This document shows, in pieces, positions 1 to 32,000 of a stretch of DNA of 32,000 nucleotides. The notes under the pieces were generated by a model. The model saw nothing but the letters and a program-made list of their open reading frames with translations. It did not search any database and was not told the origin of the DNA. Position 1 is the first letter of the stretch, and each line of letters opens with the position of its first letter. Position numbers and translations under genes: made by a program. The DNA is from Bifidobacterium longum subsp. longum JCM 1217. GTDB lineage: Bacteria > Actinomycetota > Actinomycetes > Actinomycetales > Bifidobacteriaceae. The stretch is taken from positions 1,050,001 through 1,082,000 of the forward strand of contig NC_015067.1 of assembly GCF_000196555.1 (NCBI RefSeq), read 5' to 3'.

Positions 1-69
1 CGCCAAATCGAGGTTGGCGGATATCTGACGCATCGCCCGACTGACCGGGATTGGTGTGCGTGTCGGCAT
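1..69 (-). CDS. hypothetical protein, 5' end only (gene runs off the left edge)
   Basis: ATG at 69-67 lies 5 nt downstream of a near-perfect SD (AGGAGGTG, complement of 75-82), with an AT-rich stretch further upstream. The frame is open for all 23 codons to position 1 (MPTRTPIPVSRAMRQISANLDLA). Too short for the ORF track. Confidence 0.4.
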   Translation of the reverse strand, partial: MPTRTPIPVSRAMRQISANLDLA

Positions 70-161
70 ATTGGCACCTCCTATCCCAAATTTAAACATA
101 AATTTGTATGGACTAGCCTTATGCGGAGGTTACGCCAATATACGACAAGAACGAACCAACG

Positions 162-803
162 TCAGCCCGGAATCTTTTCGACGATGGTGTTCAAGGTGTC
201 GAAAGTCTCATCGATTTGGTCCACTACCTGCTTGCCCTGGTTGACCATTTCGGTGATCTGTTCCGTGCGGGGTTGCGGCAGCGCATGAATCGACGTCTTG
301 ACGCGCTTCAAGACCGCACCGGCGTCGGACAGGTCCTGCTTGATGGAAGCGATTTTGGGAATGGAAAGCGTGCCGTCGGAGAAGTTCATGCCGGACAGCA
401 GCTCTTCGATATTGAAGTCCACCAACGTGCCCTGCGCGGCACTGTCGATTTTGGGCAGGGCGTTGGTCGCGGCGTCGGCGGCCGCATCCAGCATGCCGCG
501 CACCGCCTTCACGTCCGAACCGTAATACAGCACGTATTCGGCGGCCTGCCATAGCATGCCCTGGGTTTCGTCTCGCGCCGCGACGATGTGACTGCCAGCG
601 CTGTCCATCTGCTCAAGCGCCTGCTTGAAGTCGCCCTGCCCGACGGATTGCTGTGCTTCAGCCGCATATTCGCCCGCCTGCTGCGCCTCGCCGATCACCC
701 GTTGTACCGACTGCCAGAACAGCCAGCCGGAAACGCCCGACGCCAGCAGAGCCGCGACCAGTATCGTGAGAATTACGGTGCCGATATGTTTGCGCTTAGC
801 CAT
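162..803 (-). CDS. membrane-anchored hypothetical protein
   Basis: 213-aa ORF with an N-terminal TM/signal anchor (IGTVILTILVAALLASGVSGWLFW), then an Ala/Gln/Asp-rich soluble region. Overlapping track ORFs look like shadows. Family not recognised with certainty. Confidence 0.7.
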   Translation of the reverse strand: MAKRKHIGTVILTILVAALLASGVSGWLFWQSVQRVIGEAQQAGEYAAEAQQSVGQGDFKQALEQMDSAGSHIVAARDETQGMLWQAAEYVLYYGSDVKAVRGMLDAAADAATNALPKIDSAAQGTLVDFNIEELLSGMNFSDGTLSIPKIASIKQDLSDAGAVLKRVKTSIHALPQPRTEQITEMVNQGKQVVDQIDETFDTLNTIVEKIPG

Positions 804-1038
804 AGGACCAATGTACCTTTTGTCCCATCTAGCGCCATTGTGTTCTGGCCTTTAGTCCATCAAAGTGTCCAACAGACTTGTCTTCTCTGAAGAAGCGCAT
901 GGAAATCAGTTATAGTCGATTCTCTCCTGTAGCTGGCGAAAAACAGATATAGTTGAATTGGACTAACGGGTTTTATGTAGGGATGCCGAGGAGGACAACC
1001 ATGAATCAGGGGAGGGCTCGACTGGAACGAATTCGGTG

Positions 1039-1167
1039 ATGGAGGGCTTTGCGAAATCCCCGGTCAATCGATTTGCTGACTGGTTGGGATGGGGATTCGT
1101 CTTCCTCGGAGCGGGTATAGGAGCGTTTCTGGGTGTCGTCGCGTACGTTCAACACTGGATTAGCTGA
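1039..1167 (+). CDS. putative small hydrophobic peptide (42 aa)
   Basis: Translates to MEGFAKSPVNRFADWLGWGFVFLGAGIGAFLGVVAYVQHWIS, with one predicted TM helix. Below the track size cut-off. No strong SD, so weak support. Confidence 0.2.
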   Translation: MEGFAKSPVNRFADWLGWGFVFLGAGIGAFLGVVAYVQHWIS

Positions 1168-1314
1168 CGGCTTCGAATAGTTCTCCGACCGCTTCTCGGA
1201 TTTGCCGGGTGGCATGAGGTTTTCGACCGCTCACGTAGTGGCGGCGACCTCACGCTAATCAGTAATACACACTTTGATCTAGCAGACCCTACGGCTAAGG
1301 CTAGGAGGCCGACG

Positions 1315-1803
1315 ATGGGAAACCGCGTATGGAAAGGTGAACCTTCCGCCGGTGGCCGGGCCGGAACGGTCATCGCTTTGGGCATCGCGGCGTTGGTAGT
1401 GGCGGGAGTATGGTTCGGATGGACTCGATACTAGGGCTATAGTCCGGTTTCGAATCTGTCGCAGACGTTCTCGATCTCATTTTCCGAGGATGCGCGGGCA
1501 ATCGTCAGCAAGGACGAGGAAAGCTTTCATGGGGACGGATACCGGTACGTGAAGGTCGCCGCTGACCCAGAACAAGTCGACGGCACCATTCTGGACGGCA
1601 GGGATTACTCCAGTGGCCAACTGCCCCAGGAGAACATCCGCATAATCAAGGAAGCGGATGCGACCCTGCGATTGAACCTGGGAACACAGCTCGATGCGCT
1701 CTACGACCGGCCTCATAAGGAGATAACCAACGAGGGCGGCACGCTGATCATCATCCATGATGCCGATTCCTCGGAATGGCATTTCTTCGAATGCCTCGTC
1801 TGA
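1315..1803 (+). pseudogene. membrane-anchored protein gene interrupted by an in-frame amber codon (TAG 1432-1434)
   Basis: AGGAGG lies 6 nt upstream of ATG 1315. Codons 1-39 encode a TM anchor (MGNRVWKGEPSAGGRAGTVIALGIAALVVAGVWFGWTRY). After the TAG the same frame stays open to TGA 1801-1803. By eye it keeps G/C-rich third positions, including the stretch upstream of the track's GTG at 1549. Confidence 0.5.
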
Positions 1804-1965
1804 AAGCTGAGCACTCCCGAAACATATGCGATTGTCCTGAAGAAGAGCCCAGACCAACCAAGCCCCGATTATCCAGATAAAAAGAAACCCCCAGTGCATC
1901 ACGGCTGAGTCGAAGACCGTCCGGAGAGGCCCTTTGGGGGAATTCTTGATATATCATAATGAGCC

Positions 1966-2772
1966 ATGAGCCGACAGTCAAATTCAACAACTGATTTCCT
2001 CTCACGGACTCCAAGGAAAGGAAGTCCGCGGGAGAAGGCGCTGCGCGCGTGCATTACCGATGAACGGCTTGCCACCTACAATTATGAGGCTCAAAGACGT
2101 TCATGCCCAGCGCTAGAGCTGTACCTGTGGGATCACGACATGGCCAGCGCCTGTATGGGCGACATCGCCATCCTCGAGGTCGCTCTGCGCAACCGCATGG
2201 ACCGGCAACTCTCCCTCCTCGCTCTGGAGCAGAATGGCACTGAAGACTGGTATATGGCAGGGCTACAATTCGATGACCGAACCCAGTACCAGATTCGTGA
2301 AGCGTGGAACCATCTCACCCCGCACCAGCGAAAAAATCATACGCATGGCCATCTCATAGCGTCATTGACATTCGGATTTTGGCGCAATCTCTTGGAAGAC
2401 GGCGGAACAATCCACACGAAGTGGCCAGACCAGCGCCGTGCAGATTATGAGAACGATTTATGGCGCAAAGGACTCGATAAGACATTCTCCAATGGGCGCC
2501 AGTATGCCCGTGCAGTGGAAGAACGCTGGACGAGAAAGTACGCGCTGGATATCGTAAAAACAGTGCATGCCCTGCGTAATCGGGTCGCTCACCATGAGCC
2601 GCTTGTCAACGGCATACCTCTGCCGGGTGAGAATCGACGGATTGCATTGGAGAATGCGACGCAGGCGTGCTTCGCTCTGGCGATGATCCTGGACCGAGAC
2701 CTACACGCATGGTTGATGGATAACAGCAAGATGAAACTTGTGCTCGAACACGAGCTGAAGCCTAATGAATAG
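1966..2772 (+). CDS. Abi_2 family (AbiD/AbiF-like) abortive infection protein
   Basis: 268-aa ORF. It carries the family hallmarks as I remember them: LYLWDHDMASACMGDIAILEVALRNRM near the N-terminus, FGFWRNLL in the middle, and LRNRVAHHEPL near the C-terminus. Confidence 0.8.
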   Translation: MSRQSNSTTDFLSRTPRKGSPREKALRACITDERLATYNYEAQRRSCPALELYLWDHDMASACMGDIAILEVALRNRMDRQLSLLALEQNGTEDWYMAGLQFDDRTQYQIREAWNHLTPHQRKNHTHGHLIASLTFGFWRNLLEDGGTIHTKWPDQRRADYENDLWRKGLDKTFSNGRQYARAVEERWTRKYALDIVKTVHALRNRVAHHEPLVNGIPLPGENRRIALENATQACFALAMILDRDLHAWLMDNSKMKLVLEHELKPNE

Positions 2773-3176
2773 GTAGTGAGTATCGTTTTCGCCAATCATC
2801 TCTTCAGTGGGAATGGCAATGAGCTGCAGCGACACCAACAGATTCCTTAGGATCCGACACCGGCACGTCCGGCCTGGTATGCGGGTTATGGCAATGCTCG
2901 ATCGCCACCGCGGGCGAACCCGTGCCCCACATGACATGGAAGTCCTTGGATACGGCCGAGATCATCACATCGCATCCAGGGCGAACGGATCATTGTCCAA
3001 TACGGGCGATACGGATCGACCGCGCCGCAGCCCCGGTCATGTCATCATGTCCCATGCCGCTCATCGTGGCCACGGTCGCAGCCGGACAAAACCTGCTATC
3101 ATGCGATTACTTGACACGATGTTGCGCTTTTGGCCATGCGCAGGTTGAATGGGATTGCGCCACGAAAGGATATGCC

Positions 3177-3506
3177 ATGAACGATCTGCTGATTATCGAC
3201 ATGCTGCCCACGTACGGGCTGCTGTTCTACCTGCTGATCTCGGTATTCGTCTTCGTGGGATGCCGTGGTCTGCGCCGGAGGACCTCGGATCGTGGCCTGC
3301 TGCGTTTTGCCGTAGGCGCGTTCTTGGTTGTTTCCGCGCTCGGCGCCGTGTTCGCTGCGCTGGTGTATATCATGGCAGCGCCTTTGGCGCAGCCGGATAT
3401 GGTCGACTTCTACCGCATGTACCGGCCAGGAGCTCTGATCTTCCTGCTGGGATTGTTCATCATACAATTTGTCTTCGGCGTCGCTGCCGTGTATCGGGGA
3501 AAGTAA
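3177..3506 (+). CDS. small integral membrane protein (about 3 TM helices)
   Basis: Internal ATG of track ORF 2922..3506, preceded by GAAAGGA. From this Met the product is strongly hydrophobic (MNDLLIIDMLPTYGLLFYLLISVFVFVG...). The upstream 85 codons look non-coding. Confidence 0.6.
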   Translation: MNDLLIIDMLPTYGLLFYLLISVFVFVGCRGLRRRTSDRGLLRFAVGAFLVVSALGAVFAALVYIMAAPLAQPDMVDFYRMYRPGALIFLLGLFIIQFVFGVAAVYRGK

Positions 3507-3641
3507 CCTGGTATATCCTGCGATAAACGCATTGGCAGACACTTGCTGCCTATCTGTAAACACACCCTAGATAAGGCTTGCGGCCGTTGGCCGAGCACAG
3601 TAGTAGTGTGGTCTGCTGTGTCAACAGGAGGAGTGTGACCA

Positions 3642-4175
3642 ATGCGGCTGATTGAGACATGGCTGGCGGACCAGGAACGCGCGTTTGACTTGTTCGCGAA
3701 ATTCCCGGCGGAGGAGACGGGATTCGAGAACCCAGCGGCCGGCATGAATCGTGAACGGTTCGCCGCATATGTGCGAGGGTTGCGTGATGAGTCGCTTGGC
3801 GTCGGCCTGCCGGACGGCTGGGTGCCAGCCACCAAATACATTCTCGTCAACGATGAGGGCGACTATGTGGGCATCTTCAACCTGCGTCACCGGCTCACCG
3901 ACTTCCTGCGCAACGGTCCGGGCCACATCGGCTACGGTGTCGCCCGCGAATACCGCGGTCACGGCTACGCGACCGCCGGGCTCAAGCTCACGCTTGCCAA
4001 GGCCCGCGAGCTCGGCATCAAGGAGGCTTACCTGAGTGTCCACAAAACCAATCCGGCAAGTCTTGCGGTGCAGCAGCATTGCGGCGCACGTATCGACCAT
4101 GAGGACAAGACGGAATACTACACACGCATCGCCACCTGCACGGAGAGCGATGGCCTCTATGCGCGAGGCGATTGA
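3642..4175 (+). CDS. GNAT family N-acetyltransferase
   Basis: 177-aa ORF with AGGAGGAG upstream. It has an acetyl-CoA binding-type motif (YRGHGYATAGLKLTLAKARELG) and the typical GNAT C-terminal strand region. Confidence 0.85.
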   Translation: MRLIETWLADQERAFDLFAKFPAEETGFENPAAGMNRERFAAYVRGLRDESLGVGLPDGWVPATKYILVNDEGDYVGIFNLRHRLTDFLRNGPGHIGYGVAREYRGHGYATAGLKLTLAKARELGIKEAYLSVHKTNPASLAVQQHCGARIDHEDKTEYYTRIATCTESDGLYARGD

Positions 4176-4198
4176 CGGCGCCTCTTGCGTGTAAATGG

Positions 4199-4217
4199 CC
4201 GATTATCAATCGGTTTT
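4199..4217. terminator. short hairpin between convergent genes (possible bidirectional terminator)
   Basis: CCGATT (4199-4204), 3-nt loop, AATCGG (4208-4213), then TTTT. Only a 6-bp, AT-containing stem. Confidence 0.25.
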
Positions 4218-4513
4218 AATCGATTTCGCCTCGGTCGATAAAGTCGCCGTCGAGGAACCAATAATCGTGCGGATTTCCGCGTAACGCCATGAACGGCGTG
4301 AGTTCCACGCCCTGTGTCTCAGCTCTGCTCAGCAGATAGGCTCGGATAATCCACGGATACTCCAGCACGCCCGACTTGAGGGTGATGATTTGCTCCACTC
4401 TGCTGCCGCTGACGCCAAAATCCCTGCCGCCGTTCGGCGGTCAGACCCAGCCGGCTCATGTTCTCCTGAAATTCGCGGATAGTCGCCGCGCGTTGCTCAC
4501 TGTTCAAAGACAT
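4216..4513 (-). pseudogene. small gene split by a +1 frameshift near 4415-4424
   Basis: Track ORFs 4319..4513 and 4216..4398 overlap in different frames. By eye, G/C-rich third positions follow the first frame up to the run GGGATTTTGG (complement of 4415-4424), then switch to the second frame. The joined product would be about 100 aa (MSLNSEQRAATIREFQENMSRLGLTAERRQ / DFGVSGSRVEQIITLKSGVLEYPW...). Confidence 0.5.
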
Positions 4514-4555
4514 GGCTTCATGGTAGCGCCGGACGCGTGTGGGAGGTCGGGCTGC

Positions 4556-5125
4556 TCACTGGAATACGCCGTCAGAGTAGTTGATCATTTCGAGTTCCGG
4601 GCCCATGTCTTCGGTTTGAGTCAGGCCGGTCTCATGGAAGCCGATGTGACGGTAGAAACCTTGGGCGTTGGTGTTGAATCCGGCGACCCACAAGGCGAGC
4701 CGATCGTTGCCGATGGCGCGTTGGCCCGCCTCAACCAAAGCACGGCCAACACCATGACGATGGCAAGATTCCAACACATATAGCGAAGCCAGTTCCGCAG
4801 CCTCGGACCGTTTGATTGGCGAACGCGGCGTTTGCAGAAGCTCAGCAAAACCAATCACGTGGTTGTTCTCCAAAGCGACCAATACGACCTGATTGGGGTC
4901 TTTGGCGTGGCTGCGCGTCAGTTTGAGCGCGAATTCGGGAGTGATCGCATCCACGATTTCCTGCGGAATATGCCCCTGATTGAGTTCGCGCCACGTGCAC
5001 GACTGAACTTGGGCCTTTTCCTCAAACCATGGCGGCTCAATCGAAACAATACGAATCGTCATGCCGCCCATAGTAGGCCGGTTCGTGAGTACAGTGTCAC
5101 TTGTTGTCATGTGATTGCTTGGCAT
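4556..5125 (-). CDS. GNAT family N-acetyltransferase
   Basis: ORF has the GNAT core (VLESCHRHGVGRALVEAGQRAI ... FNTNAQGFYRHIGF). The start is uncertain: Met candidates at 5125, 5110, 5071 and 5062, none with a clear SD. Confidence 0.85.
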   Translation of the reverse strand: MPSNHMTTSDTVLTNRPTMGGMTIRIVSIEPPWFEEKAQVQSCTWRELNQGHIPQEIVDAITPEFALKLTRSHAKDPNQVVLVALENNHVIGFAELLQTPRSPIKRSEAAELASLYVLESCHRHGVGRALVEAGQRAIGNDRLALWVAGFNTNAQGFYRHIGFHETGLTQTEDMGPELEMINYSDGVFQ

Positions 5126-5249
5126 CAGGTTGTATTGACCGTAATGGAGGCCACTGGATCAGCGCCGGAAACTCATGGAATTCGGGCTATTATGATGGGA
5201 GTAAGAAAAGCACAGCACAATTGAACATAAAGACGATCTGGAGCATTGC

Positions 5250-5708
5250 ATGAGCGTCAATACGGCATTTGAAACCAGTGATTTGCCCAAAGCGGAGTTT
5301 ATGTTTCCTGGGCCTGAACGCGATCGCTTGGTGAAGCTCATTCTGGACGGCGTAAAAACCGCCACCGCTGCGCTGATGATTGAATATGAGGAAGAGGTCG
5401 AACCGCTGCCGTGCGTTGGCGCGCATTCGGTGTTGGTGGATTCCGATGAACGACCCGTAGCCGTACTCGTCACCACTGCGGTTGACGTGATTCCGCTCGG
5501 AAAAGTCACTGACCGGTACGCCATCGATGAGGGTGAAGGCGACGTCACGGCGGCCCAATGGCGGAGCGCACACGAATCTTTCTGGAATTCGGCGGAATAC
5601 CGCGATGAATTCGCCAACCCAAACTTTCCGTTGAACGACAACTCGCTCATAGTATTCGAGCATTTCGAAGTCGAGCAACGGTTGGAGTCGAATAACGCAT
5701 TAGGTTAG
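5250..5708 (+). CDS. ASCH domain-containing protein
   Basis: 152-aa ORF. Its pattern (LILDGVKTATAAL ... DEGEGD ... WRSAHESFW) matches the ASCH/YqfB-like fold signature as I remember it. Antisense track ORFs 5159..5650 and 5190..5678 are shadows. Confidence 0.75.
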   Translation: MSVNTAFETSDLPKAEFMFPGPERDRLVKLILDGVKTATAALMIEYEEEVEPLPCVGAHSVLVDSDERPVAVLVTTAVDVIPLGKVTDRYAIDEGEGDVTAAQWRSAHESFWNSAEYRDEFANPNFPLNDNSLIVFEHFEVEQRLESNNALG

Positions 5709-5769
5709 GCGATAGCAAAACTTTTCTTCAGGCAACTCTCCGAGCTCCGCAACATCTGAAGGAGTGCCC

Positions 5770-6372
5770 ATGTCCACTAGAGCGACAGAAGCGGAAAGCG
5801 TATTGAAGGAGCATATGGGATATCTTCCGGTATCGGAAATGGAGCGTCGAGGAGTTTCCCGCACGGAGATTTCGCGATTCGTGCGTGAAGCCAAGCTTGA
5901 GAAAGCGGCAAAGGGCTTATATGTTTCACCGAATGCGGAGTCCGATCCGCTGTTCGAATTGCAGTATCGATATCCGAAAGCCATTTTTTCGCATGAAACT
6001 GCGTTGTTCTTGCTTGGAGAGGGGGAGCGAGCCCCCCTGACACCGACGATTACCTTACCGCAATCATCAGGTACGGCTCGTCTCAAGAATGAAGACATAA
6101 CAGTGAGAAAGGTGGCCGACAATCGCTTTGCAATTGGCCTGGCGTCGGCTATCACCATGTTCGGGCATACGGTTCGCGTTTATGATTTGGAACGAACCAT
6201 TTGCGATTTGTTCCGCTCCCGCAGCACAGTGGATCCGCAAGATTTGCAATCCGCCTTCCAGAATTACATGAGATCCGCGCACATTGACTTGGTCAAACTC
6301 ATGAACTACGCTCACGAATTTCGGCTCGTGAACGTGATGCGTCCTTACCTCGAAGCGGTGATGCCAGCATGA
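5770..6372 (+). CDS. AbiEi family antitoxin (type IV TA / abortive infection), apparently orphan
   Basis: ATG 5770 follows GAAGGAG. The product has an N-terminal wHTH-like segment (GYLPVSEMERRGVSRTEISRFVREAKLEKAAKGLY) and the FSHETALFLLG motif typical of AbiEi. Confidence 0.8.
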   Translation: MSTRATEAESVLKEHMGYLPVSEMERRGVSRTEISRFVREAKLEKAAKGLYVSPNAESDPLFELQYRYPKAIFSHETALFLLGEGERAPLTPTITLPQSSGTARLKNEDITVRKVADNRFAIGLASAITMFGHTVRVYDLERTICDLFRSRSTVDPQDLQSAFQNYMRSAHIDLVKLMNYAHEFRLVNVMRPYLEAVMPA

Positions 6373-6407
6373 ATGAGAGTGAAATCAGACCCGTGGGACG
6401 CTTATAG
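6369..6407 (+). pseudogene. 12-codon stub where the AbiEii toxin gene would start
   Basis: ATG 6369 overlaps the AbiEi stop as ATGA, the usual abiEi/abiEii coupling. The frame closes after MNESEIRPVGRL. No nucleotidyltransferase ORF follows. Confidence 0.3.
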
Positions 6408-6665
6408 AAAGCGGTACGGCTATGCCGCGTGACTATTCTTTTAGCGATGCAATACGGGCGTTGTCGGCTTTATGCGAGGCGATGGCCACGGCATAATCGG
6501 CAGCGAAGCATACGCGTATTCATGCAACGGCAAGTCGTACATCATATGTGCATCATAAGGAAGAAGTATTTACCCACGCAGCCATTCGACGATTGTCAGG
6601 ATGCATTGCTCAGCGAAACAATCCACGGCATCGACGGTGATGCCGGCATGGTTCACCGGCGAATT

Positions 6666-6792
6666 CATCTTGTAGGCAGATTCAGCATCTTGTAGGTAGC
6701 TGGCCTTGGCGCGAGGTCATTGCAATGGCGGTATTCCGATCATCGCCATTGGAATCATCTGCCTACAAGAGCACGAAACACCCTACAAGATG
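6666..6792. repeat. nested inverted-repeat (foldback) structure built from four copies of CATCTTGTAGG
   Basis: Forward copies at 6666-6676 and 6686-6696. Reverse copies at 6761-6770 (CCTACAAGA) and 6782-6792 (CCTACAAGATG). An inner 8-bp pair is CAATGGCG 6723-6730 / CGCCATTG 6744-6751. Confidence 0.6.
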
Positions 6793-7025
6793 AGACGGGC
6801 CAGTTGGGTCAGTCCCATTCATCCTGCCGGTTCGCAGGCCGCAATTGTCAGTCACAACTGGTGTACCTCCCTCATCCATGCGAATGATACGAATCGCCTT
6901 TCATCCCAATGATTTCGCTCTCGTGGCCGATACCCGCGTGCCGTCATGTTCCGTACCTTGGAATCAGAAGTCGAGAGATATGGTCCGAAACCGAATGGAG
7001 CGGACCGAAGCAGGGAGCATTGAAG

Positions 7026-8039
7026 ATGGGATTTCTCAAGAACTTTTCCGAACCGTTTGCGTTCGCGCTGGCATTGTGGCCGTTTGTGTCCATGCTGCTG
7101 ACGGTGCCGGTGCTGGCGTTGCTGTATCATCGCGACAATCGCATCCGACTGTCGTCGGCCATAGTGGCGTATGGCACGGTGCTGTACCTGCTCGGCCTGC
7201 TGTGCTTCACACTGTATCCGATGCCGGCCGATGCGGCAGCCTATTGCGCCGCGCACCATCTGACGCCACAGCTCAATCCATTGCAGTTCATCGGTGACAT
7301 CCGTACCGATGGTCTCACCGCCGTACTGCAAATCGCGTTTAATATCGTGTTCTTCCTGCCGTTGGGCTTCATCATGGGCCGTATCTGGCGTTGGCCGCTG
7401 CCGGTTACCGCAGTACTGTCATTCGCCACGTCGCTGTTTCTGGAGACGATGCAGCTGACCGGCCTCATGGGCGTGTTCCCGTGCGCCTACCGTCTGTTCG
7501 ACGTGGACGATCTCCTGTGGAACACGACCGGCGCGCTGATCGGATTCGCGCTGGCCATGCTTTCGCTGCGCCTGATTCCGGCGCGGGTCGCCGATATGAC
7601 GCCGACCACCACACCTGGCTTCATGAGGCGGCTGATCACGTTCATCATCGACATGACGCTGATCGGGTTCGCCGTGATGCCGACGCATCTGTTCGTCATG
7701 ATCGTCCGCTCAAACCTGCCCTCGGGCTCCAACGGCTCATGGCAGTCGATGGAACCGTTCGACTGGACCGGCTCGATCCTCTTCCTGGCGGCGCTCATCC
7801 TCTTCGAGGGCGTGGTGCCATGGTTGCGCGGCGGCTGCACGCTCGGCGGCAGCTTCACGCACATGACGATAGAGACCCGGCCGCGCGAAGGGTGGCTTCG
7901 CGTGGCGTTCTATGTGGCGCGCATGGCGACGCTGATCGCCGTGGTGTGGTGGCATAGTGGCGGATTCAATCTGCTGGTGTTCATCGGCCTCGGCATCTTC
8001 TGGCTGGTCAAGCGTCAGATGCCGTACGACCTGATATAA
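7026..8039 (+). CDS. VanZ-like / RDD domain fusion membrane protein
   Basis: Internal ATG of track ORF 6909..8039, preceded by AGGGAG. The N-terminal half is VanZ-like (AFNIVFFLPLGFIMG ... LFLETMQL ... FDVDDLLWNTTGALIGF). The C-terminal half is RDD-like (FMRRLITFIIDMTLIGF plus further TM helices). Confidence 0.8.
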   Translation: MGFLKNFSEPFAFALALWPFVSMLLTVPVLALLYHRDNRIRLSSAIVAYGTVLYLLGLLCFTLYPMPADAAAYCAAHHLTPQLNPLQFIGDIRTDGLTAVLQIAFNIVFFLPLGFIMGRIWRWPLPVTAVLSFATSLFLETMQLTGLMGVFPCAYRLFDVDDLLWNTTGALIGFALAMLSLRLIPARVADMTPTTTPGFMRRLITFIIDMTLIGFAVMPTHLFVMIVRSNLPSGSNGSWQSMEPFDWTGSILFLAALILFEGVVPWLRGGCTLGGSFTHMTIETRPREGWLRVAFYVARMATLIAVVWWHSGGFNLLVFIGLGIFWLVKRQMPYDLI

Positions 8040-8061
8040 ACCGGCGCTCCGCTGCTTGGCG

Positions 8062-8727
8062 TTACAGGAAAACCTCCGACCACTGGTCGGGATTCGGAAT
8101 GCTGCGCAGCGGGCCGGCCAACGATACGGCCAATCCCGCTACGGAACAGACCACGGCTACGGCCATCACCGCCGTGAAACCGAGATCTGGCTGTTGCAAC
8201 AGCCAGCCGACCATCGCCGGGCATGCTGCGCCCAGTATGCCGACCGTGGTTTCAAATACGGCAGAAGCCCGCCCCTGCATGTTGTCGGGTGTCTTGCCGT
8301 AGAGAAAGCCCAGCAGGCCAGCGTTCAACGCGGGGAACGGCAGGCCGGCCAGAATCTGGCAGATCAGAATGGCCGCGTAGCTGTGCAGGAATAGCAGTGG
8401 CATCTGGCTGACCACGAACAACGTCAGCGCGCCCGCAATCAGTTTCCCTGTGGGAACCATATCGACTAGCTTGTTGGCCAACAGCGAGCCGACCAAAGTA
8501 CTCACGCCCATTGCCGTGCCGAGCAGTCCGATCATGACCGCGTTGGCGCCACGGGCGGCCAACATGATCTGCGCGCCGGTGATACTGGCTACGCAGGCGA
8601 TGTTCACAATTGCACCGAGTATGATCGCGGATAGGAAATTCCTTTTGGTCAGGGCCCATCGCCAGCCTTCGACCAAGTGCGTGGGAAATGGCACAACAGA
8701 AGTGCCGTGGGCCCAAACGGCGACCAC
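8062..8727 (-). pseudogene. MFS transporter, C-terminal six-helix half only
   Basis: The 221-aa ORF begins in what looks like the central MFS loop (EGWRWALTKRNFL) and has about 6 TM helices. An in-frame TAA (8731-8733) lies 1 codon upstream of the first possible start (GTG). No N-terminal half is encoded in 8728-9090. Confidence 0.6.
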
Positions 8728-8897
8728 GGCTTAGCGCGACGAGTCAACGCGCATTAGCTGTCTGCGAACGACACCAACACCTTGTGCATAACAATGCCCC
8801 TTTGCAAAAAAACAAACTCCAATTATTGTACCAGTTCGAGCATAGAACCAGGCGCGTCACTGGGCACAACATAATCGGCCATCAATGGTTTCTCGGC

Positions 8898-9084
8898 TTC
8901 GAGGGGCTGATTTCGTCCGGTGGGGACATCTACTTGGCTTTCGAGGGGCTGCTCAAACGCCAAACCGCGAGTATAAACGGCTTTGCGGCAACGCCATTAC
9001 GCCATTGTGGAGCCTTGTCTACTCGGGCATCAGCCCCTTGAAACGGAGATAGATCTCCGGCAAGTGCCAAATCAGCCCCTCGAA
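8898..9084. repeat. about 190-bp imperfect foldback / MITE-like element
   Basis: Outer pair: TTCGAGGGGCTGATTT 8898-8913 / AAATCAGCCCCTCGAA 9069-9084. Inner pair: TTTCGAGGGGCTG..CAAACG 8939-8959 / ATCAGCCCCTTGAAACGG 9029-9046. The spacers are also partly complementary. Confidence 0.55.
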
Positions 9085-9090
9085 ATCGAG

Positions 9091-10491
9091 TTAGGCGTTG
9101 TTTTCGCGTTTGCGCTGCCGTTCGAGTGCGTAATAAGCCGCGTAGCAGCAGGCGACGAACGGGATCATGCAATACAGGGTCGAACGCTGCGTATCATCGA
9201 GCACCACGAGCACCAGCGCGCCGATGCACATCACGATGGCCAGCCACGGCAGCACCGGGAAACCGGGCGCACGATAGCCGAGCTCATCGGCGCTGTGCCC
9301 ATCCCGCGCCCATTCGCGCCGGAAACGGATATGGCACACGCATACGGAGAACCACACCACCAGCGTCGCCAAACCTGACACGGCGACCAACACCAGATAC
9401 ACGGTCGAGGCGGCGATCACGGAAGACAGCAACGCCAGCAGTGAGCCCGCCATGCTGAACAGCACGGCCCACACCGGCACACCACGGAAATTCGTCCTAG
9501 CAAAACGTTCGGGAATCAGCCGCTCCTTGGCCAGCGACCACACCATGCGCGAACACACGTACAGGCCGGAGTTCGCGGCGGAAAGCACGGCCGTCAACAC
9601 CACGAAGTTCATGATGTCGCCGGCGAACGGCATACCGATTGACTGGAACACCAGCACGAACGGGCTCGTATCCACGCCGGCCTGATGCCAGGGGATCAAG
9701 GCCGCCATCACCAGAATCGAGCCGATGAAGAAAATCGCCAGGCGCAGCACCGTGGTGTGCACGGCCTTGGGAATCGCACGCGAGGGATCCTTGGTTTCGC
9801 CGGCCGCCACGCCCACCACTTCGGTGCCGGAGAACGCGAACACCACGGTCAGCAAAGTCGAGAAAATCGGCGCGATGCCGCTCGGGAACCAGCCGCCGGC
9901 CACGAAGTTGCCCAGCAACGGCGCGGAATCATGACCGGCAATCGGTATGGCGCCGAAGATCGCCAGCAGGCCGATCACAATGAACGCGATGATGGCGAAC
10001 ACCTTGATTGACGCGAACCAGAATTCCGCCTCGCCGTACAGCCGCACGGACATGATGTTGAGCGCGAACACCACCACAATGAACACGGCCGACCACACCC
10101 AGGACGGCGAATGCGGGAACCATCGCTGCATCAACAGCCCTGCGGCCGTGAATTCGGAGGCGAGCGCCACCACCCAGTTCAGCCAATACAGGATGGCGAT
10201 GGTGAACGCGGTGCCGGGGCCGATGAACCGCTTCGCATACATGTGGAAGCTGCCGGCGTACGGCATGGCCACGGACAGCTCGCCCAACGACACCATCACG
10301 CAGTAGACGAGCAGGGAGCCGGCCGCGTAAGCGAGGATCGCGCCCAACGGTCCCGCCTGATGAATCGCGTAGCCGGAGCTGACGAACAGGCCGGTGCCGA
10401 TCACGCCGCCCAGGGAGATCATCGTCAGGTGACGCGACTCCATCTTCCGTTCAAGGCCGGTATCGTCCTTGGGTGTGCCGGCTGCCGCCAT
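9091..10491 (-). CDS. APC-superfamily amino acid permease (LysP/AroP-like)
   Basis: Start set at ATG 10491, preceded by GGAG. The product carries the permease signature (RHLTMISLGGVIGTGLFVSSG ... GELSVAMPYAGSF ... GEAEFWFASIKV) and 12 TM helices. The track's 110-codon N-terminal extension overlaps the divergent nfo start and is rejected. Confidence 0.9.
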   Translation of the reverse strand: MAAAGTPKDDTGLERKMESRHLTMISLGGVIGTGLFVSSGYAIHQAGPLGAILAYAAGSLLVYCVMVSLGELSVAMPYAGSFHMYAKRFIGPGTAFTIAILYWLNWVVALASEFTAAGLLMQRWFPHSPSWVWSAVFIVVVFALNIMSVRLYGEAEFWFASIKVFAIIAFIVIGLLAIFGAIPIAGHDSAPLLGNFVAGGWFPSGIAPIFSTLLTVVFAFSGTEVVGVAAGETKDPSRAIPKAVHTTVLRLAIFFIGSILVMAALIPWHQAGVDTSPFVLVFQSIGMPFAGDIMNFVVLTAVLSAANSGLYVCSRMVWSLAKERLIPERFARTNFRGVPVWAVLFSMAGSLLALLSSVIAASTVYLVLVAVSGLATLVVWFSVCVCHIRFRREWARDGHSADELGYRAPGFPVLPWLAIVMCIGALVLVVLDDTQRSTLYCMIPFVACCYAAYYALERQRKRENNA

Positions 10492-10614
10492 GCTCGGGTC
10501 TCCTTTGGTCGGGTGAACAGTTGTGTCTCGTGTCGGTTGTGCGGGCGGCGCTCGATGCCGCCTACCATATGATAGCGGTAACACGAACAGCGAGTGGAAC
10601 ACGAGGAGTTTGGA

Positions 10615-11469
10615 ATGATGGAACTGTATATCGGATCGCATCTGTCGACGGCCGGCGGATGGAATGCGCTGCTGGAACGTTCCCATGAGGAGGGCGGTAC
10701 CGCGTTCGCGTTCTTCCCGCGTTCCCCGTACGGCAAGCGTTCGAAGGCGCTCGACCCGGCCGGCGCGGCGGCGTTCGGTGCGCGTCTGAAGGCTGAGGGC
10801 TATGGGCCGTTGGTCGTCCATGCGCCGTACGTCTACAATCTAGCCGGCAAGGATGAGGCCAAGCGCACATTCGCGATCGAGGCGTTGGCCGAGGACATCG
10901 AGCTGCTGACCGCCATCCGCGAGGCCGGCCAGGAGGTGTATATCAATATTCATCCCGGCGCGCATGTGGGCCAAGGCACCGAGACCGGCTGCCGGCTGAT
11001 CAGCGAGGGACTGAATCAGGTGTTCGAGCGTACGACCGGCGTCATGGTGCTTCTGGAGACCATGGCCGGCAAAGGCACGGAATGCGGGCGCAACTTCGAG
11101 GAGCTCGCCACGATCATGAACGGCGTGGAGAACAAGGCGAACGTCGGCGTCACGTTCGACACCTGCCATGTGTTGGATGCCGGCTACGATTTGGTGCACG
11201 ACTACGACGGTGTGATGCGCCAGTTGGATGAGGCGATCGGCTTGGCCGAGGTCAAGGCGATTCACGTGAACGATTCGCAGTTTGGCCTCGGCTCGCATAA
11301 GGATCGTCACGCCAACATCGGGCAGGGTCAGCTCGGCATCCCGTTCTTCACGCGACTGGTCAACGACCCGATCATGGCCAAGCTCCCGATGATCCTCGAA
11401 ACCAAGGAGCAGACGCCCGCCACGCATCGCGACGAGATCGAGTTGTTGCGCGGATTGGTGCAAAAGTAG
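10615..11469 (+). CDS. nfo: deoxyribonuclease IV (endonuclease IV)
   Basis: MELYIGSHLSTAGG start after GGAG. Has the AP-endonuclease-2 metal-binding pattern (HAPY ... NIHPG ... LETMAG ... FDTCH ... HVNDS). Confidence 0.9.
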   Translation: MMELYIGSHLSTAGGWNALLERSHEEGGTAFAFFPRSPYGKRSKALDPAGAAAFGARLKAEGYGPLVVHAPYVYNLAGKDEAKRTFAIEALAEDIELLTAIREAGQEVYINIHPGAHVGQGTETGCRLISEGLNQVFERTTGVMVLLETMAGKGTECGRNFEELATIMNGVENKANVGVTFDTCHVLDAGYDLVHDYDGVMRQLDEAIGLAEVKAIHVNDSQFGLGSHKDRHANIGQGQLGIPFFTRLVNDPIMAKLPMILETKEQTPATHRDEIELLRGLVQK

Positions 11470-11598
11470 TCGTAGTCGACCAATGTCGAGCAGAAGAGAC
11501 CTGTTTTTGGCTGAGGGCCATACGAGGTTAGCTATCAGCGGGGCGTTGATTGATCCGTCTTCATATACAGCTGCATAGCCGGTTCCAGCTGCAAGAGC

Positions 11599-12291
11599 TC
11601 AAAACAGACGCATGGGTTCGGTGGAATCCAATGGCTGAATAAGACGTTTGCCGTCGCTGTTCAGTGGCGCGACTTCGTGAAATTGCAGACGCCGGGAAAG
11701 CATGGTACCCGCTTCCCGCATGGAATCTAACAGTGCGGCTCCGTCAACGGAGCGGTCCAGCCATGAGGCAACCATGTTCCGAGGAGCCAGCAGGGGCATG
11801 CGATCATGCACCTTGACGAACTCGTCCGCGGCAGGGCAGGTGATGATGGTTGCGGTCAGCTGCCATGGCGATGCGGGAGACGGCCTCCACCATGAGTACA
11901 GGCCGGCCAAAGACAATAGTTCATCATGTGGCGCGTGAAAATAGAACGGCCTGCGACCTTTCCATTCGTAGTAGCCGGAAGCGGGGATGATGGCTCGCAT
12001 GGATTTTGTGGATTCGGTGAACGCCGGCTTGACATGCGCAGACTCCACACGCGCATTATATGTGGGGTAGCTCAGCACTTTGCTGGCGCTCCATCGCGGC
12101 ACCAGCGACCAATAGGCACCGGTCAGATGACGGCGGCCATCCTTGCCCTGTGCCACCACGCCAATGTTCTGCGTGGGTGCGATGTTGCAGGAAGGCTGTG
12201 GCAGAGTGTCAACGCGCACGTCATCCTCGTCTACCGCGAACTGTGAGGCCACGGCATCCCAATCCAAGTCGAGCGCGAATCTCCTGCACAT
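11599..12291 (-). CDS. SOS response-associated peptidase (SRAP/YedK family)
   Basis: 230-aa ORF starting MCRRF, with the catalytic Cys2. It has the conserved NIAPTQ, YNARVES and PASGYYEW motifs. Confidence 0.85.
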   Translation of the reverse strand: MCRRFALDLDWDAVASQFAVDEDDVRVDTLPQPSCNIAPTQNIGVVAQGKDGRRHLTGAYWSLVPRWSASKVLSYPTYNARVESAHVKPAFTESTKSMRAIIPASGYYEWKGRRPFYFHAPHDELLSLAGLYSWWRPSPASPWQLTATIITCPAADEFVKVHDRMPLLAPRNMVASWLDRSVDGAALLDSMREAGTMLSRRLQFHEVAPLNSDGKRLIQPLDSTEPMRLF

Positions 12292-12491
12292 GCGCTCAGT
12301 TTATGCCATCAATGGAATCAATCCCAGGCCGTATGACCGATATTCATGGCGATTTTCCTTTTTGTTGGCCGCTCTGGTTCCGTAGCGATACGAACCAACG
12401 AGGAATAGCCCAGAATGTAGGACGGGTTCGGCAATCGGGACAGGACGTGACCTAGAGTGGCGCATGACCGAACACCAACAAAGGGAGGACC

Positions 12492-14579
12492 ATGTCGGTT
12501 TTGGACGAACTGGTGGCGGGAGCGCTGGAGGATCAGCGCGCCCGTGAGCTCACCGTATCGCTTGAGGACGTGAAGAAGGCCGCGCTGGCGGCCCCGGCTC
12601 CGATTGACGCGACACGATGGCTTAAGCGCGCCGACGGCATCCCCGTGATCGCCGAGATCAAGCGCGCGTCCCCGTCCAAGGGCCACCTGTCCGACATCCC
12701 GGACCCGGCCGCGCTGGCCCGCGAGTACGAGAGGGGCGGCGCAAGCGCCATCTCCGTGCTCACCGAAGGCCGCAGATTCCTCGGCGGCCTTGACGATTTC
12801 GACAAGGTCCGCGCCGCCGTGCACATTCCGGTGCTGCGCAAGGACTTCATCGTCACCGACTACCAGATCTTCGAGGCCCGCGCCCACGGCGCCGATCTGG
12901 TGCTGCTCATCGTCGCCGCATTGGACGACGCCCAGCTCAAGCATCTGCTCGACCTGGCGCACGAGCTCGGCATGACCGTGCTGGTGGAGACGCACACTCG
13001 CGAGGAGATCGAACGCGCACGCCAGGCCGGAGCCAAGGTGATCGGCATCAACGCGCGTAACCTGAAGAACCTCAAGGTGGACGTGAACAAATACAACGAA
13101 CTCGCGGCCGATCTGCCCGATAACGTCATCAAGGTGGCGGAATCCGGCGTATTCGGCGCGGTCGAGGTCGAAGACTACGCCCGTGCGGGAGCGGACGCGG
13201 TACTGGTCGGCGAGGGCGTGGCCACCGCCGATGATCATGAACTTGCAGTGGAACGACTAGTAAAGGCAGGAGCACAAGTGAAAGCATCCGAAACGACCCC
13301 GCTCAGCGAACATCAGGGACCGTATTGGGGCCAGTTCGGTGGCCGCTATGTGCCCGAGGCCCTGATCACCGCCCTCGACGAGCTTGAGCGCGTCTACAAT
13401 GAGGCCAAGGCCGACCCCGAATTCCACAAGGAATTCATGACGCTCCAGCAGCGTTACGTGGGCCGCCCGAGCCCGCTGACCGAAGCCCCGCGCTTCGCCG
13501 CACTGGTCAAGGAGAAGACCGGTCTCGACGCCCGTATCTTCCTCAAGCGCGAGGACTTGAACCACACCGGTGCGCACAAGATCAACAACGCGCTCGGACA
13601 GGCCCTGCTCGTCAAGCGCATGGGCAAGACCCGCGTGATCGCCGAGACCGGCGCCGGCCAGCACGGCGTGGCCACCGCCACCGTGTGCGCCATGCTCGGC
13701 CTCAAGTGCCGCATCTACATGGGCCAGATCGACGCCCGCCGTCAGGCCCTCAACGTGGCCCGCATGCGTATGCTCGGCGCCGAAGTGGTCGAGGTGACCC
13801 TTGGCGACAAGATCCTGAAGGACGCCATCAACGAAGCCCTGCGCGACTGGGTCACCAACGTCAAGGACACGCACTACCTGCTCGGCACCGTCGCGGGCCC
13901 GCACCCGTTCCCGGCCATGGTGCGCGACTTCCAGAAGATCATCGGCGAGGAGGCCAAGCAGCAGCTCCAGGACTGGTACGGCATCGACCATCCGGACGCG
14001 ATCTGCGCCTGCGTGGGCGGCGGCTCCAACGCCATCGGCGTGATGAACGCCTTCCTGGACGACGAGCGCGTGAACCTCTACGGCTACGAAGCCGGCGGCA
14101 ACGGCCCCGAATCCGGCAAGCACGCCATCCGCTTCGCCCCCGGCACCGGCCAGCTCGGCATGTTCCAGGGCGCCAAGAGCTACCTGCTGGAAACCGACGA
14201 AGGCCAGACGCTCGACACCTACTCGATTTCCGCAGGCCTCGACTACGCTTCCGTGGGCCCCGAGCACGCATGGCTCAAGGACATTGGCCGCGTGAACTAC
14301 AGCTGGGCCACCGACGAGGAGGCCATGAACGCCTTCCGCGACCTGAGCCAGACCGAGGGCATCATCCCCGCCATCGAAAGCTCGCACGCCGTGGCCGGCG
14401 CGTACAAGGCCGCCGCCGATCTGAAGGCCAAGGGCTATGACAAGGCCGTGATGATCGTGAACATCTCCGGCCGAGGCGACAAGGACATGGCCACCGCCGG
14501 CAAGTGGTTCGGTTATCTGACCGACGACCAGGCCGCCGCGCTCGATGTGGCCGGCGCCCACGGCAATACTGTCGCCTGA
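12492..14579 (+). CDS. trpB: bifunctional indole-3-glycerol-phosphate synthase / tryptophan synthase beta chain (TrpC-TrpB fusion)
   Basis: A single 695-aa ORF after AAGGGAGGA. The N-terminal ~260 aa are TrpC-like ([12 protein letters not shown] ... LRKDFI ... NARNL). The C-terminal ~400 aa are TrpB ([10 protein letters not shown] ... [11 protein letters not shown] ... ETGAGQHG ... GGGSNAIG). Confidence 0.95.
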
Positions 14580-14602
14580 ACAAGAAGAGGAGATTTTTGA
14601 TT

Positions 14603-15472
14603 ATGACCAATGAAGCAACCACGCCGTCCGGCCAGCCGCTGGGCATCAGCCACAAGCCCAGCAAGTCGGGCGCTATGTTCACCAAGTTCAAGGCCGAGAA
14701 CAAGCCCGCCTTCATCGGCTACCTGCCCTACGGCTTCCCTAACCCGGACGTCTCGCTTGACGCCTTCAGGACGATGGTCGAGCACGGCGTCGACGCCGTG
14801 GAAATCGGCCTGCCGTACTCCGACCCGGTCATGGACGGCCCGGTCATCCAGGCTGCCGCCTCCATCGCCCTGAACAACGGCGAGACCATCAAGCGCGTGT
14901 TCGAGGCCGTCGAAACCGTGGCCAACGCCGGCGGCGTGCCGCTCATCATGAGCTACTGGAACCTCGTGTACCACTACGGCGTCGAGCGCTTCGCCCACGA
15001 CTTCGAGAACGCCGGTGGCGCCGGTCTCATCACCCCGGACCTTATCCCGGACGAGGCGGGGGAGTGGATCGAAGCCTCCGACCGCCACGGACTCGACCGC
15101 ATCTTCCTGGTCTCCCCGGACTCGTCCACCGAGCGCCTCGAAACCGTGGCCCGCAACGCACGTGGCTTCGTGTACGCGGCCGCCCGCATGGGCGTCACCG
15201 GCGAACGCGCCACCATCGACGCCTCGCCCGAACTCCTCGTGGAACGTACCCGTCAGGCCGGTGCCGAGAACGTGTGCGTGGGCATCGGCGTGTCCACCGC
15301 CGAACAGGGCGCCAAGGTCGGCTCCTACGCGGACGGCGTCATCGTCGGCTCCGCGCTCGTGCACACCCTGCTCGCGGACGACAACAAGACCGCACGCGAC
15401 CCGAAGGAAGGCTTGAAGCTGCTCGCCGCCAAGAGCGAGGAACTGGCCGAAGGCATCCACAACGCCCGGTAA
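14603..15472 (+). CDS. trpA: tryptophan synthase alpha chain
   Basis: ATG 14603 follows GAGGAG, 24 nt after the trpB stop. TrpA motifs are present (IGYLPYGFP ... VEIGLPYSDPVMDGPVIQ ... GFVYAAARMGVTG ... VGIGVS). Confidence 0.95.
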   Translation: MTNEATTPSGQPLGISHKPSKSGAMFTKFKAENKPAFIGYLPYGFPNPDVSLDAFRTMVEHGVDAVEIGLPYSDPVMDGPVIQAAASIALNNGETIKRVFEAVETVANAGGVPLIMSYWNLVYHYGVERFAHDFENAGGAGLITPDLIPDEAGEWIEASDRHGLDRIFLVSPDSSTERLETVARNARGFVYAAARMGVTGERATIDASPELLVERTRQAGAENVCVGIGVSTAEQGAKVGSYADGVIVGSALVHTLLADDNKTARDPKEGLKLLAAKSEELAEGIHNAR

Positions 15473-15490
15473 ACACCCGGTGCGCCTCAC

Positions 15491-15544
15491 GCGGGTTGTG
15501 CCGTGACACGGTAGGGTAGTCACAGAGCGTCAAGCACAACCCGC
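15491..15544 (+). terminator. GC-rich hairpin downstream of trpA (possible I-shaped terminator)
   Basis: GCGGGTTGTG 15491-15500 pairs with CACAACCCGC 15535-15544. Smaller hairpins sit inside the loop. There is no U-tract. Confidence 0.35.
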
Positions 15545-15584
15545 GCGTGGACACACACCATGAGCACCAGCAAGTAGAGGCACG

Positions 15585-16532
15585 ATGAATCTGGCTTATA
15601 TTCCCTCGCCGACCTTCTCCAAGTTCGAGATCGGCCCGTTCACTATCCACATGTACGCGATCTGCATCCTGATCGGCATCTGCGTGGCCGTATGGATCCT
15701 CGCCACACGTTGGAAGCGGTACGGCGGCACCTTCGACCAGATTCTCGATACCACGCTCGTCACCGTGCCCTGCGCACTGGTGGGCGCGCGCCTTTACCAC
15801 TGCATCACCACGCCGGCCGACTACTTCCCGCCCACCGGCAACTTGGTCAACATCCTCAAGGTGTGGGAAGGCGGCATGGCCATCTTCGGCGGCATCTCCG
15901 TCGGCACCTTGGTGGCGTTCCTGTGGTGCCGTCACAAGCACTATCCGTTCGCGATCTTCGCCGATGCCATCGCCCCCGCGCTGCCCGTGGCCCAGGCCAT
16001 CGGCCGACTCGGCAACTGGTTCAACCAAGAGCTCTACGGCTGGCCCACCACGTTGCCGTGGGGCCTGAAGCTCAACGACGCGGACGCCATCGGCAAATCC
16101 GAAATCTGCTATTCTGGCGCGCAATGCCCGGACTACAGGACCACGCTGTTCCACCCGACGTTCCTGTACGAGATGATCTGGAACCTCATTGGCGCCGCGC
16201 TCATCATCTACCTCGGCCACAAGCTTGCCGACCGGCTCAAGGCCGGCCAGCAGTTCGCCATGTACCTGATGTGGTACGGCCTGGGCCGCACCTGGATCGA
16301 GAACGTGCGCATCAACTATTCCACGGTGATCCTGGGCCTGAGGACCAACGTGTGGACCGCGATCATCGTCTTCGTGCTCGGCTGCATCCTGTTCGTCGTG
16401 CTCTACCAGTACGGGCCGGACCCCAAGGCGCAGGCGCGCGGGCTTGCGGCGGTCACCGCCGACGAGCTCGAACGCCAGAGCATCGAAGAGGAACAACTTC
16501 GCCAGAAAAAGCAAACCAATCGCACTAAGTGA
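15585..16532 (+). CDS. lgt: prolipoprotein diacylglyceryl transferase
   Basis: 315-aa polytopic ORF with Lgt motifs (HMYAICILIG ... GARLYH ... WEGGMAIFGG ... GRLGNWFNQELYG ... YLMWYGLGR). Confidence 0.95.
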   Translation: MNLAYIPSPTFSKFEIGPFTIHMYAICILIGICVAVWILATRWKRYGGTFDQILDTTLVTVPCALVGARLYHCITTPADYFPPTGNLVNILKVWEGGMAIFGGISVGTLVAFLWCRHKHYPFAIFADAIAPALPVAQAIGRLGNWFNQELYGWPTTLPWGLKLNDADAIGKSEICYSGAQCPDYRTTLFHPTFLYEMIWNLIGAALIIYLGHKLADRLKAGQQFAMYLMWYGLGRTWIENVRINYSTVILGLRTNVWTAIIVFVLGCILFVVLYQYGPDPKAQARGLAAVTADELERQSIEEEQLRQKKQTNRTK

Positions 16533-16607
16533 CACCACGATAAACAGCGCCGAAACAGCGCGAAACACGGGGCTCCAAGTCCCATTGCACAGATAAGGTA
16601 GGAAACC

Positions 16608-17276
16608 ATGAGCAATATCGCAATCGCACCCAGCATCCTGTCCGCTGACTTCTGCAACCTCGAACGTGATCTCAAGGCCATCGCCAACGCCGACTTGGTC
16701 CACGTCGATGTCATGGATCATCATTTCGTGCCGAACCTGACCCTGGGCGAGCCGATCGTCGGCCGCATCTGTCAGGTCACCGATCTGCCGGTCGACGTGC
16801 ACCTCATGATCGAGGACCCGGATCGTTGGGCTCCCGAATACGCCAAGCTCGGCGCCGCCTCCGTCTCCTTCCACATGGGTGCCACCCACGCCCCTGTGCG
16901 TCTGGCCCGCCAGCTGCGCGAGATGGGCTGCAAGGCCTGCTTCGCCGTGCGTCCGGCCGAACCGGTCGAGCCGATCTTCGATATCCTCGACGAGTTCGAC
17001 ATGGTCCTCATCATGACCGTTGAGCCCGGCTTCGGCGGCCAGAAGTTCCTCGACAACCAGATGTCCAAAGTCCGCCGCCTGCGCGATGAGATCACCCGCC
17101 GTGGCTTGAAGACCCGCATCCAGGTCGATGGCGGTGTGAGCCCCAAGACCGCGCACATCGTGGCCGAGGCCGGTGCCGACGTGCTCGTTGCCGGTTCCGC
17201 CGTGTACGGCGCCGAGAATCCTGCCCAAGCCATCGACGACATCCGCACCAAGGCCGAGGCCGCGTTCAAGGCCTGA
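16608..17276 (+). CDS. rpe: ribulose-phosphate 3-epimerase
   Basis: 222-aa ORF with Rpe motifs ([10 protein letters not shown] ... [14 protein letters not shown] ... DVHLM ... [12 protein letters not shown] ... VDGGV). Confidence 0.95.
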
Positions 17277-17338
17277 GCTCCAAGCCTGAACCGCAATCCA
17301 CCTTTCATTCATAACCACAAGAAAAGAATCTGAATCAC

Positions 17339-17602
17339 ATGAAGACGTTTGAATCCCTGTTCGCCGAACTGTCCGAAAAGGCCCAGACCCGCCCCGAAGG
17401 CTCCCTGACCGTCGACGAGCTCGACAAGGGCACCCACTTCATCGGCAAGAAGATCATCGAAGAGGCCGGCGAGACCTGGATGGCCGCCGAATACGAGGGT
17501 GCGGACCGCACCGCCGAGGAAATGAGCCAGCTGCTCTACCACGTCCAGGTCATGATGATCAAGCACGGCCTGACGCTTGAGGACGTCTACAAGCACCTGT
17601 GA
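17339..17602 (+). CDS. hisE: phosphoribosyl-ATP pyrophosphatase
   Basis: 87-aa ORF ([22 protein letters not shown] ... KKIIEEAGE ... [14 protein letters not shown]), immediately upstream of hisG. Confidence 0.9.
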
Positions 17603-17613
17603 GAGGAACGCAA

Positions 17614-18465
17614 ATGCTGAGAATCGCAGTGCCCAACAAGGGCATGCTATCCGAACCCGCGTGGAACATGCTGGCCGAGGCCGGCTACCGTCTGCGCACC
17701 AACCCTCGCCAGCTGGTCGTGCAAGATCCCGACAATGGCATCGAGCTGTTCTACCTGCGTCCGCTCGATATCGCCGTATACGTGGGCCGCGGCGCCATCG
17801 ACGTCGGCATCACCGGCCAGGATCTGCTCAAGAACTCCGGTACCGCCGCGCTCGAGCACATGCCGCTCGGCTTTGGTACTTCGACCTTCCGTTTCGCCGC
17901 ACCGAACGAATCCCCGATCACCACCCTGGAGGATATTCAGGGCAAGCGCGTGGCCACCACATTCGATAAGCTTGTACACGACTATCTGGTCGAGCACGGC
18001 ATCCAGGCCGAGACCATCCATCTGGACGGTGCGGTCGAATCCTCCGTGCAGCTGGGCGTGGCCGACCTCATCGCAGACGTGGTCTCCACCGGTACCACCC
18101 TGCGCAACGCCGGCCTGCGCGTGTTTGCCGAACCGCTCATGCACTCCGAAGCTTGCCTGATTCGTTCGCCGCGTCTGAACGAGCAGGACCCACGTCTGGC
18201 CGTGCTGACCCGCCGTCTGCAAGGCGTGCTCACTGCGCATCAGTATGTGCTGATGGACTATGACATTCCGATCAGCAAGGTCGCCGCCGCCGTGGCCGTG
18301 ACCCCTGGCTTTGAAAGCCCGACGATCTCCCCGCTGCACGACAAACAGTGGAACGCCGTGCGAGTCATGGTTCCCAAGGCCAAGGTCAACCAGCTGATGG
18401 ATGATTTGTACGAAGTCGGCGCACGCGGCATCATCGTTACCGCTCTGCAAGCCTCCCGCATGTAG
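17614..18465 (+). CDS. hisG: ATP phosphoribosyltransferase (long form)
   Basis: [10 protein letters not shown] start after GAGGAA. HisG motifs are present ([21 protein letters not shown] ... [19 protein letters not shown]), together with a C-terminal regulatory domain. Confidence 0.9.
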
Positions 18466-18478
18466 ACTGTTAGTCGAT

Positions 18479-19096
18479 ATGACCAACCAGAAAGTCAACG
18501 CCAGATACAGTCCGGAAGCACGTGACATCTATTTCACTGTGCCCAATTTGATCAGCGCGCTGCGAATCATCTCGATTCCTTTCATCAGCGTGCTGATCTC
18601 CAAGCACGAGATGATTGCGGCGCTAGCCCTGATCGCCATTTCCTCGGCTTCAGACGGACTTGACGGCATCATCGCGCGCAGATTCAACCAAGTGAGCAAG
18701 ATCGGTCAGATTCTTGATCCGATCGCCGACCGACTGCTCATTTTCTGCTCGATTCTGGCTCTCAGCGTCGCCGGCATCATCCCATGGTGGATGCTGATTA
18801 TCGTGGGACTGAGGGATCTGTGGATGGCGATTCAGGTGCTATGGCTTGCCCAGTACGGTTATGGTCCGCTGCCCGTGCATTTCGTGGGCAAGGCCGGTAC
18901 CGCGCTGCTGATGATTTCCATCGTCGGTCTGATTTTCGCCGATTTGTGCACCAGTACGTTTTTCCACTTGCTCTACATCGCCGCGCTGGCCGCCGGCATC
19001 TGGGGCATCGCCATGTATTGGCTCGCCGGATATATCTATACCAAGCAGGGCGTCGGATTGCTACGCAAGGAACTGGGGGAGAAGTATGGCGCTTGA
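18479..19096 (+). CDS. CDP-alcohol phosphatidyltransferase family protein (PgsA-like)
   Basis: Internal ATG of track ORF 18401..19096, just after the hisG stop. Carries the family motif DGLDGIIARRFNQVSKIGQILDPIADR. Confidence 0.85.
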   Translation: MTNQKVNARYSPEARDIYFTVPNLISALRIISIPFISVLISKHEMIAALALIAISSASDGLDGIIARRFNQVSKIGQILDPIADRLLIFCSILALSVAGIIPWWMLIIVGLRDLWMAIQVLWLAQYGYGPLPVHFVGKAGTALLMISIVGLIFADLCTSTFFHLLYIAALAAGIWGIAMYWLAGYIYTKQGVGLLRKELGEKYGA

Positions 19097-20063
19097 GGCC
19101 ACGGCCCCGGTCTCATTCCCCGTACCCAAGGAGAATGAGCCGGTACGACGCCGCGCCGTGTTCTCCCACTCAGTCCGAGGCGCGGAATCACATCATGCGC
19201 TTTCCCCGGATGACGCCGCCGCCATCCGCACCAGACGTCGCCGTAAAACCAACGACGATTCGCTTCAGCTCATCGATGATCTTGTCAATCGTCCGATGGA
19301 TCCGATGTTCTCCGACTCACGACTGGTCCATGAGCATCGTTCGACCTTCTCCATCTGGTTTAATCGCATCGTCGTATTCATCATCTGCGTCGGCGTTGGC
19401 TTTGCCTGCAGCCTATTCGTGCAACAGTTGCAATCCGATCCGCGTAAGCAGGTACGGCAGACTTTGGCCACGCAATTGGAGAATCGCAACTCGCAAATAG
19501 ACGAACTCACCACGGACGTCAATAATTTGCGCTCCCAAGTTGACGAACAGTCCAAGAAAATATCCGGCAGCGTGAAAAGCGATACGCTTATCCAAGACGA
19601 AATGGTCAATGGTGCCACGGTGGTCGAAGGCGAAGGAATCACCATGACGCTGGCCGATCCAATCGCGGCAAGCCAGTCGGATCAATCCTCCTCGACGAGA
19701 GTCGGCACCTCCACGAACATCCGAGTCATCACCGATCTGGATCTGCAGCAACTGGTCTCCCTGATGTTCCAAAACGGAGCCGAAGCCATTGCCATCAACG
19801 GTAATAGGCTCGGCGCGCAAACCTCGATACGCAAGGCCGGCGGGCATATTCTCATCGGCATGACCGCGATACAAAGCCCCTATACCATTGAAGCCATAGG
19901 CGATAAGAGCGCCTTGGCCGAAGCGATGGGGAAGAAGAAACTTGCAAGTCTTTACGATTCCTTCAAGGAAGCCGGTATCTACCCGCAGGTAAGCAAATCC
20001 AATTCGATTACACTTGAGGCAGCAGTCACTGGCGAAGTGAAGTACGCGGAAAGGAATGAATAA
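19086..20063 (+). CDS. DUF881 domain-containing membrane protein
   Basis: 325-aa ORF with one TM helix, a coiled segment, and the DUF881-type C-terminal domain (GEGITMTLAD ... ITDLDLQQLVSLMFQNGAEAIAINGNRL ... YTIEAIGD). It sits in the conserved cluster position. Confidence 0.8.
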   Translation: MALEATAPVSFPVPKENEPVRRRAVFSHSVRGAESHHALSPDDAAAIRTRRRRKTNDDSLQLIDDLVNRPMDPMFSDSRLVHEHRSTFSIWFNRIVVFIICVGVGFACSLFVQQLQSDPRKQVRQTLATQLENRNSQIDELTTDVNNLRSQVDEQSKKISGSVKSDTLIQDEMVNGATVVEGEGITMTLADPIAASQSDQSSSTRVGTSTNIRVITDLDLQQLVSLMFQNGAEAIAINGNRLGAQTSIRKAGGHILIGMTAIQSPYTIEAIGDKSALAEAMGKKKLASLYDSFKEAGIYPQVSKSNSITLEAAVTGEVKYAERNE

Positions 20064-20395
20064 TGGCAGCCGTTCTGGGACTGATCATCGGCGTCGTCAT
20101 CGGCGTGTTCGTCAAGCCGGACATTCCGATCATCGTGCAGCCTTATCTGCCGATTATGGTGGTCGCTGCTCTTGACGCCCTGCTGGGTGCCGCGCGAGCC
20201 TATTTCGAGCGCAGCTTCTCCGACCGCGTGTTCGTGATCTCCTTCCTCGCCAACGTGGTGACGGCAACACTGCTCGTGTTCCTCGGCAACCAGCTCGGCG
20301 TCGGTTCGCAGCTGCAGACAGCCGTCATCGTCGTACTCGGCATCCGCATCTTCTCCAACGTGTCCGCGATCAGACGCTTCATCTTCCGAGGCTGA
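20063..20395 (+). CDS. sbp: small basic protein Sbp (DUF1290)
   Basis: 110-aa hydrophobic ORF whose ATG overlaps the upstream TAA. It lies between two DUF881 genes, as in other Actinobacteria. Confidence 0.8.
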   Translation: MAAVLGLIIGVVIGVFVKPDIPIIVQPYLPIMVVAALDALLGAARAYFERSFSDRVFVISFLANVVTATLLVFLGNQLGVGSQLQTAVIVVLGIRIFSNVSAIRRFIFRG

Positions 20396-20410
20396 CAAGG
20401 GTACTGACGT

Positions 20411-21232
20411 ATGGCACGTAAAGCACAATCAGACAACATGCTGGAGAAAATGCGCGACCAGCATGTACAAGACAAGGTCAACGACCGGATGGAAACCGGG
20501 TCGTTTCCCACGGTGCGTAAGAAGCCCCGGAAGGATCTCAACCGTGCCAGCAACAAATCACGGTTACTATCCTCGATTCTCATCGCTCTGATGTGCGCGT
20601 TGTTGGGTTTCGCCTACATGAGCCAGATCAATAACACTAAATCCACGTACGAAACGATGGACGAGAGTGAACTGGTAAGGCTGCTGAACGAGTCGAATAC
20701 GCAAATCTCCAATCTCGAGCAGCGTAAAACCCAGTTGAACAGCCAGCTCAACTCGCTGAAATCGGCGGCTAACGAGCAGGAGCAGGCGCGTAAGATCGCC
20801 AAGCAAAACGAGGAGACCAGCGGCTTGATCTCCGGCAGACTCCCGGCAAAGGGTCAAGGCGTGACCATCCGAATCGGACGAGGCTTGACGACTAAAGTGG
20901 ACGCCTCAATCATGTTCAACCTTATCGAGGAACTTCGCAATGCCGGTGCCGAGGTAATCGCCATCAATAACGTGCGCGTCATCACCTCCACCTACATTCA
21001 GGACGCCGAGGAAGGTTTGATTGTGGATGGCACCACCATCAAGCCCACATACACGGTGAAGGCCATTGGCAATCCGCAGGAACTGTCCAACGCAGTCGAT
21101 ATCGCCGGCGGTGTGGGCGCTCAGCTCCAGGTGAAATACGGGTCCAACGTCAATGTACAGCCTTCTGACAGCATCATTATCGACGAAGTACGCGAAGCTA
21201 CGCAAAACCAGTATGCAAAGACGGTAGAATAG
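20411..21232 (+). CDS. DUF881 domain-containing membrane protein
   Basis: 273-aa ORF with a TM helix, a coiled coil, and a DUF881-like C-terminus (GQGVTIRI ... MFNLIEELRNAGAEVIAINNVRV ... YTVKAIGN). Confidence 0.85.
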   Translation: MARKAQSDNMLEKMRDQHVQDKVNDRMETGSFPTVRKKPRKDLNRASNKSRLLSSILIALMCALLGFAYMSQINNTKSTYETMDESELVRLLNESNTQISNLEQRKTQLNSQLNSLKSAANEQEQARKIAKQNEETSGLISGRLPAKGQGVTIRIGRGLTTKVDASIMFNLIEELRNAGAEVIAINNVRVITSTYIQDAEEGLIVDGTTIKPTYTVKAIGNPQELSNAVDIAGGVGAQLQVKYGSNVNVQPSDSIIIDEVREATQNQYAKTVE

Positions 21233-21238
21233 GGGATT

Positions 21239-21682
21239 ATGACCAACCCGATTCCTAGCGCAGGCGAAACCACCATTATCGGCCTGCCCGCGATTAATGT
21301 ACTGCCCATTACCACCACCGGCGATCGACCGCTGACTCAAGAGGATCTGGACACCATCACCAGATTGTCCGAGGGAACGGCATTGCTGATTTCCGCCAGG
21401 GGAGCGGTCTCAGGTTCTCGTTACTTGCTTGACGAGGATGAAATCACCGTCGGCCGTGATCCGCGAGCTGATATTCTGCTCGACGACTCCACCGTATCCC
21501 GTCAGCATGCCGTGTTCCGCAGGGTCAACGGTCAGTTCTTTGTGGTTGACGCAGGAAGTCTGAACGGCACCTACGTGAACCGTCAGCGTGTTGATCAGGC
21601 GCCGCTGAAGAACGGCGACGAAATCATGATCGGTAAATTCCGTCTCGTGTTCTTCACGAAATCCGCCATTATTTCCCAATAG
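21239..21682 (+). CDS. FHA domain protein (OdhI/GarA-like)
   Basis: 147-aa ORF. Its N-terminal region has ETT and TTT candidate phospho-acceptor sites. The C-terminal FHA core is present (ITVGRDPRADILLDDSTVSRQHAVF ... GSLNGTYVN ... MIGKFRLVF). Confidence 0.9.
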   Translation: MTNPIPSAGETTIIGLPAINVLPITTTGDRPLTQEDLDTITRLSEGTALLISARGAVSGSRYLLDEDEITVGRDPRADILLDDSTVSRQHAVFRRVNGQFFVVDAGSLNGTYVNRQRVDQAPLKNGDEIMIGKFRLVFFTKSAIISQ

Positions 21683-21782
21683 TCCACACCCAGCACGGGG
21701 TTAGACTGATTGCAGAAATTGCAATCATGTGATTACACCAGTGTGAGTCACATGCGAGACACGCATGAGTTAGGGGAGTGCC

Positions 21783-22415
21783 ATGGGACAGACCGGGCTG
21801 CATCTTCATGTTTCGCTTGAGGACCGTCAGAATCTGAACGCTGACGCGATTCAGGGGGAGTTGTTCTCCAACGTCGATACTGAGGAGATCAAGCGCGGCT
21901 ACCGTGGCACTGTGGCCTCCAAGGTGGCCGGCATCACGTACCGACAGCTCGATTATTGGGCACGCAAGCAGATTGTTGAGCCGTCCATCACGCCGTCTCA
22001 TGGCTCCGGTTCACGACGACTATACTCGTTTAAGGATGTGGTGATTCTCGCTGTATCCAAGAAGTTGCTTGATGCCGGTGTGAATCTGCAGAACGTGACG
22101 GCGGCCATCGGATTCTTGACTCAACGCAGCACCGATCAGCTGGCCAATGTGACCATCATGTGCGATGGTCAAAACGTACATGAATGCACAACCAGCGAAC
22201 AGATGCTCGAACTGTTGCAAAGCGGTAAGGCAGTGTTCGCCGTGTCGGTGGGTTCGTTGTGGCACCAGATTGAGACGGCCTTGGAACAGGAAGAATATGT
22301 TGATCTTGAGGCCAAGCCGCTGACGATTGCCACGGGCCGTCCGATTGATGAACTGACCGCCATGAGGATGCGCAAGAAGCTCGAGGCACAGCGCTTGCGA
22401 CGCGCAACCGCCTGA
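21783..22415 (+). CDS. MerR family transcriptional regulator (FtsR-like position)
   Basis: GGGGAG SD. MerR HTH is present (YRGTVASKVAGITYRQLDYWARKQIVEPS ... GSGSRRLYSFKDVVIL). It follows the FHA gene, as in the conserved cluster. Confidence 0.85.
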   Translation: MGQTGLHLHVSLEDRQNLNADAIQGELFSNVDTEEIKRGYRGTVASKVAGITYRQLDYWARKQIVEPSITPSHGSGSRRLYSFKDVVILAVSKKLLDAGVNLQNVTAAIGFLTQRSTDQLANVTIMCDGQNVHECTTSEQMLELLQSGKAVFAVSVGSLWHQIETALEQEEYVDLEAKPLTIATGRPIDELTAMRMRKKLEAQRLRRATA

Positions 22416-22432
22416 TACATGTATGGTTGTTG

Positions 22433-22470
22433 GCGACTTGCCGGCTTTGGTCGGCAGGTCGCTTTGTTGT
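22433..22470 (+). terminator. Rho-independent terminator after the MerR gene
   Basis: An 11-bp stem with one G-U pair (GCGACTTGCCG 22433-22443 / CGGCAGGTCGC 22452-22462), an 8-nt loop, then TTTGTTGT. Confidence 0.6.
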
Positions 22471-22546
22471 ATGTGTTGCTTTTATTGCCTGCCATCTTAT
22501 GTTTTTTATATGTTGCGGTGATTATTATGACTGATTGGAGGATCGG

Positions 22547-22951
22547 GTGAACGGGATTGTTGTCGGATTGTTGCCGGGCGTTCTGTGGATGGTCGCCGTC
22601 ATCTTTGCTGTGTCCATCATCACTATAACGGTCAGCCGAGGCCATCTGTTCACGCCGAGACGCCGGCGACCGCCGGTCGATCCGGTCGACTGGTCGATGG
22701 TGAAAACGCATTTCATGTCGTTTGCGGCGGCGCTGATTCCGTTTCCCGTGTTGACGTTCACCGCAGATCTGATGGATGCTCGCATGCTCGCGTTCTACGA
22801 CCACGCGCAATTGCCCGGAGCAATCATCATATTCGTGCTGGTGCTGCTGGAACTCATCGCCATGTATCTGCAGGCACGCAACGCCTCAGAAACCGAAATG
22901 GATAGGCGTTTAGGTGTTGCTTCTCACCGGAATAAAGATGATATTGAATAA
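22547..22951 (+). CDS. hypothetical membrane protein
   Basis: GTG 22547 lies 4 nt after GGAGGA. The product has about 3 TM helices (VNGIVVGLLPGVLWMVAVIFAVSIITI ...). It sits in an AT-richer stretch between the core cluster and the integrase. Confidence 0.5.
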   Translation: MNGIVVGLLPGVLWMVAVIFAVSIITITVSRGHLFTPRRRRPPVDPVDWSMVKTHFMSFAAALIPFPVLTFTADLMDARMLAFYDHAQLPGAIIIFVLVLLELIAMYLQARNASETEMDRRLGVASHRNKDDIE

Positions 22952-23105
22952 CCGATAATGTACGTTATGTCAGATTAGGTTTTCGGAAGAAACCGGGAAG
23001 TGGCCAAAATCAGCGGAAAACGGCGGGATAACGCCGTTCTTCGTGCGCGCGTCATGGAAGGACGGCACTCCCGTTTACGGCTATATCCGGCTATTTTCGG
23101 CTGGA

Positions 23106-23127
23106 ATAGGCACACGATAGGCACACG
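23106..23127 (+). repeat. tandem 11-bp repeat upstream of int (candidate arm-type integrase site)
   Basis: ATAGGCACACG occurs at 23106-23116 and again at 23117-23127. A related GTACACGCAC follows at 23132. Confidence 0.5.
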
Positions 23128-23212
23128 TTCGGTACACGCACCACGCCGACCGGACCGGGCCGATACGCATACCGGGGGTTGTCATCACACGACGAACCCG
23201 GAAGGCGACGAC

Positions 23213-24418
23213 ATGGCGGACACAGGCGGACACGCGACAAGACGAGACAAGGGAGCCGGCGCGATCACGAAACTCGGCAACGGCAGATACCGGGCGTTCG
23301 TCGAACTCTCCCCCAACCCGGCCGACGGCTCCAGACGACGCACCAGCGCCACCGGCCACACCCGGACCGAAGCCCTGAACAACGCCCGCGCCAAAGCCCG
23401 CCGCATCGAGGAGGACATCACCCTGGTGGACGAACCGCCCACCGTGAACGAATGGATGCGACGCTGGATCGACGAGATCGTGACCCCCAGACGCGCACCC
23501 AACACGACCCGGTCATACCGGTTCCGCATCGAACACGACATTACCCCCGTCATCGGCGCCGTACGCATGGACAGGCTCAAACCCGCCCACATACGCCTCG
23601 TCGAACGCCACTGCCTCGAAGGAAACCCCGCGAAAGGCATCCAGGGCAAATCCCCCGCCACGGCCGCCCTGACCCACACCGTCCTGTCCGAGGCATGCAA
23701 GGCCGCCGTCGCCGAAGGCATCATCCGCAGCAACCCCGTGGACGCGGTCGAGAAGAACCGGGTGCCGCCCGCCCCAATCGCCACCCTCACCCCCGGACAG
23801 GCCGCCATGCTCATCCACGCCGAAACCGACCCGCGATGGAGCATCATCTGGCGGCTCCTGTTCATCACCGCACTGCGCGAAGGCGAAGCCCTGGGCGTCA
23901 CGCGCAACGAGATCGTCCGCTCCGACGGACTACCCTGCCTGCTCGTCGAATGGCAGCTCAAGGAATTCGACGGCATCACGGACATGCCCGCCGGCTTCGA
24001 GGCCCGCCGGCTCGACGGCCGCACATGGCTCACCAGACCCAAGACCAGATCCGGACGCCGGCTCATCCCCCTGCCCGCCGACCTCGCCGCCGACCTCGCC
24101 GCCTATACGGCCGACCATCCCGACATCGACCCGGACACCCCATTGTTCCGCTCCGGCCGAGGCAACCCCATCCGCAAGGAAACACTCCAGAACGCATGGC
24201 GAAAAGCGTTGGAACGGGTGGGACTGCCCCGCGTGCGCGTCCACTCCGCACGCCACACGGCGGCCACCGCCATGGCGCGCATCGGCGTCTCCGACCTCGC
24301 CCGCCGTGCCATCATCGGCCACGCCGACATCGGCACCACGGACGCCATCTACACGCACGTGGACGCCGACATGCTCGCCGGCGCCATCGACGGCGTGGAA
24401 CGCCTCATCGAAGGATAG
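23213..24418 (+). CDS. int: tyrosine-type site-specific integrase
   Basis: ATG 23213 follows GGAAGG. The N-terminal arm-binding-like segment is present (ITKLGNGRYRAFVELSP...RRRTSATGHTRTEA). The C-terminal catalytic residues are present (ALREGEAL ... HSARHTAATAM ... IIGHADIGTTDAIYTHV). Confidence 0.9.
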   Translation: MADTGGHATRRDKGAGAITKLGNGRYRAFVELSPNPADGSRRRTSATGHTRTEALNNARAKARRIEEDITLVDEPPTVNEWMRRWIDEIVTPRRAPNTTRSYRFRIEHDITPVIGAVRMDRLKPAHIRLVERHCLEGNPAKGIQGKSPATAALTHTVLSEACKAAVAEGIIRSNPVDAVEKNRVPPAPIATLTPGQAAMLIHAETDPRWSIIWRLLFITALREGEALGVTRNEIVRSDGLPCLLVEWQLKEFDGITDMPAGFEARRLDGRTWLTRPKTRSGRRLIPLPADLAADLAAYTADHPDIDPDTPLFRSGRGNPIRKETLQNAWRKALERVGLPRVRVHSARHTAATAMARIGVSDLARRAIIGHADIGTTDAIYTHVDADMLAGAIDGVERLIEG

Positions 24419-24493
24419 TCAGTCGATCACCGCGAGATCGACGAGCCCGTCGCCCGTGGACACGGCCGCGCCCCCAGTGGTCGATTACGACAA

Positions 24494-24841
24494 TCACTCC
24501 GCGTAATACGCGGCCGGATTGTTCTGCAGGTCAATACGCCGCCATGCTTTGACCAGTTCGACGGTAGGCGCGTACCGTTCGATGGCCGACCGGCTACCGT
24601 CGTACCGTCCGGCCATATCATTGTCAAAAGAGATAACAGTGTCTGCCATGATATGACGCGCTTCCTTTGCCGTAATGGCCTCGCGATGCCAATTACCGTC
24701 AAAAACGTCGTCGGCAACCCAAGCGTCACGTTCCGCCATCGAGTCAAACACGTAGAGATTGCCCGGCCATGACCCGTCATTCCATGTCGTGCCGATACCG
24801 TAGGTCCAAGAAAAAGTGTAATAATAGCGAGTTTTAAACAT
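24494..24841 (-). CDS. hypothetical phage protein (115 aa)
   Basis: ATG 24841 lies 8 nt after GAGGAG (MFKTRYYYTFSWTYGIGTTWNDGSW...). It converges on int. The track start at 24889 is rejected. Confidence 0.6.
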   Translation of the reverse strand: MFKTRYYYTFSWTYGIGTTWNDGSWPGNLYVFDSMAERDAWVADDVFDGNWHREAITAKEARHIMADTVISFDNDMAGRYDGSRSAIERYAPTVELVKAWRRIDLQNNPAAYYAE

Positions 24842-24885
24842 GATGCACACTCCTCGTATCGTCCCGATATCATCGACACGGGCAT

Positions 24886-24900
24886 GCATGCGTCCCCGGC
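24886..24900 (-). promoter_or_regulatory. recurrent junction motif, class A copy (GCCGGGGACGCATGC on the minus strand)
   Basis: 15-mer identical to 30510-30524. It lies 4 nt after the methyltransferase stop. Its CCGGGGACG part pairs with 24916-24924, forming a 9-bp GC hairpin across the stop codon. Confidence 0.5.
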
Positions 24901-24904
24901 GATG

Positions 24905-26137
24905 TCAGAACAGCACCGGGGACGTCGGCCTCGCCATCCGGCGGGCGATGAGCCGCACGTAATCCGAATCCATCTCCGCCGCCACGCAACGCATGTTTTC
25001 GACCCGGCACGCCTCCAACGTGGCGCCGCTGCCGGCGAACGGCTCCAACACGAGCCCGTCCGGCGGCGTGACCAGACGCACCAGCCAGCGCATCAGCTCC
25101 AACGGTTTCACCGTCGGATGGCGGATCCCGTCCACCGTCGGCCTCTCCCCCGGTCCCGCCTTCGGACAATACCGGAACACGGGATAGAAGCGGGATGCGC
25201 CGCCCATATCGTCATATTCGGCACCCGTATGGGTCATGCCCCAGCCGTCACCGGGTTTCGTGCTTGCGCGTGATTTGCCTTTTCGACTGACGGTGACGCC
25301 GGACTGCCGGTCAAGCTCTCCGGCCATGGTCCGGTCGAACAGCATGTTCGGCGCGAACCGGGCGTCCGCCTTATAGTCGGTGCGATTCGCATTATCCGCG
25401 CCGTATACATGGTTGTCCCGCGGTCCGGAACCGAACCGTCCATGCCGGTTCTTGTTCTTCGCCTCGGTCTCATCCGCCGGGTTGCGGAATGGGACGCGGC
25501 ATGCGTCGATATGCAACGCGCCCGTCCCGTGTCCGAGCAGATTGTGGGCGAGTGTCCCGTCCAACGGCTTGCGTGCGAGGCAGATGGGTTCGTGCGCGGG
25601 CTTCAGCTGGCTGTACCAGCCGGACCATTGTTCGCCCTGTTCGGTGGCGGGCGCATCCCATTCGGATTTCGCCTTGCCGCCGTTCGCGGTGCTGGAACCT
25701 CCGAAGCCGTTGGTGTCCGAATATCCTGCGCCAGCATGACCTTTACCGGCCACATGGGTGCGTTCCGCACCCAATTCCCTGTCCACGAGCAGTCTCGCAT
25801 CCGAACCGTGTGGCATGCCGCTTGCGTACACCCAGTCGATCTGGTCGCGGATTTCGAAGCCCGCGTCCTCGATCGCGCAGGCGAGCCGATGATATGTGCG
25901 GCTCGCGCCGAACGCGGCCACATGCCCGCCCGGCTTCAGGACGCGCAGAATGTCCTTCCACAGGATCACGTCGAATGCGATGCCCGTCGAATCGAAGCCC
26001 AGGTTCATGAAACCGATCTCGTACGGCGGGTCGGTGACGACGGAAGCCACGCTGTTGTCCGGCAGCATGGCGATGAGGTCGCGGCAATCCCCCGGCATCA
26101 GACGGATGCGGCCGTCATCCCATCGCATAAGACTCAT
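24905..26137 (-). CDS. site-specific DNA methyltransferase, N4/N6 family, beta-class motif order
   Basis: 410-aa ORF. The DPPY catalytic motif is near the N-terminus (VVTDPPYEIG). The AdoMet motif is near the C-terminus (HPTVKPLELMRWLVRLVTPPDGLVLEPFAGSGAT). No restriction endonuclease candidate is adjacent. Confidence 0.9.
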   Translation of the reverse strand: MSLMRWDDGRIRLMPGDCRDLIAMLPDNSVASVVTDPPYEIGFMNLGFDSTGIAFDVILWKDILRVLKPGGHVAAFGASRTYHRLACAIEDAGFEIRDQIDWVYASGMPHGSDARLLVDRELGAERTHVAGKGHAGAGYSDTNGFGGSSTANGGKAKSEWDAPATEQGEQWSGWYSQLKPAHEPICLARKPLDGTLAHNLLGHGTGALHIDACRVPFRNPADETEAKNKNRHGRFGSGPRDNHVYGADNANRTDYKADARFAPNMLFDRTMAGELDRQSGVTVSRKGKSRASTKPGDGWGMTHTGAEYDDMGGASRFYPVFRYCPKAGPGERPTVDGIRHPTVKPLELMRWLVRLVTPPDGLVLEPFAGSGATLEACRVENMRCVAAEMDSDYVRLIARRMARPTSPVLF

Positions 26138-26415
26138 GGCTTCACGTATGCGTTCCCGCCATGCAGGCGCGCGCCGGGCATGAGCGCGCGGGGACGCGCA
26201 TCCACGTAGGCGAGCCGACGGCTGTCGCCCGGATAGGTGCGCACGTTGCCGCCCCCATCCCGGGTCTCATAATAGACGACCGTCACCGGCCGGCCGTTCA
26301 GGCTCGCATCATCCCAGCCGACCACCCTGACCGGCATGCTCCCCGGCCCGTAGCCGCCCGACAGGAGAAGCCTGGCGAGCAGCCTCTCCTCCATATCGCG
26401 TCTCGAAACAACCAT
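26134..26415 (-). CDS. hypothetical phage protein (93 aa)
   Basis: Its stop overlaps the methyltransferase ATG (ATGA at 26134-26137), which suggests translational coupling. No family recognised. Confidence 0.55.
   Translation of the reverse strand: MVVSRRDMEERLLARLLLSGGYGPGSMPVRVVGWDDASLNGRPVTVVYYETRDGGGNVRTYPGDSRRLAYVDARPRALMPGARLHGGNAYVKP
26146..26157 (-). promoter_or_regulatory. recurrent junction motif, class B copy (GGGAACGCATAC)
   Basis: Ends 8 nt upstream of the methyltransferase ATG (26137). No canonical SD is present there. Confidence 0.45.
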
Positions 26416-26423
26416 GGGAACCG

Positions 26424-26435
26424 GTATGCGTCACC
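26424..26435 (-). promoter_or_regulatory. recurrent junction motif, class B copy (GGTGACGCATAC)
   Basis: Ends 8 nt upstream of ATG 26415. No canonical SD is present there. Confidence 0.45.
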
Positions 26436-26442
26436 CGACACC

Positions 26443-26488
26443 ATGCAAATCCGGAGGGCCCATGCAATTCTTGTTCCATATGCAATTC
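26443..26488 (-). repeat. three phased direct repeats ATGCAAWTC (plus-strand reading)
   Basis: Copies at 26443-26451, 26462-26470 and 26480-26488, spaced 19 and 18 bp. They lie in the only sizeable AT-richer intergenic gap of the element (26416-26512). Confidence 0.6.
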
Positions 26489-26571
26489 CGAACCCGTTTC
26501 TTAATGTCCGGATCACGTCGCAAGCCGTTGTTCCGGCATGGGAACAGGGCGCGGGCTTCGATGGTCGTATG

Positions 26572-26664
26572 TCATGGCCTGCCGCTGATGTCGAGCGTCG
26601 CCATCGTATCGGCGTCCTCGCCGTCCGTGATATATACTCCGATGATGTATTTTCTTCCGGCCAT
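26572..26664 (-). CDS. possible 30-aa micro-ORF
   Basis: ATG 26664 overlaps the upstream stop as ATGA (MAGRKYIIGVYITDGEDADTMATLDISGRP). Its own stop overlaps another ATG (26575) that opens a 20-codon ORF. Support is positional only. Confidence 0.2.
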   Translation of the reverse strand: MAGRKYIIGVYITDGEDADTMATLDISGRP

Positions 26665-27479
26665 CACGTCCCCCAGCCGACCGGGATGTCCGCGCTTTTC
26701 GCCGTCTCCAACAGGAGCCGGAACAGCTGGATGGTATCTTCCTTGCCTTCCATGGGGTCGAACCGGATGCCGTCATTCTCCGCCATGGCGGTCTCCAACA
26801 TGGAAGCCACCTGACTGTCCGCGCCGACGAACGCGAACCCGGAACCGGCTTCCACCCACTCCCGGCGGCCCACGTCCCACCGCAGGTTCAGATACCGGCC
26901 GAATCCACGATGCATGTCCGCGCCGATCCACACGGAACGGCAGCAGTCCAGGAACTCGGATGACGTGACATCCACGCTCAACCCCGATTCGACCGAACCG
27001 GACACGAACGGGATGCGAGCCGCCAGCATGGCGGCCAACGGTCTTAACCATTTCGCATCACCGCCGGACGCGATACGCTCCCCATCCACGATGGATTCGG
27101 CGATATGTCCGAACGCCTCCACGATGGCCGTGGAATCGTCGGCGCCGGAGGGAATGTCCCCTTCGCCGGTCATGCGGGACACGCCGTCCGGGTCGAACTC
27201 CCAATCGTATTCGACTGGATTGTTACAGGTCTTTGTTACAGGTTTCGTCATTGGTTTCCACGATGATGCGGTGAACCTCCCCGACCTTACGGTCGGGGCT
27301 TCCGTGCCTTCCGCAGAGTTCAATCGGGCAATGGTGAATTCGTAGGCTGTGGTGAGGCCGTCGTAGAAAGTGTATTTTTCCAACAGTTCCTTGTCCGGGG
27401 TTTCGGAGTCTTTGACGGCCTTGTCCCATTGTTGTTCCAACCATGCTATGAGGTCGGATTTAAGTTCTGACTGATTCAT
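26664..27479 (-). CDS. hypothetical phage protein (271 aa)
   Basis: ATG 27479 follows AAGGAA (MNQSELKSDLIAWLEQQWDK...). No family recognised. Confidence 0.65.
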   Translation of the reverse strand: MNQSELKSDLIAWLEQQWDKAVKDSETPDKELLEKYTFYDGLTTAYEFTIARLNSAEGTEAPTVRSGRFTASSWKPMTKPVTKTCNNPVEYDWEFDPDGVSRMTGEGDIPSGADDSTAIVEAFGHIAESIVDGERIASGGDAKWLRPLAAMLAARIPFVSGSVESGLSVDVTSSEFLDCCRSVWIGADMHRGFGRYLNLRWDVGRREWVEAGSGFAFVGADSQVASMLETAMAENDGIRFDPMEGKEDTIQLFRLLLETAKSADIPVGWGT

Positions 27480-27517
27480 GTGGGGGTTCCTTGTTGTGGA
27501 TGCTTTTATGTGTGGAC

Positions 27518-27550
27518 GCAACCAATGTCCATGAGTTCTGTGAGGTTCAA
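27518..27550. repeat. direct repeat, copy A (truncated duplicate of the 5' end of the 67-aa gene)
   Basis: The 29-nt core at 27522-27550 is identical to 27751-27779. Similarity extends to about 45-50 bp with mismatches. On the minus strand it reads TTG AAC CTC ACA GAA CTC ATG GAC ATT GGT TGC GTC CAC ACA TAA. Confidence 0.8.
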
Positions 27551-27578
27551 ATGGTTCAATCCTTGTTTCCTTTCTGCC

Positions 27579-27782
27579 TTACTGCGGAACGTTTTCTAAC
27601 GGCACGAGTTCGGCGCCGGCCTGTTTGGCGTGCCGCTGGCAGACGCCGCCGAAGCTTTCCCCGTCGCCCTCCGGCCATCGACGGATTGCCACAATGGGTT
27701 TGCCGCACGGGTACATCCAACCGTCCGAATCGGTCACGGTATGGGCGCAGCCAATGTCCATGAGTTCTGTGAGGTTCAACAT
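27579..27782 (-). CDS. hypothetical phage protein (67 aa)
   Basis: ATG 27782 follows GGAAAGGA (MLNLTELMDIGCAHTVTDSDGWMYPCGKP...). Confidence 0.55.
   Translation of the reverse strand: MLNLTELMDIGCAHTVTDSDGWMYPCGKPIVAIRRWPEGDGESFGGVCQRHAKQAGAELVPLENVPQ
27747..27779. repeat. direct repeat, copy B (the first 11 codons of the 67-aa gene, including the start codon)
   Basis: See copy A. The two copies are 229 bp apart. Confidence 0.8.
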
Positions 27783-27876
27783 GATTCATCCTTTCCAAAG
27801 TTGAATGCTCTGCCATAGTTTGAATCGCTCGGCTATTGCCTTCGGAGATTGCCCAAACGCATTCTCATCGTCCTCT

Positions 27877-28146
27877 CTACCTTTCCCCGCAATCCCAACG
27901 GTCGTAGCATGCGGGGCATTCGTATTGCGCGTATTCGGGATTCCACTTGGCGTGCTCACGGCATACCAGACGCCAGCAGGCCTCACATATCTCGCCGCAG
28001 TCCGTGCAGTTGACGCGCCCGCAACAGGGGCATTTCCTCGCATGCTCCTCACATAACGGTATGCCGCAACCGCCGCAGTGGTCAGCCACGTCATCCGACT
28101 CGTACGGGCCGTGGATTGAATCTTCGCAGGTTTCGTTCGCGTTCAT
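27877..28146 (-). CDS. cysteine-rich small protein (putative multi-zinc-binding)
   Basis: 89 aa with 15 Cys arranged largely as CxxC pairs, plus C..H (HCGGC, LCEEH, CPCC, CTDC, CEAC, VCREH, CPAC). Confidence 0.6.
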   Translation of the reverse strand: MNANETCEDSIHGPYESDDVADHCGGCGIPLCEEHARKCPCCGRVNCTDCGEICEACWRLVCREHAKWNPEYAQYECPACYDRWDCGER

Positions 28147-28158
28147 GATGGTTCCTTT

Positions 28159-28350
28159 TCATTCCTTGCCTAACAGGTCAAGTCCGGCGCACACCGTCTC
28201 CCATACGGTCTTGCCGTCGAATGCGATGAGCATGCCGGATATGCAGTATTCGCTGGCGTGCGGCGCGGGCTGTCCGCAGTCCACGCCTTCCTTGCCCAGC
28301 CTGTCCAATAGGTCGCGGACGGATTGCAGCGTCTTCTCGATGTTCAACAT
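28159..28350 (-). CDS. hypothetical phage protein (63 aa)
   Basis: ATG 28350 follows AAGGAG. It lies 3 nt downstream of the preceding gene's stop. Confidence 0.5.
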   Translation of the reverse strand: MLNIEKTLQSVRDLLDRLGKEGVDCGQPAPHASEYCISGMLIAFDGKTVWETVCAGLDLLGKE

Positions 28351-28353
28351 GGT

Positions 28354-28899
28354 TCACTCCTTGTCCAGTCGGCGCACGCTGGCCAGCATGCGCGACGCGG
28401 CCTGACGGCGCGTCTCATACGGGGTGCCGAGTTCCTCGCCCAGCAGCCACCCCTCGAACACGGACACCGGGTCATGTCGGCCGGAGTATTTGTTGTTGCA
28501 GGATTCGCACACATGCATGTAGTGTTCGGCCATGTCTTCCACATCCTTCGCCTCCTGTTCGTCGCCAAGCGTGTTCCGGCACCATTCGGCGGTCCTGTCG
28601 AACTTGTCTTTCAACCGCATGAGACGGTCGGTGCGCGGCATGGGCGAAGCCAGCAGGCGTGCCAGTTCGTCCAATGCCCGTTCCTCGCCCATGTCGGCTG
28701 TATCGAGGACGGTGTTATCCTCGACAAGCTCGTACTGCGTGCGGACGATGCTGATGGTGTCGCTGTCGGGAAGGTTGACGGTGACCTCGTATCCCGCTTG
28801 AGGGTCGAATGCGGTGATGCGTCCGAACTGGTGGTCGTTGTACACATGCCAGTCCGGCAGTATGCGGGTGACGATGCTGAGGATGTCGCGTGTTTTCAT
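28354..28899 (-). CDS. hypothetical phage protein (181 aa)
   Basis: Internal Met of track ORF 28354..28959 (MKTRDILSIVTRILPDWHVYNDHQF...). The SD is weak. No family recognised. Confidence 0.55.
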   Translation of the reverse strand: MKTRDILSIVTRILPDWHVYNDHQFGRITAFDPQAGYEVTVNLPDSDTISIVRTQYELVEDNTVLDTADMGEERALDELARLLASPMPRTDRLMRLKDKFDRTAEWCRNTLGDEQEAKDVEDMAEHYMHVCESCNNKYSGRHDPVSVFEGWLLGEELGTPYETRRQAASRMLASVRRLDKE

Positions 28900-28966
28900 T
28901 CCGTCAGTTCCAGTTCTTCGGCGCGACGACGATCCAGCCGCGATGCCTGTCGGCCTCACGCCTCTC

Positions 28967-29068
28967 CTATTCGTCCGTTAGCCATTGCTCATGCGTTTCC
29001 GCTTCCTGCCTGTCATCGAACTGCTTGCCATCCGAAGTGGTGTATGCGATGCTTGTTTCGACACTCAT
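28967..29068 (-). CDS. possible 33-aa micro-ORF
   Basis: ATG 29068 overlaps the upstream stop as ATGA (MSVETSIAYTTSDGKQFDDRQEAETHEQWLTDE). Below the track cut-off. Confidence 0.25.
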   Translation of the reverse strand: MSVETSIAYTTSDGKQFDDRQEAETHEQWLTDE

Positions 29069-29610
29069 GATTCCTCCAACTGGTATCCGATGTGGCGCAG
29101 CGCGTCCGTGATGGTTTCGCCCGGTTCGCCTTCAAGCGGTCGCCCGCCATACTTGTCGTATATCCGCCATTCGCCGGGTTCGGACTGGTAGGCGTATACG
29201 GTGCCCGCCGGCTTCCCGTCCGGCGCCGTCAGTTCGATCGGCTTCGATTCGCCCCGCTCCGACCGCCATCGTGCGATGCCGTGCTTGCGTTCCATGAGCG
29301 TTAGGCTCGCGCCGTCCAGTCCGGCTTCCAGCAGGCTCATATATTGGCTGTCATCGTTTTCGCGGATATGCCAGTCATCGCCGTAGTCGTCCTCCATGCC
29401 GATCAGGAGCAGGGGCAGGCCGGTGCGACCGCGCCCCTCGTCGCGCACGATTTCGAACGGACGGTCCAACTCGTTGAACGCGGTCTGCCAGACGATCCAA
29501 CCCTTGTCGCTGACGCGCGGCGAATCCGGGCCATACCCGTCGTCCTGCCGGTCACCATAATGGAATCTGTCGAGCAATTGGTGTTCGATTTTTTCGCCAA
29601 GCGGCTTCAT
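29065..29610 (-). CDS. hypothetical phage protein (181 aa)
   Basis: ATG 29610 follows AAAGGAA (MKPLGEKIEHQLLDRFHYGDRQDDGYG...). The track start (TTG 29655) is rejected. Confidence 0.6.
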   Translation of the reverse strand: MKPLGEKIEHQLLDRFHYGDRQDDGYGPDSPRVSDKGWIVWQTAFNELDRPFEIVRDEGRGRTGLPLLLIGMEDDYGDDWHIRENDDSQYMSLLEAGLDGASLTLMERKHGIARWRSERGESKPIELTAPDGKPAGTVYAYQSEPGEWRIYDKYGGRPLEGEPGETITDALRHIGYQLEES

Positions 29611-29845
29611 GGTCAGGTTCCTTTCTTTCGAAAAGCGTGGTTGTCGCATCCTCAAGAAATGCGGTGAACAGATCGTAGGGTTCGGCCTGATTGGGATTCA
29701 GATACCAGTCCATAGGTTTATAGCCCAGTTTCATGCACGGGAGTTTCGTGCCGATATACCGGGTGACCCGGATATGCCGGAATACCCATCGTATGATGTC
29801 GATTCCGAGCCCATATTGTTCCGCATATTCCTTATACGACTTCAC
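29552..29845 (-). CDS. hypothetical phage protein (97 aa)
   Basis: GTG 29845 lies 6 nt after GGAAAGGG (VKSYKEYAEQYGLGIDIIRWVF...). Its 3' end overlaps the next gene by 59 nt in another frame. Confidence 0.45.
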   Translation of the reverse strand: MKSYKEYAEQYGLGIDIIRWVFRHIRVTRYIGTKLPCMKLGYKPMDWYLNPNQAEPYDLFTAFLEDATTTLFERKEPDHEAAWRKNRTPIARQIPLW

Positions 29846-29865
29846 AATCGACCCTTTCCTCCGCT

Positions 29866-30195
29866 TCACTGGTGCGCCTTCACGTATTCGGGTCCGTGGT
29901 AGTGCGATCGGCATGCGTATCGTTCGGTGACCGGGGTTTCGAGAATCCGGTCCACATCCAACGTCACGGTCTCCCGATCCGTTCGGGCGAGGTATTCACG
30001 CAGCCAGTCGCCAGCGTTGAAACTGTCCGCACACCATGCCGGATCGTCCGTCAGCTCTTGGATGCGCCGGACGCCGTTCGGGTCGTCGAGGAGCCCGGGG
30101 TTCCAGCCTGCATGCTCGCAGACCACGTCGATCAGCGGGTCAAGCCGGCTGATGGCGCGTGTTCTGCCGGGCGTGACGATCACCGTGCTCCTCAT
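29866..30195 (-). CDS. hypothetical phage protein (109 aa)
   Basis: Track ORF, same strand as its neighbours, starting 3 nt after the upstream stop. Confidence 0.55.
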   Translation of the reverse strand: MRSTVIVTPGRTRAISRLDPLIDVVCEHAGWNPGLLDDPNGVRRIQELTDDPAWCADSFNAGDWLREYLARTDRETVTLDVDRILETPVTERYACRSHYHGPEYVKAHQ

Positions 30196-30198
30196 CGT

Positions 30199-30477
30199 TC
30201 AGTCCTTCTTCTCTTCGAGATCCTTGAACATGTCCCATCCACCGCGTCCGATATCGGCGTCTTTGCTGCCGATTACGACGATGCCGCCGCCTTTCTTGAG
30301 CCGCCGCGTGCAGACTGGGTCCGTGTTCTCCTTGCCGTAAATGTCGAAGCTCTTGAGCGGGATCGCCCGCAAACCGTATTCGTAATCGTCGTTGATGCGG
30401 TACACGGGCAGGTCGCCGTACCGGTCGCGGATGGCTTCGAGCTTCTCGATGAGTTCGGTGATGGTCAACGTGTCCAT
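30199..30477 (-). CDS. hypothetical phage protein (92 aa)
   Basis: Track ORF (MDTLTITELIEKLEAIRDRYGDLPVY...) with a balanced charged composition. Confidence 0.6.
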   Translation of the reverse strand: MDTLTITELIEKLEAIRDRYGDLPVYRINDDYEYGLRAIPLKSFDIYGKENTDPVCTRRLKKGGGIVVIGSKDADIGRGGWDMFKDLEEKKD

Positions 30478-30509
30478 GGTCGGATGCCTTTCTTACGTCC
30501 GCATCCCAC

Positions 30510-30524
30510 GCATGCGTCCCCGGC
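30510..30524 (-). promoter_or_regulatory. recurrent junction motif, class A copy (GCCGGGGACGCATGC)
   Basis: Identical 15-mer to 24886-24900. It abuts the stop codon at 30525-30527 and overlaps the perfect palindrome ACGCATGCGT (30508-30517). Confidence 0.5.
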
Positions 30525-31013
30525 TCACAGGCCCTTCGCCTTGAGGATCCCGTCCGCCTCTCTGGTGAAGTCATGCCGGCGGCGCAGCCGTCCCGCCTCG
30601 TAGCGCGCATCACGCGCCGTCGGGTCGATGTCGCGCGCGAATCCGGCCATCACATCCGGGTCGATGCGGTGCGCGTATCGGAGCGCGATATACGGGTCGG
30701 CCGTCCGGACGAGAGCGTGTTCGCCGCCCGGATGCTTCTCGCACGCGATCAGCCATGTGCCCGGATCGTCGCACCAGCCGATGAGGCGTTCCAACTGGCC
30801 GGGCGTGCACTCCTGGCTGGCGATCAGCTGGTAGGCGACGTCCGGCGACCATGACGGGTTCGACTCCTCCATGAGCCGGACGAGCATGCCGATCTGTTCG
30901 GGACGCAGTCTCGCGCTCGCGGCCAGATCCGTCATGACGCCGTCCCCGTGCTCGAACAGGGCGAGCAGCTGGGGTCCGTCCAGGGTGGCTATGAAATCGT
31001 CGAATCGTTTCAT
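30525..31013 (-). CDS. hypothetical protein downstream of the HipA-like kinase (162 aa)
   Basis: Internal Met of track ORF 30525..31073 (MKRFDDFIATLDGPQLLALFEHGDG...). Helical-repeat-like composition. It starts 37 nt after the kinase stop. Confidence 0.55.
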   Translation of the reverse strand: MKRFDDFIATLDGPQLLALFEHGDGVMTDLAASARLRPEQIGMLVRLMEESNPSWSPDVAYQLIASQECTPGQLERLIGWCDDPGTWLIACEKHPGGEHALVRTADPYIALRYAHRIDPDVMAGFARDIDPTARDARYEAGRLRRRHDFTREADGILKAKGL

Positions 31014-31020
31014 GCCCTGG

Positions 31021-31032
31021 GTATGCGTCCCC
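31021..31032 (-). promoter_or_regulatory. recurrent junction motif, class B copy (GGGGACGCATAC)
   Basis: Ends 7 nt upstream of ATG 31013, in the 37-nt gap after the kinase stop. Confidence 0.45.
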
Positions 31033-31050
31033 CTAATCAGGGAAACGGGG

Positions 31051-32000
31051 TCAGCGGCTACGCCAGTATCCACTGACCGGATATCCGCTTCGGATATGAG
31101 GGCTCACCCAGACGCCGCCCCCGCCGAAGGATGCCGTATTCGCCTTTGGCTTCGGCATCCTTCCGTGCAGTGGCTGGATGTTCTCGTTTGCCTTCGAAAC
31201 CGCCTTACGCATGGATTCCCTCAGCGAATCGGGCAAACCGGCCGATGCCTCATCCAGATGGTCGAGAACGGCTCCCGCCATGGTCCGGGCGATATGCGCC
31301 ACACGCTCCCCGTCCAAACCGGCCTCCTCCGCGAAGGCCTCCCAGTCGGATGGGGTGAGCAGTTCCGCGAATTCGACTCCGTTGATGGGCATCGCCATCT
31401 CCTGATCCACATGAGGCCATATTCTGGTGACCGTCATGTCGTACATCGGCGCGAAACGGAACCCGTTTTCGGCAAGAACAATCGAATAGTTCTTGCCATG
31501 GGAGTCCGAATCGCCCGATGAGACGTTGAAGGCAAGCCGGCGAACCCACTCGTATCCGGTTTCATCGCTTGCATCGAAATGATGCAGGAAACGGACGCAG
31601 CTTGCGGCGTCGATTTCATACTTGGATTCGGGATCCATGCCCATGGCCTGCGCTAGATCCTCGCAATGGATTCGTCTCACGTTGTTTCCATCCACGATGC
31701 GGTCGAAACGTCGGGTGATGAAGGCCTCCGTCCCATTCGCGGTGAGAACGCCATGCTCGGATACCGGCAATCCGCAAAGAGTCCCGAGCGTCAGGGTGGC
31801 ATCCTCCACCCTGTGACTGCCGGGGCAATCCCTCATTTCAGGTTTGATGATATGGGTGGAGGGGATGGACGCGTTGGGCCAGAGCCAGACACCGGCACGT
31901 CGGGCGAGCGTGAACTTGGGCTGGCCTCCGGCGATGGAGAAACGGCATTTCGGCGTATCCCGCTCATAGAACTCATCCTCATCATCCCGTGCGAACCAGT
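31051..32000 (-). CDS. HipA-family serine/threonine kinase (type II toxin-like), N-terminus beyond the window
   Basis: The frame is open from 31998 down to the stop at 31051. The track's Met at 31836 is internal. Motifs: RFSIAGGQPKF (Gly-rich loop), PSTHIIKPE, FITRRFDR, RIHCEDLAQAMG, the catalytic region FNVSSGDSDSHGKNYS, and PMYD. Confidence 0.85.
   Translation of the reverse strand, partial: WFARDDEDEFYERDTPKCRFSIAGGQPKFTLARRAGVWLWPNASIPSTHIIKPEMRDCPGSHRVEDATLTLGTLCGLPVSEHGVLTANGTEAFITRRFDRIVDGNNVRRIHCEDLAQAMGMDPESKYEIDAASCVRFLHHFDASDETGYEWVRRLAFNVSSGDSDSHGKNYSIVLAENGFRFAPMYDMTVTRIWPHVDQEMAMPINGVEFAELLTPSDWEAFAEEAGLDGERVAHIARTMAGAVLDHLDEASAGLPDSLRESMRKAVSKANENIQPLHGRMPKPKANTASFGGGGVWVSPHIRSGYPVSGYWRSR

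Follow-up and report, generated by a model that had tools for sequence, protein, structure and literature searches.

A short orientation-locked word at gene junctions of an integrated Bifidobacterium island as a possible promoter-like element

A short word recurs at the gene junctions of a minus-strand gene array in the 32-kb stretch of DNA analysed here (the window), and its position raises the question of whether it controls gene expression. The pattern GGNNACGCATRC matches the window exactly five times (at 24886, 26146, 26424, 30510 and 31021), always on the minus strand, compared to 0.27 matches expected, and five was reached by none of 100 shuffles. The initial annotation had reported these five copies, the identical 15-mer GCCGGGGACGCATGC at two of them and the distances to the neighbouring stop and start codons, and all of these were reproduced (Table 1). 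Because the pattern had been defined after the fact, an unbiased k-mer test was performed on the 60 nt upstream of the 16 genes of the module. The commonest shared k-mers were derived from the motif, and GGGACGCAT was present in 4 of the 16 upstream regions, a count reached by none of 500 dinucleotide shuffles. The series is not limited to five copies: a sixth, tcGGGACGCATGC, was located 26 nt upstream of a hipB-like gene, ~720 nt past the window end (position 8284 of locus L001). The candidate upstream of the integrase gene is only suggestive, since chance alone yields ~1 such 8-mer match per 20 kb.

Table 1. Copies of the motif and associated features in the window
Feature	Coordinates	Strand	Remarks
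Motif copy S2 (GGGGACGCATAC)	31021..31032	-	Ends 7 nt before ATG 31013 (162-aa gene); no Shine-Dalgarno
Motif copy S3 (GCCGGGGACGCATGC)	30510..30524	-	0 nt past the 162-aa gene stop; 32 nt before ATG 30477, with a Shine-Dalgarno (AAGAAAGG)
Motif copy S4 (GGTGACGCATAC)	26424..26435	-	Ends 8 nt before ATG 26415 and 29 nt before alternative ATG 26394; no Shine-Dalgarno
Motif copy S5 (GGGAACGCATAC)	26146..26157	-	Inside the final codons of the 93-aa gene; methylase ATG 26137 follows after 8 nt; no Shine-Dalgarno
Motif copy S6 (GCCGGGGACGCATGC)	24886..24900	-	4 nt past the methylase stop; 44 nt before ATG 24841, with a Shine-Dalgarno (GAGGAG)
Weak candidate copy (TACGCATAC)	23164..23172	+	41 nt upstream of integrase ATG 23213, in integrase direction, with a Shine-Dalgarno (GGAAGG)
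Three degenerate GGAWTTGCAT units	26443..26489	-	17-19 nt apart, running into copy S4
Tyrosine integrase gene	23213..24418	+	Convergent with the minus-strand gene array; marks the element end
Orphan N6/N4 DNA methyltransferase gene	24905..26137	-	Copies S5 and S6 on either side
162-aa acidic all-alpha repeat protein gene (g163)	30525..31013	-	Motif on both flanks

The consensus of the motif is compact, asymmetric and 11-12 nt long, sGG[G/T][G/A]ACGCAT[A/G], with the short form GGGACGCATR. Orthologous copies from related elements switch between A and G at the variable position, so the two classes of the initial annotation are separable by spacing but not by sequence (..ATGC versus ..ATAC). In 465 kb of related window-type loci, strong matches were found 121 times on the gene strand and twice on the opposite strand. 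Every strong match in the seven loci with a gene table lies within 60 nt upstream of a start codon, a zone that makes up 7-11% of the sequence; for L001 alone, with 6 of 6 strong matches in this zone, the binomial p is 1e-7. GACGCAT likewise precedes genes in four distant gene arrays, each encoding a homologue 31-39% identical to the 162-aa protein. In L040, L041 and L045 it ranks first among upstream 7-mers, is commoner than Shine-Dalgarno words and precedes 9 of 34, 9 of 30 and 10 of 31 genes, respectively, each count exceeding the maximum of 300 shuffles; L046 is smaller, and there the word precedes 3 of 14 genes without ranking first. Copies in the distant arrays track gene direction on both strands, minus-strand genes having minus-strand copies, and the core GACGCAT occupies 36 upstream regions in sense compared to 3 in antisense when the window-type locus and the four distant arrays are summed. 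The asymmetry, the confinement to junctions and the locking to the direction of transcription that had been described for five copies hold across the element family, including opposite-strand genes of distant relatives.

The motif is element-specific. It was found upstream of none of 121 genes in the Bifidobacterium phages Bbif-1 and PMBT6. Of the four GACGCAT words in the 23 kb of host sequence in the window, none stands before a plausible gene; one falls 9 nt ahead of an internal, in-frame ATG in a 376-aa ORF. The element had been taken for a phage-like element of the L5 type, an assignment that we do not uphold: there are no structural genes in 20 kb, PHROG matches are essentially absent, and no DNA or protein match was found in 50,697 phage records. 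It is an integrated island with no demonstrable phage identity, still less an L5-type one, and its cargo is HipBA, a type IIG restriction-modification enzyme, an AbiLi-like pair and TacAT.

To relate the motif to the genes that follow it, the distance from GCAT to the start codon was determined in 53 non-redundant contexts. Two groups were apparent, at 9-11 nt (n=10) and 27-61 nt (n=41), and the only two values between them belong to an alternative gene-start call and an uncertain start. A Shine-Dalgarno is lacking in 9 of the 10 contexts of the first group, and 36 of the 41 of the second have one by an automatic test. The 9-10 nt spacing is retained in orthologues despite base changes in the spacer. 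At the locus itself, the three genes behind close copies (31013, 26415 and 26137) lack a Shine-Dalgarno of the GGAGG/GAAAGG type, as had been noticed before, compared to nearly all neighbouring genes, which have one; the lack could be partly trivial, because the motif fills the space where one would sit.

These spacings suggest a role in expression. We propose, as a tentative but quite possible reading of the sequence, that GGGACGCATR is a promoter-like element without a -35 box that is read by an element-specific factor and fixes the starts of transcription units in this mobile-element family. The word would be read by a factor specific to the element rather than by the host housekeeping sigma factor, and we infer, from spacing alone, that transcription starts ~9-11 nt past the final T of GCAT. 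With an ATG at this spacing, the mRNA would be leaderless and would need no Shine-Dalgarno, as for the 162-aa, 93-aa and methylase genes; where it lies at least 27 nt downstream, the mRNA would carry a leader with an ordinary Shine-Dalgarno, as for hipB, the 92-aa gene at the head of a 12-gene block and the 115-aa gene. Of the start sites mapped in Bifidobacterium pseudolongum, about 15% are leaderless (PMC4782308). Sigma-70-type promoters in the module were not above chance, and another signal is therefore needed there. At the spacing expected for TANNNT, the motif has neither the -11 A nor the -7 T, and to our knowledge it is unlike any known sigma factor consensus. Copy S5 counts against a promoter role, as it lies within a coding region and precedes a gene whose translation could be coupled, the stop of the 93-aa gene and the methylase start overlapping as ATGA just past the copy.

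The close copies might alternatively be analogues of the start-associated sequences (SAS) of cluster K mycobacteriophages, a translation-initiation-linked word that would replace or supplement the Shine-Dalgarno. They end 7-8 nt before the start codon, which is always ATG, in one orientation and before non-structural genes, and SAS likewise lies 3-7 bp upstream with ATG preferred (PMC3203893). However, the AGGAG Shine-Dalgarno core of SAS is absent from the motif, extended SAS-like inverted repeats were not found beside the copies, and roughly four in five copies are found 27-61 nt before genes with an ordinary Shine-Dalgarno, so that we consider this very unlikely. The translational operator or ribosome-recruitment signal of the initial annotation could fit the three close copies and fails for the same distant majority.

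Further evidence on where transcription begins comes from divergent genes. In divergent gaps of L040 (6616/6623) and L041 (17915/17923), two copies point outward back to back with the upstream edges of their cores 6-7 nt apart. L032 has a comparable pair at 9 nt (977/979), which may fall within a coding frame. Divergent promoters have such a layout, whereas it suits 5' UTR elements poorly, since either start site would then have to fall within the leader of the opposite transcript. It bears on the stoperator-like interpretation of the initial annotation, in which the copies would be putative DNA-binding sites of an element-encoded regulator, either a roadblock or a dispersed operator, with a monomeric protein binding the asymmetric word and stopping or controlling RNA polymerase at each junction. 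The anatomy agrees with this: the site is asymmetric, 11-12 nt long, orientation-locked and at gene junctions, a -35-like partner is absent across 49 independent sites, as expected of a single protein-binding site, and stoperators of cluster A mycobacteriophages have the same anatomy (PMC9283540, PMC6550527). The three extra GGAWTTGCAT units upstream of S4 also resemble an operator array; the unit closest to S4 is retained in the inspected relatives, as TTTTGCAT in one variant. In contrast, Pfam and PHROG family scans matched no repressor-type protein in the window-type element, and in the variant with an Xre-type HTH protein, the divergent promoter region of that protein's gene has CCGGATAT-type repeats rather than the motif. 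Only about 6 copies are present, clustered in 8 kb, and the spacing of the pairs varies from 6 to 9 nt, unlike a dimer operator. A roadblock explains neither the two-group spacing nor its link to the Shine-Dalgarno, and the outward pairs are placed where transcription must begin, not be stopped. We regard regulator sites as unlikely; the two-group spacing, the outward pairs and the absence from two real Bifidobacterium phages fit a start-defining element better than an elongation roadblock.

If the motif defines transcription starts, the factor reading it would be specific to the element. The elements contain no recognisable gene for a sigma factor or RNA polymerase. The only protein family common to all five motif-bearing array types is g163; its occurrence at every locus is in part a consequence of the sampling, as g163 was used to retrieve the loci. 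The protein is acidic (pI 4.3-5.6) and gave no significant structural or family match, its best structural neighbours being PUF RNA-binding repeat domains (E 0.29, probability 0.69, non-significant). By inference only, g163 is a candidate for the trans-acting factor. The PUF neighbours would also suit a motif that acts in RNA, as GACGCAU, whether as a protein-binding site, possibly for the helical-repeat g163, or as a site where polycistronic RNA is processed into mRNAs with a short leader or none, and so controls translation or stability. Strict sense-strand orientation would be automatic for such an element, every copy is at a possible 5' UTR position, and the close copies are at roughly Shine-Dalgarno distance from the ATG. 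Nevertheless, no conserved RNA structure involving the motif was detected (z-scores about 0 in five of six sites), Rfam gave no match, copies 27-61 nt upstream of normal Shine-Dalgarno genes are badly placed for translational control, and the pairs 6-9 nt apart would make each transcript start within the leader of the other. Given also the acidity of g163 and its non-significant fold matches, action in RNA appears distinctly unlikely.

The motif also marks joints of module exchange. Among relatives, S3 links a single upstream context with three unrelated ones downstream, S2 and its spacing are retained across three different upstream contexts, S4 has four to five upstream contexts, S6 has two upstream and two downstream contexts, and S7 and S8 join alternative modules likewise. 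Duplicated segments in L015 and L034 end at the motif, and several single genes have copies on both sides. Copy S5 is conserved in relatives except L011 and L013, which have GGGAGCGCATAC. The alternative modules, duplicated segments and bracketed genes are what would be expected if the motif were a mere scar of short-homology or site-specific exchange with no role in expression. A passive scar, however, would not hold 9-11 nt to the ATG at independent sites, follow the presence or absence of a Shine-Dalgarno, flip with gene direction or still rank first among upstream words in arrays where the protein in common has just 31-39% identity, and an inverted-repeat core such as tyrosine recombinases use is missing from the motif. 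A mere scar is thus highly improbable. Under the promoter-like reading, the motif may have become the site where modules are joined and exchanged because unrelated modules have just this short word in common. If true, it would be an undescribed element-specific expression signal and not a phage repressor site.

Several known systems resemble parts of this arrangement. The stoperators of cluster A (L5-like) phages are also short asymmetric words (13 bp compared to 11-12 nt here), scattered over the short intergenic gaps of a mobile element of Actinobacteria in one orientation relative to transcription. They differ in numbering tens per whole phage genome, compared to about 6 copies in 8 kb of an element that is not a recognisable phage, and in blocking elongation when bound by a monomeric HTH-plus-stirrup repressor, none of which was matched here by the Pfam and PHROG scans; the motif, in contrast, has a fixed relation to start codons and forms back-to-back pairs where transcription must begin. 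T4 late promoters (TATAAATA) have no -35 element and are read by gp55, and T4 promoter-early stem-loop cassettes sit at module joints. The motif would share with these a single short word just upstream of the start site, the lack of a -35 partner, an element-encoded reading factor, and repetition before many small genes and at points of modular exchange. There is no sequence similarity, homologues of gp55, sigma factors or polymerase were not found here, the start sites are deduced from spacing, and the host element is an integrated island rather than a lytic phage. SAS and ESAS of cluster K phages are asymmetric words of the 13-bp class in one orientation just upstream of the ATGs of non-structural genes, conserved before unrelated genes, and SAS have no assigned function (PMC3203893). 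Unlike the motif, which has no Shine-Dalgarno core and mostly lies 27-61 nt upstream, SAS include such a core (AGGAG) and lie 3-7 bp from the start, and about half of SAS have an upstream 17-bp inverted-repeat extension, which is not seen here. The promoters of leaderless genes in Actinobacteria usually have TANNNT at -12 to -7, whereas the G+C-rich GACGCAT would be centred near -13 and is absent from the host genes examined. What the two have in common is an ATG at a short, fixed distance past the element and no Shine-Dalgarno, and leaderless mRNAs are used by the host genus (PMC4782308).

The asymmetric word GGGACGCATR (core GACGCAT) recurs on the minus strand of the window as five junction copies, S2 to S6 (see the table of features). 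A search of the 32-kb window with the pattern GGNNACGCATRC returned exactly these five, all on the minus strand, against a chance expectation of 0.27, and five matches were reached in none of 100 shuffles. The initial annotation had reported five copies in one orientation at gene junctions together with their distances to stop codons and ATGs, and every one of these was correct when the minus strand was read. The lack of a Shine-Dalgarno sequence at the three genes with close copies was also borne out: when the 80 nt preceding each gene were tabulated, GGAGG or GAAAGG appeared at nearly all module genes and neither at the genes starting at 31013, 26415 and 26137. Since the pattern had been defined post hoc, an unbiased test was run in which every k-mer within 60 nt upstream of the 16 module genes was compared with dinucleotide shuffles. 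The most widely shared k-mers derived from the motif and ranked above Shine-Dalgarno words; GGGACGCAT occurred in 4 of the 16 upstream regions, a count reached in 0 of 500 shuffles. A sixth copy lies ahead of hipB, just past the window. The motif is not a chance recurrence and extends well past the window. Beside copy S4 lie three GGAWTTGCAT units that resemble degenerate motif copies; the one closest to S4 is conserved in the relatives inspected and reads TTTTGCAT in one variant.

Features of the window and of related loci (positions are those of the window unless a locus is named)
Feature	Position	Strand	Remarks
Candidate weak seventh copy, TACGCATAC	23164-23172	+	41 nt upstream of the integrase ATG, same direction; GGAAGG Shine-Dalgarno after it; possibly chance
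Tyrosine integrase gene	23213-24418	+	convergent with the minus-strand array
Copy S6	24886-24900	-	15-mer identical to S3; 4 nt past a stop codon, ATG 24841 44 nt on
Copy S5	26146-26157	-	motif ends 8 nt before ATG 26137
Copy S4	26424-26435	-	motif ends 8 nt before ATG 26415
Three GGAWTTGCAT units	26443-26489	-	spaced 17-19 nt, running into S4
55-nt direct repeat	27510-27564 and 27739-27793		84% identity
67-aa gene	27579-27782	-	
89-aa protein	27877-28146	-	many CxxC pairs
Copy S3	30510-30524	-	15-mer identical to S6; 0 nt past a stop codon, ATG 30477 32 nt on
Gene g163 (162-aa protein)	30525-31013	-	between S2 and S3
Copy S2	31021-31032	-	motif ends 7 nt before ATG 31013
Defence and toxin-antitoxin cargo region	31051-32000, with L001 1-9963	- (window part)	includes the HipA kinase gene cut by the window end
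Sixth copy, tcGGGACGCATGC	L001 8284		26 nt upstream of the hipB ATG
Control region common to the HTH and 155-aa genes	L004 9075-9200		CCGGATAT/ATATCCGG repeats, without the motif
Perfect hairpin ccggccccg(at)10cggggc	L028 13534-13600		after copy S6
A+T-rich non-coding stretch	L034 120-430		dense in GTATGCAT/ATGCATAC, both orientations
Outward-facing pair	L040 6616/6623		upstream core edges 6 nt apart
Outward-facing pair	L041 17915/17923		upstream core edges 7 nt apart
Comparable pair	L032 977/979		9 nt apart, perhaps within a coding frame
Annotated start ATG within GACGCATG	L041 833; L045 5067		probably mis-called starts

Reverse-complemented, the window matches locus L001 (CP137052.1) without a difference across 11,476 overlapping bases. 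Past the window end the same array holds hipB and the remainder of hipA, an MmeI-like type IIG restriction-modification gene, a TacA/acetyltransferase (GNAT) toxin pair and an AbiLi-like AAA_21 pair, making this a defence and toxin-antitoxin cargo region. In the module within the window, Pfam matched only the integrase, an N6/N4 methylase and HipA, and PHROGs gave nothing but one weak match. No match was found among 50,697 phage records or 72,556 plasmids, either by DNA (megablast) or with the 162-aa protein encoded by g163 (tblastn), and no structural genes were found in 20 kb. Given the cargo, the few family matches and the lack of a phage or plasmid match, we describe the element, from its gene content, as a putative integrative island rich in defence and toxin-antitoxin genes. 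The earlier framing as an L5-type phage was therefore abandoned; the likeness to L5 is confined to an integrase convergent with a leftward array. Two relatives are catalogued by IMG/VR as predicted proviruses, and the parts of them that were read contain unknown proteins alongside IS605/TnpB genes. The source names given for the 162-aa protein's homologues are Bifidobacterium breve and B. longum subsp. infantis, and one of these homologues is present on 247 contigs. Several local features were noted alongside. The 67-aa gene is followed 229 nt downstream by a non-coding remnant that duplicates its 5' end with the ribosome-binding region, and the related locus L002 has two complete 67-aa genes, which suggests duplication and deletion at 27510-27793. 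The 89-aa protein has the look of a zinc ribbon and no family match. In variant islands of the L004 type, hipBA is replaced by a 268-aa HTH protein of the Xre type and by a 155-aa gene in divergent orientation.

Related loci were collected through homologues of the 162-aa protein (465 kb in total) and scanned with a weight matrix at a cut-off of at least 15 bits. The motif is present throughout these relatives, with 121 strong matches on the strand of the genes against 2 on the opposite one. In all seven loci having gene tables, every strong match lay no more than 60 nt upstream of a start codon, a zone that makes up 7-11% of the sequence; for L001 alone (6 of 6) the binomial p was 1e-7. Each locus carries about six strong copies, concentrated in the integrase-proximal 8 kb with at most one or two more in the other 10-12 kb, and additional paralogous sites (S7 to S12) were found ahead of other genes. 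Alignment of 18 and then 49 non-redundant contexts gave the consensus sGG[G/T][G/A]ACGCAT[A/G][C/t], a sharply bounded, asymmetric word of 11-12 nt. The initial annotation had divided the copies into two sequence classes, A and B. The A/G position varies among orthologues, however: S3 reads ATGC in L004 and ATAC in L005, S4 reads ATAC in L001 and ATGC in L011, and S6 reads ATGC in L011 and ATAC in L013, so that the two classes collapse into one motif. In the 49 contexts there was no information above background at -45 to -5 nor beyond +9, and hence no -35-like partner; a direct search for a -35 or other partner element in the 18 and in the 49 sites found none. In the searchable literature the motif string turned up only as parts of primers.

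A profile search of 1.84 billion representative and clustered proteins recovered 17 relatives of the 162-aa protein in total, and a scan of representative genome contigs with the g163 profile gave no match. Four relatives, 31-39% identical to the 162-aa protein, are located in distant gene arrays (L040, L041, L045 and L046). The 162-aa family is the sole protein family found in all five array types, with a few others common to two to four. GACGCAT was the most frequent upstream 7-mer in three of the four distant arrays, preceding 9 of 34 genes in L040, 9 of 30 in L041 and 10 of 31 in L045, each above the maximum of 300 shuffles; in L046 (3 of 14 genes) it was inside the shuffle range and not the top 7-mer. 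Genes lie on either strand in these arrays and the motif tracks their direction, each minus-strand junction copy heading a minus-strand gene. Two divergent intergenic regions, in L040 and L041, contain outward-facing back-to-back pairs, and a comparable pair occurs in the window-type locus L032. Two genuine Bifidobacterium phages of similar G+C, Bbif-1 and PMBT6, served as controls. None of their 121 genes is preceded by the word, and Shine-Dalgarno words rank highest ahead of these genes. Within the window, the 23 kb of host DNA contain GACGCAT four times, never at the head of a plausible gene; one occurrence lies 9 nt ahead of an ATG that is internal to a 376-aa ORF and in frame with it.

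In 53 non-redundant contexts, spacing was measured as the distance separating the T of GCAT and the start codon, with Shine-Dalgarno sequences scored automatically. Ten contexts had a spacing of 9-11 nt (motif end 7-9 nt before the ATG), and nine of these had no Shine-Dalgarno sequence. At 27-61 nt there were 41 contexts, 36 of them with one. The two contexts between these groups, at 19 and 24 nt, were an alternative methylase start call and an uncertain start. The 9-10 nt spacing was conserved among orthologues despite base changes in the spacer (ccagggc, ccggggc, ccggcacc), and the two groups were also seen in distant arrays, where four L040 copies and one L041 copy lie 9-10 nt from an ATG. 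The close copies might be read as a translation signal resembling the start-associated sequences of cluster K phages; most copies lie far upstream, generally followed by a Shine-Dalgarno sequence, and we regard this as improbable. An element acting at the RNA level would also be orientation-locked and precede start codons, and we consider it unlikely. Folding of six sites revealed no shared structure, and Rfam gave no match at E up to 1. A significant hairpin at S2 alone was discounted, as it relies on the HipA-side flank, which is wholly different in other S2 contexts. Separately, locus L028 has a perfect hairpin after its copy S6 that does not occur in the window.

Five features in combination (orientation, divergent pairs, a compact word, the spacing and the absence of sigma-70-like promoters in the module) are best fitted by an element that defines transcription starts. 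We propose, with confidence somewhat short of even, that the motif is such a promoter-like element. Its orientation is tied to the downstream gene on both strands, its outward pairs stand where divergent transcription must begin, and the word is compact with nothing else conserved, all of which would fit a start-defining element. As in promoters, orientation followed the gene and divergent pairs were found. The spacing would leave room for no leader at all or for one that can accommodate a Shine-Dalgarno sequence; close copies may give leaderless mRNAs and far copies leadered ones. In B. pseudolongum, about 15% of the starts that have been mapped are leaderless (PMC4782308). A sigma-70 promoter scan of the module found three sites against 2.9 expected, none at junctions, and intrinsic terminators were at chance-level counts with nothing at junctions. 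The housekeeping-sigma consensus (TTGACA, a 16-18 nt spacer, TANNNT) does not describe the motif, which has no -35 signal and no TANNNT in register. To our knowledge, the boxes of LexA, ClgR, HipB and sigma-54 misfit it in sequence or spacing. Restriction sites of the type IIG enzyme or Chi-like sites are not expected to be confined to junctions, and these readings were rejected.

The same word marks where the islands have been reassorted. When the 30 nt on either side of each copy were clustered, one motif was found to connect alternative modules. S3 has one upstream context, the 3' end of the 162-aa gene, and three unrelated downstream contexts; S2 has three unrelated upstream contexts and one downstream, the 5' end of that gene. 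S4 has 4-5 upstream contexts and one downstream, S6 two on each side, and S7 and S8 alternatives on both sides. Linkers from the stop codon to S3 (GCC, T or AAC) combine freely with the downstream contexts, and exchange therefore occurred inside the motif's own 12-15 nt. In some loci (L015, L034) duplicated segments end at the motif. A bare recombination joint would explain this pattern; given also the direction lock and the two spacing groups, we hold it to be very improbable. Integron attC sites are palindromic, and the motif has no palindromic structure. An A+T-rich stretch in L034, found also at the end of L039, was noted during this analysis. It contains palindromes GTATGCATCC-NN-GGATGCATAC, lies beside the end of an IS and a truncated 162-aa gene, and has a half-site one base from the motif (ATGCATAC vs ACGCATAC). 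It was considered as a possible master operator, a reading that was set aside because the stretch is confined to L034 and the end of the short contig L039.

The motif does not look like a housekeeping -10 element, and it heads neither plausible host genes in the window nor any gene of the two control phages, which implies some specific factor. The obvious candidate is g163, which is present in every array and whose gene is flanked by the motif in the window, although this association is partly built in because the loci were fetched through g163. The protein was confidently predicted to form a 12-helix alpha-solenoid (pLDDT 94, pTM 0.83). Two AlphaFold models and three Foldseek searches (PDB, viral models) yielded no significant neighbour, the best being a PUF protein at E 0.29. 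A TAL-effector reading was rejected, since its PDB profile E of 5.8e-8 arises from adding up 12 near-identical repeat matches that individually score 3-7 bits, at E >60; Pfam gave no TAL match and only weak HTH_32 matches. Membership of the TALE or PUF repeat proteins was likewise dismissed, as there is no significant sequence or fold similarity and the family is acidic (pI about 5 for the 162-aa protein). We conjecture that this acidity suits a polymerase-binding adaptor better than a direct reader of nucleic acid. In its fullest form, our proposal would have a loose family of Bifidobacterium integrative defence islands encode a self-contained transcription system of their own that recognises GACGCAT: a -35-less promoter, read by the g163 family as a new specificity factor or by host RNA polymerase that this family redirects, giving leaderless and leadered transcripts and doubling as a module joint. 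We put this forward as a rather unlikely, speculative model.

B. longum and B. breve are key infant-gut commensals, and many strains have these islands, with their restriction-modification, abortive-infection and toxin-antitoxin genes. If the motif is an element-specific expression signal, it would account for the switching-on of dozens of unknown small genes and of the defence cargo. It would also supply an annotation rule, whereby an ATG with the motif 9-11 nt ahead of it is taken as a true and probably leaderless start, and orthogonal promoter parts for a genus poor in genetic tools.

The initial annotation had likened the motif to the stoperators of cluster A mycobacteriophages. The asymmetry and orientation lock (121:2) are indeed shared with these ~13-bp, one-orientation sites. 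In contrast, stoperators number tens of copies genome-wide, including the structural operon, whereas the motif has about six clustered copies per locus in the parts of the element that were read; stoperators are bound by a gp71-type immunity repressor, which stops elongating RNA polymerase, whereas the 27 proteins of the window and L001 have no repressor-type Pfam or PHROG match; and their host is a temperate L5-like siphophage, whereas 20 kb of the island hold no structural genes and match no phage record. The Xre HTH protein occurs only in the L004-type variant, where its own control region lacks the motif. The stoperator label is not supported, and a dispersed binding site for some regulator, to which the orientation lock would be no obstacle, appears doubtful. 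The start-associated sequences of cluster K phages include a Shine-Dalgarno core, and the starts they accompany, mostly ATG, are all 3-7 bp away (PMC3203893). Close copies of the motif, ending 7-9 nt before an ATG in ten of 53 contexts, are comparable in position and in the ATG preference, but most copies are far upstream. The AGGAG core of start-associated sequences is missing from the consensus sGGRACGCATR, and the 17-bp imperfect inverted repeat (ESAS) found upstream of about half of them has no counterpart at the motif (-45 to -5, 49 sites). T4 late promoters, with the promoter-early stem-loop cassettes, exemplify a phage-type -35-less promoter that also acts as a module joint, and this may be the closest functional analogy, with no homology involved. 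The motif is a variant on a known theme, in which actinobacterial mobile elements carry short motifs that are dispersed and locked in direction. It stands alongside stoperators and start-associated sequences as a third kind, one in which module exchange falls exactly at a putative 12-nt regulatory word and whose spacing signature makes a transcription-start function directly testable.

Follow-up and report, generated by a model that had tools for sequence, protein, structure and literature searches.

A probable hipBA toxin-antitoxin operon on an integrative island of Bifidobacterium longum and a short C-terminal module carried by its HipA kinase

The window analyzed here, that is, the entire 32,000-nucleotide stretch of the Bifidobacterium longum subsp. 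longum JCM 1217 genome between positions 1,050,001 and 1,082,000 of contig NC_015067.1, ends inside a hipA gene that lies on an integrase-bounded island (Table 1). The gene is read on the minus strand from a start beyond position 32000 to a TGA stop at 31051-31053, and the 131 N-terminal residues of its product are encoded outside the window; the full-length gene (446 aa) occupies positions 8623-9963 of L088, a B. longum genome locus that is 100% identical to the window. The Pfam model HipA_C covers residues 20-246 of the 315-residue fragment (E=2.2e-44, 152 bits, with a cut-off of 30.5 bits), whereas the N-terminal subdomain 1, Couple_hipA, falls in the region outside the window, where it is annotated in the exact 446-aa gene of L088 and is matched with E=1.7e-15 on a 97% identical relative that stands for the full-length HipA. 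Searches against PDB sequences recover HipA and HipT structures at 1e-15.

Table 1. Features of the hipA locus and of the surrounding island, in window coordinates
Feature	Position	Strand	Remarks
Putative att core, 20 bp, TGTACGTTATGTCAGATTAG	22959..22978	+	Left island junction; identity with the island-free strain stops at 22978
Tyrosine recombinase/integrase	23000..24418	+	Pfam Phage_integrase, Phage_int_SAM_3
N6/N4 DNA methyltransferase	24905..26137	-	Without an adjacent restriction gene
Small unannotated ORF block	26679..29614	-	87-95% nucleotide-identical to pMP7017-family Bifidobacterium megaplasmids
162-aa ORF	30525..31013	-	37 nt separate it from the hipA stop; neighbor without Pfam, PHROG or PADLOC match
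hipA, 3' 950 nt	31051..32000	-	C-terminal 315 of 446 residues and stop; translation, Pfam HipA_C E=2.2e-44
22-residue C-terminal mini-module GGVWVSPHIRSGYPVSGYWRSR	31054..31119	-	Conserved in relatives down to ~22-36% identity
Variable linker QPLHGRMPKPKANTASFGG	31120..31176	-	Last HipA helix to tail; poorly conserved, both flanks conserved
Mg-binding motif MYD	31438..31446	-	Asp aligns with E. coli HipA D332
Catalytic motif DSDSHGKN	31489..31512	-	D, H and N align with E. coli HipA D309, H311 and N314
STHIIKP	31840..31860	-	Lys aligns with E. coli HipA ATP-binding K181
Gly-rich (P-) loop SIAGGQPK	31915..31938	-	Ser aligns with E. coli HipA autophosphorylation site S150

The kinase has much in common with HipA from the HipBA system of Escherichia coli K-12 (clade I in the Hip tree; PDB entries 3DNT, 3FBR and 2WIU), namely, the Couple_hipA plus HipA_C architecture, the serine of the Gly-rich loop, the ATP-binding lysine, the D-x-H-x-x-N motif, and the Mg-binding aspartate, at ~25-27% identity. 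In a phmmer alignment, S150, K181, D309/H311/N314 and D332 of the E. coli protein are all identical in the B. longum kinase, and the corresponding residues (S152, K183, D296, H298, N301 and D318 in full-length numbering) are invariant in a family alignment of 14 relatives. The predicted fold matches as well: the AlphaFold model (pLDDT 90.9) retrieves the E. coli and Shewanella HipA structures in a Foldseek search (E=4e-27, TM 0.74-0.76; 0.75 to E. coli). Judging from its sequence, this is a HipA kinase with every catalytic residue intact and predicted activity and, within the superfamily, it belongs with the 'long' HipAs proper and not with HipT, HipH, or the small kinases of clade XI. The initial annotation, which described a catalytically intact member of the HipA family whose reading frame leaves the window, is thus borne out: two of the Pfam models that it named, HipA_C and Couple_hipA, are matched, and the alignments reveal no catalytic substitution. 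The exact protein was found on 259 contigs, and no HipA more than 44% identical to it was detected in the species-representative genomes.

The HipB-type partner that the initial annotation placed out of sight upstream is present immediately beyond the end of the window. In the 100%-identical B. longum genome, a gene for a 100-aa Xre-type HTH protein directly precedes hipA and overlaps it by 4 nt (ATGA), and a 98-100-aa upstream ORF overlaps hipA at every examined locus that encodes a HipA with the C-terminal tail discussed below. A profile of this upstream ORF matches structures of Xre-HTH, HigA and HipB proteins, with E-values as low as 1.3e-5, and in UniRef, the exact B. longum protein bears the name HTH cro/C1 domain protein; Pfam HTH models match it weakly (E=0.03-0.18). 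Unlike E. coli HipB, the B. longum protein has an N-terminal extension of ~35 residues and lacks the C-terminal tryptophan that the E. coli antitoxin uses. The order of the genes, HTH gene followed by hipA with the ATGA overlap, gives the classic hipBA layout, shared with E. coli, where the upstream Xre-HTH gene also overlaps the toxin gene. Upstream of hipB, a search for the HipB operator yielded no convincing candidate, only weak inverted repeats of 9-10 nt, and around hipA in the window, we found neither a sigma-70-like promoter nor a convincing terminator. We consider it likely, with a probability of roughly 70%, that the locus is a canonical type II hipBA toxin-antitoxin operon, with hipA as the toxin gene, residing on a strain-variable, integrase-bounded island of B. 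longum.

By itself, such a module is routine, and HipA-domain genes are already annotated automatically in B. longum. The closest point of comparison is another mobile element-borne hipBA of the same genus, that of the pMP7017-family megaplasmids (NZ_CP084013.1, WP_225090377.1), where, too, a 98-aa upstream ORF overlaps hipA and the kinase carries the tail (MVHVVSHDRDGHPVHDYWRRKPSR). The two HipA proteins are 35% identical, and the megaplasmid pair adjoins repA, whereas the island pair is integrated; the plasmid additionally encodes a type IIL restriction system and an AtaT/TacT pair. The megaplasmid hipBA has been reported as a transcribed toxin-antitoxin pair with a predicted role in post-segregational killing (PMC10832533). 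The accounts of the pMP7017-family hipBA that were consulted, PMC10832533 among them, do not mention the C-terminal tail. What is known already is the hipAB pair on pMP7017, and what is distinctive here is the conserved 22-residue tail.

The initial annotation had also viewed hipA as cargo of an integrase-bounded mobile element, and this holds: the island is delimited by a strain with an empty site and by a 20-bp terminal repeat, and its left end maps to window position 22978/22979, with the tyrosine integrase adjoining. The longest ORF of the integrase begins at 23000, and the gene call of 401 aa implies a start at 23213. Among the neighbors of hipBA are a type IIG restriction-modification enzyme (PADLOC, 1167 bits), a pair of AbiL-like ATPases (PADLOC AbiLi-like ATPase, E=2.4e-27) and a TacA/GNAT pair (TacAT). 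The block of small ORFs, ~3 kb in length, matches six Bifidobacterium plasmid records. Near the hipA locus, we detected no transfer machinery, and the parts of the island that were read contain no conjugation genes (FtsK/SpoIIIE-type translocase, relaxase, type IV secretion system); in the one IMG/VR contig with a complete att-to-att element, a search for the megaplasmid FtsK gene at the level of close relatives did not detect it. By these sequence comparisons, the island appears to be an integrative element that shares sequence with the conjugative megaplasmids of the pMP7017 type.

The most unusual feature of the kinase is its C-terminus, which the initial annotation had estimated to extend ~40 residues past HipA_C. 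The estimate is approximately right: the alignment with E. coli HipA stops at residue 283 of the fragment, which corresponds to chain residue 435 of 440, so that ~32 residues are truly extra. These comprise the 22-residue tail and, before it, a linker of ~10 residues; E. coli HipA has neither. The tail, with 4 basic, 4 aromatic and 0 acidic residues, conforms to the consensus G-x-V-W-V-x-(P/G)-(H/Y)-x-R-x-G-x-x-V-x-G-(Y/H)-W-R and is predicted to form four short beta strands (AlphaFold pLDDT 81-89, strands at 427-444); it is a basic/aromatic beta-meander with which the kinase ends. None of the ~58 species-representative relatives of HipA that were checked has this tail, and those tail-bearing HipAs for which the replicon or element could be identified are encoded on plasmids or on this island.

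The tail is by no means confined to HipA. An exhaustive hmmsearch with the tail profile detected 199 cluster representatives at E<=1e-3, in which the copies are often repeated or terminal, with up to 12-13 per protein (12-13 in a 4972-aa protein, 6 in an 1890-aa protein). The 145 carriers that were scanned for other domains contain HipA_C (13), AbiEii (11), Zeta (3), SNase (3), ArdC-N (2) and MPTase-PolyVal (2), but no family common to all; further company includes DUF6036, LPD1 and ddrB-ParB domains, secreted repeat proteins and polyvalent proteins. Some of the carriers possess signal peptides, and some are secreted-type nucleases. A word-indexed search of a set of 5.8 billion proteins, too insensitive for a motif of this kind and therefore replaced by the exhaustive one, recovered nothing beyond six sequences of 79-92 aa, fragments or chimeras of the C-terminus of the megaplasmid HipA. 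The tail alone matches no Pfam family, no NCBIfam model below E=0.02 and, in profile searches, no PDB sequence with significance; searches of the literature with the motif strings retrieved unrelated peptides alone, and scanning the polyvalent-protein paper by keyword did not turn up the motif. As far as these searches reach, the tail is a portable mini-module that lies outside every curated Pfam, NCBIfam and PDB entry.

C-terminal modules on Hip kinases or antitoxins are not without precedent: HipL and HipN carry HIRAN, a DNA-binding domain, at the C-terminus (Gerdes et al. 2021). The likeness is that, in both cases, the C-terminal module is proposed to bind nucleic acid, such that a Hip kinase would be coupled to a nucleic acid sensor. 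However, HIRAN folds into a domain of ~100 aa, and N-subdomain 1 is missing from HipL, whereas the island protein is a full-length HipA that has a normal HipB and bears a 22-residue motif; Pfam searches detected no HIRAN match in it. Short, portable, basic modules are attached to various proteins of mobile genetic elements, examples being the PBCV-specific basic adaptor domain, SHOCT, and DUF4236. These, too, are very short, basic, and terminal or repeated, and they occur on a wide range of unrelated catalytic domains in viruses and plasmids. The parallel is one of concept alone; no Pfam-A or NCBIfam model was matched by the tail, either by itself or in the 145 carriers.

What the tail might do can be conjectured from its composition and the company of its carriers. 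Our best guess is that it acts as a tether between the catalytic domain and nucleic acid or another polyanion, conceivably, synthetase-bound tRNA or DNA. The carriers with signal peptides imply that the tail also works outside the cytoplasm and, hence, that tRNA binding is not its general role. More broadly, we tentatively propose, at somewhat less than even odds, that the tail is an undescribed, dispersed mini-module that mobile elements have joined, repeatedly and independently, to mechanistically unrelated toxins, nucleases, and interdomain regions of polyvalent proteins, on which it confers a common property. Under this proposal, the toxins endowed with the tail would include HipA kinases from three or more deeply diverged lineages, nucleotidyltransferases of the AbiEii and DUF6036 families, and Zeta kinases, and the common property could be, for example, that they are tethered to nucleic acid or to a host factor common to them, which would set the place and time of the toxin's action. 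If so, the tail would provide a new handle on the targeting or regulation of mobile-element effectors, as well as a practical sequence tag to find them. It is in this sense that the tail, common to several toxin families, nucleases and polyvalent proteins, matters more than the hipBA module, itself a predicted toxin-antitoxin or defense locus in a major gut commensal.

As for the operon, extrapolation from the HipA proteins of E. coli, Caulobacter and Shewanella suggests that free HipA would phosphorylate an aminoacyl-tRNA synthetase, halting translation, and that HipB would bind both HipA and the operator. Cells that lose the island, or those in which gene expression is shut off, for instance, by a phage, would then be arrested, and this arrest would ensure maintenance of the element and, possibly, abortive infection.

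Several other interpretations of the locus have to be weighed against this one. The initial annotation took the element to be phage-like, in which case HipA would be a moron of a prophage. The tyrosine integrase at the boundary, the unidirectional string of small ORFs, the listing of contigs with the hipA locus as viral in IMG/VR and the match of one 92-aa ORF to an uncharacterized PHROG all fit this description. However, 8 of the 10 element ORFs have no PHROG match, the methyltransferase is the only element gene with a match in phage genomes, and the near identity of the small-ORF block to megaplasmids counts against a prophage. Nor did we find virion structural, packaging or lysis genes in window positions 22979-32000, in a further 8.6 kb in L088 or in ~21 kb of related elements; in particular, the ~30 kb surrounding hipA, in the island and its relatives, contain no terminase, portal, capsid or tail family. 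The viral label itself is unreliable here because the megaplasmid FtsK/SpoIIIE gene is found, at 99% identity, on several of these IMG/VR contigs. Altogether, a phage-like element finds no support in the sequence examined, and a prophage origin appears improbable. Comparably improbable is that the tail serves as a delivery or packaging tag, whereby HipA would be co-transferred with the element DNA, or packaged, and act in the recipient rather than as a resident toxin. It is true that the motif punctuates giant multidomain proteins, that it co-occurs with the ArdC-N, MPTase-PolyVal, LPD1 and ddrB-ParB domains typical of transferred polyvalent proteins, and that the tail-bearing HipAs of identifiable replicon or element belong to plasmids and the island, the ~58 species-representative relatives checked being free of it. 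Yet, each of these hipA genes overlaps with its cognate hipB, as in a resident toxin-antitoxin pair, the motif also occurs in proteins with signal peptides and in secreted-type nucleases, and the vicinity of hipA is devoid of detectable transfer genes.

A resident hipBA operon could still be deployed, primarily, against phages, as an abortive infection or exclusion module in which infection depletes HipB or otherwise frees HipA, and translation is arrested before phage release. Such a role is possible considering the direct adjacency of hipBA to the restriction enzyme, the AbiLi-like ATPase and TacAT, all defense genes, and similar roles have been proposed for other Hip families (PMC8262856). 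HipA also matches the PADLOC system PDC-M03A (E=5.5e-5 and 1.1e-4), but the matches are weak, and PDC-M03A is a candidate rather than a validated system; the closest described homologue, on pMP7017, adjoins repA and has been interpreted as an agent of post-segregational killing. We regard defense as the primary function as rather unlikely, with the reservation that abortive infection and maintenance of the element are not mutually exclusive. Finally, the 162-aa protein encoded downstream could be a HipS-like or other partner, as the initial annotation suggested, making the locus a three-gene system. The gene is on the same strand as hipA, closely spaced, and co-occurs with it in close relatives (HipA 94-100% identical). 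However, the genes downstream of the HipAs at 57% and 35% identity, and of the M. fortuitum plasmid HipA, are unrelated to it, the product resembles no family in the databases listed in Table 1, and the B. longum HipA already has the N-subdomain that HipS replaces in HipBST. A three-gene system is, accordingly, very improbable, and the 162-aa gene was rejected as a conserved partner. With regard to the class B junction motif that the initial annotation placed ahead of this gene, a GGGGACGCAT(G/A)C-type string is repeated upstream of three starts.

The hipBA locus described here is a system of an already known type; what sets it apart is a portable, conserved tail at the C-terminus of HipA, the sole part that a specialist would not expect and the one on which the interest of the locus rests almost entirely. 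Automated HipA-domain annotations are already present in B. longum genomes; in a review from 2025, B. dentium and pMP7017 are the only entries for HipB/HipA, both as uncharacterised (PMC12724246).

The kinase itself is unexceptional. The minus-strand reading frame is already open at 32000, where the window ends. Its translated 315-residue fragment carries a Pfam HipA_C match over residues 20-246 (E=2.2e-44, 152 bits) and aligns with solved HipA and HipT chains (E about 1e-15), in agreement with the family assignment in the initial annotation. The nearest database relative (P0001, 97% identity, 446 aa) contains both Couple_hipA and HipA_C. All the motifs named earlier were recovered, with residues identical to those of E. 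coli HipA (see the table) and invariant among 14 aligned relatives. An AlphaFold model built on 68 sequences (pLDDT 90.9) gives TM scores of 0.74-0.76 against the HipAs of E. coli and Shewanella. Judged from its sequence, the kinase is full-length and catalytically intact; in every sequence and fold comparison made, it behaves as a HipA and groups with the long, HipB-partnered type. It contains within itself the N-subdomain that, in HipBST, is supplied by HipS.

A HipB-like partner does lie beyond position 32000. Window 20525-32000 has a 100% match in a complete genome, CP137052.1 (locus L088), which also shows the sequence past the window end; in it, hipA encodes 446 aa, and a 100-aa gene with its own AAGGAG ribosome-binding site overlaps the hipA start via ATGA. 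Its product, identical to BLLJ_0891 from Bifidobacterium longum JCM 1217, bears the UniRef label of an HTH cro/C1-type domain protein. Its Pfam HTH matches are weak (E=0.03-0.18); four upstream proteins of this kind, combined into a profile, match Xre-family HTH structures, including HigA (3e-5) and several HipB entries (0.014-0.46). A 98-100-aa ORF overlaps hipA in all tail-bearing relatives examined (57% and 35% identity; a Mycolicibacterium plasmid). A cognate HTH gene overlaps hipA, the classical arrangement for clades I-VIII of the Hip tree (PMC8262856).

The 162-aa gene downstream of hipA lies where the initial annotation placed it, and its product matches nothing in Pfam, PHROG or PADLOC. 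We reject its proposed role as a HipA partner because HipA already has the HipS-type N-subdomain and because the downstream genes vary: this gene follows hipA in close relatives only and is replaced by unrelated genes beside the HipAs of 57% and 35% identity and the M. fortuitum HipA. A GGGGACGCAT(G/A)C-type string just 5' of three gene starts is probably the junction motif of the initial annotation and may act as a common ribosome-binding or regulatory element.

Features of the window
Feature	Position	Strand	Remark
Core Bifidobacterium chromosome	1-22951		trpC/B, trpA, lgt, rpe, hisG, pgsA, DUF881, merR-like genes
Lower G+C	1-7000		0.51-0.56
Abi_2 (abortive-infection-like) protein and GNAT acetyltransferase	1966-2772; 4556-5125	+; -	especially these parts of 1-7000
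Amino-acid permease, longest ORF	9091-10821	-	Pfam match starts only at residue 131
AP_endonuc_2/xylose-isomerase-like ORF	10594-11469	+	overlaps permease ORF by ~230 nt
20-bp TGTACGTTATGTCAGATTAG	22959-22978		ends at left island junction
GGGGACGCAT(G/A)C-type string	24883-24900; 30507-30524; 31021-31042	-	
285-aa ORF	26664-27521	-	includes AEGTEAPTVRSGRFTA
Megaplasmid-like block	26679-29614		87-95% nucleotide identity to pMP7017-family Bifidobacterium megaplasmids
55-nt direct repeat	27510-27564; 27739-27793		84% identical, 229 nt apart
162-aa ORF	30525-31013	-	start 37 nt past hipA stop
hipA stop	31051-31053	-	
MYD	31438-31446	-	E. coli HipA D332
DSDSHGKN	31489-31512	-	E. coli HipA D309/H311/N314
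STHIIKP	31840-31860	-	E. coli HipA K181
SIAGGQPK	31915-31938	-	E. coli HipA S150

The suspected C-terminal extension of HipA is real: the alignment with E. coli HipA stops at fragment residue 283, opposite residue 435 of 440, so that the final ~32 residues are additional. Past the last HipA helix, a linker that varies among relatives leads into ~22 conserved residues, which read GGVWVSPHIRSGYPVSGYWRSR in the HipA of this window, AVWVSPHTRNGYDVRGYWRSR in the 57% relative, MVHVRSHTRDGRTVVDYWRRRPTR in a 44% relative, MVHVVSHDRDGHPVHDYWRRKPSR in the megaplasmid HipA (35% identity), and IPVVGHSRGGHPITAHRRHRP in the M. fortuitum plasmid HipA. In the AlphaFold model, the tail forms four three-residue strands (427-429, 432-434, 437-439 and 442-444; pLDDT 81-89). 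The tail is present on HipAs only 22-36% identical to the window HipA or to one another and absent in ~58/58 species-representative relatives checked, including those of 43-44% identity, which implies repeated gain or loss.

The tail reaches far beyond HipA. An exhaustive search of 1.84 billion cluster representatives with a profile of 15 tails recovered 199 proteins at E<=1e-3, 14 of these at E<=1e-10, and the strongest of them are not HipAs: a 4972-aa protein matched in 13 stretches (E=4e-49), a 1890-aa protein with 6 stretches, 2214-aa and 754-aa proteins, and many small ones. When 147 of the listed matches were re-scanned with a 23-column core, 95 had a copy no more than 12 residues from the C-terminus, 14 had an N-terminal copy, and 58 had at least two, the general consensus being G-r-v-W-V-k-P/G-Y/H-x-R-x-D/N-G-t-x-V-x-G-Y/H-W-R. 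No Pfam family is common to the 145 carriers scanned, among which we found HipA_C (13), AbiEii (11), Couple_hipA (8), Zeta_toxin, SNase and AAA_33 (3 each), Pkinase, ArdC-N, MPTase-PolyVal, LPD1 and DUF6036 (2 each), and ddrB-ParB and NUDIX (1 each). Inspection of the sequences places the tail at the C-terminus of AbiEii-type nucleotidyltransferases, in repeats after SNase domains and within signal-peptide proteins, and at the N-terminus and between the domains of giant multidomain proteins. By itself, the tail matches nothing in Pfam, profile searches found no significant match among PDB sequences, and an NCBIfam scan of nine carriers gave no relevant match; the papers searched contain no description of it. 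These negative results do not prove that the motif has no name.

We propose, by inference only, that the tail is a nucleic-acid or polyanion tether, because it is basic and aromatic (4 residues of each kind) with 0 acidic residues; because it accompanies nucleases, ssDNA-binding ArdC-N and ParB-like domains, as well as toxins with tRNA or tRNA-bound enzyme substrates, such as are described for AbiEii/MenT-type nucleotidyltransferases and HipA; and because several copies occur in secreted proteins with a potential to bind extracellular polymers. Alternatively, it might mediate oligomerisation, dock a common host factor, or serve as a delivery tag or regulatory element. For the kinase, analogy with E. 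coli HipA, which acts on GltX, with the Caulobacter enzymes, which act on TrpS/LysS/GltX, and with HipB-HipA-operator complexes (PMC8262856) suggests that free HipA would phosphorylate an aminoacyl-tRNA synthetase and so stop translation, whereas HipB would neutralise HipA and autoregulate the operon. The likely gain for the element would be maintenance via post-segregational arrest, a role proposed for the pMP7017 hipBA pair (PMC10832533); abortive infection is a further possibility, suggested by the defence genes next to hipBA.

That hipBA is carried on a mobile, integrase-bounded island, as the initial annotation had it, is borne out by the tyrosine recombinase inside the left junction and by an island-free strain (L105) whose identity with the window ends at 22978, beyond which other chromosomal genes follow. 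All island genes in the window except the recombinase are on the minus strand: an N6/N4 methyltransferase, a series of small ORFs, the 162-aa gene and hipA. Directly 5' of hipBA, beyond the window end in the same genome (L088 1023-8159), lie a type IIG MmeI-like restriction-modification enzyme of 932 aa that scores 1167 bits in PADLOC, two small ORFs, a TacA antitoxin-GNAT toxin pair on the opposite strand, and an AbiLi-like ATPase (AAA_21) and its partner of 183 aa; farther upstream, related elements encode TnpB, RNase_T, YafQ, SocA-Panacea, ParE and R2K ATP-grasp proteins. In one relative (L001, 6447-6797), a 116-aa ORF separates the restriction enzyme from hipB; it is deleted in the window's own genome except for the last ~30 nt (L088 8160-8230).

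The description of the element as phage-like did not hold up. No PHROG matched 8 of the 10 element ORFs, phage genomes matched the methyltransferase only, with nothing phage-specific in the parts examined, and the small-ORF block resembles megaplasmids, where its counterpart lies in an extended stretch of small hypothetical genes adjoining an LPD28-domain protein. IMG/VR classes contigs with the hipA locus as viral; several of these carry a megaplasmid FtsK/SpoIIIE gene at 99% identity, so that the label is no evidence for a phage here. We conclude that the element is a strain-variable island bounded by an integrase, with many toxin-antitoxin and defence genes and with modules in common with the megaplasmids; prophage identity is not demonstrated. 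The contigs with the pMP7017-type FtsK/SpoIIIE gene (loci L096, L097, L098, L101 and L113-L116) look like megaplasmids misfiled as viruses.

The att-like 20-mer recurs at the far junction of one related genome, IMGVR_UViG_2687453622_000001 (L107, L110; a 186.7-kb contig), directly before the same right-hand chromosomal flank; the two copies there lie ~167 kb apart. A second integrase fragment, with a sortase gene, left of the proximal copy indicates that this array may be composite, and the site could be a hot spot where very large or tandem elements integrate.

Five database ORFs of 79-92 aa (P0107-P0111) are chimeras or fragments, four of them, of 85 aa, fusing an N-terminal peptide …AKGTEAPTVRSGRFTA… to the C-terminal ~60 residues of the megaplasmid HipA, tail included; together with the near-identical peptide in the 285-aa ORF of the window, they suggest recombination between island-type and plasmid-type sequences that left HipA C-terminal remnants. 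The 55-nt repeats fall among the short ORFs of the island, apparently 5' of small genes. On the chromosomal side, the lower-G+C stretch could represent another variable or defence region with no relation to the island, and the late onset of the Pfam match in the permease ORF points to a true start that is probably farther downstream.
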